Shown piece by piece: positions 1 through 64,000 of a DNA stretch of 64,000 nt. The stretch lies in NCBI GenBank assembly GCA_902384795.1, contig CABMDC010000004.1:68725-132724 (forward strand). The letters run 5' to 3'. Both the position numbers and the translations under genes were made by a program. The stretch comes from Candidatus Gugararchaeum adminiculabundum (GTDB lineage: Archaea > Micrarchaeota > Micrarchaeia > Burarchaeales > Gugararchaeaceae). Within the stretch, counting starts at the first letter, position 1. Each line of letters begins with the position of its first letter. The notes beneath the pieces were generated by a model. It had not been told where the DNA came from. It did no database searches and worked only from the letters and a program-made list of their open reading frames with translations.

Positions 1-1455
1 GCATGTTTCTTTCAACGAAAGATTTATTGGGCCGTCTTCGGTCTTTCCAACCTGCGCGTCAAACCCGTAGGTCGGCTTCTCCTTCTGCCCTCCGAACACC
101 CCGAATGTGAGCCACCTGAAAATAGCCATCCTTAATCCGACCCTGGTCGTGGTTGCAGGCGATTTGCCCGGCTTTTCAGTCTGGGTGGTTGCCACTCCCA
201 CGTCCACGTTCTGGGTTTTTCCGACTTTGCCGAGCCTGAGGCCGATTTCCGCAAGGGTGCGGGTCATTTTGTTTCCCCATTCGCCCTTCATGACGTTCAG
301 GCCGATTTTTTTGTTTATCGAAGGCCCGGTTTCAAACCAGACGCTGTGCTCGCCGTTCTGCCCTGCGAATACCGCGGCGCCCGGTGCGCCCAAGGGCCTG
401 AAAGGCGGGTTGCCCCATCTTGTTGCAGCCGGATTCTGCGCCACCGGAGCCGGCTTGGGCTTTGGAGCAGGCACTGCTTTTACTGGAGCTGCAAAAGCGG
501 ATTTCGCAAACAGTGAGAGTGCGATTCCGAGCACTATTGACGCGAGAGTTTTCCCGATGCCAAAGCTGCTGATTTTTCTATTTTCAATTTGGCGTATCCT
601 TGAACTGAACTGCTCTGCAGCGTCCTGTTTTTGTCTGCGGCATTCCTTGTGGTTTGGCATCTGTTGTACTGCCCGTAGCGCAAGGCAAAGGAATTCCAAA
701 TGATTTTTCTCGTGCAATTGGTCCAGTGCGGTGGTTACCAGAGTTTGGTAAGCTTCACCGATTAGTCTATACTTCACAAAATCTGATTCCCCTTCTTCAG
801 TTTCCAACTTTTTTGCGTGCCAGAGTGCTAATTGGAAAAGCTCGTCTGCCATTGTTAGCTCGCCTAGTGCCACTCTGAAGACGGCAATGCGGAAGGTATA
901 ACCTGCCCTTGAGGAGCAGTCCTCTATTGTGCCCCCAAGTGCCAATTGCTGTGCTATATCCAAAAATTGCCCGATATCCTCGGGTGACTTTCCTGCCCCG
1001 GTAACCCATTTAAGAAAAATTTTGGCATAAACCTCGAATTCACCGTCAGAATCTTTCGTGAACTTGCTGTAGGCGGTAGCTTGCGCTTTGGAAAAAGCGT
1101 AATGGAACAGGCGCAAGGCCTCGGATGTTTCTCCACTATCCGCTTTCTTCCGCGCGAATTCGCAGATTATGTCCATTTTAAAAACGTCAAATGGTTTAGA
1201 AGGGTCCTTGCCTGGTTTGGAATGGTTTCCCTCTGAGTTCTTTCCCTCGTCCATTTTTTTAAGAGATTGCGCGAGTTCTTCATATTCGCGATGATCGCGT
1301 ATAAGCCATTCCAGGGAATCTCTAGGCGCGTATGCATGAGCCAGAAAAAAATTGGTGATATCTGGATTGCGCACTTCTGACACTCGCGGTTGAATGTCGC
1401 CATGTTCCTCTATCAAGCTTCCGTCTTTTTGTACTGTCACATCTTTTTTTCCCAT
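1..1455 (-). CDS. Hypothetical membrane-anchored protein, 3'-truncated by the window edge (>=485 aa); missing from the ORF track
   Basis: Manual translation from ATG at 1455 (MGKKDVTVQKDGSLIEEHG...) stays open to position 1. Helical N-terminal part, hydrophobic segment LASIVLGIALSLFAKSAFA, Pro/Ala/Lys linker, then a Gly/aromatic beta-rich region. Confidence 0.8.
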   Translation of the reverse strand, partial: MGKKDVTVQKDGSLIEEHGDIQPRVSEVRNPDITNFFLAHAYAPRDSLEWLIRDHREYEELAQSLKKMDEGKNSEGNHSKPGKDPSKPFDVFKMDIICEFARKKADSGETSEALRLFHYAFSKAQATAYSKFTKDSDGEFEVYAKIFLKWVTGAGKSPEDIGQFLDIAQQLALGGTIEDCSSRAGYTFRIAVFRVALGELTMADELFQLALWHAKKLETEEGESDFVKYRLIGEAYQTLVTTALDQLHEKNHLEFLCLALRAVQQMPNHKECRRQKQDAAEQFSSRIRQIENRKISSFGIGKTLASIVLGIALSLFAKSAFAAPVKAVPAPKPKPAPVAQNPAATRWGNPPFRPLGAPGAAVFAGQNGEHSVWFETGPSINKKIGLNVMKGEWGNKMTRTLAEIGLRLGKVGKTQNVDVGVATTQTEKPGKSPATTTRVGLRMAIFRWLTFGVFGGQKEKPTYGFDAQVGKTEDGPINLSLKETC

Positions 1456-1615
1456 CCCAATCCCCCCATTTGTGGCTTATTCTCCACATCTTGTAATGTA
1501 TTACCACTCGCAAGCTATATATACATTTGTGGTGAGAATAAACACCACAAAATAGGATGGAGAAGGAAGAACGAGGGAAGAAAGAACGGTGGAAACAGAA
1601 GAAACTGGGGAGAAT

Positions 1616-2386
1616 ATGGCTGGAGAACTGGAAACTCTGGAAGAAATGGGGCTGTCTGCAAACGAGGCCAAGCTTTACCTAATGCTGATCAGGGGCGGGG
1701 AAATGAAAGCCAACGAGCTTTCAGTGAAATCCGGCCTGCAGAGAAGAACCGTTTATGACACCATGCAGCAATTGGAAAAGAAGGGCATGGTGGGCAAGGC
1801 GGAGATTTCAGGGGTTACGACCTTCTCGGCTTCGCCGCCGGCTGCACTCATGAGCTTCCTGGATGAGAAGAAAAATTCGCTCGAGAAAATCCTGCCCGAG
1901 CTTTCAAAGAGATTTGAAGCAGAAGAGAAAACACAGGTTTCAGTGTTGTATGGGGTTGGCGGAATAAAAACTGTTTTAGAGGACATTCTGGAAACAAAGC
2001 CCGACTGGTATTATTCCTACCACGGGCAGATGCAATTCTATGACCTGATGCCAAAATTCATCCAGATGTTCCATGACAAGTGCGCGAAAATGGGGATAAA
2101 CACGAAGTATCTTTTGCTGGATGTGCCCCAGGCGCGCGAGCGCTCGAAATTAATGAGGCACGCAGAAGTCAAATTCATAACTCCAACAACCATCTCGGCG
2201 GGAGTATGGTGGACCTACAAAAACAGGCTGATTCTGTTCGTGCTTCCAAAAGAGGGAATTCCGATAACCATGTTCATCAAGAACGAGGAGCTGGCAAAAG
2301 CGTTCACCAGCTCATTTATGGAAATGTTCAACTCGCACAAAGGCCCGCTTTACCGAGGGGATGCGGTTCCTAGGAAGAAAGCTTGA
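1616..2386 (+). CDS. TrmB-family transcriptional regulator
   Basis: N-terminal LEEMGLSANEAKLYLMLIRGGEMKANELS...RRTVYDTMQQLEKKGMV wHTH typical of TrmB, followed by an effector domain (VLYGVGGIKTVLEDIL). ATG 1616 preferred over GTG 1589. Confidence 0.85.
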   Translation: MAGELETLEEMGLSANEAKLYLMLIRGGEMKANELSVKSGLQRRTVYDTMQQLEKKGMVGKAEISGVTTFSASPPAALMSFLDEKKNSLEKILPELSKRFEAEEKTQVSVLYGVGGIKTVLEDILETKPDWYYSYHGQMQFYDLMPKFIQMFHDKCAKMGINTKYLLLDVPQARERSKLMRHAEVKFITPTTISAGVWWTYKNRLILFVLPKEGIPITMFIKNEELAKAFTSSFMEMFNSHKGPLYRGDAVPRKKA

Positions 2387-2906
2387 ACTCCTTCACATCC
2401 TGGTAAACGGGCCCGTTCGGAGTCAGCTCGCTCTTTTTCAAAATGAAGTTTTCCACTTTCTGTTCGCCCAAAATGAAGCCCGAATTCTTTTCCAGAAACG
2501 CCTTTGCCTCGACTTTCCTGCTTGCGCGCGCGATTGTGAGATGCGCGACAAACGGCTTGTCAGGCTTCAGGCCAAGCCTGCTCATTTTCTTATTCACCTG
2601 CGCCGCGAGTTCGCTTAATTCCGCGCTTTCGCAGGCAATCCAGACCACGCGCACGAATTTTTCATTGGGGAAAACACCAACCCCTGAGAAATTTAATGTG
2701 AACAAAGGCAATGCGATTCCCCTGAGCGATTCAATCGCTTCGTCTGCCTTGTCTTCGGAGATATCGCCCAAAAACTGGATTGTCAGGTGGAGATTGTCCT
2801 TTTCCACCATCTTGAAGCCGGAATCGGATTTAGCCAGCTCCTTCTGGAGCGCGACAACTTTGGTGCGCAATTCAGGCGCCAGATCAACTGCAATAAAAGC
2901 ACGCAT
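2370..2906 (-). CDS. thpR: RNA 2',3'-cyclic phosphodiesterase (2H family, LigT/ThpR)
   Basis: MRAFIAVDL start, two HxT motifs (LHLTI, AHLTI), C-terminal SELTPNGPVY. Confidence 0.92.
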   Translation of the reverse strand: MRAFIAVDLAPELRTKVVALQKELAKSDSGFKMVEKDNLHLTIQFLGDISEDKADEAIESLRGIALPLFTLNFSGVGVFPNEKFVRVVWIACESAELSELAAQVNKKMSRLGLKPDKPFVAHLTIARASRKVEAKAFLEKNSGFILGEQKVENFILKKSELTPNGPVYQDVKEFKLSS

Positions 2907-3049
2907 GGAAAATCAACTCATTTTGTTATTGCGAAAATGAAGAAAAACGGCGAGCGAGAAATCGCGAGCCGGTTTTTCGACACCTTCTTGGTTTCCTCGG
3001 TATTTTGAGGGGTTCGGGGCCAAGAGAATAGAACAATGTTGGCCCCGCA

Positions 3050-3252
3050 TGCGGTCGCCGGGATTTGAACCCGGGTTATAGGCTTTCTTCTTCCACCACA
3101 AAAGTCTTTTCTTTTGGGTTCGACCAGCCTTTTCTTTTTTAAAAGAAAAGGACCCGATTTTCGCCCGAGGCGAAAATGGGCGCATTCGAGCAGTGAGCTC
3201 GAATAGCGTGGGCTTGGAAGGCCTAAGTCCTACCAGGCTAGACTACAACCGC
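3050..3252 (-). tRNA. tRNA-Gly(TCC) with 130-nt intron at position 37/38 (intron 3085-3214)
   Basis: 5' exon GCGGTTGTAGTCTAGCCTGGTAGGACTTAGGCCTTCCA, 3' exon AGCCTATAACCCGGGTTCAAATCCCGGCGACCGCA. Anticodon stem TAGGC/GCCTA. Intron end GAAG pairs with CTTC (32-35) followed by an AA|A bulge, as in an archaeal splice motif. Confidence 0.9.
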
Positions 3253-3371
3253 GCATAGTTCACATATTTTGGCAGGCAATAGTTAAAAAAGTAAGTTCAA
3301 GGATAGAGAGGAAACTAAAATAGAAAAAGAAAGAGAAAAAAACAGAAAAAGAAAAGGAAAAAAGAACCCGC

Positions 3372-4184
3372 TTACTTGGCGAGTTCCGCGTCCACTGCCG
3401 TCTTCAACGAAGCCCAGTCAGCGCTGACAGGCTTGCCGTTTACAAAGAGCGAGGGTGTTCCGCTCACTCCTGCAGCAGACCCGTCCTTCATATCCTGCTG
3501 GACTTTGCTCGCGTAAGTGTTGCCGTCGATACATGCATTGTACTTCGCCGTGTCCAACCCGATGTCCGCGCCGAACGTCTTCAGGTTTGCAATCGAGAAA
3601 TCGCCCTGGTTCTCGCCTTTCTGCGAGGAGAAGAGCTTCACGTGCATTTCCCAGAACTTGCCCTGTACGCCTGCGCATTCAGCGGCATTGGCCGCATCAA
3701 GGCTCTCTTGGCCCAGGAACGCGTAGTTCTTGAAGATATACTTCACACTTGCCCCCTTTGCGATGTACTCGCTTTTCAATTTAGGAATCGGGGATTCGTA
3801 AGCCGCATATTTGCTCTTCAGGTAATCAATAACGTCCTGTCGTGTGCCCTCAGCCGCTCCGCAGAACGGGCACTGGTAATCCGCAAACATCACAACTGTT
3901 ACTTTCGCATCTGCAGGGCCGAGCGAATAGCTTCCGTTCGTGTTTATGTTTACCGCTGCAACATCGGCCTTTGCTCCGGTGTTTGCCGCTGCGCCCGTAT
4001 CCGCCGCTGCACCAGTATTAGCTGCCGCGCCCGTAGCCGGGACAGTGGCCGCGGATATCTGCAGGGTTCCGATGGAGTTCGAGAGCTTGTCAACTGAAAC
4101 AAACATCACTCCCGCGACCATCAGTGCCGAGACTAGAATTACAATACTTAAGATATACAATGCTCTCTCGTCCAAATAAAACAC
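3372..4184 (-). CDS. Membrane-anchored DsbA-family thiol-disulfide oxidoreductase
   Basis: N-terminal TM helix, Ala/Thr/Gly linker, GPADAKVTVVMFADYQCPFC, cis-Pro motif GVSGTPSLFVNG. Confidence 0.9.
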   Translation of the reverse strand: MFYLDERALYILSIVILVSALMVAGVMFVSVDKLSNSIGTLQISAATVPATGAAANTGAAADTGAAANTGAKADVAAVNINTNGSYSLGPADAKVTVVMFADYQCPFCGAAEGTRQDVIDYLKSKYAAYESPIPKLKSEYIAKGASVKYIFKNYAFLGQESLDAANAAECAGVQGKFWEMHVKLFSSQKGENQGDFSIANLKTFGADIGLDTAKYNACIDGNTYASKVQQDMKDGSAAGVSGTPSLFVNGKPVSADWASLKTAVDAELAK

Positions 4185-4340
4185 CCCCGATTCGCCAACG
4201 AAAAGTCGGCAAATATGGTAACCTATATATTGCTATAATTATGGGTAATCTCCTATTTAAACCATTTGTTTTGATTCGGGGAATAACCAGTTCGCCGGAT
4301 ATTCCCGGACGAATTTCCGGGAGAAACAAAAAAGAAAGAG

Positions 4341-4414
4341 TGCGACCGCCGGGATTTGAACCCGGCTCGCGAAATTGGCAATCTCGAGTCCTAACCAGGC
4401 TAGACTACGGTCGC
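4341..4414 (-). tRNA. tRNA-Gly(GCC)
   Basis: GCGACCGTAGTCTAGCCTGGTTAGGACTCGAGATTGCCAATTTCGCGAGCCGGGTTCAAATCCCGGCGGTCGCA: full cloverleaf, anticodon GCC, no encoded CCA. Confidence 0.95.
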
Positions 4415-4543
4415 TCTGATATATATTTTCTGAGGATTTAATTAAAAATACTGTTGCTCGCGGATGCGGGGCCGCGGCAGGCGTTTTCCGCGCTGTCCAA
4501 GCCTGCGCTAAGCTTATATTCGCTGAAATGCAAAATGACAAAC

Positions 4544-5620
4544 ATGGCAAAATCAGCTACCATGACCGTGGACATGACTTCCTACTACAACAAAATAGGC
4601 GAAATCGCACCGCCGCTCAGCGAGAGGATTACGACCCTTACGGACCCTCGCCTGATTGCCCTGAACCGGCAGATTGCGGGCATAGTGCCAAAAAACTGGG
4701 AAAAGAAATACCGATTTTATGTGAAAAACATTGACGCCAACGAATCCGTCGGAGTGAATGAAACTGAAAAATTCAGGATTGCGAGCGTGATCAAAGTCCC
4801 CTGGGTCATGGCATTCTATCATTGGATTGAAAACGAGGTTCCTGAAAACGAAAAAAAGGGCGAGCTGAAATTTGTCAGGGACAGGATCCATGGAATTCTG
4901 GTAAAGAGTAACAACTATTTTTCAGACGATATCGTTGAGCGACTGGGCGAGAAAAATCTCGGGGCCTGCCTTGCCGGATATGGAATCAAGCTGCCTGAGG
5001 GGAAACTGACCGAAGCCGAGGCGCGGAAAATTCTCGCAAATCCAAAGCTAAAGCCACTTTTGAAAGAATACACGCTGCGGCCAAGGAACAGCAACCGGAA
5101 AAAAGGCGAGCTGATCGGCTATAGGGAAAACCTGTTCGAGCTCGTTGGCCTGGAAAAGGTCAACCGGATTATGGAGACAATGGGGATGGACCTGAAAGTT
5201 AAGCAAATTATCCCCGAAAGCGGAAGGGTTTACGAGAATCTTATATCCATGGTGCAGATTTGCAGGGCATTCGAGCTGCTCTATGCATCGGCTTCCGGAA
5301 ACGGGCCGATTTCCAAGCAAAGCGCGGCAGAGATGTACACGAACATGAGCAGCAAGGAGAAGCCGCGATTTTTCCCAAAGCCTTTCGAGGGCAATCCGGT
5401 TTACCATAAAACAGGCCTGAATGACCAGGCGGTCAGTGATGTGGCGTTGGTGAATGTCGGGGGCACGTGGTATGCGCTTGGGTTCAGCCTGAAAGCGGCA
5501 TCGTTCGGGAAGGAATATGCGCAGGCGAGGTACGATTTTATCAACCTAATAGCAAAGGGGATTGCCGACACGATGACAGGACCTTCGGAGCTGGCGAATG
5601 TGAGGTTGAGCAGAAGGTAA
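4544..5620 (+). CDS. Class A beta-lactamase-like serine hydrolase
   Basis: SxxK (IASVIK), SxN (KSNN) and KTG (YHKTG) motifs in canonical order, plus DVALV. Start codon uncertain (4535/4544). Confidence 0.8.
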   Translation: MAKSATMTVDMTSYYNKIGEIAPPLSERITTLTDPRLIALNRQIAGIVPKNWEKKYRFYVKNIDANESVGVNETEKFRIASVIKVPWVMAFYHWIENEVPENEKKGELKFVRDRIHGILVKSNNYFSDDIVERLGEKNLGACLAGYGIKLPEGKLTEAEARKILANPKLKPLLKEYTLRPRNSNRKKGELIGYRENLFELVGLEKVNRIMETMGMDLKVKQIIPESGRVYENLISMVQICRAFELLYASASGNGPISKQSAAEMYTNMSSKEKPRFFPKPFEGNPVYHKTGLNDQAVSDVALVNVGGTWYALGFSLKAASFGKEYAQARYDFINLIAKGIADTMTGPSELANVRLSRR

Positions 5621-5652
5621 ATCTATAATAATAAAGGAAGCCTAATTTTTTC

Positions 5653-7398
5653 ATGAAGTTTTCGGTTCTGGCGGACGCATACGAGAAAATAGAGGCAACA
5701 GCCGGCAGGCTGGAAATGACGGGCATACTTTCCGAGCTGTTCAAAAAAATGAATTCACCAGCCGAGGCAGAGAAAATCGCCTACCTACTCCAGGGGGTTG
5801 TCGCTCCCCCGCACAGGGGAATTGAGCTGGGCATGGGCGAAAAATTCGTAATGCAGGCGATCGCGCTCGCATCCGGCTATGCGCGGGAAGCTGTGGAAAA
5901 GGAATACAAAAAAGAAGGCGACCTGGGGCTGGTGGCGCAAAAGCTGCTGGAAAAAAGAAAACAGCAGTCGCTCCACTCAGAGGAGCTGGCGGTGGACAAG
6001 GTGTTCGCAAGCTTCATGAAAATCGCAACCTCTGGGGGCCAGGGGAGCCAGGAGCAGAAAATCAAAATGCTGGCAGAGCTTCTGAATTCCGCCTCTCCGC
6101 TGGAAGCAAAATTCATCACCCGTTTTCCCATGGGAAGAATGCGATTGGGAATCGGGGACCCGACAATTCTGGACGCATTTTCCACTTATTCGGCTGGGGA
6201 CAAGAGTTTGCGCGAGCCGCTTGAGCGCGCGTACAATTTATGCAGTGATTTGGGGCTGGTTTCAAAAACTTTTATGGATGGCGGGATAAGGGCGATTCAG
6301 AAATTTGAAATGCAGGTGTTCTCGCCAGTGAGGCCTGCGCTCGCAGAAAGGCTGAACTCGCCAGAGGAGATCATGGAAAAACTGAAGGACTGTGTGGTTG
6401 AGGCGAAATACGACGGCTTCAGGATGCAGGTGCACAAAAAGGCGGACAGGGTCATGATTTTCTCCAGAAGGCAGGAAGAGATGACGCGCATGTTCCCGGA
6501 AGTTGTTTCCGCTGTGCAGAAACTTTCCGCCAAGGAGATTGTTTTCGAAGGCGAGGCGCTTTCCATTGACAAAAAAACAGGCAAGTTCCTTTCGTTCCAG
6601 CAGACAATCCAGCGCAAGAGGAAGTACGAGGTGAAGGAAATGAGCGAGGAATTCCCGCTCAGGATTTTTGCCTTTGATTTGCTGTTTTTGAATGGCGAGG
6701 ATTTGACCGGTGAAAAATATCTGGACAGAAGGAAGAAACTTGAGAAAGCGATTTCCGGGAGCGAACTGATCCAGATGAGCGAATCAATTAGGACAAAGGA
6801 TGCGAAGGAGCTGGAGAAATTCTTCAACTTTTGCATAAACAAGGGGCTCGAGGGGATTATCGCCAAGGATTTGAATTCACCCTATGTTGCCGGGGCCCGT
6901 AAATTCGCCTGGATAAAACTGAAACGGAGCTATGGCGCGATGGTGGACACGGTTGACCTGGTGATTGTCGGCTATTATCTGGGCAAGGGGCAAAGGGCTG
7001 ATTTTGAATTTGGCGGGCTTCTTGCGGCAGTGATTGATGACGAGGACGGAAGGTTCAAGACAATTGCGCGCATCGGCTCGGGTTTCACTGAAGAGGAAAT
7101 GAAGGATTTGGAGAAAAAGCTGGATGCGATCAAAACAAAACAAAAACCGAAAAAACTGGATTCGGAAGTTGAGCCCGATTTTTGGGTTGAACCGAAATAT
7201 GTGATTACCGCTTCTTCGGATGAGATCACGCTTTCCCCAATGCACACCGCGGGCAAAAGAGGGAGCGACAAGGGATACGCGCTGAGATTTCCCAGGATGA
7301 CCGCGATTCGCGATGACAAGGGGCCGGATGATGCCACCACTGTTTCCGAGATAATTCACATGTATGAGCTGCAGAAGAAAAAAATGACTGCAAGATAG
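5653..7398 (+). CDS. lig: ATP-dependent DNA ligase
   Basis: EAKYDGFRMQVH (KxDG), EGIIAK, WIKLK, DLVIVG, LRFPR motifs; archaeal three-domain length (581 aa). Confidence 0.97.
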   Translation: MKFSVLADAYEKIEATAGRLEMTGILSELFKKMNSPAEAEKIAYLLQGVVAPPHRGIELGMGEKFVMQAIALASGYAREAVEKEYKKEGDLGLVAQKLLEKRKQQSLHSEELAVDKVFASFMKIATSGGQGSQEQKIKMLAELLNSASPLEAKFITRFPMGRMRLGIGDPTILDAFSTYSAGDKSLREPLERAYNLCSDLGLVSKTFMDGGIRAIQKFEMQVFSPVRPALAERLNSPEEIMEKLKDCVVEAKYDGFRMQVHKKADRVMIFSRRQEEMTRMFPEVVSAVQKLSAKEIVFEGEALSIDKKTGKFLSFQQTIQRKRKYEVKEMSEEFPLRIFAFDLLFLNGEDLTGEKYLDRRKKLEKAISGSELIQMSESIRTKDAKELEKFFNFCINKGLEGIIAKDLNSPYVAGARKFAWIKLKRSYGAMVDTVDLVIVGYYLGKGQRADFEFGGLLAAVIDDEDGRFKTIARIGSGFTEEEMKDLEKKLDAIKTKQKPKKLDSEVEPDFWVEPKYVITASSDEITLSPMHTAGKRGSDKGYALRFPRMTAIRDDKGPDDATTVSEIIHMYELQKKKMTAR

Positions 7399-7433
7399 GA
7401 AACAAGAATCCGCCTGTTATTATTTGTCTAATG

Positions 7434-10400
7434 TTAGTTTTCTTTTCCCATTTCGAGTTTCCGTTTTTTGCGCTTCAAAAGCATGAGGATTAGGAAAACC
7501 GGCACGAACATGAAAGCTACCAGTAGGGTTACGGTTATTGCTCCGGGCACGGTGCGGATCAATTCCCAAATTCCCAGGGAGTGCTCTTCAGGAACCAGGG
7601 GCAATGGAGTCGGAGTTAGGAGGTATGTTGATGCCTGCTCTGCAAGATTGCTTGCATTGGCATAATCCCCTATTTGATACGCCAGATATGCCTGGCTTAG
7701 GAACTTTTCAGCTTCGGTAACCACCTGTCCCTGATTTTTCGCATCGTCCAACTGTTTTTTCACCTTGTCGATTTCTTTCTTTGTTTTTTCTTTTTCAATT
7801 GCAATTTCAGGGGAGGTTGGAACACACGCATTGCTTGTGCATTTTTCTCCGCTCGCGCAGTCGCCGTCGGCGCAGCATTCGTAGGGAACCCACACATGGT
7901 TTTCAGCATGGCCGCAGGTTCCGGATACTACGGCACAGGAGTTGTCAGTGCAAACGCTGTCGCTCGCGCAGTCCAAATTGCTGCAGCAGTCATAACTGGT
8001 CCAGGCATGGCCCAGAGCTTTTCCGCACACTCCCGTGATCCTGGTGCATCCGCCAACCAGGCACTTTTCGTCGTCTGCGCAGTCTGAATCCGAAGTGCAG
8101 GGAGGAACAAGGCAGGCAACCGGAGTCATTGTCTCTTCCGCAGACAAGGAGGAATACCTGGCCAGAATTGTGTAACTTTCAATTGTGAGAGGAGTGAATG
8201 ATATTTTTCCCTGCGCACCAGTAATCCCGCTGGTTTCAGTGAACCCGCCTATTTGGAACAAAACAACCGCACCAGCGCGCCCCCCGTCCTTGTCGCTGAC
8301 TTTTACTTCAACAGCATAGCCTTTGCACACTTTCGAAGGAATGTGAATTGTCAGATTGTTAGGAACGTTGTTATCTGGAGAAATGACAGACTCGCAATCG
8401 ATTGAAGAACCGGTGGGGTAGGTTGCATTCAGGAGCGGGGAAAAGATGACAGTTCCAAGAGCAGAATCATCATACCAGTCATGAATGGTCGCGCTTACGT
8501 CAGAACAGTAAGTCGTGCCCCAATAATTGTTTTGGGCATTAACGCCAGCTGCCTGGCCGTTGTAAAGCGAGAAAAGAGCGTTGAGATAGAAATAATTGTG
8601 GGTTATGTTGTTGCCTAAAGATGAATCGAATATGCTCATACCCGCAATTGAATTGAGATATAGGGAATTTTCGATGATAGTGTTTTCAGAAGAAGAATCA
8701 AGAACAAGGCCGCTTTGGCCATTTTCATGGAGAGAGTTGTTTTGAACGGTTATGTTCAAGGACGATTGGAGATTGATTCCGCTGGCAAAGCCCGAAATCA
8801 TGCAGTTCTTTATGGACGTGTTCTCCTGGCCGGTCATATTCACTCCATAACCAGTTCCATTCCCCATGAGCGCAGATCCGTTGCAGTCCAGGATTATGTT
8901 GCTTGCGCGCAGGGTCAGCGCAGTGCCGTTGCATATAAGGTCAAAGGGAAGCGTGGTGCTTAGGACGAGAATATCGCCGCATGCTATGGTGGTTACAACA
9001 GTGCCTACTGTAATATTGATTTGTGAGGTGATTGAATTGTCGCTGGAATCGTTCGCAGTGACTGAAATCCGGTAAACTCCATTGCCAAGGATAGTGGAGT
9101 TGGTGAGAACCCCCGTATTCATGTCCATGGTGAAATTTCCGGTGTCATTTACGAAATAGTAAACAGTGCCGGAATTGTCACTGGCATCCAGGACATAGGA
9201 AAATACCGATTCCAGGGCAACTGCTCTGTTGATTGGAACAGTGTTCCACGTTGGAGCAATGGTGTCCAGCACGGTGACATTGAACTGCACGATGTTCGCA
9301 TTGTTGCTGGAATCATTGACAGTGACCAAAAGAGGGTAAAATCCTACTGCCAGAGTTGTTGCATTGGTCAAATTGCCGGTGTTGATGTCCATGGCAAAAT
9401 TCCCGGTGTCATTTACGAAATAATAAACAGTGCCGGAATTGTCGGTGGCGTTCAGGTCATAGAAGAAGGGGAATCCTACTTCGGCTGTCTGATTTTCCGG
9501 GGTTTCTGCCCATACCGGGGTCAGCGTGTCCAGCACCGTGGCATTGATCTGCGCGGTACGCGGATTGTTGCTGGAATCATTAATCGTGACCATAAGAGGA
9601 TAGATCCCGAGGGACAGGCTTGTTGCATTGGTCAAATTGCCGGTGTTGATGTCCATGGCAAAATTCCCGGTGTCATTTACGAAATAATAAACAGTGCCGG
9701 AATTGTCGGTGGCGTTCAGGTCATATTCAAAAGATGAAACCGAGCCAATGGACTTGTTGACCGGGGTTTCAACCCATGCGGGCGCGGTCGTGTCGGTCAC
9801 ATTTATCCGGATGACCGCGGAGATGCTGTTTGAAAATGCTCCGGAAGCAGTAATGTTCAGGGAATAATTTGCCCCCAGTGGGAGGTAGGTAGCATTTGTA
9901 AGATTGCCGTTGCTGCTATTTATTGCAAAATTAGTCGTGTCATTTATCGTATAAGTGGTCGGGAAAAGGTCGGTCGCATTGACATCATAGGCAAAAACAG
10001 AACCTACTTCGGCCGTCCTGTTTGATAGCGATTCCAGCCATTCTGGAGGCCCGGTGTATTGTATTATTGCGTAGGTTGAGCCGGGGAAAAGCGAGTAAAG
10101 CGCGAGCGTATTGCTTGTGGCGTTCGAAGTGCCGTTCAGCATTGTCCAGCCGGAGGAATTGTATTTCCACAGGTCAAACGCTGCCGGGTTGTATTGGCTT
10201 GGAACTTCTGCGTCAAACCAGGTAAGGGCGATGTAGTCGATTGAAACCGAAGTAGTGTTTGCAGTGATGTTCACGAATTTCTGGAGGAACGAAGTTGTGT
10301 TTCCGGGAATCGAGGTTGAGTTCCCGGCCCATTTTATGCTGAACGAGGTGCTGTTTTCAACAGTGTCGATTATGCTCAGGCTTGTGTAATTGGTGTAATT

Positions 10401-13400
10401 GCCATAGACGCAGTCCACCATGAGATTTCTAACATTGAAGGAAAGGCTTGTGATGTTCAATGATGGCAGGATAGCTGTCTTGTTAACCACAAAATCAACA
10501 GTGTTGTTGTAAAGGTGTGTGTTGGTTGCGAGCGTGTTGTTTGAGTTCAGGATATAAATGCCGTATTGCTTGTTCTTGTATGCTGTGTTGTTCAGCAGGG
10601 TGTTGTTGGTGGAGAAATAATCAAGCCAGATACCATGGGCGGTGTTGTTGTACAGGAAATTGTTCGTGACATTGTTGTTTGAGGAGTTGTAGATGTAGAT
10701 GCCGGAATAGGTGTCGTTGTAAACATAATTGTCCGTGATATTGTTGCCGTTTGAGAAAGCGTAGATGAGGATGCCTTCATAGCGGTTGCCGTTGAGGGTG
10801 TTGTTCGCAACAGTGTTGTTGTTTGAGCGCAGGTAGAGTTGGATGCCGTACTGGGTGTTCCAGTAGATAGTGTTGTTGGTGATGGAATTGTTTGAGGCGC
10901 CCTGGAGATAGATACCCTGGGTGCCGGAGTAAACAGTGTTATTGGCGACGGTATTGTTCAGGGCGCCCTGGAGATAGATGCCGTAGGTATTGTTGTACAC
11001 GAGATTGTTGGAAATGGTGTTATTGAGCTGGCCGTTATCGAGCACAATGCCGGAGTAAGCATTGTAGACAATGTTGTTCGCGAGCGTGTTGTTGTTTGAC
11101 GAGGAACCGAGGTAAATGCCGCGGTAGCCTGAGCCGATGGCCCGGAGGGTGTAGTAGGCGGTGTTGCCATTGAGAACATTGTTTGACGAAATCCAAAGAA
11201 TGATGCCATAGCCGTTGCCTGACGCCGTGTTATTGTAGGCAGTGTTGTTGGAGAGCGTGTTGTTGTTGGAATAGATAAGGTAGATGCCGTACAGATTGTC
11301 AAACATGGCCCTGCTGTTTTCCAGGAGATTGTAGTACGAGTAAGCGAAGTATACTCCGTAATAGTTCCAGCCGGAAGTTATGTTTGTCAAGTGCGAATTG
11401 TTTGTGTAATGCAGGAGCAGGCCGTTGTTTGTCCGGATGTCCGAGCCGTTTATGAGAATGTTTTCCAAAACCGAGCCGGTGGCATTGCAAAGTATCAGTT
11501 CGGAATAAACTTCATCGCTGCGGGTTGTTTGTGAATTGAAATAGCCTATGGGCCTTCCTGCCGAACCGGTGTTGCCCTCAATCACGCTTGAGCAAACAGC
11601 CGCTCCGTCCACCCACAGGTCCCAGTAGGTGTTGTCCTGCGCGATGTTTCCAGTGAGGTTGCTATCCGAGGAGGTCTGCAGCCAGATTCCATAGTTGGAA
11701 TTGTTGTAGGCCGTGTTGTTGACGAGAGTGATGTTGACGGGGCCATTGAGCCAGAAGCCGTTTTTGGTGTTGTTGTAGGCGGTGTTATTGAACGCCATTG
11801 TGCCCAAGCCAGAGAGGACAAAGCCGTTCTGGGTATTGAACGCACTGTTGTTAATGAGAGTATTGTAGTTTATTTGATAGCCGCCACCGCCGGTAATATA
11901 AAAGCCATAGCCGTTGCTTGGACCGTTTACGGTGTTGTTGATAACATTGTTGTAGTGCGACCAGCGCTGGATGACAACGCCGTTATTCACCAGGGTATTG
12001 TTTGTAATGAGGTTGTAAGCCGGCCCGTCGCTAAGGTAAATGCCGTAGGTGTTGTTCAAGACGTAATTGTGGACCATGGTATTGTTGTTTGAACTGTAGT
12101 AGAGGTAGATGCCATAGCCGTTGTTGTAGGCGTAACTGTCCACAATGGTATTGTTGTTGGAATATTGGAAGTATATGCCGGCGTAGGTTGAGGTCGCGTT
12201 TATCCTGGAGAGGCGGGTATTGTTCGTATAGCTCAAAACAAGGCCATTGTTTTTCAGCGGGCCGGAGGGGGTTATGGTTACGTCTTCCACAACCGAACTG
12301 TCCGCATTGCAAAGGAAAAGTTCGGAATAGGTCCCGCCGCTGATTGTTTGCGTTGAGTTGTAATAGGCGATGGGATTTCCTCCAGTGCCTATGTTGTTCT
12401 GAACCACGCTTGTTGAGCAGGCGGGTTGCGAGACGAACAGGTCCCACAGCGAGTTGTTTTGTATAAGATTTCCGCTGACATTGGCATAGGGAGAGCTGAC
12501 AACGATGCCTGAACCGGTGTTGTTGTAAACAGTGTTGTTGACAGCCGTAATGTAGCCTGCGTTATTGGTTTGGGCGAGTTGGATGCCGTCTGTTGAAATG
12601 CCGTGAATAGTATTGTTCGCATAGGTGTTATGGCTGCCATAGCGAAAATCCCAGATGCCACGGTAGCCGTTGGAGATGTCGTTGTATACGAAAGTGTTGT
12701 AATTGCAGTTATCATTGGAATAAATGCCGGTTGAACTGCCGCGTATGGAATTATTCACAACAGTGTTGTTTGATCCGCGGCCTTCGAAGTGAATGCCAAT
12801 CTGGCCGCCGGTGAAGGGGGGGAGTATGTAGAGGGAATTATTGGTGATTGTGTTGTTGTAAGAATAGGATTGGACGAGGATGCTGTCCTGATAGAGGTTG
12901 TATAGGGAATTATTTGCGATAGTATTGCCGCTTGAGTATAGATAGACAGTTATGGCATAGGTGCCGTTGTAGACGCTATTATTTATGACATTGTTGTAGC
13001 CGGAATAGTTGTAGAGGTAGACGCCATTTGTGTTGTTGTATACGGAATTGTTCTGAATTGTGCTTCCGTTGACTGCGTTGTAATAAATTCCTGTTGAGAA
13101 GTATTTTATCGCGCAGTTCTTCACTGTAACGTTCCTCCTGCTGGTTGCATTTATCCCAATGCCGGTCCAGGAGGAACCGGTTATGCTGCGGCCGTTGCAG
13201 TTAAGAATGACATCATTGGCTGAAATTATGAAGCAGTTGCTGGAAGAACTCACGTCGCTGGTTAGTGTGTATACGCCCGAACCGACAATGGTGTTGCACC
13301 CGGTCACAGAAAGGCTGCCCCCTCCTGCATCAAGGGAAGCGGAGAGAAGCGTGCTGTTGTTCTTGAATAGGGAGGATAAGGAGGACAGACCGATGGAAAC

Positions 13401-13457
13401 AGATAGGAAAAGAATAATGGCACACATGAAAATTGCTACTTTTTTGTACTCTATCAT
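7434..13457 (-). CDS. Giant cell-surface protein (2007 aa): parallel beta-helix (NosD/PbH1) repeats, cadherin/Ig-like repeats, Cys-rich module, coiled coil, C-terminal TM anchor
   Basis: N-terminal hydrophobic leader after RBS GGGAGG; dozens of GIYL..S.NNTI.NN repeats; ~88-aa YDLNATDNSGTVYYFVNDTGNF repeats; CTSDSDCADDEKC module; TM helix plus KRKKRK tail; many N-x-S/T sequons. Confidence 0.9.
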   Translation of the reverse strand: MIEYKKVAIFMCAIILFLSVSIGLSSLSSLFKNNSTLLSASLDAGGGSLSVTGCNTIVGSGVYTLTSDVSSSSNCFIISANDVILNCNGRSITGSSWTGIGINATSRRNVTVKNCAIKYFSTGIYYNAVNGSTIQNNSVYNNTNGVYLYNYSGYNNVINNSVYNGTYAITVYLYSSGNTIANNSLYNLYQDSILVQSYSYNNTITNNSLYILPPFTGGQIGIHFEGRGSNNTVVNNSIRGSSTGIYSNDNCNYNTFVYNDISNGYRGIWDFRYGSHNTYANNTIHGISTDGIQLAQTNNAGYITAVNNTVYNNTGSGIVVSSPYANVSGNLIQNNSLWDLFVSQPACSTSVVQNNIGTGGNPIAYYNSTQTISGGTYSELFLCNADSSVVEDVTITPSGPLKNNGLVLSYTNNTRLSRINATSTYAGIYFQYSNNNTIVDSYAYNNGYGIYLYYSSNNNTMVHNYVLNNTYGIYLSDGPAYNLITNNTLVNNGVVIQRWSHYNNVINNTVNGPSNGYGFYITGGGGYQINYNTLINNSAFNTQNGFVLSGLGTMAFNNTAYNNTKNGFWLNGPVNITLVNNTAYNNSNYGIWLQTSSDSNLTGNIAQDNTYWDLWVDGAAVCSSVIEGNTGSAGRPIGYFNSQTTRSDEVYSELILCNATGSVLENILINGSDIRTNNGLLLHYTNNSHLTNITSGWNYYGVYFAYSYYNLLENSRAMFDNLYGIYLIYSNNNTLSNNTAYNNTASGNGYGIILWISSNNVLNGNTAYYTLRAIGSGYRGIYLGSSSNNNTLANNIVYNAYSGIVLDNGQLNNTISNNLVYNNTYGIYLQGALNNTVANNTVYSGTQGIYLQGASNNSITNNTIYWNTQYGIQLYLRSNNNTVANNTLNGNRYEGILIYAFSNGNNITDNYVYNDTYSGIYIYNSSNNNVTNNFLYNNTAHGIWLDYFSTNNTLLNNTAYKNKQYGIYILNSNNTLATNTHLYNNTVDFVVNKTAILPSLNITSLSFNVRNLMVDCVYGNYTNYTSLSIIDTVENSTSFSIKWAGNSTSIPGNTTSFLQKFVNITANTTSVSIDYIALTWFDAEVPSQYNPAAFDLWKYNSSGWTMLNGTSNATSNTLALYSLFPGSTYAIIQYTGPPEWLESLSNRTAEVGSVFAYDVNATDLFPTTYTINDTTNFAINSSNGNLTNATYLPLGANYSLNITASGAFSNSISAVIRINVTDTTAPAWVETPVNKSIGSVSSFEYDLNATDNSGTVYYFVNDTGNFAMDINTGNLTNATSLSLGIYPLMVTINDSSNNPRTAQINATVLDTLTPVWAETPENQTAEVGFPFFYDLNATDNSGTVYYFVNDTGNFAMDINTGNLTNATTLAVGFYPLLVTVNDSSNNANIVQFNVTVLDTIAPTWNTVPINRAVALESVFSYVLDASDNSGTVYYFVNDTGNFTMDMNTGVLTNSTILGNGVYRISVTANDSSDNSITSQINITVGTVVTTIACGDILVLSTTLPFDLICNGTALTLRASNIILDCNGSALMGNGTGYGVNMTGQENTSIKNCMISGFASGINLQSSLNITVQNNSLHENGQSGLVLDSSSENTIIENSLYLNSIAGMSIFDSSLGNNITHNYFYLNALFSLYNGQAAGVNAQNNYWGTTYCSDVSATIHDWYDDSALGTVIFSPLLNATYPTGSSIDCESVISPDNNVPNNLTIHIPSKVCKGYAVEVKVSDKDGGRAGAVVLFQIGGFTETSGITGAQGKISFTPLTIESYTILARYSSLSAEETMTPVACLVPPCTSDSDCADDEKCLVGGCTRITGVCGKALGHAWTSYDCCSNLDCASDSVCTDNSCAVVSGTCGHAENHVWVPYECCADGDCASGEKCTSNACVPTSPEIAIEKEKTKKEIDKVKKQLDDAKNQGQVVTEAEKFLSQAYLAYQIGDYANASNLAEQASTYLLTPTPLPLVPEEHSLGIWELIRTVPGAITVTLLVAFMFVPVFLILMLLKRKKRKLEMGKEN

Positions 13458-13543
13458 CGCCGCCTCCCAAATATCCCTTTTCTTCTAGGGTATTAGACAT
13501 GCTCTATATATAAATAGCGCCGAAGCGCACCCGTTGTAAAATT

Positions 13544-16500
13544 CTATTCGATTTTCCCTGGTTTCTCCGCCATTTCGAGTTTCTGTTTCTTGCGCTTCAA
13601 AAGCAGGAGAATCAGGAAAACCGGCAAAAATAGGAGGACTACTAATATAGACACGGTTATTGCTCCGGGCAGGGTATGTATCAATTCCCAAATGCCCTGG
13701 GACTTGGGCGGAATTGGAGGCGGAGGCAATGGGGCATTGTCCATGAGATATGTCGCCCGCTGTGCAAGCTCGCTTGCTTTGTTGTAATCGCCGTTCGCAT
13801 AGGCCGCATCCGCCTGCGCGAGCAGGTTTGCGGCTTCTTCAACCGGCTTGCCCTGCTTCTTCGCCTCGTCCAGTTCTTTTTTCACATTGTCGATTTCCTT
13901 CTTTGTTTCGTCTTTCTTCTTTTCATCGATGATTATTGCAGCGCACGCATTGCTTGTGCATTTTTCTCCGCTCGCGCAGTCGCCGTCGGCGCAGCATTCG
14001 TAGGGAACCCACACATGGTTTTCAGCATGGCCGCAGGTTCCGGAGATTTTGGTGCATGAATGGGATGCGCAGATGCTGTCGCTCGCGCACTCGGAATCGC
14101 TGCAGCATTTATAGCCGGTCCAGGCATGGCCCGCGGCATAGCCGCACACTCCCTCGATTTTGGTGCATCCGCCAACCAGGCACTTTTCGTCGTCTGCGCA
14201 GGCGGAATCCGAAGTGCATTTCGGAATTGGATTGTTGGAGCAGTCAACTGAAGAAATTATGGCGACATCGGCCCTGAGAAGCGGGTAGGTTGCCAAAATT
14301 CGGTATTCCCCGGTTCTTGAAGCGGTTAGCAGCGCAGAACCGCTGGCGCCGGTGGTGGTGGACATTTCAGTTGTTTTTCCATTGTAGAACAGGGAAACGT
14401 CCGCGCTTGTTACTGTCCTATGCTTGTCGCGCACAACAACTTCAAACGGAAAGTTAACGCAGACTTCTTCAGGGACCGAAATTTTCAGGAAGTTGGGCAA
14501 ATCGTGCCTGGGCTCGACATTGGGGGAAGAGGAGGATAGAACAGTGATGTTAATCTGCACGTTATTCGGATTGTTGCTGGAATCGTTCGCAGTGACCGTG
14601 ATCTGGTAAATCCCCTCGTCAAGGAAAGTGGCATTGGTGAGAACTCCGTTGTTGATGTCCATGGTGAAATTCCCGGTGTCGTTTACGAAATATTCAACAG
14701 TGCCGGAATTGTCAGTGGCGTTCAGATCATAGGAGAACTGCAGGCCCAGGGCTGCTATCTGGTTAACCGGGGTTTCAACCCACTCGGGAGGAGTCGTGTC
14801 AATCACAGTGAGATTGATCTGCACGGTGTTCGGATTGTTGCTGGAATCGTTCGCAGTGACCGTGATCTGGTAAATCCCCGGCCCGAGTGAAGTGGAGTTT
14901 GTTAGGAATCCGGTGACCATGTCCATGGTGAAATTGCCGCTGTCGTTTGTGAAATATTCCACTAATCCGGAATTGTCAGTGGCATTCAAATCATAGTAGA
15001 AGGATGATGCCGAATAAATTGTCTGGTTGGCCGGGGTTTCGTCCCACACCGGGGGCGTGCCGTCCACGGAGGAGAAACTTGTCTGCGCAGTGTCCAGGTT
15101 ATCGCTGGAATCTAGTGCATACAAAGTTACTGCGTAATCCCCGAAGGCGGTGGTGTCCGGGAAATCAACGCTCCAGTCAGTGGCAGTGGAGTTTGAAAGC
15201 GAATAGTTGACAGCTATGCCGCCCGGGTAGGTCACTTCCGCGATCACCTGCGAAACAAGAATATTGTCGCTGACCACCGCGGCTATGGTGACGCTGTCTC
15301 CTGCGGACTGCGGCGAGGGGAGCGCACTAAGCGAGGAGATCACCGGGTCGGTGCTGTCCCTTACCTCCACGAGGACGGGCAGGTCGAAGGTAACGGTCGT
15401 GGCAAATTCATCATCGAATAAGAATGCGAATGTCGCATTGCCCGAATAGGAGCCTGGCGGCTGGTTCCAGAGAACGCTTAGGTTCGTTTCCACGGTTCCG
15501 TTCTCCTGCGCGAGTATGGGCAGTGCGCCCACGAAGTAGGAGAGGTTGGTGCTATTGATAATGCCCGAACCGCTTGTGAGGTTTGAGAAAGTGAGCGTGA
15601 GCGCCGATACGTTCGCATTGGTCTCGTCCACATTTGATACGTTTATGCCGAAGGTTGCGTTCTCGTTGTCATACACTATTCCGAAATCAATGTCGCCCAC
15701 TGCCAGCGCAGTCCCGACATCCTTTTCAAAGGTCATGGAATCGCTTGTGTCCATCACCTGGTGGCCGTCATAGTCGAAACCCTGGCCGCTGATAGTGCCA
15801 AAGGACGTTCCGTCCGGCGCGCAGCCCGTGTCCACAAATATTCCGAAAGGAGTTGACCTGCCGTAGCCGATATTTTCCACCGAGGGCGGGGTGAACGAAA
15901 CACAGCTGGAAAGCAGGCCGATCAGGTCATTGTATGCAAGCGCGACATTGGAAGCGTTTGCCCAGCCGGAGCTGTCATTCATGTTATAGCTTCTGGACAT
16001 GCCCGAGGTGTAGGAGCTCACTGCGATATGCACACCCGCGGGCGTGATGTTCAGCATCCTGCCGAAGTTCTTGGAATCACTCGCCTGATTGTTTGACTCG
16101 TCGTATTCCGAAGGCGTTGCATTGGAAAGAACTGCAAACAGCGGCTTGGATTCCGAACCGCAGGTGCCTGTTTCATGCGTCCAGTTGAAAGCAAGTGTTT
16201 CGGAATTCTCAGGGAATGGAAGCAATTTGGCATAATTGAAATCAGCGGTTGATGCGGTGGTGAAAAGCCCGATTCCTCCGTAGGGGATGGGATTGGTTGT
16301 GTCATTGTAAGTCATGACCAGCCGGTTGTTGATGTAAATATAGGAAACATTGCCAACTACGACAACTTTTTCCGTGAACCAATCCGAAGCCAGGCTGAAG
16401 TTCAGGGATGTTCCCAGGGCCTTGTTTGCGGGCGCGTACTTTGCCAGGTTGACCTTGTAGCCAGTGGCTGCCGCATAGCTGATGTAGGTATAATAATAGT

Positions 16501-19500
16501 GGGTGCTGTTGGCCCTCCGGTAAACCAGCCCCACCCCGTTGCCCGTCACTCTCTTCATCCTGGCTTCATAGGTGTAATTTTCCAGGTAGGAACTCACGCC
16601 GTTTGCATAGACTATCCTGTTCCCGCTTGCAAGCGACTGGCGCAGGACTCCGCTGGAAACAAGCCAGGTGCCCCCCACGTTTGTCCAGAGCACCGGGACC
16701 CCGTCAACCTGGTTGAACACGTCATGGAAAAGCGCTCCGCTTAGGTTGCTAGAAACCTGCGAACCTATCAGGTTGCCCGGATCAACCTCGGTGTGATAAA
16801 GGGAAACAAGCACAGTGCCGTTCGCAACCCCTGAATTCTTGATGGACACGTTCAGGGTCACATTGTCGCATTCTGTTTTGGCGGCGCGCTCAACCGAGAA
16901 ATTTACAATGGAGAAATCCGACCCGATCACGTTCATGGAGCGCGAAATATTATTGTCCAGTTCGTTCAGTTCATCAAACGAATTGTTGGCATCAACAACC
17001 AGGGTCACGTTGTAAATCCTTATTTGCGTGAAAGTGTAGTTGATGGAAACGGTCGCATTGGTGCCTGCGCTTATGTTCACTGCAGTTGAATTCGCAAAGG
17101 CCCCGTCCAGGTAGATGCTTATGTTCGTATCGGAGGCGGTGGAACCTCCGGTGTTTGCAATCAGTGCATTTATGGTGCTCGGGGTGCCAAGAAGCGGCGG
17201 AGTGGTGATGTTCATGGAAAGCGGCTTGAGCTCGGGATGCCCGGACATTACCAGGACAATCTGGCGGGGCCAGTCATAGGACTGGCCGATGGAGCGCGTG
17301 GTCAGGTTCCAGCCAACGCCGGATTTGGACAGGTTGAACGTGTGCGGGGAGTCGTAAAATATTGCATAGGGGTTTAGGAACTCGGTGGATTCCACATAGG
17401 CGACCTTTGGAGTCAGACCATTGACATCGGTAAGTCTGGCTCCGTCAGACTTTGTGCCATTGGACCGGTAGGAGTAGAAGGTTGCACCCGAAACATTTCC
17501 GCCCGTGGAATTTATCGCCTGCACCCTTACTGACCACTCGCGTTTTATCACATGGTTTGCCTGCACTGAACAGAAGGTGTTGGTCGCATCCAGCGCGCCG
17601 CCGCTTTCCCTGGGCGGCGAATCGGTCAGGTAAATATCTATCAGGCGGTTGTAGCAGAATGTATTGTTCCCGATCATGGGAGTGGAATTCAAAAGGGCCT
17701 GAATCCCGTATGCCGAGCTGTTGTAGAGGGTATTGTTTGCGAGCACGGCCCTGGAGCCTGAAAGATAGACGCCGGCATTGGTGCCGGTGGTGCCCCCGTT
17801 CAGCGTCAGGTTGTTCAGGATATAGGTGTTATTGGAATTCACATCATATATCCCGTTTATGAGGTTGCCCATTAGCGAGTTGTTGGAGAACGTGTTGTTG
17901 CGGCTGTTGACGCTGGCCGTCCCGTAGTTTCCGGTGGAGATGTTGTTGTCGGCTATCGTGTTGTTGCTGCTAAGATAGTAGGCACTATACCTGTCCAGGT
18001 AAATTCCCCGCGCATTGCCTGCAAGGGTGTTGTTCACAATGCTGTTGTTGGAGGAAGAGCGGAACCGCATGCCCGCATAGCTGTTGTTGCGCAGAGTGTT
18101 GTTTGAAATTGTGAAGTTGTCGCTGAGCACGATATCTATGCCGACCGCGGTTGAAATCACCAGGTTGTCGGCTATGTTGCCGCTGGAGTAAGTGTTGAAG
18201 AAGATTGCCGAGGCGGTTGATGAATTGAAAATTGTATTGTTTGTCACAGTGATGTTAGCCGAACGGGCATCGATCCAGATGCCGGCAAAACTTTGATTGT
18301 ATATTATATTTCCTCTTAGCGCGTTGTTGCTCGAAGTGCTGGTAAGAACAATGGCTGCCCTGTTGCCTCCGATCCCGTTCAGATAGAGCGTGTTGTTCTC
18401 GATCTGGCTCCGTGAAGATGACTGCAGGCGCATGCCGGTAATCCCATTGTCATAAGCCGTGTTGTTGGTGAGCCTGCCATCGGAAGATGTGGAAAGGACG
18501 ATTCCATACTGAGTATTATTATAGGCATGATTATTGGAGAGGGTGTTGTTGTTTGAGGCTGAAAGGTAAATTCCGTATAGGGAATTGTTGTTGACGGAAT
18601 TGCCCAGTAGTGTGCTGGTGTTTGTGGAAGCGAGATAAATCCCATACTGGGTGTTGTTGTACACCGAGTTGCTCTCCAGGGTTATGTTCAGGGATGTCTG
18701 GAGATAGATTCCGCGGCTGAAGTTCAAAATCACGCAATTCTTTATGGTGTTGTTCGCCTTTGTGGGCATGTAAATCCCATAGCCGATTTTGCTCCCGCTG
18801 AGCGTGTGCCCGTTGCAATCCAAGACTATATTGCTTGCGCTTATGTTCAGCCCGTTGCCAGGGCAGTCGATCGCATCCCCGGCCAGGGTCGTGCTCATAG
18901 TTATATTAGTGCCGCAAGCAACATCGTACGGGGAATAGGGCCGGGTCAGATAAGGTATGTAAGTGACATTTCCCAGGGCAGTGTCATTGGCATAGTCATA
19001 GATTTTGCTTCTTATTTCATTCGCATCGGAAGTGCCCCAGTAGTTGTAAGTTGCGCTGACATTTGCATACATCCAGCTTTCAGCGTAGGTGTTGTTGTCC
19101 ACAAAACTAAGGTTGATGCTGTCAATTATGCTATTGTACTGGAATGTGTTGTTCACTGAATTGTTTTGCACAAGAATTCCGATCCCCGCGTAAGTTATGT
19201 TATTTTGGATCACGGTGTTGTAGGTGTTGTTTCCATATTTGGCGGGTGTCCATCCAAACATATCGTTCAGCACAATTCCGGCATAGCTCACCCCTACAAT
19301 GGTATTCCCGTAAACTATCGTGCCATTTACCGCGTTTGCAAGTACGATTCCCGCTCCGATCTGCGGACTAGACATGTTTAGTACTGTGTTGTTCTCAATC
19401 CTGCCCCCCAGCAAACCTTGCACTACAATGCCGGCAAGCGACGGAACAATGCTTCCGTTAACCGTATTATTGGCGATTACAATGTGGTCTTGGCCCTCGC

Positions 19501-22500
19501 CCATTGCGTCTCCTCCGATTGTCCAAATTCCTATTGCCACGCTGCCCCGGGTCACCACGGTATTATTTAAGATTGAGAGGTTCACAACGCCGGTGAATAT
19601 TCCAATGCTCACCGGGCCCAGGAAGCCTCCCCCTCCGTCATAAACAGTTATATTGTTGTTCTCAATTGTTTCATTCTCATGTTGCGGGGACGGCGCGTCC
19701 AGATTAAACATGAATATTCCATTTGTCACGTCATCTATTGTGTTGCCGTCCACGGTGTTATTTACAAAATGCGGATAAAGACTGCCATGGCCGGTGAAAA
19801 TTCCAGTGCTAGCGTTTGTATCTGTGACTCCGACCCGCCCATAAACCGTATTGTTCTGAATCAGCGTATTATTGGTCCCGACAAAATACACTCCCCCTGT
19901 GAAGTACTTTATCACGCAGTTCTTTACAATAATATTCTGCCTGTTGGTAGCAACAATCCCGTATATGTCGCTCACATAATCATTCGTGCTTATGGTGTGG
20001 CCGTTGCAGTTAAGCACCACATTGTCTTCAGTAATAAGCAGCCCGTTGCCAGGGCAGTCGAGAAGGTCGGTTTCCATGGTGCTGCTCGCACCTATGCTAT
20101 CCCCGCAGTAGGTTATGAACGGGCATGAATCGTCACACACCATGTTGGTCGAAGTATCACAAGTTGAATTGGCAAATTCGTTCGAATCGCCGGAATCATC
20201 ATTGTAAATATCCTTGGAGGGATTGTAGCATGAAGTGATGTTCGTGGCATTGTTGTCCTGGGACAGGGGGCCGATGTAAACACCATACTGGGTGTTATCG
20301 TACACGAAATTGTTTAGGAGGCTGTCGTTTGAAGAGGACTCGAGCCAGATGCCGTTCGTGAAGTTTGAGATTATGCAGTTCTTTAGGGTGATGTTGTTCC
20401 ATCCGGTTGAATTTACTCCGGAGCCGTTCTGTTCTCCAGTCAGGGTGTGGTGGTTGCAATCCAGTGTGATGCCATCGGCTCCGATTATGGCCCCGGATTC
20501 ATTGCAGTACAGGTTGAAACTCATCGTTGCATTGGTTGTGATCGTATGGCCGCACCTGAGATTTACCATATCCGTTTCCTCTGTGGAGTAGTTGCTGAAG
20601 CCCGACACCTGCGCGACCAGGGTTCCGCCGGAGTAAGAAGTCAGGTTGCACAACGCAGGATCGTTGTCGCATCTCACCCCGTTCTTCAGCAGGAAGGGAA
20701 CGTCCTCGTCTTCGTAGGGCAGCCCATAGAAAGTGATTTCTGCGCTAGTGTTGAGGTTTGAGAGCCACCCGGTGTCCGCTATCCCGACCAGGTTGTCCTC
20801 CAGGTAAACATTTGTGCCGATTGCAAGGTCAGTAAGGAGGGTGAGATTAGCGGACGGCGCCCAGGATATTTTTCCGAACGAATTCTCATAGGTTGGATAC
20901 TGCGCGCACGTTAGGCTCCCTGTTGAGGAATACTCCAGGGAAAGAGGGGGGTAGCTTGGGGCGATGTGGAAAGTCTCATTGAACGCGGATTAATTGTAGG
21001 TGAAATCGTTTCCAGCCCCATTTGCAATAAGCACGTCATTGGCAAAGCCATAGCAGGTTACGGGGAAACCTGTGCAGTTGTCAAAACCAAATGAGCTGTC
21101 AAGGTAAAGAGTCGTGTTCATTCCAGAACCGTTCATGTCCGCGCATGCCACATCAAAATTGCGGGCCGTGGAAACATTCGCAACAGGCTGGCCGTCTGCG
21201 GTGATTATACTCATGGTTTGGATTCCAGAGAGGTTGGTTAGGAAAAACACGCCGGTCGAGCCATATTGGTCTACGCCATTGCAGACCCTCGTGCCTGCGA
21301 TTACAGGAGAGAACGAAGCATCATAGAACACTTCGGTTTCATTGCTGCTCCCACTGTCCTGGACCAGCGTGTTGTAGAAGCCGTTGTTAGACCAGTCATT
21401 GTTGCAGGAGGGGAACTCCAGCTGAACTCCGTAGGTGGTCACGTTCTCCACGCTGTAATTGAGATAGGGAGAACTGTAGTCGGGAACCAGGCTTATCAAA
21501 TTAAACGCGTCCGCATGGAACGTATAATTGTTGCCCGGTCCATTCGTGGTGAGCACACCGGGTGCAAGCCCGTAGCATATGCCCGGCGCAGCCAGGGCGG
21601 TTTCCAGGTCATTGCAGGTATTCCAGCCGAATGTGGTGCTTTCAAAATACATTGTCGCATTATCAAGGCCGTCCACGCCTCCGAAGTTTACGCATGCCAC
21701 GCCGTAATCCGCCGAAGTGTTTATGTGGCTGTAAATTTCGCCGTTATAAATGATGTCCACCGGTGAACCTGGCCCTCCGGCTCCCTCGGGGAGGAGGAAT
21801 GAAACTGCATTGGAACTGGAATAGCCATTGGTGCATTCCCTTGATTCCGTGGGGGAGATGTTTAGATAACCTGGATTTTCATAGCCGATTGGGATATGCA
21901 AATCCCCGGTGAGGCCGGTGTCATTGAAAGTAAAGTTATTGCCGATTCCATGGCCGACCAGCACGCTCTTTGCAAAACCATAGCAAGGTGCGCCGAGCGA
22001 ATCTGGGTTGCTTATGTCGTCGCAGCTGTTGAAACCAAAGGTGGATCTGAAATAGATAGTGGTGTTGTCAGATGCCCCTATGCCGGATAGATCCAAGCAG
22101 GCAGCATCGTAATTCGCGTTCGGATCTGCGATTCCCAAAATTTCGCCGCCATAGATTATGCTTTGCACTGAAGGCAGAGTGATGCTTCCACCTTCATCGC
22201 CCGTGTAAACATCGTTCCAGCCGCCACTGGCAACGCATACGTCACTGCTGCAATTTGCCGAGCAGCATTCGCCATTTCCACCGCAAGCCCCATCATTCGC
22301 CGTGCAACCCATAAAAGTGTCTGGGCCGCATGCACCAAAACCCCAACCGGTGCAGCATGTTTCGCAAGCCGGTTCGCCACCCCCTCCGCAAGATTCCCCG
22401 TTAAGAACACAGGCCGCGCACACTCCGCCAGCGCAATTTCCCGAGCAGCAATCGGTGCCTGCGCCGCAATTATCCCCCATGGAAAAACATGCGCTGTCGG

Positions 22501-25500
22501 TGCTTGTGCATTCATCGGCCTGGCAGATATCGCCGCTTCCCGTGTATCCGCAGCAATTATCATTCCCCAGGCAAGCTTCCCCCTCATGCACGCAATCCGG
22601 GCTGCATACGCCGCCATCGCAGTGGGTTGAACAGCATTCGTCATCGCTACTGCACGACTGCAATGCGAAGGTACAGCTTGGCGCTCCGCCTCCCCCGCTG
22701 CCCATATTATTGAAAAACGAAATAGCATCGGGTATCGCGTAGGGATTTCCTTCGCCATCGAACCCAAACCCATTGGTGCAGTTCCTTGTGCCCACGGCAA
22801 GCGGGGTCAATGATGCGGCATAAAGAGGCGTTGAAACAGGCGAGAGCGAGCTTCGGTATATGCTCATTATTTCGCTGCTCCCGGTGTTGTTCAGGGTGTT
22901 GCCCTCAATCGTAAGATAGCTCGAGTTGTACAGGTAAATCGCGCCCGCGGTTTGATTGAACAGCGTGTTATTGGAGATAACGGTGTGCGGGCTGTTCCTC
23001 ACCATCAGGGCCACTGCGCTGCTGTTGTACAATGAATTCAACGTGATGGTGATGTAGCTATTGCCGTCCAGGTATATGCTCGAATAGGTGCTGTTGGAAA
23101 TCGTATTGTTATCTATGAACGTGTCTTCGCTGTTTACCATATATATTCCATAGCGCCAGCTGTTGTTGATGGTATTCTGAATCACGTGATTCGAATCGAC
23201 CCCGTCCAGGGTTATCGCGGCGCCCGAGCCGGTCAAGTTTGCATTTATGGTGTTGTTCTGTATCCAGTTGTTGGCGGGAGCCGACCCCCCAAAGGAAAAA
23301 ATGCCGATTCCGCTTGCATCCGAACCTTCCCCTCCGCTTATGGTTATTAGATTGTTTATAATATTATTCGAGGAGCCTGCGAGTTGAATGCCATAGTAGC
23401 CGCCATCCCCGATGAGGGTTATGATGTTGTTCTCAACCGAGTTCCCATCCGCTGATCCTGCTTCGGTCAAAGCAAATGCGCTGCCAGTGCTGGTGCTTAT
23501 GATATTGTTGCGGAATACGCAACTGTCTCCTCCGCTGATTATTGCGTGGTGATTCGAACTCACCGCGGCCCCGTCTATCAGCGTACAGTTCTTGACGGTC
23601 AGCCCGTTGTAGTTTGCAGTGTTGTTCACTCCATAATTATTTGCAGCCCCGCCGGTCGCATAGGTGATGGAATGGCTGTCGCAATCGAGCGTCACGCCGC
23701 CCGCGCCGATGGTGATTGCGGTTCCGGTGCACACCATATCATCGTTAAGGCGCTTGTTGGAATCGATTACTTCTCCGCACGAAGGCTGGGTTGAGCAAAG
23801 GAAGTAGCAATGCGTTGGTACGCATAGGATGTCGCAGTTCGCACCGGTCGCAATTTGGCAGGTTGTGCCGGAATAGGAGTTTGAGCCGTCTACGTCGAGT
23901 ATGTCTTTAAATCCGTTGGCCGTATTTCCGCAGGCAGTGGTGCCGCTGGAGCTGAAGCCCGTGCAATTTTGGACATAGAGGCCCCCGTAGCTGTTGTTGA
24001 AAGCGGAGTTGTTGAGGAACGAAATGCCCGGGGAGTTGACGAGATAATAGCCGCGGTCTTCGAAGTATACAATGTTGTTTTTCAAAGTGGTGGAGATAGC
24101 CAGGTCAAGGAAAAAACCCCCTTGCGAGTTGTTGTGGGCGAAGTTGCCATCAAAGATGTTGTGTTCCGGCTTGTTGTTAGCCTCGGAGTACGTGTCATAA
24201 TAGACCCAGAAACCGAATTCGTTTAGGTAGGCCGTGTTGTTGGTGATATTGTTGTAGTTGGACTGCCCCTCGACATTGATGCCGCCCCAGTCGCTGCCAT
24301 ATACGGTGTTGTTTACAACAGTGTTGTAGCCTGCGAAATATTCGAGCAGGATGCCTTTGGCATTGCCGTATACGGTGTTGTTGTCAATGGTGTTGTTTCT
24401 GTGGTCATTGTAGTAGTCGCCAGAGACGCCGATGCCTTCTTCCGTGTTGTTGTGGACAATATTACTTGCGACCAGGTTGTCCATGCCGGATACCCTAATA
24501 CCCGTGGACTGGTTGCAAACCTCGTTATTCGTGATGGTGTTGTTTGAGGAACGAAGATTGATGCCGTATCCGGTGCCATTGCTGCAGATAGTGTTGTTCA
24601 GGATGGTGTCGTTGGTTGATGGATAACCACTGAAGTCTGATGGGGCGATGAGGATACCGGGCGTGATGCTGTTTTCCAGCAAATTGTTCAATGAAGAGTA
24701 GAGGGAAATGGAGTAGAAAGTTGTTAGGTTGGTGAAGCGCGAGTTGTCGGTAAAGAACGTGGCAAAGCCGTTGTTATTAGGTATGTTCGGATCCCCGACG
24801 GTTATATTTTCAAGAACTGAATCGTCGGCATTGCAAAGAATCAGGTCGGAATAAACCTCGTTGCCAATGGTTTGCGTTGAATTGAAATAACCCACCGGGC
24901 TTCCGCCGGAACCAATGTTGTTTTCAATTTTGCTGTCACAGTCGTCCACGCTGGTGGCATAGAAGTAAAAATCAAACGCTGAATTGTTATCTGCGGCATT
25001 CCCGGTTATATTATTGCCAGTGGAGGAGGAGACGTAGATGCCGTGGCCCGCGTTGTAAGCGTAAGGGGCGTAATTATTGGAAAAGTTGCTGTTTTCCAGC
25101 AAATTGTTGTTTGATTGGACGATGCTTATGCCGAAATTGTTTCCGCTTGAGGTTATGTTGGTGAAGCGCGAGTTGTCGGTGTAGTATACGCCAAAGCCGT
25201 TGTTGTTCAGGACATCCGAACCTTCTATGGTTATGTTCTCCAAAACTGAATTGTCAGCGCCGCAGAGAATCAGCTCGGAGTAAACCTCGTTGCTAAGGAT
25301 CTGCGCTGTTTTGAAATAACCAATGGGATACCCGTTGAAACCGGTGTTGTTTTCCACTGCCATTGATTCGCAGCTATTCCCAGAGGACGGATCTCCGACA
25401 TAGATATCGTTCTCTGAATTGTTCACTACAAGGTTTCCGCTGACATTATTGGCCCAGCCGTCCAGGTTAATGCCGGTGCCGGAGTTGTTGTAGACCGAAT

Positions 25501-26125
25501 TGTTGGTGAAGTTGCTATAGATGCACGCGAAGTCGATGCCATAGCCGTTATCGTACATTGTGTTATTGAAAAGGACATTTTCATCCGGTGTGACGGGCCA
25601 GTTGTTCGAGCCGCGGAGCTGAATGGCTTCGCCGTTGCCCACAAAAGTATTGTTGAAAAAGCTGCTGTGCTGGGTAGCCCACATATTGGCGCCAATGCTG
25701 TTGTTCATTAGAGTGTTGTTGATGAATGTGCCATTGGTTAACCCGCTGAACTGCAAGCCGCCCCCATAGCCCACAATTATGCAGTTCATTATAGTTATGT
25801 TGGCCCGGTTTATCCCAGCTATCCCGCCATTATAATAATCGCCATTTCCAGTTATGTTGTGGCCGTTGCAGTCGATAAGGACATTGTCAGCGGAGATGTT
25901 GAAGCAGGTGCCTGCGGAAGAAACATTTTCAGTCAATGTGTAAACGCCAGGACTGACGATACTGTCGCAGCCCGTTACGTCAAGAGCGCCGCCCCCTGCA
26001 TCGAGAGAGGCGGTAAGGAGCATTCCATTTACTTTGCCTTGGAATAGGGAGGACAGATAGATGGAAACAGATAGAGACAGGATAACGGCACAGACAAGAA
26101 TTGCAATTTTTTTAGATTCTATAAC
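13544..26125 (-). pseudogene. Giant surface-protein gene (~4190 codons), paralog of 7434-13457, with one in-frame TAA (20990-20992) and a non-canonical start (GTT 26125 or ATA 26122); covers track ORFs 20990-26023 and 13544-20677
   Basis: After ...GAGNDFTYN* the same frame reads SAFNETFHIAPSY...FLLKNGVRCDND with no further stop straight into ORF 13544-20677 (104 codons). Upstream in-frame VIESKKIAILVCAVILSLSVSI aligns with the paralog's MIEYKKVAIFMCAIILFLSVSI. Contains beta-helix, Cys-rich, CARDB-like, lectin-like and cadherin-like modules and a C-terminal TM. Confidence 0.8.
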
Positions 26126-26254
26126 CGCCGCCTCCCACGAGTTTTTCTAAGGGTATATTGCACTGACGGGGTATTTAAATAGTGCGGGAAATGCAAATGG
26201 CACGAGAATTAGGGGATAGCACGATGAATTGCACTGGAATTAGGAACCCGTGAA

Positions 26255-26851
26255 TTATTCCCCCAAAGAAAGGAACAGGAATTTCGCCTTTTTGAATTCC
26301 TCGTTTTTCAGGAATTCCTTTTCCTCGTCATACGCACGGAAGAAGAACCTTTCCATGCCGCTCCAGATCAGGAACCAGCCGACTACCAGGAAAAGATCGA
26401 CCCCCACTTTGGAGATGAATGAAAGCGGGAACTCGAACTGGAGATAGCTCTGCAGGAAAAGGAACGAGATTCCCGGGGCCACGAAAAACAACGCCCTTCT
26501 TCTCGAATCCCTGATTTTCTTTTCCAGCTCCGCGGCGCGGATGGTGAAATGGTCCCTTAGCCTTTTTTCTATTTTTTTCTCCTCGGCCTCGTTGCGGAGA
26601 TTTTTAGGCATGATGAACCGTATCTCGGCCCCGCCGCTCGGATTCCGCACATAGCGGTTAGTCAGCTCAAGGAGCAGGTCTGATGAAAGCATGCGCTCGG
26701 AATAGGGGCGCGGGTCAAAGTCCGAGAAGATATCATCGTAGGTGTCAAGGGCTATGCTGATTTCGCGGATATCGGATGAAAGCTCGGAAGCCGCCGCCGA
26801 CTGCGCTGGCTGTTTCTCATTTTTATCTTTTTTTCTGTCCAGAAATGACAT
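26255..26851 (-). CDS. Conserved-looking hypothetical membrane protein (2 C-terminal TM helices)
   Basis: YDDIFSDFDPRP...LSSDL motif, coiled coil, two TM segments ending GWFLIWSGME. Confidence 0.75.
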   Translation of the reverse strand: MSFLDRKKDKNEKQPAQSAAASELSSDIREISIALDTYDDIFSDFDPRPYSERMLSSDLLLELTNRYVRNPSGGAEIRFIMPKNLRNEAEEKKIEKRLRDHFTIRAAELEKKIRDSRRRALFFVAPGISFLFLQSYLQFEFPLSFISKVGVDLFLVVGWFLIWSGMERFFFRAYDEEKEFLKNEEFKKAKFLFLSLGE

Positions 26852-26901
26852 GAAATAGTGCTAGGATTCAACTATTCTTAATCCTTTTCGTCTGGTCTCG
26901 C

Positions 26902-27852
26902 TTAGCCTCTTTTCTCGTTTTCATAGTCCTTCACATAATACCTTTGCTCGGTTGCGATTGTGCGCACAATGAACGCGGTGAAGCTCAGGAACATCAGCAC
27001 CGAGAATCGTAATCCCTCAAGGCTTCCCTTGAGCAGCGGGGCGATGAAGCTGTAGGTCAGCACAACGGGTATGCCCACATAAAATGATTTCCAGTAGCCG
27101 ATGTTGAAGTTTCTCCTTTTTTCTTCCTCGGGCATGTCGGTCCTTTGGAGCCGTCCCTCGGCCTTGTCGCGCACCATAAGCAGGAACCAGTAGTAGGGGA
27201 TCATGACCAGGTTCATAACGCAAAGAGTGACAAGCGCTATCCCCAGGTAACTGGGCGCGTAATTTTTAGAGATGAGGCTTGCGAGCGGAAGCGCGTTTGC
27301 GGTTATCAGGCCGCTGAACAATGCGCCGGTCCAAACAGCGGTCTTTGCCGCGCGCGAGCAAATTTTGCGCCAGTGATTTTTGATTGTGCCCACCCAATTC
27401 GATTCCTTGTCATAGAGGCCTGTCTGGCCATAGGCATCGGCGATGAATTTCATGCAAAAGCCCAGCACAATCGTGCTTGCGGAGATTGTCACTAAATTAA
27501 GTGCATCGCTTAGCACGCCTGGGGCTTTTGACAAATGGATGTTCATGGGATCCAAAATTTGCGGAAGATGCACGTGCAGGATTTCCACCTTGCCCAGTTT
27601 GCGGGATAGGTTGTCCGCAGTGAAATAGGCTGTGAGCATTATTCCGAACAGGGGCCAGTTCTGCTTCAAATTCCTTTTGAAAGTCTGCGGGGAAAGCTGG
27701 GCTTCCTTTACTATTAATTTGGTGGCCTGCCCCAAAGCCGTGCTTGAAAATTTTTCTTTTGCTGTTTTCTTTTTTGGAGAACAACTTATCCTTGCATGCT
27801 GGTCGCTGTCCGGCTTGCCGTAAAAAAAATTGCGCCTTGAATCTGAGAGCAT
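26902..27852 (-). CDS. Polytopic membrane protein, weak Mpv17/PMP22-like C-terminus
   Basis: 5-6 hydrophobic segments. P-YYW...YWKSFYVGIPVVLTYSFIAP..LRF pattern loosely resembles Mpv17/PMP22; function unsupported. Confidence 0.65.
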   Translation of the reverse strand: MLSDSRRNFFYGKPDSDQHARISCSPKKKTAKEKFSSTALGQATKLIVKEAQLSPQTFKRNLKQNWPLFGIMLTAYFTADNLSRKLGKVEILHVHLPQILDPMNIHLSKAPGVLSDALNLVTISASTIVLGFCMKFIADAYGQTGLYDKESNWVGTIKNHWRKICSRAAKTAVWTGALFSGLITANALPLASLISKNYAPSYLGIALVTLCVMNLVMIPYYWFLLMVRDKAEGRLQRTDMPEEEKRRNFNIGYWKSFYVGIPVVLTYSFIAPLLKGSLEGLRFSVLMFLSFTAFIVRTIATEQRYYVKDYENEKRG

Positions 27853-28121
27853 TTTTGCCCTGCTGAAAAAGTCAGAAAAGGCCGGGACTCCAAATGGCGG
27901 TTGCGCTGGCCTTCGAATCTGGAAAAAACCGGGCGGTGAAAAGAATTCATTGTGTTGAATTATGTGAGTTTGGGTTTAATAGCATTTGCACGCCGCATTT
28001 TTTTATTTCTGGTTTACTGTTGCAGTTTACTGGAAAAAAATTGCGCGGAATACTTGCACAGTAAACCGCGCGCGTTTTTTTCCATATTTTTTCCATATTT
28101 TTTCGGTTTTTATTTTTCATT

Positions 28122-28162
28122 TTTCTCTCGTACCGAGAGAAACCAAGGGAAAAGTATTTAAA
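28122..28162 (+). promoter_or_regulatory. Palindrome plus TATA box upstream of ftsZ
   Basis: TTTCTCTCG-TAC-CGAGAGAAA (28122-28142) just upstream of TATTTAAA (28155-28162). Confidence 0.45.
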
Positions 28163-28185
28163 CCCCTTTTAGTTTAGATAAGGGC

Positions 28186-29271
28186 TTGGCGATCAGCATG
28201 GATAGTTTGATCAAAAGTGTTATTGGAGAGCAGGAGCCGGCTCAACAACAGGATTTTGGCTCGGACCAGATAAAGATAGTAACCATCGGAATCGGTGGTG
28301 CAGGTAACAACACCATGAACCGCCTGGTGAAGGCAGGAGTCAAGGGTTGTGACCTGGTTGCCGTCAACACTGACAGGCAGCACCTGGGGATGCTCGACGA
28401 AAAGATCAAGAAAATCTTGATCGGAAAGAGCATAACCAAAGGCCTCGGAGCAGGGGGTTACCCTGATATCGGAGCCAAGGCTGCTGAAGTGGACAGGCAG
28501 TTGCTCGAGAAAGAGCTCAGCGGGGCCCACCTCGTTTTCCTGTGTGCAGGAATGGGAGGAGGAACCGGTACTGGAGCAGCACCCGTAGTCGCAGAAATCG
28601 CGAAAGAGCAGGGTGCGATCACCGTAGCAATGGTTACTTACCCGTTCTCCCTGGAGAGAGCGAGGAGGCTGAAGGCAGACGAGGGTATTGCAAAGCTGAG
28701 GAAGGTAACTGACTCGGTAATCATCCTCGACAACAACAGGCTCGCAAAGCTTGTGCCAAACCTGCCCATGAACGAGGCATTCAGCGTTGCCGACGAAATA
28801 TTAGCAAAGGCAATCGTTGGATTGGTTTGGACAATCACCCAGCCCAGCTTGATCAATATTGACTTCGCGGATGTGAGGTCTATCATGGCTGGCGGAGGCG
28901 TTGGATTCATCGCAGTCGGAAGCGGAAAAGGAACCGACAAGGTGACCGGCGCGGCCGAGGGAGTCCTGAAGAACAGGCTGCTGGATGTTGACTTCGAGGG
29001 AGCAAGCGGCGCATTAATCCACATTTCCGGAGGAGCGGACCTGACACTCGGTGACGCAATCAAGGCAGGAGAAATGGTCACAGAGAGAATGGACCCGCAA
29101 TCCAATGTCAAGTGGGGAGCACGCCTTATCCCTGGTTTCGAGGGCAGACTGGAAATAGTCTCCATCGTAACAGGAGTCAAGGGAGCTAGCATTGCAGGAA
29201 AGACCTATTCCGAACCAGCGGCAGCGTCTGCGGGCTCAGGATTGCTTTCCGACATTGAAGTAATTGGCTAA
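28186..29271 (+). CDS. ftsZ: Cell division protein FtsZ (FtsZ2-type)
   Basis: [52 protein letters not shown]. Start TTG 28186 or ATG 28198. Confidence 0.97.
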
Positions 29272-29454
29272 GCCATTGAACTTGGCCAATTATTTTATTT
29301 TTTTTCTTTTTTTTCATTTTAGCGGGAAGGAAGCGAGAAAGCAGGAAAGTGAAGCAGTAGAATAGTAGTAAGCGACCAGAAGAAAGCAAAATGAGCAGAG
29401 GATTACCGGAAGCAAGGGGGTGGCCCCTGAGCTTGCGGATTGGAGGATGACAAA

Positions 29455-30615
29455 ATGGGAATCGAAGATTTCGTTAAACAGGCATTGAGCAGCAATGCGG
29501 CAAGTGCGGCGGTAAGTTCCAATGTTTCACAATCACAACCGCGGATAGGAGCGGCATCACAATTGATCACCGAAAACGCAACTCCGGCCCAGGTGGACGA
29601 GGCGGACAGCAATGAGAAAATCAACATTACTGTCATAGGGGTCGGAGGAGGCGGGTGCAACACGATCAACCGCATATCCAAGGGCGGAATCAAAACCGCG
29701 AGAACCATTGCCGTTAACACGGATGCAGTGCACTTGAGGGCAACTGCTGCGGACGCAAAAATACTAATCGGAAAGGACCAGACGCGAGGTTTGGGCGCTG
29801 GAGGATACCCTGAAGTGGCAAAGAGGTGCGCCGAAGCAAGCAGGCATGAGGTTGAGGAAGCCCTCGGAAGGACCGAACTCGTTTTCCTGTGCGCAGGAAT
29901 GGGAGGAGGAACCGGCACCGGTGCGACACCGATTATCGCCGACATTGCGAAAAAATCAGGCGCCATAGTGGTGGCGGCTGTCACCTACCCGTTCGCGCTT
30001 GAAAGAATCCGCGCAAAGAAGGCGCTGGTTGGAATTCAGGAGCTGCAAAAAGTATGCGACACGGTAATTATAATTGACAACAACAAGCTCGTGAGCTATG
30101 TTCCAAACTTGCCAATCAATGATGCGTTCAATTTGGCGGACGCGATTACTGCCCGCGCAGTAAAGGGAATTGCGGACACGATCATCCTGCCGAGCCTGAT
30201 CAACATTGATTTCGCAGACATAAAGGCGATTATGGGCAAGGGCGGAATTTCCATGATTTCAGTTGGCGAAGGAAAGGGGACCAACAGGATCGCGGACGTG
30301 GTGAGAAGCACCATCAACCAGCCGCTGCTGGACGTTGACACCTATGGGGCAAAAGGGGCGCTGCTGCACATCTGCGGAGGCGACTCGCTCACACTTGGTG
30401 AAGCGTTGGAAGTCGGCGAGGGGCTGACAGCGGAATTTGATGAAAAGGCGAATGTGATTTGGGGAGCAAGAATCGACCCGCAGATGAAGGACGAGGTATA
30501 TGTCACATCCATCATTACGGGCGTGAAATCCCCGAACATATTGGGCAATTACGAAAAGGAGAAAGAGGACAACAAGGTTCCTATGCCGTCCGAATTGAGA
30601 AGCATAGGATTCTAG
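29455..30615 (+). CDS. ftsZ: Cell division protein FtsZ, second paralog (FtsZ2-type)
   Basis: [61 protein letters not shown] before ATG 29455. Confidence 0.97.
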   Translation: MGIEDFVKQALSSNAASAAVSSNVSQSQPRIGAASQLITENATPAQVDEADSNEKINITVIGVGGGGCNTINRISKGGIKTARTIAVNTDAVHLRATAADAKILIGKDQTRGLGAGGYPEVAKRCAEASRHEVEEALGRTELVFLCAGMGGGTGTGATPIIADIAKKSGAIVVAAVTYPFALERIRAKKALVGIQELQKVCDTVIIIDNNKLVSYVPNLPINDAFNLADAITARAVKGIADTIILPSLINIDFADIKAIMGKGGISMISVGEGKGTNRIADVVRSTINQPLLDVDTYGAKGALLHICGGDSLTLGEALEVGEGLTAEFDEKANVIWGARIDPQMKDEVYVTSIITGVKSPNILGNYEKEKEDNKVPMPSELRSIGF

Positions 30616-30686
30616 ACTGACCGCCATTTTCTTTTTTTATTTCTTTTTATTTTCCTAATGGAAACTAGTTTTCTTTTTTCAAATGA

Positions 30687-31289
30687 CTAGCCAGGGGCAG
30701 GTTGATTTGCCACATCCGTTGCTCCCTGCTTGTGGAAAAATGTCTTGGCTGCCGGCATATGTTCGCTGAAGAAAGCATCAAGCGCGGAAATGAACTCGGG
30801 AAATCTTTCCTCCGAGATAAGGATGGCGTCGGTGCCATCAGTCGGATGAATTTCCCTTACTTTCAGGTACCTGCCTTGGATATTTTCCCTAAAATCCATG
30901 AAAATGATTATGCCGCAGGTGATTATCTCGATTGAACAAAGAGTGGCTTCCCCCCGTATGTTGCGTTTTTCCTGGCTCCCCAGGTTCCTTTGGTTTAGGA
31001 GAAAGCTGATCTGCGGGTTTTCTTCGAGATCAAGGTAAATTTTCTTTCCTAGCAATGTTTTCTCGTGAAAATGAAGCGTTTCAAGGGCTCTCCTGAATGC
31101 AGGAAGCGCTTCTTCTGGCAGAAATATGAAATTGGGGGGTTTGCCCGGGGTGCTGTATTTTTCCTTTATTCTCAGGAGCTTTTTGCCGTTTTGTTCGAAA
31201 AAATTCAGATAAAATGTCTTATACTTGCAGTGTATGGATGAGGAATAGATTGGGCACCCGATTGGAGAACGCTTGGGAGAGAACGGCAA
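30687..31289 (-). CDS. Putative PUR-repeat (Pur-alpha/DUF3276-like) nucleic-acid-binding protein with two repeats
   Basis: Repeat 1 IYSSSIHCKYKTFYLNFFEQNGKKLLRIKE...IFLPEEALPAFRRAL. Repeat 2 LCSIEIITCGIIIFMDFRENIQGRYLKVRE...ILISEERFPEFISAL. Both match the PUR pattern (F.D.kEN.rGryLkI.E...I.ip.e....F...L). Confidence 0.7.
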   Translation of the reverse strand: MPFSPKRSPIGCPIYSSSIHCKYKTFYLNFFEQNGKKLLRIKEKYSTPGKPPNFIFLPEEALPAFRRALETLHFHEKTLLGKKIYLDLEENPQISFLLNQRNLGSQEKRNIRGEATLCSIEIITCGIIIFMDFRENIQGRYLKVREIHPTDGTDAILISEERFPEFISALDAFFSEHMPAAKTFFHKQGATDVANQPAPG

Positions 31290-31380
31290 TTGCTGCGTTT
31301 GCTGGATAAAAACACCAATAATATAGGGAAGCAGAACAATTTAAACGTTTCATTTTATGGATTTTAATGTATTCGGCTTT

Positions 31381-32088
31381 TTACGCTGCCTTGAAAAATG
31401 CCTCGATGAGGAAGAACGCCAGCGCGCCAAGGACCACGCACATAACTACTTTCCAGTTGAATTTCTCGTGCGCATCGGGCAGAAGGTCGCTCGCACCGAT
31501 GTAGAGGAAATCGCCTGCAACGAAAGCCAGCACGGCCGGGTGCATTACGACCGGGATAAAACCGGCGAGCGCGGCGCCGATAGGGTAGAGCAGGCCCTGC
31601 AATGCGGCAAACCCGATGATTGCTTTCTTCTTGAATCCGCTCCTTTTCAATATGAGGCCGCTGGAAATTCCCTGGGGTATCTCGTGCATTACAACCGCGA
31701 TGGCGATGAGCACTCCGGTAAAGGGGGACATCGCATAGCCCACTGCAATGCCCACCCCGTCGATTATGTTGTCGCTCCCCATGCCAAGGACCGTGACCCA
31801 GCCGGCCTTGTGCTCCTGCTCGCACTCCCCATGCTGGCAGGAGTGGAGCATCACGAACTTTGACAGGAGGTAGAATGTGAAGAAGCCGAGCGCCACGAAC
31901 ATGAACGTATGCGTGGCGTCTATGTCCCCGAGCATTTCGAAGAAAAATACACCGAGAACCGAGCCTGCCGCGAACCCTATTATATAGCGCTCCCACTCCT
32001 CCTTCATTTTCACAAAGAGCGGAATGCTGCCCGAAAACAGGTCTGAGAGCCCGGCGACAAACGCCAGCGCCACTGCGGCAAGTTGCAT
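31381..32088 (-). CDS. zupT: ZIP-family metal transporter
   Basis: GFAAG, DNIIDGVGIAVG, MHEIPQG, AGDFLYIGASDLLPDAH; ~8 TM. Confidence 0.9.
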   Translation of the reverse strand: MQLAAVALAFVAGLSDLFSGSIPLFVKMKEEWERYIIGFAAGSVLGVFFFEMLGDIDATHTFMFVALGFFTFYLLSKFVMLHSCQHGECEQEHKAGWVTVLGMGSDNIIDGVGIAVGYAMSPFTGVLIAIAVVMHEIPQGISSGLILKRSGFKKKAIIGFAALQGLLYPIGAALAGFIPVVMHPAVLAFVAGDFLYIGASDLLPDAHEKFNWKVVMCVVLGALAFFLIEAFFKAA

Positions 32089-32220
32089 GGAGATTGTTTC
32101 GGGTCAATAATTATTAAGCCTAACGAGGGCGAAAGCTGGCGGAAGAATTAGCTGTTATAATTAGCGTTTGATGATGGAAAGGTATATAAAGGGGGAAATG
32201 GACAAGTAATATGGGTAAAT

Positions 32221-33168
32221 ATGGCTGAAAATGGAAACACAGTAAGCGCCGTGCAGGCGGCTTTGCAACTAAAAGGCACGGTCACCACTAAATTAGGCGC
32301 TTTGAACGGCAACCCAGGCGCACGCATCACTTATCTTAAGAATTTGCATACCGCCCTTGGAATCGAAAGCGAAAAAATCTCCGGGCCATTGGCGGCCGAG
32401 AACAAAAAATGGCTAAAGGTAATTACGCTTGATGAAGTGAAAGAACTTTTAAGGCTGCAGAAATTTGAAGACGCGACAAAGCTTATAGAAGGCACAAAAC
32501 CAGAAGACGCAGCACCTCGTTTGCTGGAATACAAGGAAATCCTGCCTGATTTGTCTGTTGAAGACCGCGCAGGGCTGGCGAATGCGTCCCTTAAGGCCCT
32601 GGTGGCGCTTGCCGATCTTCCGATTAATTTGCGTGTTCAGACACTGAACAAACTTCCGGAAACAAGGGTAGCTGCGCTGATAGGTGAGCTTTACATGGAT
32701 ACCGCCAAATTGGTAGAAATGGCCGGGCAAATGCCTGCCAGCAAGTTGGCCGCCATAGCCACTATTGTAAGTGAAACGCAGGACCATGTTTTTATGACCG
32801 TAATCGGGCTGTTGGAATTTACCGCGCTGGCGGATTCCGGGAAATTGACGAACATACTGCAGGAACTTGGAAATACTGCAATTCCTGTTGTTTTGCCCTC
32901 TATTGAATTGGGGCTGTGCGCCCAGGCGCTGGAATCCATAGAGAACGGAAGGCTTGCGGAAATAGGGAGAATAGTCGCGGAAAATGATCTCAAGTTGGCC
33001 GGAAATATCGCGAAGGAGCTTACTTCGCGGCCTTTGGTAAGATTTATCAGCGGAATACCCGTTCAGCAGCGGCTCGCCCTGGTGCGCACCATCCCTGCAA
33101 AGAAATACAGCCTGGTGCTAAACGAAATCACTAACGGCGACATCGAAATTTTCAAGTGCAGGAAATAA
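32221..33168 (+). CDS. Hypothetical alpha-helical repeat protein (MgtE N-domain-like)
   Basis: Leu/Ala-rich short helical repeats (MPASKLAAI, LPETRVAALI, IPVQQRLALVRTIP); TATA upstream. Confidence 0.6.
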   Translation: MAENGNTVSAVQAALQLKGTVTTKLGALNGNPGARITYLKNLHTALGIESEKISGPLAAENKKWLKVITLDEVKELLRLQKFEDATKLIEGTKPEDAAPRLLEYKEILPDLSVEDRAGLANASLKALVALADLPINLRVQTLNKLPETRVAALIGELYMDTAKLVEMAGQMPASKLAAIATIVSETQDHVFMTVIGLLEFTALADSGKLTNILQELGNTAIPVVLPSIELGLCAQALESIENGRLAEIGRIVAENDLKLAGNIAKELTSRPLVRFISGIPVQQRLALVRTIPAKKYSLVLNEITNGDIEIFKCRK

Positions 33169-33238
33169 ACGCTATTTTTGGGAAAAACCGCCCTTTGCTC
33201 TTAATTAATTTTCGCTATTAAAAATATGCAAATACAGT

Positions 33239-33310
33239 GGGCTCGTAGTCGAATGGTAAGACGCTACCTTCGCAAGGTAGAGACTCCGGGTCCGATTCCC
33301 GGCGAGTCCA
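33239..33310 (+). tRNA. tRNA-Ala(CGC)
   Basis: GGGCTCGTAGTCGAATGGTAAGACGCTACCTTCGCAAGGTAGAGACTCCGGGTCCGATTCCCGGCGAGTCCA: anticodon CGC, G3:U70 Ala identity pair, T-loop reads TCCGATT. Confidence 0.93.
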
Positions 33311-33352
33311 CTAGCTATTTTTTCTGATTTTATCTCACGTTAGCGATTTCAT

Positions 33353-33667
33353 TCAGCTGTTCAGCGCGTTGAGTTTGCCTACAAGCTCCCTAAACACCTT
33401 CTGCTTCTTTTCCCTTGTCAGTGAGAATAATGTCTTTGAGACCATGGCTTTCGAGATCGTGAACAGGTAGTTTAACTTTATCACGCTGTCTTTTATTGCC
33501 CCTTCTTTTTTAGTCAGGGTGATTCCACTCATTTCCAGATTGCTGGTTACTCCTGCAATGACCACTTTGTCGATTTCTTCAAAAAGCACGACCGCCGGCC
33601 TCATTTTGACTTCAAAAGTGTCGGTAAACTGGACTTTCGCAAGTATCACATCGCCGGGCTTAAGCAT
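33353..33667 (-). CDS. PemK/MazF-family toxin
   Basis: MLKPGDVILAKVQFTD..VKMRPAVVL..VIAGVTS motif. Confidence 0.88.
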   Translation of the reverse strand: MLKPGDVILAKVQFTDTFEVKMRPAVVLFEEIDKVVIAGVTSNLEMSGITLTKKEGAIKDSVIKLNYLFTISKAMVSKTLFSLTREKKQKVFRELVGKLNALNS

Positions 33668-33905
33668 GCTCCCAATCCTCGTCCTCTTTAGTGCCCCACA
33701 ATTCCTTCATTTTCTGCTGCTGAACCTTGTGCAGGAATTCGTCGTACTGGTTCCTGGTTTTCGCGCTCTTGAAAACATTGGCCATTTTGGAGATCAGCTC
33801 GTTGTAGGTCTGCCTCGGGTATTCGCGCATTTTTTTCAGCGAATCGACTACGGATTTGTCAAGCTGTATCGTGGTTACCGCGCTTGTCTTTTCCACTATA
33901 ATCAC
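33660..33905 (-). CDS. Antitoxin (RHH-like) partner of the PemK toxin
   Basis: TTIQLDKSVVDSLKKMREYPRQTYNELI beta-helix-helix pattern; acidic LWG..EDEDWE tail; overlaps the toxin start. Confidence 0.8.
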   Translation of the reverse strand: MIIVEKTSAVTTIQLDKSVVDSLKKMREYPRQTYNELISKMANVFKSAKTRNQYDEFLHKVQQQKMKELWGTKEDEDWEHA

Positions 33906-33913
33906 CTATAGTG

Positions 33914-33935
33914 TATATATAACTGGTTATATATA
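33914..33935. promoter_or_regulatory. Perfect palindrome overlapping the TA promoter (probable autorepression operator)
   Basis: TATATATAAC-TG-GTTATATATA immediately upstream of the antitoxin. Confidence 0.6.
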
Positions 33936-33943
33936 AGGCTTTC

Positions 33944-34780
33944 CTATTTCACATTCGCAATTTCTCTCAAAACCTCGGCGTGAATCTTGCCGTTGCTCGC
34001 GCAAATTTCCTTTGAATCGGGGTTGAGCGCATCCCCTTTCAGATCCGTGATTATTCCCCCTGCTTCTTCCACTATCACGCTCGCGCCGGCCCAGTCCCAG
34101 TATTCCCAGCAGGTTGCTGTCGCGGAATCAAACCTTCCTGCAGCGACATAGCACAGGTCCAATGCCGAGCCGCGGATACGAGTAGTTTTGGCTTTTGAGT
34201 AGAATGTTCCGACTAATTTCTTTCCGTATTCCAGAGCCGGAAGCGAAGTGTGGTGCGAGGTGCAGTAGACGCAGATGCATTTTTTCATGGGCTGCATTTC
34301 GCTCACATAAATCCTGTCCCCGTTCATGAACGCGCCCCTGCCCCTGCTCGCCGAGAACAGCTCGTTTCCGCAGGGCTTGTAGACCGCGCCAACGACTATT
34401 TTTTTGTTTATTTCAAGCGCAATCGAAATGCAGAAATAGGGAACGCCTCTTGAATAATTCATCGTCCCATCAAGCGGGTCGATAATCCACCTGTATTTGC
34501 TTCCGTTTTTGCCGAAGTTGCCGCCCTCTTCCCCGAGAACGCAGTGGTCAGGGAATTCACCTAGAAGAAGATCGGTCACCGCCTTTTCCGCTTTCTCGTC
34601 CACTTCAGTGACCACGTCATCGTTGAATTTCAGCCTGGGGCCGGTGGTGAGCTTGTTAAAGTGCTCGAGCTGGATGACCCCTCCGATTTTGCACGCCTTG
34701 ATCGCCGCCTGCTGGAATTTCTCCAGTTCTTTCTCATCGACCAACAGGTGTTCCTCAAGGGTTCTCTGGTGCTTTTCCAT
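33944..34780 (-). CDS. suhB: Inositol monophosphatase family protein
   Basis: VTEVD..AE, LGEE, WIIDPLDGTMNY, GSALDLCYVAAG, WDWAGA motifs. Confidence 0.92.
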   Translation of the reverse strand: MEKHQRTLEEHLLVDEKELEKFQQAAIKACKIGGVIQLEHFNKLTTGPRLKFNDDVVTEVDEKAEKAVTDLLLGEFPDHCVLGEEGGNFGKNGSKYRWIIDPLDGTMNYSRGVPYFCISIALEINKKIVVGAVYKPCGNELFSASRGRGAFMNGDRIYVSEMQPMKKCICVYCTSHHTSLPALEYGKKLVGTFYSKAKTTRIRGSALDLCYVAAGRFDSATATCWEYWDWAGASVIVEEAGGIITDLKGDALNPDSKEICASNGKIHAEVLREIANVK

Positions 34781-34839
34781 ATCTTATTTTTGTGCCGTAA
34801 TCTTTAAAACAAGGAAGCACTCCAAGGAATAGGATTCAA

Positions 34840-36072
34840 ATGGCAGGCGAATTGGGAAAAATCTGGGAAATGTTCAGGCGGGAGCTTTTGAGCACCAGGA
34901 AGAACACGCTGATTCTGCTTCTCATACTGATATTGCCCGTTTCCCTGGGGCTCATGTTCGGCACATTCAAGGAGATAGTGCCCACTGGGGCGCCGGCGAT
35001 AGTTGTGCCGGAAAACGCGAACACGACCCAGCATGATTTGGAGTATATCAACAGCATCTCGTCATTCTTCTCCAAGCCCACGATTGAGCAGGCCCCTGAT
35101 TTCAACAAGCTCTACCGCGAGGAGGCATACTATATAATAGAGGTCCCGCCAGGGACCAGCGTGCAGATCAAGAGGCTGGAGATTTTCGTTGACGCCTCCA
35201 TGTCCCCGGTTGCCGAGATAGCCGACCCCTATGTGAAGGAAATTTTCCTCTATGAATTTGAAAACCGGTGGAACGTCCACGGGATTGAAATAAACATCCA
35301 CAAGGTCGGGAGAAAGGTGATGCCCTTCGAGTATTTCGTTCCCGGGGTGATAATCACCCTGCTCGCGATTGTAGGGCTGATTGTGATTCCGTTCGCCACC
35401 TCCAAGGATGCGGATGTTTTCCGAAGGCTTTCCACCATGACCCGGATCGAGTCCATCGCCGCGAGCAAGATAATGTTCGCGCTTGCGCTGGCGTTTTTCC
35501 AGATTTTCCTTTTGCTCGCAACGCAGGTCTTCGCAGGCTCGCGCGGAAGCGATGCGGTTAATGCGATAACTTCCATGTTCACGCTCAACTTCTCGCCCAT
35601 GGGCGATTTGCTGGCAAACACCCAGCAATACGCGCTGATCAACGTCAGCCCTGGCACCATCTTGGTGATGCTCCTTTCCGCGATATTTTTCACTGCGGCC
35701 GGGCTGGCAATAACTTTCTGGACAAGATTCTCCGAGGCAGGGAAGCAGGCGAATGCGCTCCTGTTTGGCGGGGTGGTGCTCTTTTCCGGAGCATTCTACC
35801 CCATTGGATTTTTCCCTGCGCTTCCTGCGCAGCAGATTTTCGGCTGGATGTTCGAACCGGTGCGGGGCTGGCTCCTTTCCTGGGTGCCGACATTTTTCCA
35901 GAGTATTTCAAGGGTTTTCCCGAGCTATTATGCCACCATTGCGCTGCGGGGGTTCGGGGTCCGCAACCTGGCTTTCGGCGTTCTTCAGGATTATGTTTTG
36001 ATAATTGCGGTTTCGGCGCTCATTGCGCTTGGGATTTTATACTACAGCATTGTGAGACTGAGGAATGAGTAA
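34840..36072 (+). CDS. ABC-2 type transporter permease
   Basis: N-terminal TM, extracellular loop, EYFVPG, FSGAFYPI, multiple TMs; adjacent ATPase. Confidence 0.88.
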   Translation: MAGELGKIWEMFRRELLSTRKNTLILLLILILPVSLGLMFGTFKEIVPTGAPAIVVPENANTTQHDLEYINSISSFFSKPTIEQAPDFNKLYREEAYYIIEVPPGTSVQIKRLEIFVDASMSPVAEIADPYVKEIFLYEFENRWNVHGIEINIHKVGRKVMPFEYFVPGVIITLLAIVGLIVIPFATSKDADVFRRLSTMTRIESIAASKIMFALALAFFQIFLLLATQVFAGSRGSDAVNAITSMFTLNFSPMGDLLANTQQYALINVSPGTILVMLLSAIFFTAAGLAITFWTRFSEAGKQANALLFGGVVLFSGAFYPIGFFPALPAQQIFGWMFEPVRGWLLSWVPTFFQSISRVFPSYYATIALRGFGVRNLAFGVLQDYVLIIAVSALIALGILYYSIVRLRNE

Positions 36073-36816
36073 ATGGGCGAAACAACTACAACTCGAACCG
36101 ATGCAGGGGGGCGAACGGAAACGGAATACGCCGTAAGAATCTCCGGCATCGGCAAGCGCTATGGAAGCAGGCTCGCGCTGGACGACGTCTCGCTCAATGT
36201 GGAGAAGGGAACCGTTTACTGCATCGCAGGCCCGAACGGAAGCGGCAAAACAACCCTGCTCAGCATCATCGCTGGCGCGCTCAGGCCCTCGAAAGGGAGC
36301 GTGAAAGTTTCAGGGAGCGTCGGCTATGCGTTCCAGGTTCCCCGCCTTTTCGGGGACCTTACAGTAAGGGAGAACATGGAATTTTTCAGGAAGCTGACGC
36401 GCGATGGCAAGCGGGACGGCGAGGGATGGATGGAGAAATCCATGAAAATCCTTGAGCTTGATGAATGGCTAAACGTGCCCTGTGAAAGGCTTTCCTCAGG
36501 CGCAAAGAAAAGGGTCGAGCTGGGGATTGCGCTTTTGCAGGATCCGGAAATTTTATTGCTGGACGAGCCGACCGCAGGGCTGGACGTGGACTCGCTGGAC
36601 GAGGTTGTTTCCCTGGTCCAGAAATTAAAACAGGTCAAGACCGTAATCATTACGACCCACCAGATACGCGATTTCGAAAGGGCGTGCGACACGCTTTGCA
36701 TAATCCTTGCAGGAAGAAAAGTTTACGAGCGGAAAATAAATGAAATCGGAAAAGGGCAGCTGGAGCAGACCTACAAGGATTTCATCGGAAAGAGCAGGGG
36801 CAACGGAAAACAGTGA
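36073..36816 (+). CDS. ABC transporter ATP-binding protein
   Basis: Walker A GPNGSGKT, signature LSSG, Walker B LLLDEP, H-loop TTH. Confidence 0.95.
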   Translation: MGETTTTRTDAGGRTETEYAVRISGIGKRYGSRLALDDVSLNVEKGTVYCIAGPNGSGKTTLLSIIAGALRPSKGSVKVSGSVGYAFQVPRLFGDLTVRENMEFFRKLTRDGKRDGEGWMEKSMKILELDEWLNVPCERLSSGAKKRVELGIALLQDPEILLLDEPTAGLDVDSLDEVVSLVQKLKQVKTVIITTHQIRDFERACDTLCIILAGRKVYERKINEIGKGQLEQTYKDFIGKSRGNGKQ

Positions 36817-36905
36817 GCGAAGCTGATTCTTGGAAAAAACTAGGTTAGACAAATAAAAAAATAAACTAAAAAGAGAAAAAATAAAAAAAGAAAATAAATG
36901 GCTAC

Positions 36906-37952
36906 CTAGTTGTAGCCGGTTGAGCCGCTGTTGTAGCCGCTGCCTGCGCCGCTTGAGGCCGCCATCAGCGCCTGGAGATCCTGGATCTGCTGCTTGGTTA
37001 TCTTCAGGCTAAGCACCAATGTGTCTCCGCTTACGGATGTCTGCAGGTTCTTCAGAACAGTGGTCAGGACTTCCCCTCCCTGCTGCCCTTCCAATGCCTG
37101 CCCGTAGAGGGTTATTGTCGAGTCAATGACTTTCTTTGACTGGGTGGCATCTGCCTCGCTTCCAAGCTTTCCTGCAATAACGTAGGAGTAAGTGTCTCCG
37201 CTCTTGCTCATTGATAGCCCGCCTGCCTGCAATGACTTGAAGGACTGGAAGGATATTCCGCCCTGCGCGTCCGGCTGCTGCTTCAATGAAGCCTTTGCCG
37301 ATGCGGGCAATTCCGCAACAGCGATTATCATTGCGCTGGAATCGAGCTTGCCCCTTACGGCGGTCAAGGTTGCGCTGTTCATCGCCTTGGCCTTGCCCGA
37401 GGAAACATCCGCTATGTCCTTGGCAACTTGTTCGGTTGCGCCAACTGCAACAATGTCGCCCGGAAGGAATACCAAGCCGCCCGTGCCTCCCTTGGAGGTG
37501 TAGATGGATGCGGTCCCGTAAGTTGTTTTTGTGAATTCGGATCCGCCCTGTTCCTTGGCCTGCTTGTTCGCAGCCGCAATGAACTTTGCCTCGTCAATTT
37601 TTACCTTTGCGATAAAGCCGACATAGCCGGCCGAGCTTTGGTCATTCACGTCCATGAAAATTACCAGCTTGTCAACGGACAATGGGTCGACGCCCATGGC
37701 CTTGATCTGGGCCAAAGACTGCTCGTAATTAGTTCCGCTTGCAGCCATTTGCGCTTTGACCTCAGGGTCGTTCAACACGTCCTTGAGCTTGACCTCGACG
37801 TACGCGTTCGCCTTGGCAGGAATGAGCGATAGTGGATCACCGCTGCCGCCACTGCCTCCGCCTACGCCTGGAATTCCACCAGTGCATCCCAGAAGCAGTA
37901 TTCCTGCGACTAGGAAGATTCCTAAAATATGCGATTTATTCAACAAAACCAC
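36906..37952 (-). CDS. Lipoprotein, paralog 3 (core domain only)
   Basis: Lipobox LLLGC, Gly linker, core LIPAKANAY...ADATQSKKVID shared with the two upstream paralogs. Confidence 0.8.
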   Translation of the reverse strand: MVLLNKSHILGIFLVAGILLLGCTGGIPGVGGGSGGSGDPLSLIPAKANAYVEVKLKDVLNDPEVKAQMAASGTNYEQSLAQIKAMGVDPLSVDKLVIFMDVNDQSSAGYVGFIAKVKIDEAKFIAAANKQAKEQGGSEFTKTTYGTASIYTSKGGTGGLVFLPGDIVAVGATEQVAKDIADVSSGKAKAMNSATLTAVRGKLDSSAMIIAVAELPASAKASLKQQPDAQGGISFQSFKSLQAGGLSMSKSGDTYSYVIAGKLGSEADATQSKKVIDSTITLYGQALEGQQGGEVLTTVLKNLQTSVSGDTLVLSLKITKQQIQDLQALMAASSGAGSGYNSGSTGYN

Positions 37953-38116
37953 CCTCCTAAGTTGCTTAGCTTACTAAAAAAGGAAATATAAACATTCCCC
38001 TGGGCTTGGCAAAACTCGCGCTGTGGTAAAAAAAGATTAGAAAAAGGGAAAAACGGAAAAAGAAAGAAAAGAAAACGAAATAAGAAAAATAAGAAAAACG
38101 AAAAGAAAAAAGAAAA

Positions 38117-40282
38117 TTAGGACACTTTCCCTGTCACTGTTCCCACATTCATGTAGTCTAATCCGGTCCCGGTGTCGGTGTAGGTGATTTTCACAGCAAC
38201 TGAATACGGATCCCCTGTTGCCGGCGGGTTTGAGAATGTGCCGATGGGAAGAATCTTGGACTGCACGTCGTTTGCAAGGACGGTGGCGGGCGAGGAAGTG
38301 ATGGTCTGCGTTCCCAAGGTCGCCTCGATTTTTGTGATATTGACTTCGCCGCCTGCGTTGTTTTTCAGGTTCAGGTAAAACACTCCGGCAGGGTCGATTC
38401 TCCACCCGGTCGCACGAATGCTCAGGAATCCGGTTGCTTTTGAGCTTGCTGAACCGGAAGCGGTTGAGCCGCCATACACATCGGTTGGAGTCATGAGCCC
38501 TTCCAGCAGCGAAGGCAGTGCTTGAACCTGCTCCGGCCTGCTCGGGCTGATTTTGATGTTCACGAATCCGGATGCGTACTTCGCATTTTCAGGCGCGCAG
38601 TCAGGCGAATCAACGCAGTATTTCACGTAAACCACGCCAATGAAGCGCTCGCCCGCCTTCTGGTTGACCGCATCCCCGTAGGAGTACTTGCAAATTGCCT
38701 GCGGGTTTTGCGCGCTGGTGTCCGCATCTCCGTTTTCCGGAATCGGAATCGGCTCGGGGAAAACAGTGTCAATGTATTCCGATGACTGGTCGGCGCTCTG
38801 CGTGCCCATATTATAGACATAGAGCGTCCTGCACCCGTATCCCAAAAGATAGGCGGTGCCGTTGCCGGCATCATTGTTGCCGGTTTCCTCGTTCCCCAAA
38901 GCCAGAAGCGGCACAAGCTTCCGGTATTGAAGCGCAATGTCCAGTTTGACTGCGCCGTTTTCGGAATTTGCCGAAACGCCTTTGCAGCTTAGGTAGGAAC
39001 TTCCGAGCATCATTTCCGAGGCGGTCGGCGAAACACTGCAGAACTCGAGCTTGTCGAATTCCTGGAAAGCTTTTTCGAGCTGGGTTGAAACCTGCGCCAA
39101 ATCTCCCGGCGTCACGGTGGATTTCATCCACATGACCGAACCTTCTGATTTCACTTCAATCCTGTCGAGTATCCCTTTCATGTACTGGGAATCGGCTGGC
39201 ATTCTGACCCCTTCGGAGTAGAGAACCAACCCGGACTGGATTGTTTTCGCTGCGCGCTCGGCATTGGCATCTGCTGCGAACTTGAATGCCATGTCCAACC
39301 GCAATCCATCAGCCTCGGTCTTGTCAAACGAAATCCCATAGTGGGTGATGTTGCTCAACGGGCTCTGAGAGCCGGATTTGCTTTTGCTGGTGGAAGTTCC
39401 GAGATCGATTACTGGCACCTTGCCAACCAGATAGCCCCAGGAATCGGTTTTTAATTTTGCCTTCACCTGGTCCAGGCCTGCGTCGCCCAACGGCCTTGCC
39501 TTGCCATTGTACACGTCGATTATATCCTTGATTCCTTGATCGGAAAACGCGCCAATGACAAGGTTGTCACCAAGTGCGCCCATATAATAGGAGAACTGAA
39601 AATCAACCTTCCGGGTTTGGTTGTACGGATTTTCCATATTGAACTTCATGATAATTTTATAATAGGAAATTCCGCCATAGGATTTTTCCTCGGTATTCCC
39701 GAAAGTCATCATCTTTGCATAGGAGGCGGGCAGGGATTTGCTGATGAACTCGGTATAGTTCTTGCCCATGTACTGCTTCATGTTGCCGTCGTAAACATAG
39801 ATGAACCCCAGATTGGAATCCTGGTAAACCTTCAAAACACGGGTGATGGTTTTTTGGTAGTCGTCTTCCATGGAAGCCGAGACCGCGCTCGGATCTTTTC
39901 CTGCATATTCAGAGCTTATTTCCGCGCCCATCCGCACAATGCCATCGGCCAGCGACTGCGCATTCAGGAAAATAACCGCCTTTTTCGCAGTGGGGAACTG
40001 TCCTGTTTTTTTCGCATAGTAATCGAACTCTGTTTTAAAAGTCGGAATCAGGCGCGTCATCAGATTCATGAAGGTTTCGTCACTGCCGGTTTTTTCCATA
40101 TCAATTACTGCGTAGGTGTCCGCGGTCGCCGGAACCAGGAGCTCGGGATTTTTCTTGTAATCAGGAGTTCCGCCGATTCCCATGCATCCTGAAACCAGGA
40201 TCGCAGCCAGCGCTATTGCGAATAGCGCAATGCCCGCGCTGAATAATTTTGTTTTGTTTAATTTTTCCATGCGCATCACCAA
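38117..40282 (-). CDS. Lipoprotein, paralog 2, with C-terminal pilin-like domain(s)
   Basis: Lipobox LVSGC; core LVPATADTY...ANAERAAKTIQ; C-terminal TGFLSIRATGW..LNLKNNAGGEVNIT..ITYTD..GTVTGKV. Confidence 0.75.
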   Translation of the reverse strand: MVMRMEKLNKTKLFSAGIALFAIALAAILVSGCMGIGGTPDYKKNPELLVPATADTYAVIDMEKTGSDETFMNLMTRLIPTFKTEFDYYAKKTGQFPTAKKAVIFLNAQSLADGIVRMGAEISSEYAGKDPSAVSASMEDDYQKTITRVLKVYQDSNLGFIYVYDGNMKQYMGKNYTEFISKSLPASYAKMMTFGNTEEKSYGGISYYKIIMKFNMENPYNQTRKVDFQFSYYMGALGDNLVIGAFSDQGIKDIIDVYNGKARPLGDAGLDQVKAKLKTDSWGYLVGKVPVIDLGTSTSKSKSGSQSPLSNITHYGISFDKTEADGLRLDMAFKFAADANAERAAKTIQSGLVLYSEGVRMPADSQYMKGILDRIEVKSEGSVMWMKSTVTPGDLAQVSTQLEKAFQEFDKLEFCSVSPTASEMMLGSSYLSCKGVSANSENGAVKLDIALQYRKLVPLLALGNEETGNNDAGNGTAYLLGYGCRTLYVYNMGTQSADQSSEYIDTVFPEPIPIPENGDADTSAQNPQAICKYSYGDAVNQKAGERFIGVVYVKYCVDSPDCAPENAKYASGFVNIKISPSRPEQVQALPSLLEGLMTPTDVYGGSTASGSASSKATGFLSIRATGWRIDPAGVFYLNLKNNAGGEVNITKIEATLGTQTITSSPATVLANDVQSKILPIGTFSNPPATGDPYSVAVKITYTDTGTGLDYMNVGTVTGKVS

Positions 40283-40297
40283 ATTTCAACTGCAACT

Positions 40298-41707
40298 TCA
40301 AGTGCATTTTCCGATTAAATCCTTGTCCCCGATTTCCTGCTTTCCGAGAAGGTTCCTCGTATTGTAAGTGAACACCACGTGGTAGGAATAGGACGCGCCC
40401 GGGCTGCCGCAGATTACGCCCTCGCGGACCGTTCCGCTCACTGTTTTTCTCTGCCCTGCGGAAAGATTCGCATCGGTCAATCCGGTGAGCTCGGTTCCGG
40501 CAAAAGTTATCGAGGTGATTGTGATGTCCTCGTTCAGGACATTCTGCAAATCAAGCTGAGCAAACCCTGTCTCGCTGGAAACGGTGTAGCCCATAATGCT
40601 TATCGGAGTCATGCTCTTCCAGTAGAGTTTGCTCTGGTCCGCGGTTACAGAAGAGGATGGGGAGGGGCCTGCGAATGACGCATACAACAGCAAAATCTGG
40701 GCCACCCCTGCCGAGGAGTATTCCAGGCCTGAATCGTATTTTAGCATGACCACATCACCGCTGCTGGAGACGGACACGCTGGAAAGGATTGCCTCCAGCG
40801 CCGCCTTTTCAGTCTCATCGCGGGCAATCTGCGAAACCATGCCGCCTTCAAGAACAAGATTTCTTCCTGCATCCAAAACTTTCTGCGATTTGGACGCGTC
40901 GGCTTCGCTTCCGAATTGCATTGCGATTTCGCTGGTGAAAACTTTTCCGCCCTTCTTTGAAATGGACGCGCCAACCGCTTCCACTGAAGCAAAGGACTCG
41001 ATTGAAACTCCCTGGTAGGATTGGGAGGATGACTGCTTGAGCTGTGATTTCATGCTGTCCGGAATCGCCATGGCGACATAGGCCCAGCCATTGGAATCGA
41101 TTTTTCCTTTTACCCTGTCCAGCGCGGCATTATTCAAGGGCTTTGCGTTTCCCTTGTAAACATCGATCACGTCCTTGATTGACTGCTCGCTTCCAAGCAC
41201 CGTGAAACCGTCGCCAAGAAATGCGATGTGCAATCCCTGGGTTAGCGGATCCCAACCCTGATCATAGTAAATGCTGTAGCCATTGTAGGAAGTTTCCCCA
41301 AGGACCCTGCTGCCGGAACCCTGCTGCTTGAGATAGGAAACGAACTTGGAACCGTCAATCCCGCCTTTGATGATTAATCCGAAGTAGTTAGAATCTGAAG
41401 AATACTGCGCCTGGTTTGAATTCAGGAACAGGACCGCGCTCTCGATTTTTTCCAGGTCAATGCCCGCATCGGTGTATTGCTTCATCGCTTCCTCGTAGGC
41501 AGGCCCGCGGAATTGCGCCTTCACATCGGCATCGGCCATTATGTCCTTCACTTTCACGAGAATATAGCCATTGGCTTTTGCCGGAATCAGCGAGATTGCT
41601 TCTTTCGCGCTTCCACCGCTTCCGCCATTTCCTGCGCACCCAAAAAGCAAAAGTGCAGAAACCGCCATTACCAATAATAGACCGGATAACCGCCCACAGT
41701 TTACCAT
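40298..41707 (-). CDS. Lipoprotein, paralog 1, with C-terminal pilin-like domain
   Basis: Lipobox LLFGC; core LIPAKANGY...ADASKSQKVLD; C-terminal QSKLYW..PISIMGY..LQN..ITITSI..C..G..YSY.V.FTY..EIG.KDLIGKC. Confidence 0.75.
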   Translation of the reverse strand: MVNCGRLSGLLLVMAVSALLLFGCAGNGGSGGSAKEAISLIPAKANGYILVKVKDIMADADVKAQFRGPAYEEAMKQYTDAGIDLEKIESAVLFLNSNQAQYSSDSNYFGLIIKGGIDGSKFVSYLKQQGSGSRVLGETSYNGYSIYYDQGWDPLTQGLHIAFLGDGFTVLGSEQSIKDVIDVYKGNAKPLNNAALDRVKGKIDSNGWAYVAMAIPDSMKSQLKQSSSQSYQGVSIESFASVEAVGASISKKGGKVFTSEIAMQFGSEADASKSQKVLDAGRNLVLEGGMVSQIARDETEKAALEAILSSVSVSSSGDVVMLKYDSGLEYSSAGVAQILLLYASFAGPSPSSSVTADQSKLYWKSMTPISIMGYTVSSETGFAQLDLQNVLNEDITITSITFAGTELTGLTDANLSAGQRKTVSGTVREGVICGSPGASYSYHVVFTYNTRNLLGKQEIGDKDLIGKCT

Positions 41708-41778
41708 GGGGAGAGATGGGGAGTTAAAATTAATAAGTGAATACGCCCTAGTCTAGTTGCAATTGATGTGATGACACC

Positions 41779-42297
41779 ATGAAAGCACTATTCGTCGGAC
41801 GATTCCAGCCATTTCACAACGGCCACCTGAAAGCCATACAGCATATAGCAAAGGAGTGTGGCGAGGTGATTGTGCTCGTCGGAAGCTCGCAGAAATGCTA
41901 CGAAGTGCAGAACCCGTTCACCGTGGGCGAGCGCATTGAGATGATCGACCTGGCGCTCAAGGAGGCGAAGGTCAAAAACTACCTTATTCTCTCGATACCG
42001 GACATAGCCAACAACGCCCTGTGGGTGAACCATGTGGACTCGCTGGTGCCTCATTATGATGTGGTTTACTCCAACAATTCCTTGACGAAAAAGCTGTTCG
42101 AGGATGACGGGAAAACGGTGCGCTCCATACCCTTCCACGACCGGGCTGCCAACGACGGAACAAAGATCCGAAGATCCATGCCAAAAAATGACCAATGGAA
42201 AAAATTGGTGCCCCCTGCGGTGGCGAAATTCATAGTCAAAATCAAAGGGGTCGAAAGGGTTCGCTCCGTCGGAAAAACCGACAAATATACTGACTAA
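41779..42297 (+). CDS. nadM: Nicotinamide-nucleotide adenylyltransferase
   Basis: GRFQPFHNGH, GSSQ, NPFTVGER, GTKIR, WKKLVP. Confidence 0.95.
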   Translation: MKALFVGRFQPFHNGHLKAIQHIAKECGEVIVLVGSSQKCYEVQNPFTVGERIEMIDLALKEAKVKNYLILSIPDIANNALWVNHVDSLVPHYDVVYSNNSLTKKLFEDDGKTVRSIPFHDRAANDGTKIRRSMPKNDQWKKLVPPAVAKFIVKIKGVERVRSVGKTDKYTD

Positions 42298-42340
42298 GTA
42301 AAACGTAACTATTTATATATGGGAAAATGAAGTTCTAGTT

Positions 42341-42470
42341 GCGACCAAGATCGAAAGACGCAGAAGAGGCTGCTCAAACCCATCATCGACCGCACGCACA
42401 GGGTTTGGGCAAAGAGCTATCATGCTTCGATCGTCGCCCGGGGGCAAAACTCTAATTTTCGCCCCTCGGT
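42341..42470 (+). ncRNA. Candidate structured non-coding RNA of unknown family
   Basis: TTTATATA at 42312-42319. Nested stems GCGAC/GTCGC, GATCGAA/TTCGATC, GCTCAAACCC/GGGTTTGGGC, then hairpin GGGGCAAAA/TTTTCGCCCC and a pyrimidine tract. Confidence 0.5.
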
Positions 42471-42487
42471 CTTACTTCTTTCAACCC

Positions 42488-43054
42488 TTAGATGCCCCGC
42501 TTTCGCGACTCCATTATGCCGACAATCGCGTTGCGCGAGTAGAGCGCAATATTGCTGCTCCTCCGGTCGTTCTGGATTTCCTCGTTGAGTATTCTGTGCA
42601 GGCTGCCGTAGCCGCGCCTGTCGCCTGCAACATCAAGGAGCGGAATCAGGATCAGCATTTCATTTTCATCAGTTACAGCTTTCAGTTCTCCGAGCATCTT
42701 GATAACATTGGGAACCGCCAGGTTGCGCGCCTTTTTCAGGTCTGCGGACGCGCCCTTGTTCTCAGGATAGAACCGGGGATCGTCCAGGTAATTCCGTTTT
42801 GCGTATTTTATGGAGCGGAATACCTTGTCGATTTCGTCTCCTGCTTTTGCTTTTTCGCCCGAATCAGAAGCCGATTTAAGCGTGATCATTGCCGCCCTTA
42901 ATTTTATGATATTGTTCGATTCCTGCTTTCTGCGGAGATGGATGAAACCGTTTTCATTCAGCGCAGGCTTGAAGAAAGCTGAAAGGTGCGATTTTAATTG
43001 GGAGACAACTGGAGATTGCCTTGCCCTAGTTACTATTGCCATGTCATTTGCCAT
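42488..43054 (-). CDS. Hypothetical protein, paralog of 43115-43690
   Basis: MANDMAIVTRARQSP..HLSAFFKPALNENGFIH..ARNLAVP; HEAT-like end (AGDRRG...ARNAI-like). Confidence 0.75.
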   Translation of the reverse strand: MANDMAIVTRARQSPVVSQLKSHLSAFFKPALNENGFIHLRRKQESNNIIKLRAAMITLKSASDSGEKAKAGDEIDKVFRSIKYAKRNYLDDPRFYPENKGASADLKKARNLAVPNVIKMLGELKAVTDENEMLILIPLLDVAGDRRGYGSLHRILNEEIQNDRRSSNIALYSRNAIVGIMESRKRGI

Positions 43055-43114
43055 GTTATAATAAGTGGGGATTGATACTTATAAAAGTATGGTTGCGCGG
43101 GAGCGGTTGCCTAA

Positions 43115-43690
43115 CTAGATGCGCTGCTTTTGCAGGCTCTCTATTTCACAAGTAGCGTTTTGCGCGGCGATCCAAACATCTCCGCCAATCTTGTTGGGGT
43201 TACCGGGGGACTCGTCTGCGCGAATTTTCGCCAGGACGTTCAGGCCGCGCCCGTCTCCTGCGAGGTGGAGGATGGGAATCAGCATCAGCATTTCCGGCTT
43301 GTCTGTTCGCGAGGTCATTTTTTTGAGCATCTCAACCACGTCTGGAACAACCAGGTTGCGCGCGGCTTTCAGCTCTGCAGGAGCGCCCTTGCAGTAAGCA
43401 AAAACTTTAGGAGATGACTTGTAACTCTTTTTTTCTGTTTTTAGGGAGCCGATTACATTGAAAATGTCCTGAACCGCTTTTGCTTGCTCGTCTGGGCTAG
43501 GATTTGTTGACTTAAGCGTGTTCATTGCTTCCCGTAATTTTATGATTCTTGTTGTTTCCGGCTGTGGGCGGCAGTGAATAAAGCCGTTTTCGTTTAGCAC
43601 AGGCCTGAAAAAAGCTGAAAGATGCTTCGTTAGTTGGGGAGCGAAAGGAGTTTGCCTTGCCCTGGTTACTATTGCAGTGTCGTTTGCCAT
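43115..43690 (-). CDS. Hypothetical protein, paralog of 42488-43054
   Basis: MANDTAIVTRARQTP..HLSAFFRPVLNENGFIH..ARNLVVP; shared upstream promoter TATAAAAGTATGG on the + strand. Confidence 0.75.
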   Translation of the reverse strand: MANDTAIVTRARQTPFAPQLTKHLSAFFRPVLNENGFIHCRPQPETTRIIKLREAMNTLKSTNPSPDEQAKAVQDIFNVIGSLKTEKKSYKSSPKVFAYCKGAPAELKAARNLVVPDVVEMLKKMTSRTDKPEMLMLIPILHLAGDGRGLNVLAKIRADESPGNPNKIGGDVWIAAQNATCEIESLQKQRI

Positions 43691-43783
43691 TTCGTAGTAG
43701 ATGCGGATTAATTATTATAAAAGTATGGCTGGCTGGAAGGCAACGGGTCACACTTAAATACACGCACACCCATAAACTAACTC

Positions 43784-44692
43784 ATGCAACCCATGTTTGG
43801 CGGTGCGGTTACTTTTCGTTCCTTCCAGGAGATGGAAGTGCTGGTTGGCATGTATAGCGATGCAGGCGGAGAAATAATAATGGCCAAGCCAAAGATGCAC
43901 GAGCTGGATGCTAACAGGATCGAGGATACGGTGGGCAGATTCCTTGAGGTGTGCGGCAAATTCAATATGCCTGTTTTTTTCCACCCACAGGAAGCGCGGA
44001 GCGAGAAAGGATACCGGGAATGGCTTGTTGCCAATGACAAGAAAGATATGGAACTGATAGTCGAGTCCTATGCGCGGCTCATGCAGGCGCTCAAGGGAAA
44101 GAAAGGCACCTATCCGCTGTTCATAACCCATGGCGGAAGGCTCCATGTGAATGGCCGGCAGATAAACGGAAAGGACATGGAAACGCTGGAAGAGGCCATC
44201 TCGGGCACTAAACAATATTTGGAGAAACTTTACATTGCGAAAATGAATATTTTCGGAAATGAGGAATTCATAATTCTATTAGAGAACATGCCAGCGCCAG
44301 GAAGGAACAAGGGCGAGGAGCCTGTGCCGTACTCTGTGGAACAAATAGCCGAGGTAATCGCTTTCTTAAATGGCAATGTTGAAGCATGCCTTGATGTGGG
44401 GCATTTGCAGATGACCGAAGAAGAAGTAATGAGATATATCCTGGCAGGCGTACCAATAAGATGCACGCATTTGCACGGGAATGACACGACCGATGACCAG
44501 CACTTTTTGCCCTATGGCGAGCTGATGAAAAGGGTTGAAGGGCTTGGAAAATTCCTGCTCGACGACAAAATGGTGCACATACTTGAGATAAGAAGGTCGG
44601 TTCTCCGTAACACCCATCCGCTCGAGCTGAAAAGGGTGATCACTTCACTTAAAAATGGAAGATTGCCGAGCCTGCAAAAAGCGATTATCTAG
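43784..44692 (+). CDS. Sugar-phosphate isomerase/AP endonuclease 2-type TIM-barrel metalloenzyme
   Basis: THGG, LLENMP, CLDVGH, THLHGND..DQH, ILE metal-binding motifs. Confidence 0.8.
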
Positions 44693-44704
44693 CCCGAACC
44701 ACCG

Positions 44705-44863
44705 GTTCTGCAGAAAACTTCGCAGGCAGCAGCGTGCCGGGCGCTGCCGCCACCAACTGCGGCGACCGCTTGAGCGGTCGGTCGCGCTGGAGCGCGACTG
44801 CCTCCAGGCACCGCAGGCGCAGCGCCCATTTGGCGACGCTGCTGCCAATGATTTCTGCAGAAC
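44705..44863. repeat. 159-bp GC-rich foldback element with a perfect four-way junction
   Basis: Terminal IR GTTCTGCAGAAA/TTTCTGCAGAAC; inner GGCAGCAGCGT/ACGCTGCTGCC, GGGCGCTGC/GCAGCGCCC, CTGCGG/CCGCAG enclosing three abutting hairpins. Confidence 0.85.
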
Positions 44864-44931
44864 TGCCCCACCTTAACTATTTAATTACCGCGCCCCTAAT
44901 TCTTTTTCAAAATCGTGTGCGGGTGATACGA

Positions 44932-46239
44932 ATGGACAGGGTAAAAGTTACACTTAAGGAAGACGAGATGCCAACCAAGTGGTATAACATATTGCCTGAT
45001 TTGCCTGGCAGTTTTGCGCCTCCTCTTCATCCTGGAACCAAGCAGCCCATAGGCCCGGACGATTTGAAAGCTATTTTTCCCATGTCGCTCATTGGGCAGG
45101 AAGTCAGCGACCAGCACTATATTGATATCCCGGAGGAAGTGCGGGAAGCCTATCTGAGGATTGGAAGGCCGACTCCGCTTTACCGCGCCACTCGATTGGA
45201 GAAAGCGCTCGGAACTCCTGCGAAAATCTATTACAAGCGCGAGGATGTTTCATTCGTCGGCTCGCACAAAACCAATACCGCGATTCCCCAGGCGTACTAT
45301 AATATGAAGGAGGGAGTTGAGCGCCTTTCCACTGAAACCGGAGCAGGCCAGTGGGGCTGCGCGCTTTCGCTCGCAACCAAGATGTTCGGCTTGAAATGCC
45401 TGGTTTACATGGTGAAAGTTTCCTTTGAGCAGAAGCCCTACAGGAAATATGTGATGAACATGTATGGGGCGAATGTGATTCCGTCTCCAAGCATGACAAC
45501 CGAGTCAGGCAAGAAAATTTTAGCGGATGACCCGAAATCCACCGGCTCATTGGGAATTGCGATTTCCGAAGCAGTGGAAGTTGCTGCCAAAGACCCGAAA
45601 ACCAATTACGCGCTTGGAAGCGTGCTCAACCATGTGATGCTGCACCAGACCGTGATCGGGCAGGAAGTGCAGAAGCAGTTGCAGATGTTCGGGGCCCAGC
45701 CCGACATCATGATCGGCTGCGCAGGAGGAGGCTCGAATTTCGCTGGCTTCACTTTCCCGCTTGTGGGCGAGAAAATCAAGAAGAAGAACAACATTGATTT
45801 CATTGCGGTTGAGCCGAAAAGCGTTCCCTCAATGACCGGAATCAATTCAGGAATGTCCAAATTCGACTATGATTTTGGAGACACTGCCGAGTTGACGCCA
45901 CTTTTGAAAATGTACACGCTTGGGCACAAATTCAAGCCAGACCCGATTCACGCAGGCGGATTGAGGTACCACGGAATGGCGCCCACTGTCTCGCATCTGC
46001 TTGACCAGAAAGTCATCCGCGCAGAGGCCTATGAGCAGAATGAGACTTTTGATGCCGCCAAATTATTCTCGCAAACAGAGGGGATAATTCCGGCGCCCGA
46101 GTCCAGCCATGCGATTGCGTGCGCAGTGAAATATGCGCGCCTTTGCAAGCAGAAGAACGAGGCGAAGACCATAGTGTTCAACCTGAGCGGCCATGGGCTG
46201 CTTGATTTGGGCGGCTATGCCTCGGTGTTCAAATTATAA
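44932..46239 (+). CDS. trpB2: Stand-alone TrpB2 (TrpB-like PLP enzyme)
   Basis: PTKWYNI, GRPTPL, GSHKTN (PLP Lys), [39 protein letters not shown]; no trpA in the window. Confidence 0.93.
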
Positions 46240-46241
46240 CG

Positions 46242-46814
46242 GTGATTTGCATGAGACTTAAACCCGAAATTGTAACCCTTGGAATTCTTTCCATTCTTTT
46301 TGTTTTAATGGGGGCTGCTTTCCTTAATGTCACGCTTGGCTCGTGGTGCTGGTGGATTTTGGTTGCGGCTGCGATTGGATTTTTCCTGTATGAGCTCAAG
46401 GTGAATGAAATAGGCATCACTTCGGAGTTGGCGAAAAAGGCGCTCCTGGTCGGCCTGTTCCTGATGCTGTTTGATTTCGGGGTCGAGAATACCGGATGGA
46501 TTCTTGGCTACTGGCACACACAGAACGGGATAATTGCGGTTGGCACTGTTCCGCTTGCCGTGATGCTTGTCTGTTTTATTGGAGGAGCCGGCTGGGCGCT
46601 TTATCTCCCGAAGAAATTCGATTTGGGATTTTCGCTCTATGATTCCCTGGTTTTCGCATTCTGGGGAGCGCTGGGAGAATGGGTGCTTAGCACCCAGGGA
46701 TTGATGGTCTACACCAAGGGCTGGACTTCGGCTCTTGCGTTTGGCGCTTACTTCATAACCTGGGCCGTGCTCCACTGGGTGCGCTACAAATCCCCGCTGA
46801 AAATAAGCGAATAG
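46242..46814 (+). CDS. Hypothetical polytopic membrane protein
   Basis: ~6 TM segments with two internal E..G.W/Y repeats. Confidence 0.7.
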   Translation: MICMRLKPEIVTLGILSILFVLMGAAFLNVTLGSWCWWILVAAAIGFFLYELKVNEIGITSELAKKALLVGLFLMLFDFGVENTGWILGYWHTQNGIIAVGTVPLAVMLVCFIGGAGWALYLPKKFDLGFSLYDSLVFAFWGALGEWVLSTQGLMVYTKGWTSALAFGAYFITWAVLHWVRYKSPLKISE

Positions 46815-46839
46815 AAATTAGAATCGGATGGAGATGAAA

Positions 46840-47853
46840 TTAGATCTCTAGCTTTGGCCCTTCGGTTCCAATCCTGGTTTCAAAAGACCTGAATCCGCCG
46901 AGCGAAAGCCCTTTTACTATTGATTTGGCCGCCCTTATTTTACAGTAGACCAGAAGGGCTCCGCCTCTTCCGCCAGCGCCGGTCAATTTTGCGCCATAGG
47001 CGTTTTTGCAAATGGCAATGTTCCTTGCATCCTCAATCTCATAAGTGGAAACTCCTGCCGCCCTTAGCAACTCGTGGTTCTTGTTCAGCAGATCCCCGAG
47101 CCTGGCCCCATTGCCATTGGGCTTCAATTCGGCCAGAACTCCCTTGTAAATATGCTCGTATTCTACGAATAATGCGTTCCTGATTGCCGAGGTCAGTTTG
47201 TCCGGAGGCTTTTCGATTTTATTTGCAACTGCGAACTTCTGAATTTGGTCAGCGGTCGTGTCCCTGGCATTCTTGAAAGTGTCAACCACCAGGAAACAGG
47301 TCCCATGGGGAAGAACGAGGTTCACGCTTTTCATTACGCATTTGGTCGGGTTGAATTTCTTTTCAAAAATCTGGGGCCTTCCCTCGACCACTGTTGCCGC
47401 ATCGATTCCGCTGGGCAACCCTCCATGTGAAATTTCCTCGCCTGCCTGGGTCGCATCGAATAGGAATTTCTTGTCTGCTTTTATCCCGTACAATTTGCAC
47501 AGGGCTACGGAGAATGCCGCTGCAGCTGAAGCGCTGTTTCCCATTCCCTTGGGCGCCCCCGAGTGGTGGAATTTCGCCTTGAAGCCGGTGAACTTCTTGT
47601 TCTTTGATTTTGAAAAAACGTATTTGTGGACCGCGTGCAGGCATTCGATTACCTTTTGCCCTGAGAATTCCCCGTCCTTGGAAATGGACCCGTTTCCGAA
47701 ATTTGTTTCCAGCACTATTTCGTCGGAATTGGTTTCCTCCAGCTCCACGGTGTTCCTGGAATCAGTCGGAATGGAGATAGCTGGCGCACCGTAGACCACA
47801 TAGTGTTCTCCGCACAGTATCAACTTGTTTGGAGCGCTCGCACGTATCATCAA
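46840..47853 (-). CDS. mvk: Mevalonate kinase (GHMP)
   Basis: APNKLILCGEHYVVYG, PKGMGNSAS, HGGLPSGID, KLTGAGGRGG. Confidence 0.9.
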   Translation of the reverse strand: MMIRASAPNKLILCGEHYVVYGAPAISIPTDSRNTVELEETNSDEIVLETNFGNGSISKDGEFSGQKVIECLHAVHKYVFSKSKNKKFTGFKAKFHHSGAPKGMGNSASAAAAFSVALCKLYGIKADKKFLFDATQAGEEISHGGLPSGIDAATVVEGRPQIFEKKFNPTKCVMKSVNLVLPHGTCFLVVDTFKNARDTTADQIQKFAVANKIEKPPDKLTSAIRNALFVEYEHIYKGVLAELKPNGNGARLGDLLNKNHELLRAAGVSTYEIEDARNIAICKNAYGAKLTGAGGRGGALLVYCKIRAAKSIVKGLSLGGFRSFETRIGTEGPKLEI

Positions 47854-47906
47854 TAGGAGTTTATCGGGTAAGAATTATTAAATGAATTGGCGCCAATAAG
47901 CAATCT

Positions 47907-48995
47907 ATGGCAATGGATTTTGCGACGGTTGAGGCTACGCCCAATATTGCATTGGTGAAATACTGGGGGAAAAGGAACGAAGAGCTTGTGCTCCCTGTTT
48001 CCGGAAGCATCAGCGCTACCATGAGTTTTGAATTGAAAACTCGCACGTCAATTGCTTTTTCGGACAAAATTTCCTCGGATGAAGTTTATGTGAACGGAGA
48101 GAAAATTACAGGCGAGCATTTGCTCGGGGCGGGCAAGTGCCTTGATTTTATTAGGAAAGCGGCAAACGTTCGCAACGGAAAAAAAGCGAGAATTGCTTCC
48201 ATCAACTGTTTCCCAACAGCGGCTGGTTTGGCTTCTTCGGCGAGCGGCTATGCCGCACTCGCGTGCGCTGCCAATGCCGCGCTTAATGCCGGCTTGAAAG
48301 GCGAGCAGCTTTCGATTGCTGCTAGACTTGGTTCGGGTTCTGCTTCTCGCTCGGTTTACGGCGGATTCGCTGAATGGCTGGCTGGCAAGAAAAATGACGG
48401 CAGTGATTCCTATGCCGTGCAAATAAAAGATGAAAAGCACTGGCCTGAATTTCGCAATGTGATTGGCATTATTGGAAAGGAGAAAAAGAAAGTTTCATCC
48501 CGCGCAGGCATGAAAGAAACTGTGAAAACGAGCGCGTACTATAAAGAGTGGATGGCGCGCCATGATTCCGTTTTGGACACTGCGCGCAAGGCAATTCTTT
48601 CCAAGGATTTGAGCAAGCTGCTTGCAACAATTATGAAGGAATCCGATGACATGCACCACTCCATGGCTGACACGACCCCGCCCATAATTTACATGAATGA
48701 GCTGAGCCACTCGGTTGTTAAAAAAATCAGGGAGTTCAATGATTCGCTTGGCTCAATTGAAGCGGGTTATACTTTTGATGCCGGCCCAAACCCTCACGTT
48801 TACACCGTTCAGAAGCATGCAAAAGCAATTGAGAAAATCCTGCTTGAAGTGGATGGAATGCAGGATGTGATCACCTGTTCGGTTGGAAGCGGACCGCGCG
48901 TTTTGAAGGATAAGAAAGAAAGTTTGCTTGACGAGAACGGGAATGCGAAGAAATGCTCGTACGATGAGATTAAAAGAAAAATCATAATTGAGTGA
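47907..48995 (+). CDS. mvaD: Diphosphomevalonate decarboxylase
   Basis: PNIALVKYWGK, FPTAAGLASSASG, ARLGSGSASRS, KKVSSRAGM, YTFDAGPN. Confidence 0.93.
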   Translation: MAMDFATVEATPNIALVKYWGKRNEELVLPVSGSISATMSFELKTRTSIAFSDKISSDEVYVNGEKITGEHLLGAGKCLDFIRKAANVRNGKKARIASINCFPTAAGLASSASGYAALACAANAALNAGLKGEQLSIAARLGSGSASRSVYGGFAEWLAGKKNDGSDSYAVQIKDEKHWPEFRNVIGIIGKEKKKVSSRAGMKETVKTSAYYKEWMARHDSVLDTARKAILSKDLSKLLATIMKESDDMHHSMADTTPPIIYMNELSHSVVKKIREFNDSLGSIEAGYTFDAGPNPHVYTVQKHAKAIEKILLEVDGMQDVITCSVGSGPRVLKDKKESLLDENGNAKKCSYDEIKRKIIIE

Positions 48996-50179
48996 AACTG
49001 ATGGACAAATTTTCAGCTCCTGGAAAAATCCTTTTGCTTGGCGGCTACTCAGTCCTGGAAAAGGGAAACGTGGGTTATGTGATTGCACTGGACCGGAGAG
49101 TGAGGGCCAGCGCAGAAGCAATTGACGGGGGAATTGTCGAGATTGAAATGCCCCAGTTCAATATTTCCGCTTCAGGCGAATTTGACACAGTTGGCTGGAA
49201 AATAAAATTGGATTCCGCTGACGAGTGGCAGGCCCAGCAGACCAAATTCGCGCGCGCATGCATTGAAAACACTCTCCGCTATTATGCAAGCAAGGGGAAG
49301 AAAGTGCGCGGAATACGGGTCACTGCCCAGAATGACGAGGGTTTCACATTCAAGGCCGGAACCCTGAAAAGCGGATTCGGCTCAAGCGCTGCTGCCACTG
49401 TTTCCATGACTTTTGCAATTGCAGATGCGCTTGGGGTTGACGCGCTAAGGGAGCTGAGAATTAATCACAGGCTTGCCCAGTATTCGCATTCTTCCGCGCA
49501 GGGGAAAGTGGGCTCTGGCTTTGATGTCGCTTGCTCAACTTTTGGAACAATAAAATGGCAGAGGTATTCGCCTGAATTCGCTTCAGGTGAAATCCCGCAG
49601 ACCATTGACAAAACCTGGGACTGCAATGCTGAGAAAGTGGCGCTTCCTCCGGGCTGGATTCTGGAAGTTGGGTTTACCGGAAAAAGTGCGAGCACTAGTT
49701 CCATGGTGAAACAGTTGTATGAATTCAAGGCCAAGGAGCCTGACGCCTATTCCGCTTACATGAAAAAAATCAATGGCGAGAATTTGAAGGCGATAAGCGC
49801 GCTGGATGAGATTGGAAAGTTTGCCAAGAATGACCCGAAAGAGTATGAAAAAGCGTTGGCTGAACCGGCTTCCAACCCGCTTCTTCTCAAATTCCATTCT
49901 TCGTTTGTCTCTGGCCGCGAGCTCCTGAAAGAATTAGGCGAGAAATCAGGCGTTGCAATTGAACCCCAGGAACTTTCAGGGTTGATTGAAATTGCCGAAG
50001 GGCGCGGAGCTTTCTGCGCCAAATTGCCAGGAGCAGGCGGAGGGGACTCAGTGGTTGCAATCTGCTTTAGCAAAGAAGGGCAGGCAAGCGTAAGAAGCGC
50101 CTGGAAGAAATTGGGAATCACTCCGATTGATGTTTCTGCTTCAAGCGAGGGAGTGAAAAAGGATTTGCACCTAATCTAA
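48992..50179 (+). CDS. Phosphomevalonate kinase, ERG8-like
   Basis: SAPGKILLLGGYSVL, KSGFGSSAA, HSSAQGKVGSGFDVA, PGAGGGD; overlaps the mvaD stop. Confidence 0.88.
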   Translation: MKLMDKFSAPGKILLLGGYSVLEKGNVGYVIALDRRVRASAEAIDGGIVEIEMPQFNISASGEFDTVGWKIKLDSADEWQAQQTKFARACIENTLRYYASKGKKVRGIRVTAQNDEGFTFKAGTLKSGFGSSAAATVSMTFAIADALGVDALRELRINHRLAQYSHSSAQGKVGSGFDVACSTFGTIKWQRYSPEFASGEIPQTIDKTWDCNAEKVALPPGWILEVGFTGKSASTSSMVKQLYEFKAKEPDAYSAYMKKINGENLKAISALDEIGKFAKNDPKEYEKALAEPASNPLLLKFHSSFVSGRELLKELGEKSGVAIEPQELSGLIEIAEGRGAFCAKLPGAGGGDSVVAICFSKEGQASVRSAWKKLGITPIDVSASSEGVKKDLHLI

Positions 50180-50210
50180 TAGCTTTTTATTCCCTGAATT
50201 CCCAATATCA

Positions 50211-51519
50211 TTGATGAAACCTTCCCTGCGGTCAGAGGCGCTCAAAAACCTGAAGATTTCCGATTTGGCGCCAGAGCATCTGGAAACCATCCAGAATGTG
50301 CTTGAACAGGTTGGCGCTGAAGTGAATCTTTCATCCAAAAAAGACCTTTCCTTTATATCCGCGATTTGGAAAGCTGAAAAGCGCAGGGGAAGGAAGGCGG
50401 ACCAGAGAAATTTGAAACTTGTGGAAACCATGGCAACTTTTGCAGCGAACATCCAAGCGAATACGATTAGAGCCGCTAGGCAAGTCCCTGCGAAAGTAGA
50501 TCCGAGAATGGCAGAGGTTGCCGTGCAGGTGCGCAAAGCGTTTGAGCTGCAACAGGGAAAGGGAATGACAGGCACCATTGCAAAGGGGGAAAAGGGGCTT
50601 GATGAAAAATTCGGCATTGTGCGGCTTTGTGAAGAGAATGTTTCTGAGAAGCCAAGGGCGCTGGGGAAGCTGGAATTTGATTATTTGTTTGACCAGCTCT
50701 GGAAACTGCTCACGGCCAATTTCCCGGATTCTGAAATCGAAACCAAGGCGCAGTACAGGGCATATTTTTATGACCCGTACAGGGAAACGTTCCATGCGGA
50801 CGTTGCAGTGACTGAAAACGGGGAAGTGATAGGCGCGTGCCTGTGGAGCCATCCTAAGGGCAAGAACCTGATAATGCCGAACATCATAGTGACAAAGGGC
50901 AAAAGCAGGATGAACAAAGTGTCGGCAGCGCTTCTCGGGAACATGATGGTGCAGGCGAATGACACAGCAAAAATCGAAAGAGGGGAGAAGCAGATTGACT
51001 ACATTATTGCTGAAATTGAAAAACCGGACGGGGCTGAAAAGGACATTGAGATGCGGGAGCTCCGCTTTATGCGCGCCGAATTCCATGATACTTTTACGCA
51101 CGTAAAGACCGTGAAATGCGAAAACGGGCAGCCGCTTGAATACTGGATACCGGACATGAAAGCCAAGACGAAAAAGAGGAAAGACCCGAATGCGAAGCTT
51201 GACGAGGAGAAGCCTGCTGTTCACATTCATCAAAGTCGGAGAAACCGGAGGAGTCCCTGCGCGCGAAACAGGCGGGCTTGTTTACTGGTTTTACAAGGAC
51301 TATTTGGGGGAGGAATGCGCGGACGTAAGGGAGGAGGACATTAACAGGCTGCTTGCGAGGACTTTGAACCAGCTTGGCCCTTCGAAGAAAATCACCGCCG
51401 GAATGATTGAGAAGAAGGGGAAGGAAGTGCTTAAGCTTATTTCTGAAGAAAGATTGGAGCCAATGACAATAATGGAAACAGCCATTAATTTGGACCAGAG
51501 GCTTAGGCCAAGGGGATAG
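50211..51519 (+). pseudogene. GNAT-like hypothetical protein split by a frameshift near 51213
   Basis: Frame 1 reads ...DEEKP then becomes nonsense-like. The +1 frame continues LLFTFIKV..GLVYWFYKDYL to stop 51519. GNAT-like ENGEVIGACL and RMNKVSAALL. Confidence 0.6.
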
Positions 51520-51534
51520 GCGAACGGGTTCTGT

Positions 51535-52158
51535 TCAACGCTTGAGATCTTCGAGCCGGACTAATTTACCTGGAGTATTGTTCTCGATATCTCGATCTAA
51601 TTCTTCTACCAATTTCTTTTCCCTTTTTGTCAGCACATAGCCGAATCTCCTTAAATCCGCATTTATCTGCGCCTTTGAAGCGAATTTTCCATAGGGGGTT
51701 TGCCTGATCCTTTCCTTTTCAATTCTGCTCCGCTCGTGAAAAACTATTTCATTTCCGTAGTATGAAAGCAGCTTTGCGATCTTCTTTGCCCGGTATGTTC
51801 CCTTTTCATTGTTTCGCTTTATTCTGTCTGAAATGACCAACCTTGCACTCATCTTCTTGTTCACCACGTGGATTTGATTTGACTGGGCCCAGGAAATTCC
51901 CAAGGCTTCCTGCGCAGTGGAGCAGCTGTAGTAAAAGTCATTGCTCTTTAGGAACAGGGCTATTGCTCCGGACAATACCCTGAGGGGGCTTTCGATGAAC
52001 TGTCCCCTTCTTTCCTCGGGCAATGGAACGTAGTAGATTCCCTTGAAAGGGGTCGGAAAGAGCTTTAGCCCGGAGTACATGTCTGTAATCTGCTTTTTGG
52101 TGTAACCCTCTTGCAGCAGCTGCTCAAAACTAATTACCTGCTTTGGAAGCATTTTCAA
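51535..52158 (-). CDS. Putative AbiEi-like antitoxin/partner
   Basis: Overlaps the AbiEii-like gene; FKGIYYVP, YYSCSTAQEALGI..Q....HVVN pattern typical of AbiEi. Confidence 0.65.
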   Translation of the reverse strand: MKMLPKQVISFEQLLQEGYTKKQITDMYSGLKLFPTPFKGIYYVPLPEERRGQFIESPLRVLSGAIALFLKSNDFYYSCSTAQEALGISWAQSNQIHVVNKKMSARLVISDRIKRNNEKGTYRAKKIAKLLSYYGNEIVFHERSRIEKERIRQTPYGKFASKAQINADLRRFGYVLTKREKKLVEELDRDIENNTPGKLVRLEDLKR

Positions 52159-52732
52159 TCACCTTGCTGAAAAAATCCCGGTCCTCCTCGTTCAGCGTAA
52201 TGTTTCGTATCTCGCCGAAATTTTTAGGAAAACCGAATTTTGCAATCAGTTCCCTGATTTTTTCAAATCCTTGTTTCTTGCTCTTTAGGATGAAAATAAT
52301 ATCGTACAAATCCCTTGCTTCCATTCTTTCGGAATAGCTCTGCAATTTCATCTCAAAGATATCGTCCAAAGATGCGACTCTCAATTTTGCATTTCCAAAA
52401 GAGTGCTCGTCGAATTTCTTTATTTTGTAATCCGGAATGAAAACTTCCACTTTTATGCTGGTGTCCTCAAACTGGATGACGAACTGATTTGTGTACACTC
52501 CGCTGCTTGTCCTGAATCCTTTCCTGCTCAGGCATCCCTTCAATGTTTCTTTCATTTTTGCCGCATTGCCTTCAAGCGGAACAAAATCCAGGTCAATGCT
52601 AATCCTGTGCTTCAGATGGAAAAGCGCCAATGCGGTTCCGCCAACAAGGATGAACTTCTTTTGTGTGCACTCGGCGACATCTGGAAGGATTTCCAGCACC
52701 CGCTTGTACTTGGAGTAAAACCGCTCATCCAT
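52130..52732 (-). CDS. AbiEii/AbiGii-family nucleotidyltransferase toxin
   Basis: LVGGTAL, HRISIDLDF, MKL...R..ARDLYDI motifs. Confidence 0.88.
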   Translation of the reverse strand: MDERFYSKYKRVLEILPDVAECTQKKFILVGGTALALFHLKHRISIDLDFVPLEGNAAKMKETLKGCLSRKGFRTSSGVYTNQFVIQFEDTSIKVEVFIPDYKIKKFDEHSFGNAKLRVASLDDIFEMKLQSYSERMEARDLYDIIFILKSKKQGFEKIRELIAKFGFPKNFGEIRNITLNEEDRDFFSKVIENASKAGN

Positions 52733-52771
52733 GCATGTATTCTGGCAGAACCCCTATAAATAGCTTTTGGT

Positions 52772-52796
52772 CTAGATTAAAGAATCTTTAATCTAG
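52772..52796. promoter_or_regulatory. Perfect 11-bp inverted repeat upstream of the AbiE-like operon promoter
   Basis: CTAGATTAAAG-AAT-CTTTAATCTAG, ~10 bp upstream of the minus-strand TTTATA box. Confidence 0.65.
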
Positions 52797-52889
52797 CAGG
52801 GAAACTTCCGAGAGAAGCCAATTTTGGGCTATTTGTAGTGGGGAAGAGTTGACTGGAAACTTAAAAATCAGTAGGCACTACAAATATGC

Positions 52890-53399
52890 ATGGGAAAAGT
52901 TTACCGCGTTAATGACAAGCTGGAGTTATTGGAATTAGTTGACTTTAAGGAAGCGGATGAAAAGGAGATTCCGCAGGCTGTTTCTTTTGTGATTGTTGAA
53001 CGAAAGGATGGAAAGGTGTTCCTTCAGTATAGGCCTAAGGGAAGAGTGCGCAATCCCCTCAAATTCACTTCTTCCGCTTCTGGCCACGTTGATGAAGATG
53101 AAGACTATCTGGAAGCAGCTGGACGCGAATTGCGCGAAGAATTGGGGATTACAGTGGAGCAGAATAAGCTGAAGCTGATTGGCACTGTTCCCAAATTTAC
53201 GCATCGCGGCAAGGTTTACCTTGTTCGGACTGATTCACCCCTATTCCCAGACCCTGGCGAGGTTGATGCCGCTGGCTCTGGCTGGTTTTCCCTAGCTGAA
53301 GTGAAGGAAATGGTGGAGAAGACTCCGGAGAAATTCACGCGCGGTGGATTGCAGGCATTCCAGGCCTATTTGAAACACTCCCACGTAGGAAAGGCTTAG
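52890..53399 (+). CDS. Nudix hydrolase (YfcD/IDI-1-like subfamily)
   Basis: Nudix box GHVDEDEDYLEAAGRELREELG; LQYR and PEKFT motifs. Confidence 0.85.
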   Translation: MGKVYRVNDKLELLELVDFKEADEKEIPQAVSFVIVERKDGKVFLQYRPKGRVRNPLKFTSSASGHVDEDEDYLEAAGRELREELGITVEQNKLKLIGTVPKFTHRGKVYLVRTDSPLFPDPGEVDAAGSGWFSLAEVKEMVEKTPEKFTRGGLQAFQAYLKHSHVGKA

Positions 53400-53460
53400 G
53401 GACTTTGTTTGATGCCCGAATTGTGAAAATTATTTAAACATGCATAGCCCATATCTAACA

Positions 53461-54270
53461 ATGTACACTATTTTCGCGCCACCGCCAGGCATAAAAAAAG
53501 TTTCTGGAGGAGAGGCAGGCTTCAGGGAATTAAATATCCTGGAGAATTTACTGAACAAAGAGCAGCACAGGCTGTTCTGCAAGGCTGACGGCCTCATGAA
53601 ACTGCACCTGTTGAAGCTTTCCGGATCTCTTCGAAGAATCAATGTGGAATTTTTCTCAGTGCATCCTTCTGAGGAAGTGGGGCAGCTGGTCGAGCATTAT
53701 TCACAGGCGCATACGATACTTGTGAGAACTGACGCTGCGCACGTTGAGGTGAACGCTGAACAAAGGTGCGCGCAGCCCAGGGAAAAATTCGTGCGCCAGG
53801 GAAAAGCCGGGAGCGGGGAGAACGCGGCAAAACTTGAAAAGTTTTTGAAGAAGATTGAAGACTACGAGAAAAAATATGGGATCAGGCTGAACGCGGTTGT
53901 TCTCCATTTGCCTGAATTCAACTACTCCTATATCGGAAGCGTGCAGATTGACCACGAAAACGGCCTGATTGAGTTCAACCTGATGGAATTCCAGGAAGAC
54001 ACCGGGCGCCATGTAACTTTCAGGAAAATCGAAACCCAGAAGCCGCTGGCTTACCTGGAAACCGTAAAAGAAGGGAAGTCTTGCGTCACCATCGATAACG
54101 GGAACCCGAAAAACTCCTTTTTGGCGGAAAGCCTGAGGGAAACCGCATTTGAACTCCTAGAGCTGTACAGCCAGGGGTTTACGGAGATGGGATTTATTGT
54201 ATACGAGGAAAACCCAGTGCCAACAGCGTACGACTGGATCAGGAAGGAAACCTTTGATCGGGTCGGCTGA
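53461..54270 (+). CDS. Hypothetical protein
   Basis: Long ORF with typical codon use; TTTAAA box ~25 bp before ATG 53461; no recognised motif. Confidence 0.65.
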   Translation: MYTIFAPPPGIKKVSGGEAGFRELNILENLLNKEQHRLFCKADGLMKLHLLKLSGSLRRINVEFFSVHPSEEVGQLVEHYSQAHTILVRTDAAHVEVNAEQRCAQPREKFVRQGKAGSGENAAKLEKFLKKIEDYEKKYGIRLNAVVLHLPEFNYSYIGSVQIDHENGLIEFNLMEFQEDTGRHVTFRKIETQKPLAYLETVKEGKSCVTIDNGNPKNSFLAESLRETAFELLELYSQGFTEMGFIVYEENPVPTAYDWIRKETFDRVG

Positions 54271-54397
54271 AACCCACAAATCAAAACGGATTTAACGACG
54301 ATAGATAGTCACATTTATATTCTATGGCGTTGTTAATACTGTACTGTTTCTAGTAGAAGATTATTGCCTAGCAATAGTGCCGGGTGGGGTTGGGAGT

Positions 54398-55423
54398 ATG
54401 AGAATTGATCTGGTAGAGGAAAAGTTCACTTACGACGACATACTTATAGTGCCGCAGCACACTACGATTGGCAGCAGGACCGAGATTTCCACTGACCACA
54501 TATTTGCTGGCATCAAAGTCGGCCTGCCAGTGATAAGCGCTGCCATGGACACTGTTACTACCTTTGAAATGGCCAAAGCGCTTCAGGCAAAAGGCGGACT
54601 TGCTGCCTTTCCCCGCGAATCCAAGATTGAAATTGCCCGCCAGCTTGCCAAGGACAAGGTGATTACCTCATCTTTCTACTCCATTGGGGTGAATTACAAG
54701 CCCAATGAGCTTGAGGCACTGGACATTCTATCCCAGGCAGGCGGCAAGCAGCTCATCAACATTGACATTGCCCATGGAGACTGCGCCAAAATGGAAAAGG
54801 CGCTTGACTTCTATTCAAAGAAATACCCGAGCTTCATCCTGATGGCAGGGAATGTGGCAACCCCGGATGCTGCTCTTCGCCTGTCCAAAGCAGGGGCGGA
54901 CATAGTGAAAGCCGGGATTGGGCCAGGGGCTGTTTGCTCCACGCGCATCAATACCGGAGTGGGGTATCCCCAGGCAAGCGCCATAATGGAAGTGCGCAAA
55001 AAGTACGATGGCGCGCTTGTTGCCGATGGAGGGGTGAATTACATAGGGGATGTGTGCAAGGCGCTGGCAATTGGCGCTGATGCGGTGATGATTGGAAGGC
55101 TGTTTGCGCAGACATCCGAATCCGCTGGCAAGATTGTCGAGATTGGGGGAAAGAAGTTCAAGGAATACAGGGGAATGGCCTCGCCCGCTGCCAAGGCGAA
55201 CAGGAATGAGAAGGATTCAAAGCGGTTTGTTGAAGGGGAATCGTTCATGGTCCCTATTGAAGGCTCTGTTTTGACTGTTTTGGACAATATACGGGACGGA
55301 TTGCTTTCCGCCATGAGCTACTCGGATTCGCGCACTATTAAAGAATTTAAAACCAAGGCTGATTTGGTTCGTATTTCTGGTGCGACTGCGCGCGAGAACT
55401 CGATACGGAAGGAATTGAAATAA
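54398..55423 (+). CDS. guaB: IMP dehydrogenase/GMP reductase family protein lacking CBS domains
   Basis: TYDDILIVP, SAAMDTVT, DIAHG, GNVAT, GIGPGAVCSTR (catalytic Cys), ADGG, YRGMAS. The flap lacks the RY dyad, so GuaB vs GuaC is unresolved. Confidence 0.85.
   Translation: MRIDLVEEKFTYDDILIVPQHTTIGSRTEISTDHIFAGIKVGLPVISAAMDTVTTFEMAKALQAKGGLAAFPRESKIEIARQLAKDKVITSSFYSIGVNYKPNELEALDILSQAGGKQLINIDIAHGDCAKMEKALDFYSKKYPSFILMAGNVATPDAALRLSKAGADIVKAGIGPGAVCSTRINTGVGYPQASAIMEVRKKYDGALVADGGVNYIGDVCKALAIGADAVMIGRLFAQTSESAGKIVEIGGKKFKEYRGMASPAAKANRNEKDSKRFVEGESFMVPIEGSVLTVLDNIRDGLLSAMSYSDSRTIKEFKTKADLVRISGATARENSIRKELK
55392..55422 (+). repeat. guaB 3'-end direct repeat, copy 1 (within the gene)
   Basis: GCGAGAACTCGATACGGAAGGAATTGAAATA. 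Confidence 0.9.
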
Positions 55424-55520
55424 GCTGGAACTATAATCGAGGATACTAGGGCGAGGACTGGATGCCCGAGAGAAAGAAAACAATTTAAATAGTACAGCTA
55501 ATACAGTAAATGGGCATCGT

Positions 55521-55727
55521 ATGAAGGCAGATTTGGAAGTGCTGAGGGCTAAATTTCTGAAGGCGTATTCGTCAGTTCCGGATAAGCTTAGGGATGATGT
55601 AGTCGCCGTGGTAGACGACAAAACTTATAGCTGGAATTCTGCATTCATAGAAGTTAACGGAAAAACTCCCCTGGGAGATAAGATTATTAGGAAGCTCGAA
55701 GAAATAGGTATGTTTGGGCAGAAGTGA
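55521..55727 (+). CDS. Small hypothetical protein A (68 aa) of the protease triad
   Basis: Own TATA (TTTAAATA 55484-55491); GTGA overlap with the next gene; motif similarity to protein B. Confidence 0.8.
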   Translation: MKADLEVLRAKFLKAYSSVPDKLRDDVVAVVDDKTYSWNSAFIEVNGKTPLGDKIIRKLEEIGMFGQK

Positions 55728-55963
55728 TCCGTATGGGCGAAGATTACGTAAAAGAACTTGTTATAGCACGATTGCGGACTATTCCGCCGAATATTGGCTT
55801 TTCCGTAGGTTCCCATGGGGACTTCACAAGGGATGAAATAATCAATCAGGTCAGCAAAGGAACGGACATAGGAAAGGAGTTTGCTGCGATTGAAATCAAA
55901 ATGCTTATTGATACCCCGAAGCTGGTTGGTCGGTTAAGTGGAAAAACGCCTTCTTCTCACTAG
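55724..55963 (+). CDS. Small hypothetical protein B (79 aa) of the protease triad
   Basis: Coupled to both neighbours; KELVIARLRTIP..FTRDEIINQV..GTDIG. Confidence 0.8.
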   Translation: MIRMGEDYVKELVIARLRTIPPNIGFSVGSHGDFTRDEIINQVSKGTDIGKEFAAIEIKMLIDTPKLVGRLSGKTPSSH

Positions 55964-56579
55964 GTCAAGGCACGATATCGCCAACCAATACTTGTATGCT
56001 TATTCTGAGGAGATAATAGCAGAGGCGGATAGTTTAGGGTGGAAAACGGACAGAGTTGAAAACGAGAAGAACCAGAGGAAAGAAGTGGAATCCAGATTAA
56101 CGAAAAGCGCCTATGATTTCGTATTCTTTAACGGCCATGGAACGGATGAGTCTGTTTCCGGCCATGGAGATGAAAAACTTGTTGATGCCGGTTCGGCATC
56201 AATTTTGAAGGATAAGATAGTGTTTGCCCGGAGCTGTTCCGCGTTGAATACACTTGGAAAAGAAGCTGTCAAAAAAGGATGCAAAGCGTTCATAGGGTAT
56301 AACGGGCTTTTCTTTATTTCTTATACAAATGAATACCAGTCAACGCCGCTGAAAGACCCTACTGCAAGGCCGGTGATGGAAGTTTCAAATTTGGCAGGGA
56401 AGTTGATACTGAAGGGAGATACTGTTCAAACAGCAGTTGAAGCCGCCCAGCGCAAGGCAGGAGATTTAATCCTGAAAATGCTGGCTTCAAAAGAACCGTA
56501 TGATGCTGGAACTTTCAGGGCGCTTTACCAGAATTATATGACGTTTTCTTTTACGGGAGATGGGCAGGCGAAGGCGTAA
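55938..56579 (+). CDS. Caspase/gingipain-fold (clan CD) His-Cys protease-like protein
   Basis: FVFFNGHG (His), IVFARSC (Cys), AFIGY strand and terminal GD motif, as in C25/CHAT-like peptidases; no signal peptide. Confidence 0.7.
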   Translation: MEKRLLLTRSRHDIANQYLYAYSEEIIAEADSLGWKTDRVENEKNQRKEVESRLTKSAYDFVFFNGHGTDESVSGHGDEKLVDAGSASILKDKIVFARSCSALNTLGKEAVKKGCKAFIGYNGLFFISYTNEYQSTPLKDPTARPVMEVSNLAGKLILKGDTVQTAVEAAQRKAGDLILKMLASKEPYDAGTFRALYQNYMTFSFTGDGQAKA

Positions 56580-56581
56580 AT

Positions 56582-56626
56582 TACGGAAGGAATTGAAATA
56601 AACTAGGGACGGGGATATTGGGGACG
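56582..56626 (+). repeat. guaB 3'-end direct repeat, copy 2
   Basis: TACGGAAGGAATTGAAATAA + ACTAGGGACGGGGATATTGGGGACG, 2 bp after the protease stop. Confidence 0.9.
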
Positions 56627-56706
56627 AAGAAGGGATTGACGGACACTATTCAGCGGCAACGTAGACTAGTGACGTTTTTATACTACTTGAATTCCTATTA
56701 CCGGTT

Positions 56707-57558
56707 ATGTTCAGAAGGCAGAAAGTGTTGTTGTACCTGATGTTTGCGCTAAATCGCCGCGGAAAAAAGATAACAAAGACCTATTTAGACAAACTACTTT
56801 TCGTTTTGAGGAAAGAAACAAACATTGGAGATTTTGTCAAGTTTTACAATTTTTTCCCTTACAATTACGGGCCTTTTTCTAACCAGTTTTATTTTGATTT
56901 GGCTGATTTGTACAGCCATGCTTATTTGGCGGATGAATTCGAAGTAAAACTGCCTGCAAAAGAGGTAGAAGATTTTTTGAACGCCGAAGAAAAACAGCTG
57001 GCAAACAAAATCATAGAGAAATATGGTGATTATTCTACTGACCAGATTAAGGACTACGTCTATTCGACTTATCCGGAATACGCCCAAAAGAGCTTATTGA
57101 AAGCCCAAAAAGAGCAGGAAGGGAAACCAGGTATTTTTTCGATTGGCTACGAGAAGAAAGACATTGACCTGTTTTTGGATTTGTTGGTACAGAATGGCAT
57201 TGATACGCTGGTGGATGTGCGGGCCAATGCATTCAGCATGAATTTCTCCTTTACAAAATCAAAACTTGTGAATTACCTTGAGAAGGTGGGAATTGAATAT
57301 TTGCATGTCCCGGAATTAGGGATTAGCGGCGAATTCAGAAAAGGCCTGGATAGTGATGCTGATTATGTTAAGCTGTTTGAATTTTATCAAAGCAGCATTT
57401 TGCCAAAACAAGCGAAAAAAGTTGAAGAGGTATACGAGCTTGGCAGGAAAAAGCGGATTGCACTGCTGTGTTTTGAACAGGATAAGGGGCACTGCCACAG
57501 GGGAGTGCTAAGCAAAGAGCTGGAGAGATGCTACGGCGTGCAGGTGACGCATTTATGA
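56707..57558 (+). CDS. DUF488-family protein with N-terminal wHTH (SocA/Panacea- or DarG-C-like) domain
   Basis: N-terminal LDKLLF..FFPYNYGPFS; C-terminal IFSIGYE..LVDVR..YLHVPELG..ALLCFE..CHR. Confidence 0.85.
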   Translation: MFRRQKVLLYLMFALNRRGKKITKTYLDKLLFVLRKETNIGDFVKFYNFFPYNYGPFSNQFYFDLADLYSHAYLADEFEVKLPAKEVEDFLNAEEKQLANKIIEKYGDYSTDQIKDYVYSTYPEYAQKSLLKAQKEQEGKPGIFSIGYEKKDIDLFLDLLVQNGIDTLVDVRANAFSMNFSFTKSKLVNYLEKVGIEYLHVPELGISGEFRKGLDSDADYVKLFEFYQSSILPKQAKKVEEVYELGRKKRIALLCFEQDKGHCHRGVLSKELERCYGVQVTHL

Positions 57559-58322
57559 AAGAGAGATTGCTGGTGCTTGCCAAAGCAGCGCCGGAAGCAA
57601 GCCAAAAGTACGAAGAGCTCATTTGTGTTGCGGGGATTACAGACAAAGGAGAATGGAGGCGGATTTACCCAATTCCGTGGGAACTTTTTTTGAAGACAAG
57701 CGCTTCAAGGTTTAGAAAAAAATGGTGGATTGAATACGAGCTTGCTTCGGATAAACCTTCAGATTACAGGCCTGAGAGCAGAAAAATAAAGTTTGAGACC
57801 ATAAAGCCAGTAAGAGAAGCGTCGTTTAAAGAAATAGATGCGCTGCTTTCGCAAAGAGTCCAAACACTGGACGAAATAGGGGAAAAAGGAGTGAAAATCC
57901 AGTCGTTGGGCGTTGTGCAGCCAAGAGAAGTTTTAGATTTTCTTCCTTCAGACAACCCACATTATGAAAAACTAGTAACGATGGGCAAACAACAGGATTT
58001 GTTCGGCCAATCGGCAATGAAACTTAACCCGCCTAAATTCAAGTACAGATATAGATTCAAAGATGATGCCGAGGGAAAAATACACGAAAATCTGTGTGAA
58101 GACTGGGAGGCCGTAATGCTTTACATAAACTGCGAAAGAATGCGGCTTGCAGGAAGATATCCTGACGAAAAAACGGTCCATGAAAAAGTAAGGCAGAAAA
58201 TGCTCAGGGACATATTCAAGCAGGGGAAAGTATACTTCATAGTCGGATCGCATTACAGGTTTCCGACATTCATGATAGTTGGCGTCGTTTATCCGAAGAA
58301 AGAGGATATGAAACGTGGTTAG
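57555..58322 (+). CDS. Hypothetical partner of DUF488 (dual-OB-fold-like)
   Basis: ATGA overlap with DUF488; S.KYEELICVAGI..GEWRRIYP, DYRPES, SLG, EDWE, YFIVG..FMIVGVVYP. Confidence 0.75.
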   Translation: MKERLLVLAKAAPEASQKYEELICVAGITDKGEWRRIYPIPWELFLKTSASRFRKKWWIEYELASDKPSDYRPESRKIKFETIKPVREASFKEIDALLSQRVQTLDEIGEKGVKIQSLGVVQPREVLDFLPSDNPHYEKLVTMGKQQDLFGQSAMKLNPPKFKYRYRFKDDAEGKIHENLCEDWEAVMLYINCERMRLAGRYPDEKTVHEKVRQKMLRDIFKQGKVYFIVGSHYRFPTFMIVGVVYPKKEDMKRG

Positions 58323-58378
58323 AACTGTTTGAAGCATCCTTCTGGGCAATAAACAGTTAAGGTATCCTGCGGCTGGGA

Positions 58379-58436
58379 GCGAGAACTCGATACGGAAGGA
58401 ATTGAAATAGAACTAGGGACGGGGATATTGGGGACG
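58379..58436 (+). repeat. guaB 3'-end direct repeat, copy 3
   Basis: 31 bp identical to 55392-55422, followed by GAACTAGGGACGGGGATATTGGGGACG shared with copy 2. Confidence 0.9.
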
Positions 58437-58497
58437 GAGATTGGATCTCCGGACCTTAGATTTTTTATTCGTTTCTCACCAAATACAATGCGATTGA

Positions 58498-59931
58498 ATG
58501 TATAACGTAAAAGAAATAGATGAAAACGAAGCCATTGCAATTTTGTCTAAAGATGAGAGTCACTTTTTAGATTTCAAACATAGAAAAGTAAGCGGCAATA
58601 AATTCCAGAGAATTGCGTGCTCTTTTGCAAATTCCGATGGTGGCGAGATTTACGTAGGGATCTGTGATAAAAAAGAAACACCGGTATCTAATCAGCTTGA
58701 CCTTTGGGACGGACTAGAAAACCAGGAGGAAGCAAATACATTGCTTCAAAACCTGTATAACGAAATATCTCCCTCGATAGAACCGCGAGATGCAGAATTT
58801 TACAAAATTAAGGGAAACGACCAGAAAGGTTTAGTTCTGAGAATTTTGATAGATAAGAGCCCTAAAATTCATTATACCTCTGAGAAAAAAGTGTGGGTGA
58901 GAAAAAATGCGCAGTGTATAGAAATTCCTCCACAAGGAGTAGTTGACCTACAATTGTCAAAAGGAGTGACATCTTACGAGACACAATTTGTAGAAAATTT
59001 TGAAACAGAGAACTTGGAATCTTCTACTGCCTTAAGAAAGTTTTTGGATTACTATTCTCCAAAAAGCGAACCAAGCGAATTTTTGCGCAAGCAATATCTA
59101 ATAAGAAAAAAAGATGGCAAGGAATTTGCTACTTACGCAGCAGTTCTGCTTTTTGCAGAAACCCCTTCTGCGATTCTACCTAAAAAATGTGCAGTAAAAA
59201 TAAGCAGATACAATACTTCAGAAAATGAACCGGAAAGAGAGCACTTGGGGGAGCAGACAACCGTAGAAGGCCCGTTGTATCAACAGATTAGTGATGCGAT
59301 TTCAAGTATAAAAACAACTATAGGGGATATTTCTGTTTTGACTAGAGATGGCATGGCAAAAGCCGAGTATCCGGCAGATGCGATAAAAGAGATATTGGTA
59401 AACGCAGTTATTCATAGAGATTATAATATTTCTGAGGATATTCAAGTTTTTATCTTTAATAACAGAATTGTCATTAAGAGTCCTGGCCTTCTTGCCGGAC
59501 ATGTAACTACCCGGAATATTCTAGAAGAAAGATTTTCGCGTAATAATACAATCGTTAGGATATTGAACAAATTTCAAAATCCACCAAATAAAGATATCGG
59601 AGAAGGTTTGAATACTGCATTTCAAAAAATGAAAGAGGTTAAATTAAAACCGCCGATAATTGAAGAAAGGGATAACTCAGTGCTAGTTACATTACCACAC
59701 GAGTATCTGGCAGCACCGGAGGACATGGTTCTTGAATATCTGGAGAAACATGGGGAGATAACGAATAGTATTGGTAGAACACTTACTGGCATCAAATCAG
59801 AAAACAAAATGAAAAATGTCTTTCTTAAATTGGCGAAAAGGAATTTGGTGGAGAGAGTCCCGGATAAACAGAGCATAAACTCGGCGTGGAGAAAGAAAAG
59901 GATTGAACAGCCGATTAAACCCTCAACCTAA
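58498..59931 (+). CDS. Schlafen AlbA_2 + HATPase_c_4 + wHTH protein
   Basis: ESHFLDFK, SFANSDGGEIYVG, YP..AIKEILVNAVIHRDY, SPG, SRN, IGEG, ITN motifs; AT-richer than the flanks. Confidence 0.88.
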   Translation: MYNVKEIDENEAIAILSKDESHFLDFKHRKVSGNKFQRIACSFANSDGGEIYVGICDKKETPVSNQLDLWDGLENQEEANTLLQNLYNEISPSIEPRDAEFYKIKGNDQKGLVLRILIDKSPKIHYTSEKKVWVRKNAQCIEIPPQGVVDLQLSKGVTSYETQFVENFETENLESSTALRKFLDYYSPKSEPSEFLRKQYLIRKKDGKEFATYAAVLLFAETPSAILPKKCAVKISRYNTSENEPEREHLGEQTTVEGPLYQQISDAISSIKTTIGDISVLTRDGMAKAEYPADAIKEILVNAVIHRDYNISEDIQVFIFNNRIVIKSPGLLAGHVTTRNILEERFSRNNTIVRILNKFQNPPNKDIGEGLNTAFQKMKEVKLKPPIIEERDNSVLVTLPHEYLAAPEDMVLEYLEKHGEITNSIGRTLTGIKSENKMKNVFLKLAKRNLVERVPDKQSINSAWRKKRIEQPIKPST

Positions 59932-59973
59932 AAGGATAGAATCAATCTTCACCGGCATAAAACCCCGCCAAGC

Positions 59974-60006
59974 TTTAAATAGTGTGATGTGTCAATTTTG
60001 ACACAT
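59974..60006 (+). promoter_or_regulatory. MTase promoter with palindromic operator overlapping the start codon
   Basis: TTTAAATA (59974-59981), then ATGTGTCAA-TT-TTGACACAT (59987-60006); ATG at 60005. Confidence 0.65.
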
Positions 60007-61306
60007 GGCGAAGAAGATACAGGTAGTCTTTACAGACGAACAGTGGGATGTGATAGACACCCTCCGCGGCAGGATGGGGGAGAGCGACGCGGACCTGGTC
60101 AGGAACATCGCGATAGCCTGGATGTCGGAAAAGTCCATGATAAAGCCGCGTGGGAATTCCGATGGAAAATTCTATTTTGTGGATCTTTTCAGCGGAGCCG
60201 GCGGGCTTTCGAAAGGTCTTGAGATGGCTGGACTGACCTGTGCCCTGGGGGTCGACTTTGATAAGACCGCCATCAGGACGTTCAAGCGGAACCATCCACA
60301 ATCCGAGGTTTTCGCAGGCGATATTTTCAAACTCACGGAAGAAAAACTCAAGGAACTGATCGGTGACAAAAAAATCAGGCTTGTGGCAGGCGGTCCCCCC
60401 TGTCAGGGGATGTCGACCGTGGGTAAGGGAGACCCCAACGATCCAAGAAATTTTCTTTTCAAGGAGTTCGTCAGGGTGGTCGGCGTGTTGAAACCCGACT
60501 ATGTCCTGCTTGAAAATGTAACAGGCATGGTAGGACGAAAGAACCAGAACATAGTGGACGGAATAATCAAGGAGTTCGGCAGATATGGTTATAGGCTTGA
60601 GCCGAAGGTGCTCACTTCCAGCCAGTATGGGGTGCCTGAAAGAAGAAAAAGAACCATATTTTTGGGTAACAGACTGGGATATGTGGTGAAATGGCCGGAA
60701 CAAAAATTTGACTGGAACGGACTCCCGGCAAGAACGGTCGGCGAAGTGCTTCGTGATCTCTCCACAATTGACGGGGAGACATACAATCATGATGTGGAAT
60801 CCGCAGGGATAACTAATGAGACCGAACTGGCTAGGATCAAACACGTTCCGGAAGGCCGGGGTATACGCTATGAAGAGGATGAGGAGGCTTACTTACCGAA
60901 AGAACTCAAACTAGGAGTCGATTGGAAAACCATGAACGAGAGCAGATTCAGGCAGACCAAATATCAGAGACTTGACAGGCGTGAACCTTCGCCCACCATA
61001 ATGACAGGCAAATACTCCTATTATCATCCGACCGAAAACAGATTCATCACGGCTAGGGAAGCCGCCGCGATACAGAGTTTCCCTAACGAGTTCGTGTTCG
61101 AAGGCACGATCTCACAGCAGTGGCGGCAGATAGGCAACGCGGTTCCGCCGCTCATGGCGAAAGCCTTGGGCGAGGCTATCCTGAATACTGATGAGGAGAA
61201 AACGAATTCAAAAGTGTCGGATATTCCGATAGATAATGTCAGAAAGCACGCCTTCAACTACAAAGGGAGCGGCAACCCGTTTGGAAAGAAATCCAAAAAG
61301 GATTAG
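60005..61306 (+). CDS. dcm: DNA (cytosine-5)-methyltransferase with N-terminal RHH-like domain
   Basis: DLFSGAGG, GGPPCQG, ENV, YGVPERRKR, REAAAIQSFP, QIGNAVPP; N-terminal KKIQVVFTDEQW..GESDADLVR. Confidence 0.93.
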   Translation: MAKKIQVVFTDEQWDVIDTLRGRMGESDADLVRNIAIAWMSEKSMIKPRGNSDGKFYFVDLFSGAGGLSKGLEMAGLTCALGVDFDKTAIRTFKRNHPQSEVFAGDIFKLTEEKLKELIGDKKIRLVAGGPPCQGMSTVGKGDPNDPRNFLFKEFVRVVGVLKPDYVLLENVTGMVGRKNQNIVDGIIKEFGRYGYRLEPKVLTSSQYGVPERRKRTIFLGNRLGYVVKWPEQKFDWNGLPARTVGEVLRDLSTIDGETYNHDVESAGITNETELARIKHVPEGRGIRYEEDEEAYLPKELKLGVDWKTMNESRFRQTKYQRLDRREPSPTIMTGKYSYYHPTENRFITAREAAAIQSFPNEFVFEGTISQQWRQIGNAVPPLMAKALGEAILNTDEEKTNSKVSDIPIDNVRKHAFNYKGSGNPFGKKSKKD

Positions 61307-62010
61307 GGCGCGATGGGCGGAAACTCCTGGTCGTCGCTTTCCTCAAGATTGTATTTTGACCTCTTGGGCTTAGGTTTGCTTTTCACTTTCAACACGGCAA
61401 AAAAACTGTAGTTCCACGGGGTCGGAACGAGCGTCCCGCCCTGTCGGTCGACCCGATCGTGGTATTTTGCCCTGAATCTTAATATGAAATCTGAATTGAA
61501 CTGCTCTGTCCCCAACTTTGCGACATCCCTGTCCAAATGATAAAAACCATAACCTGAACCGACCTGGATGTAATGTGCGTCCTTTTCCCCATAGTATTTC
61601 CAGAGGGATTCCGCCTTCACAATGCATGTACGGTCTTCGAACGCCTTCTGGTCAATCTCCGCATCCTTGTAGGTTATCCTTGTTTTTTCCTTGCTGTATC
61701 TGCGCGGGACAATGTTCTTGTTTCGGACGCGTTGGAGCACCTTAAGAAGGGAGTATAAACGAGTGGTGTCGTCGTTCTCCGACCAGGTCCAGCCTTCCTT
61801 TTTTGACCAGTTGAATTTTTTCTGCCCGTAGTCCGCAGACAAACCGTTCTTGACCTCAAGGTTATAGGGTTTGCCCAGGTGGCAGAAAACCGCATCGACT
61901 CCCCCAGCCATGCCTTCCTTCACTGTTCCAGGAAAAAGCAGACCTGAGCTTTCCAGGATTTCAAAAATTTTATCCTCGTATGTGTGACCCTTGTTCTTTC
62001 CTAACACCAT
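61303..62010 (-). CDS. Putative type II restriction endonuclease (PD-(D/E)XK)
   Basis: G..YE..I, VDAVF..LEVK....DYGQ; convergent with the C5 MTase and downstream of vsr. Confidence 0.7.
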   Translation of the reverse strand: MVLGKNKGHTYEDKIFEILESSGLLFPGTVKEGMAGGVDAVFCHLGKPYNLEVKNGLSADYGQKKFNWSKKEGWTWSENDDTTRLYSLLKVLQRVRNKNIVPRRYSKEKTRITYKDAEIDQKAFEDRTCIVKAESLWKYYGEKDAHYIQVGSGYGFYHLDRDVAKLGTEQFNSDFILRFRAKYHDRVDRQGGTLVPTPWNYSFFAVLKVKSKPKPKRSKYNLEESDDQEFPPIAP

Positions 62011-62413
62011 CCATATCACCAAGAAATTTTCTGATTCTGCCCAAAACCCGGATCTTCTCATTGCGTAGTTCGTGCTCCCAGATCCTGACTACCGTCCAGC
62101 CCTTCTTTTTCAACAGCGCTGTCTCCCGCTTGTCCCTTTGAGCGTTACCATTTATCTTTCTTTTCCAAAAGGCGGTATTACTCCGGGGCATTCTGAAGTG
62201 TTTTGGACATTTGTGCCAGAAACAGCCATCCATGAAAAGCGCGACACGTTCCTTTGGAAAGGCAATGTCGATCATCTGTTTCCCGTAGTGGAGACGATAA
62301 CGATGTCCACAACCCCTGAGAATTTTCCTGAGTGCGACCTCCGGAGAAGTGTTCTTTCCGCGCACCCTGGACATTATGTAGCTCCGTTTTCTTTTGGAGA
62401 ATATGTCCGCCAT
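61970..62413 (-). CDS. vsr: Very short patch repair endonuclease
   Basis: MADIFSKRKRSYIMSRVRGKNTSPE, DIAF, FMDGCFWH, GWTVVRIWEH. Confidence 0.93.
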   Translation of the reverse strand: MADIFSKRKRSYIMSRVRGKNTSPEVALRKILRGCGHRYRLHYGKQMIDIAFPKERVALFMDGCFWHKCPKHFRMPRSNTAFWKRKINGNAQRDKRETALLKKKGWTVVRIWEHELRNEKIRVLGRIRKFLGDMDGVRKEQGSHIRG

Positions 62414-62538
62414 GCGTTTCTTATCCCATAGATTGTTTAAAAGAGACGCGGCTGTTTCCGTCAACAGCATTTATGCACTTAAACGATCGGATTTAAGACT
62501 TAAGAAGGCTAACACTCAAATCGAAAACACGTGATCCC

Positions 62539-63897
62539 ATGGTTTCCCTAACCTTCTACGGCGGCGCGAACGAAATAGGCGGAAACAAGATACTCCTAGA
62601 GGACAAAGAAGCAAGAATCTATTTGGACTTCGGCCAGAGCTTTGACTTCGGCGAGGACTATTTCCTGGACTATCTCCAGCCGAGGTCAGCTCATGGATTA
62701 GAGGTATATTTTGAATTTAATTTGATTCCAAAAATTCCAAGGCTTTACAGCAAAACCATGCTTGAGCGAACAGGCCTTAAGTACGAAAAACCTGACATTG
62801 ACGCGGTTTTCATCTCCCACTCCCATTCAGACCACGTGAACCATATCTCATTCCTAGACGAGTCAATCCCGGTTTACATGGGGCACGGAACGCACCAGAT
62901 TCTTGAAACCTATCACAAGCTTTACCCCCAGTTCTGCGACATTGGGGAACACATGCAACTTAATTTCTTCAAGTTAGGGGACAAAATCAAGGTAAAGCAC
63001 CTGATAATTGAACCGATTCACGTGGAGCATTCCATACCAGGGGCGTACGGATTCATCATTCACACAAGCAAAGGTCCGATGATATATACAGGGGATTTCA
63101 GACTGCATGGCCCGAAAAGCGCCATGACGCAGGAGTTCATCAAAAAGGCGGCAGAAAGCAAGCCCTATGCCATGCTCATAGAAGGAACCAGGATGGGAAG
63201 CGACCAGGAGCATAATTACACTGAAGCCGAAGTCGAGGGCGAAGTCAACGGCATAATCAAGGAGTCAAAAGGCATTGTTTTTGGCTACTTTTCCATGTCA
63301 AATATCGACCGTTTCATGTCTTTTTACCAGGCAACCTTGAAAAACGGGAGAAAACTGGTCATAGACACCAAGTTTGCGTACATCCTTGACTGCATGAAGG
63401 ATAAGATTCCGGCACTGCCTGACGTGATGACAGACAAGGATATACTGGTGTATTTCAAGCTTGCCAAAAGCGGAAAGTATGATGAAAAAGACTACTTTGT
63501 CTATGAGCGCAAGTTCATGCCAAAGATGATAACCTACGATGAAATAACCAAAAATCAGAAGAAATTCGCGATGCACATGGCTTTCAACAAGCTGATGGAA
63601 CTCGTTTATCTTCAACCAAAGGGCGCTGATTACATTTACTCTTCGTCTGAGCACTTCCTTGAAGGGGAGGAAAACGAGGCGGAAAGAACTGTGCTTGAGA
63701 ACTGGATGAAGCACTTTGGAGTCGCTTTCCATAAGGTGCACTGCTCAGGCCATGCAAGCAAACAGGATCTCATAGAGACAATAGAAAAAATCAAACCAAC
63801 GCTCTTGATACCGATTCATACGCAAAATCCGCATGATTTTGAGAAACTTCATCCGAACGTAGTTCTGCCTGAGAATGGAAAGACGATTGAAATCTAA
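62539..63897 (+). CDS. Metallo-beta-lactamase/beta-CASP exonuclease (RNase J-like)
   Basis: GGANEIGGN, SHSHSDH, VEHSIPG, YTGDFRLHG, IEGT, HCSGH, IPIHT. Confidence 0.9.
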   Translation: MVSLTFYGGANEIGGNKILLEDKEARIYLDFGQSFDFGEDYFLDYLQPRSAHGLEVYFEFNLIPKIPRLYSKTMLERTGLKYEKPDIDAVFISHSHSDHVNHISFLDESIPVYMGHGTHQILETYHKLYPQFCDIGEHMQLNFFKLGDKIKVKHLIIEPIHVEHSIPGAYGFIIHTSKGPMIYTGDFRLHGPKSAMTQEFIKKAAESKPYAMLIEGTRMGSDQEHNYTEAEVEGEVNGIIKESKGIVFGYFSMSNIDRFMSFYQATLKNGRKLVIDTKFAYILDCMKDKIPALPDVMTDKDILVYFKLAKSGKYDEKDYFVYERKFMPKMITYDEITKNQKKFAMHMAFNKLMELVYLQPKGADYIYSSSEHFLEGEENEAERTVLENWMKHFGVAFHKVHCSGHASKQDLIETIEKIKPTLLIPIHTQNPHDFEKLHPNVVLPENGKTIEI

Positions 63898-64000
63898 ACT
63901 AATTCCAGCAATTCCTCTATCCTGTTTAATTCGTAATCCGGCTTTATTCCGGGCATTGGCGGCCATTTTATCTCCTTATCCTCTCCCCACTTGGCCAAAG

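Follow-up and report, generated by a model that had tools for sequence, protein, structure and literature searches.

How could several small gene cassettes have come to lie one behind another after the stop codon of a nucleotide-metabolism gene, when no recombinase gene accompanies them? The question is raised by a 64,000-nt stretch of DNA (hereafter the window) from Candidatus Gugararchaeum adminiculabundum, whose genome is a 1.47-Mb, 26-contig metagenome-type assembly, 93% complete. Two small foreign gene cassettes have been added in succession behind this gene, and each time a spare copy of the gene end was left. The tail-copy scar is a real recombination scar of a kind already known, and its identification as an integron is rejected.

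The anchor gene and the copies of its tail

The features that define the scar are the following.

54377..55423, forward strand: anchor gene, encoding a CBS-less protein of the IMPDH/GMP-reductase family (Pfam IMPDH 2.3e-77, profile positions 2-343 of 345)
55381..55423, forward strand: copy A, the tail of the live gene, ending in TAA at 55421-55423
56582..56601, forward strand: orphan tail B, identical in 20/20 nt to 55404-55423, stop TAA included
56602..56645, forward strand: post-stop segment common to B and C, exact over 56602-56626
58368..58410, forward strand: orphan tail C, matching the anchor end in 39/42 nt, with stop TAG
58411..58454, forward strand: post-stop segment common with B, exact over 58412-58436

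The anchor ORF is intact; it opens at GTG 54377, with ATG 54398 as the likely start, and encodes a protein of 348 aa. The IMPDH barrel is present (Pfam, 260.8 bits), a Pfam search found no CBS pair, and the protein scores below the equivalog cut-offs that NCBIfam sets for IMP dehydrogenase and GMP reductase (216 vs 481.5 for TIGR01302, 215 vs 344 for NF003966). The name guaB, proposed in a sequence-only reading of this DNA, is therefore correct as to the family, matched over its full length, but too specific for a protein that has neither the CBS pair nor an equivalog-level score. In a search of 5.8 billion proteins the closest non-self relative was 43% identical. At E ≤ 1e-20 the anchor was present in one of 40 relatives, with 47% identity, and no relative above 47% was found in any collection searched.

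The recurrence of the gene end was described accurately by the sequence-only reading. After cassette 1 it consists of 20 nt at 56582, separated by a 2-nt gap from the stop of the last cassette-1 ORF (56579); after cassette 2, the 31 nt of the gene that run up to the third stop base are identical in copy C. With up to three mismatches allowed, the 19-mer TACGGAAGGAATTGAAATA occurs three times in the window, as against 0.01 expected by chance, and a core of 19-20 nt is common to A, B and C. The copies are of unequal length and are set apart further by three base changes, another stop codon and a 1-nt indel; the longest exact repeat measures 31 nt. The orphan-type ending reads ...AAGSENSIRKELK with TAG; relative to A, copy C carries three non-synonymous changes clustered at its far edge in addition to the altered stop codon, and has no synonymous signal.

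The similarity between B and C extends beyond the gene. As had been claimed, both are followed by the same exact 25-nt string, ACTAGGGACGGGGATATTGGGGACG, which has no other match at up to three mismatches in the window (0.00 expected), no further copy in the whole 1.47-Mb genome and none in 28 other genomes of the order. B and C can be aligned over about 64 nt at 89%, and over 44 nt past the stop at 86%; none of 500 shuffles reached the post-stop score of 56. A degenerate version of the string, ACTAGGGCGAGGA, had also been reported at 55445, behind the live gene end; the letters are there, but the resemblance is no better than chance, since the score of the segment after the live stop against those after B and C was reached in 65 and 44 of 500 shuffles, respectively. 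There is no fourth tail copy, and the right side of cassette 3 is without one.

Cassettes, cargo and right flank

Three cassettes follow the anchor, and the island continues beyond them.

55424..56581, forward strand: cassette 1, with ORFs 55521-55727 (68 aa), 55724-55963 (79 aa) and 55938-56579 (213 aa)
56646..58367, forward strand: cassette 2, with a TATA-like box near 56674 and the genes PDC-M19A and PDC-M19B
56707-57558, forward strand: PDC-M19A, Panacea/SocA plus DUF488 (PADLOC 7.1e-75, residues 1-279)
57555-58322 (likely), forward strand: PDC-M19B (PADLOC 1.2e-42, residues 11-260), with an ATGA start/stop overlap with PDC-M19A
58455..59931, forward strand: cassette 3, encoding a 477-aa Schlafen AlbA_2 plus HATPase_c_4 protein (58498-59931)
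60005..62470: type II restriction-modification-like unit beside the array, with a Dcm methylase gene (60005-61306, forward strand) and a Vsr gene (61970-62470, reverse strand)
61303-62061, reverse strand: 252-aa protein of no named family, inside the restriction-modification-like unit
62539..63897, forward strand: RNase J-like beta-CASP gene, which bounds the island on the right

The sizes first given for cassettes 1 and 2, 1.2 and 1.8 kb, are correct, and a TATA-like box can indeed be read by eye about 25-40 nt upstream of the first ORF of each cassette (near 55485 in cassette 1). The description of the cargo as defence-like applies to cassettes 2 and 3 and is uncertain for cassette 1, whose ORFs have no Pfam, NCBIfam or PADLOC match. 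The 213-aa cassette-1 protein (ESM Atlas structure) resembles CHAT and peptidase C25 folds with TM values of 0.64-0.78; its nearest structure clusters are unnamed, and many of them come from phage. Cassette 2 is, by its PADLOC matches, a complete candidate defence pair, PDC-M19A and PDC-M19B being adjacent, on the same strand and near full length; the Pfam matches of PDC-M19A are DUF488 (7.9e-26) and SocA_Panacea (1.6e-5). PDC systems are presented as candidate defence systems in the available text of the preprint that describes them, which does not mention M19 by name (bioRxiv 10.1101/2024.01.29.577857). The cassette-3 protein matches AlbA_2 (7.6e-18) and HATPase_c_4 (1.8e-13) in Pfam and, partially, the pAgo-associated models of PADLOC.

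The cassettes are foreign: their GC content is 0.43-0.44 in cassette 1, 0.39-0.44 in cassette 2 and lowest in cassette 3 (0.36-0.385), that is 0.36-0.44 overall, whereas the contig has 0.49 and the anchor 0.53. The restriction-modification-like unit (GC 0.48-0.50) lies in the same variable island, and no repeat was found flanking it.

Similar scars at other genes and in other genomes

Four or five further gene ends of the host genome bear the same scar, and the inserts there consist of one or two orphan genes.

C10:27911-27951 to 28540-28580: tail pair of a PurN-like gene, 40/41 nt
C17: tail pair of a metallophosphoesterase gene, about 100 nt at 81%
C4:34057-34119 to 32463-32525: tail pair of a presenilin-like gene
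Cdc6: weak tail pair, 29/35 nt

When 30-aa tails were used as queries (E ≤ 1e-3), five orphan tails were found downstream on the same strand, one upstream and none on the opposite strand; these six are to be set against four orphan heads and three orphan mid-gene pieces recovered by control queries, which are not much rarer. The ten orphan tails examined all have an in-frame stop at the same position, and six of these use a stop codon other than that of the live gene (IMPDH copy C, PurN, metallophosphoesterase, Cdc6 and both orphans of genome G097). In the presenilin-like pair the differences at codon positions 1, 2 and 3 number 4, 1 and 11, with 10 synonymous and two non-synonymous codons. 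At seven of eight anchors the limit of similarity coincides with the stop codon or lies only a few bases away, which is where homology between diverged genomes would be expected to run out. Judged by these sequence features, the orphans look like working gene ends of another lineage.

The cargo of cassette 2 is found elsewhere in comparable settings. PDC-M19A is patchily distributed in the phylum, with a match at E ≤ 1e-10 in 37 of 401 genomes, the unpublished genome G216 included; the top match, 74% identical, comes from another family. The PDC-M19A/B pair is retained in five of six other genomes and shortened in the sixth (G277). In G226 it lies between two tail copies of an FtsX/MacB permease gene (66/67 nt), while G097 has a second stacked array, in which a 315-aa gene and PDC-M19A/B are enclosed by three tail copies of a MarR-like gene. 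No flanking repeat of at least 16 nt is present at four of the seven PDC-M19 loci examined.

Routes by which the cassettes may have been captured

We lean towards serial, recombinase-independent capture of foreign DNA, with recombination anchored in the gene tail (C-terminal displacement). The incoming piece would derive from a related lineage that has the same gene, and would bring the gene end together with a different downstream cassette. It would be joined through recombination in the shared gene tail, either in a Campbell-type single crossover, the fragment having circularised, or by homology-facilitated illegitimate recombination, in which one side pairs homologously and the other is joined illegitimately. 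The incoming tail would then become the live gene end, and the resident tail, with its downstream content, would be pushed away as an orphan. On this scheme the starting order would have been gene, tail C and cassette 3; cassette 2, with PDC-M19, would have entered second, with tail B and the same post-stop segment, and cassette 1 last, bringing what is now tail A and a post-stop segment unrelated to the earlier one. Each cassette would supply its own promoter. The direct repeats could later permit cassette loss by recombination, and gain and loss through recombination between repeats, the accordion suggested in the sequence-only reading, is possible. Behind this gene for a conserved type of enzyme there were probably at least two successive captures of foreign DNA made with no dedicated recombinase, in the order, from the donors and by the pathway that we infer here.

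Tail-anchored capture is supported by the three tail copies with in-frame stops, by the cassettes between them and by the locus specificity of the repeats. Further support comes from the foreign cargo, from the lack of a recombinase gene in the cassettes or among the scanned ORFs near them, from the recurrence of the scar at unrelated anchors and of PDC-M19 between tails of other genes, and from the likeness of the orphans to working gene ends. Against it speak the 20-nt homology at cassette 1, which is short for RadA-type recombination, the yield of the control queries and the PDC-M19 loci devoid of a flanking repeat. In the collections searched, neither an empty site nor an alternative allele, a donor or an excised circle came to light. 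Moreover, since PDC-M19 lies at three anchors, the reading still needs an initial non-homologous placement beside each anchor, for which it does not account.

The arrangement resembles the arrays of rhs, CDI and T6SS loci in that a single live upstream anchor is followed by ordered orphan 3′ ends with different downstream genes, incoming modules would take over the gene end and move older 3′ ends, with their genes, further downstream, no integrase is involved and the cargo is conflict-related. Jackson et al. 2009 is reportedly a further source for such C-terminal displacement arrays. The differences are nevertheless clear: the anchor here is a metabolic enzyme gene and not a polymorphic toxin, 20-42 nt are displaced and not a toxin domain, whole, apparently self-promoted defence-type cassettes take the place of cognate immunity genes, and the host is a DPANN-type archaeon. 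For orphan arrays at T6SS and Rhs loci, homology-facilitated illegitimate recombination is proposed in the available text of Kirchberger et al. 2017 (PMC5361080).

A rather unlikely alternative, although the best placed of the rivals, is insertion within one genome accompanied by a long target duplication of variable length, both copies being made from resident sequence with no donor tail. Breaks staggered by 20 nt and by about 68-86 nt around the stop would have been filled in after ligation of foreign DNA. We know of no enzyme for this type of insertion. B equals A over 20/20 nt, C has a 31-nt exact core and the G226 copies are nearly identical, all of which would fit such an origin; with B identical to A and C devoid of a synonymous signal, the anchor locus taken by itself does not tell a donor-derived tail from a plain target duplication. 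The presence of PDC-M19 at three anchor genes also points this way, in that donor homology at the same anchor is not obviously available. Such a class has been documented for restriction-modification genes without mobility genes; the available text defines it by an insert of less than 20 kb, no mobility genes, a duplication of more than 30 bp, an empty site in a sister genome matching one copy of the repeat, and R+M pairs, and according to that text no archaeal case survived the screen (PMC2853133). The present locus shares with this class its small defence units between target direct repeats tens of bases long, with no mobility gene. It departs from the class in its cargo, which is not R-M, and in the 20-nt repeat of cassette 1 (vs >30 bp), whereas the repeat of cassette 2 exceeds 30 bp, with about 64 nt common to B and C and a reach of 42 nt into the gene for C. 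However, target duplication leaves unexplained why similarity ends at the stop codon in most cases, why every orphan has kept an in-frame stop while six have changed the codon, and why the presenilin-like pair has a 10:2 synonymous bias. A dead duplicate under neutral decay should lose its stops and change at all codon positions.

Site-specific integration in trans is a more doubtful explanation still. On this view the gene end would serve as att for integrative elements that are decayed or have no integrase, or for CALIN-type, integron-like cassettes. The core common to the three copies and the regeneration of the gene end by the insertions would suit such a process, and a recombinase could be missing from a genome that is 93% complete. 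The cryptic prophage e14 (at icd) and certain archaeal integrative elements target gene 3′ ends, and there too the gene end is regenerated while the original one, displaced, persists as an orphan direct repeat. Those elements, however, have or once had an integrase gene and rely on one fixed att core, whereas here there is no integrase and many unrelated gene ends are involved. The comparison with bacterial islands at guaA may be taken only as an analogy.

The absence of integrase and transposase families from the window, noted from the start, holds for the 43 scanned of its 47 ORFs of at least 80 aa, the other four being three giant ORFs and one of 105 aa; no cassette ORF matched an integrase family in Pfam, NCBIfam or PADLOC. 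Genome-wide, the single tyrosine recombinase (PF00589, on contig C7) is XerA-like, with 110 bits vs the XerA cut-off of 220 and 52.9 vs 265 for the integron integrase TIGR02249, and no serine recombinase was found. The TnpB-like genes, two over the cut-off and one weak match, also all lie on C7. No attC-like hairpin is common to the three boundaries (DNA fold z-scores -1.0, -1.2 and -2.2), and no Rfam or tRNA feature was found at the locus. The copies reach unequally far upstream of the stop (20 and 42 nt) and by eye have no dyad symmetry. In IMG/VR the 22-mer had no match, and the two matches of the 19-mer are one identical stretch on two contigs with dissimilar flanks. Finally, the same scar occurs at the unrelated ends of PurN-like, metallophosphoesterase, presenilin-like, FtsX and MarR-like genes, so that one sequence-specific enzyme is insufficient as an explanation. 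Of the mechanism first put forward, successive insertion stands and short-homology recombination is favoured, while the trans-acting site-specific recombinase does not hold up.

An integron-like system, as the array had been called, was rejected in view of the missing shared hairpin and IntI, the XerA-like character of the sole tyrosine recombinase and the promoter-like box, read by eye, that each cassette appears to have, unlike promoterless cassettes read from a common Pc. Integrase-lacking attC clusters are known in Archaea, and integrons and CALINs, as described in the available text of Ghaly et al. 2022 (PMC9668308), likewise hold ordered small, unrelated, often defence-type cassettes, the newest at the entry point. 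Unlike them, the present array has no intI, attI or structured attC, its cassettes apparently have their own promoters and its repeat is a piece of a host gene.

An assembly artefact, in which co-occurring strains with different post-anchor genes were chained at the shared gene end, is very improbable despite the metagenome-type 26-contig assembly and the short repeats. Real molecules must contain the cassette-to-partial-tail junctions at 56579/56582 and 58322/58368, and no exact repeat is longer than 31 nt. Copies that differ in length, bases, stop and indel are not exact k-mer overlaps, and other contigs, like genomes that were assembled independently, also have diverged scars of this kind.

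One may speculate, with little confidence, that cassettes bracketed by tail copies of a conserved gene form a recombinase-free mobility system in small-genome archaea, in which defence genes circulate much as they do in integrons. A cassette would then loop out as a circle with one tail copy, sufficient for homologous re-entry after the same gene in any relative; conserved gene ends would be shared docking sites, and PDC-M19 would spread by host recombination alone.

Tail copies and cassettes behind the IMPDH-family gene

The last bases of an IMPDH/GMP-reductase-family gene of Candidatus Gugararchaeum adminiculabundum, the anchor of the array, are repeated twice downstream on the same strand, which bears out the sequence-only reading that this 3′ end recurs behind the first and second of the inserted cassettes. 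The features of the locus and its surroundings are listed below, the live tail being termed copy A and the two orphan tails copies B and C.

52130-52732, minus strand: AbiEii-type toxin gene with an overlapping 207-aa partner, upstream of the anchor
52890-53399: NUDIX gene, just upstream of the anchor
54377-55423, plus strand: anchor gene, ending in copy A (stop TAA, 55421-55423)
55424-56581: cassette 1, three ORFs
56582-56601, plus strand: copy B, 20/20 nt identical to the live end, stop TAA
56646-58367: cassette 2, the complete PADLOC candidate system PDC-M19
58368-58410, plus strand: copy C, 39/42 nt identical, stop TAG
58455-59931: cassette 3, a Schlafen AlbA_2 plus HATPase_c_4 protein
Right of the array: Dcm methylase, a 252-aa protein of unknown function, Vsr, then an RNase J-like gene

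Copy B begins 2 nt past the stop of the last cassette-1 ORF, and copy C is exact over its last 31 nt, up to the third base of the stop codon. The 19-nt core of the tail occurs three times in the window with at most three mismatches, against 0.01 occurrences expected. The string reported to follow both copies is likewise real, 25 nt being identical behind B and C; the suggested search for further copies yielded no third match at up to three mismatches in the window, the genome or 28 other genomes of the order. A degenerate version of this string had been proposed at 55445, after the live stop. The segment there is not significantly similar to those behind B and C, since 65 and 44 of 500 shuffles, respectively, equalled its score, and the proposed motif is therefore not supported. 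A possible related motif before 53440, the score of which was reached by 5/500 shuffles, uncorrected over 15 comparisons, was also set aside. Repeat searches of the window found no fourth tail copy behind cassette 3.

The three ORFs of cassette 1 matched nothing in Pfam, NCBIfam or PADLOC. The Atlas model of its 213-aa protein aligns to CHAT and peptidase C25 folds (TM 0.64-0.78), and the nearest sequence-feature clusters of this protein are unnamed and often viral. In cassette 2, PDC-M19A (PADLOC 7.1e-75) joins a Panacea/SocA-like domain to DUF488, and the likely start of PDC-M19B (1.2e-42) overlaps the PDC-M19A stop as ATGA. PDC systems are predicted defence candidates, M19 not being named in the part of the describing text that was available (bioRxiv 10.1101/2024.01.29.577857). 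The cassette-3 protein gave partial matches to PADLOC models associated with pAgo. Cassettes 1, 2 and 3 have a GC content of 0.43-0.44, 0.39-0.44 and 0.36-0.385, respectively, as compared with a contig average of 0.49 and 0.53 for the anchor, and each is preceded by what was judged by eye to be a TATA-like box of its own.

The anchor gives a full-length match to the Pfam IMPDH/GMP-reductase barrel (2.3e-77). Its earlier designation as guaB is too specific, because Pfam and NCBIfam profile searches found no CBS pair and the score stays below every NCBIfam equivalog cut-off. The gene has no close relatives in the collections searched: it was found in none of 28 other genomes of the order at E ≤ 1e-20, and when relatives were sought for empty sites, one of 40 matched, at 47% identity. 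The best identities were 46% among JGI metagenome contigs and 45% among GTDB genome contigs, and the best non-self match among 5.8 billion proteins was 43% identical. The nearest loci by tblastn (36-46%) belong mostly to CPR bacteria and other small-genome MAGs; the anchor may be an acquired salvage gene. The assembly itself (1.47 Mb, 26 contigs, 93% complete), of which the window covers C4:68725-132724, has archaeal gene content, including Cdc6/Orc1, eIF-1A, eIF-2 beta, a XerA-like recombinase and mevalonate pathway genes.

GC drops to 0.42-0.46 across 51535-53399; together with the AbiEii and NUDIX genes, this indicates that the variable, defence-rich stretch begins well before the array as originally delimited. 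With these genes on its left and the methylase and Vsr genes on its right, the array belongs to a variable stretch, rich in defence genes, that covers roughly 51.5-62.5 kb. Elsewhere in the window, at 28186-30615, two FtsZ-family genes (361 and 391 aa) stand side by side.

Gene-tail scars at other genes and around PDC-M19

A live gene tail with a displaced orphan copy and one or more inserted genes in between, hereafter a scar, is not confined to the IMPDH locus. Both a comparison of the C-terminal 30 residues of 1410 crude ORFs with the genome and a blastn self-comparison revealed further orphan tails just downstream of their genes, on the same strand.

C10:27299-28581: PurN-like formyltransferase scar, tail 40/41 nt, two small orphan genes between the copies
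C17:27830-29619: metallophosphoesterase scar, tail about 100 nt (81%), one 164-aa gene between
Presenilin-like protease scar, tail 63 nt (89%)
C3:34119-35764: Cdc6 scar, weak, 29/35 nt (tblastn E 0.033; missed by blastn)

The anchors are genes of conserved type and the inserts mostly lack a family; the PurN-like, metallophosphoesterase and weak Cdc6 scars each hold one or two genes of no known family. In a stricter count restricted to proteins of at least 120 aa at E ≤ 1e-3, a filter that excludes the IMPDH and Cdc6 tails for their shortness, five orphan tails lay downstream and one upstream, and the opposite strand had none. The same count gave four orphan heads and three orphan mid-gene pieces as controls, so that the excess of orphan tails is modest.

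PDC-M19 also recurs in other genomes. PDC-M19A was detected at E ≤ 1e-10 in 37 of 401 sampled genomes of the phylum, the present one and the unpublished G216 included, and its best match (74% identical) comes from another family. Comparison of the present locus with six others having full-length matches, a further five listed loci, contig-end-cut or partial, being left aside, showed PDC-M19B behind PDC-M19A in all six (55-78% identical; truncated in G277). In two of these the pair lies between gene-tail copies.

L201:378-2227 (genome G226): PDC-M19 pair exactly between two 67-nt copies (66/67) of an FtsX/MacB permease tail
L200:5022-8330 (genome G097): tail of a 135-aa MarR-like gene in three copies, bracketing a 315-aa acylphosphatase/coiled-coil gene and the PDC-M19 pair

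The G226 repeat comprises the last 64 nt and the stop of the permease gene, which is convergent, and the stop of the last cassette gene abuts the permease stop with zero spacer. The G097 locus is a second stacked array, at a different anchor; its three tail copies end in TAA, TGA and TGA, preceded by the different Leu codons CTG, CTA and CTT. Within its family, 72 of 99 genomes conserve the MarR-like anchor, and grpE lies beside it at 28 of 29 loci; the genes that follow the anchor in G097 were found at none of the 29, the relatives being distant (≤48% identity). This shows the 3′ side of the anchor to be a variable site, short of an empty-site allele. The remaining four PDC-M19 loci have no flanking repeat of 16 nt or more, and no conserved element upstream of PDC-M19A was seen by eye in the seven genomes.

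Origin of the tail copies

Every one of the 10 orphan tails examined still ends in frame, with a stop where the live gene has its own. Six of these stops are a different codon from the live one (IMPDH copy C, PurN, metallophosphoesterase, Cdc6 and both G097 orphans), and the PurN and presenilin-like orphans retain a stop though the preceding 4-15 nt have diverged. Differences within the presenilin-like pair fall 4/1/11 on codon positions 1/2/3, with 10 synonymous and two non-synonymous codons. In seven of eight anchors the live and orphan tails cease to be similar at the stop codon or a few bases from it, the exception being B and C at the IMPDH locus, which share 26-44 nt more. A DNA-level process is blind to stop codons, except that homology between diverged genomes ends with the conserved gene. 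From the preserved stops, the synonymous bias and the similarity ending at the stop we infer that live and orphan tails are both working gene ends, from two lineages, joined by gene-anchored recombination.

The joining could have been a single crossover of Campbell type, with the fragment circularised, or homology-facilitated illegitimate recombination. The latter is the model put forward for arrays of orphans at T6SS and rhs loci (PMC5361080). The predicted ancestral state is a live type-C tail, with its TAG stop, directly preceding the ACTAGGGACGGGG... segment and cassette 3, and the predicted donor would carry PDC-M19 directly behind the IMPDH-family gene. As the data contain no empty site, donor or circle, this order of events is one that we infer. 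The model leaves unexplained the first, non-homologous placement of PDC-M19, which is still needed beside each anchor given that the system occurs at three different ones.

Plain target duplication, by which both copies would derive from the resident sequence, is a less likely but live rival. At the IMPDH locus itself the inter-lineage signal is thin: B is identical to A, and what sets C apart is limited to a 1-nt indel, the stop codon and three non-synonymous changes lying close together. A neutrally decaying dead duplicate is expected to lose its stop and to change at all codon positions. According to a paper on insertion with long target duplication (PMC2853133), no archaeal case survived its screen.

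A recombinase acting in trans is a weaker rival still. In line with the sequence-only reading, no recombinase was found in the cassettes or the rest of the window: integrase and transposase families were absent from the 43 of 47 window ORFs of at least 80 aa that were scanned (three giant and one small ORF lay outside the scan). The XerA-like tyrosine recombinase that it proposed looking for does exist; the sole one in the genome, on contig C7, scores best with the archaeal XerA model, albeit below the cut-off (110 versus 220 bits), and reaches 53 bits against a cut-off of 265 with the integron-integrase model. No serine recombinase was found in the genome, and its TnpB-like genes (two over the cut-off and one weak match) all lie on C7. 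The three boundaries share no hairpin (fold z-scores -1.0, -1.2 and -2.2), Rfam gave no match at E ≤ 1, and neither of the two tRNA genes in the window is near the locus. Among element-borne sequences in IMG/VR, the 19-mer core had two matches, which are one identical stretch on two contigs with dissimilar flanks, and a 22-mer of the post-stop string had none. The array is not an integron and bears no sign of a site-specific system; the integron-like nature once suggested for it founders on the missing shared hairpin and integron integrase and on the TATA-like box of each cassette. Misassembly, finally, is unlikely, being countered by the junctions and by the diverged tail copies.

DPANN archaea have tiny genomes with few recognisable mobile elements, yet variable defence content. 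In the IMPDH locus one can read a dated record of how such genes probably entered, step by step behind a host gene, with no integrase involved. The occurrence of PDC-M19 between tail copies at three host genes in three genomes suggests that this route is common for defence cassettes in the group, and orphan tails that have kept their stop codon offer a simple sequence signature for recent gene gains where standard island finders fail. The locus reveals no new type of machinery, and scars of this kind are already known; what is new is that an archaeal gene end carries a double stack, that one of the cassettes could be identified as PDC-M19 and that this system recurs between gene-tail copies at three different anchors, one of them with a second stack. 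Literature searches returned nothing on Micrarchaeota integrases with direct repeats and, for homology-facilitated illegitimate recombination in archaea, no archaeal cassette arrays in the titles and abstract openings of the matches listed.

Other repeats in the genome

A cupredoxin-domain gene (C13:23402-24180) is followed, 232 nt downstream, by a 274-nt copy (82%) of its own 3′ part. The two diverge as coding sequences do (27 synonymous and 15 non-synonymous codons, with the stop retained). The copy, probably a recent pseudogene or a paralogue missed in annotation rather than an insertion scar, was left out of the scars. Several direct repeats that lie between genes and enclose one or more of them were likewise rejected as candidate target duplications, since they belong to a dispersed family. 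This family, of which C1:163688-163798 (outside the window) is an example, is about 110 nt long, has a hairpin-like half inside it and occurs also on C2, C3, C4, C7, C8, C12, C13, C17, C18 and C22. It numbers at least 15 whole or half copies of 82-97% identity, often right behind gene ends, and paired copies sometimes flank 1.5-4 kb; it could be a MITE-like or a terminator/sRNA-like element.
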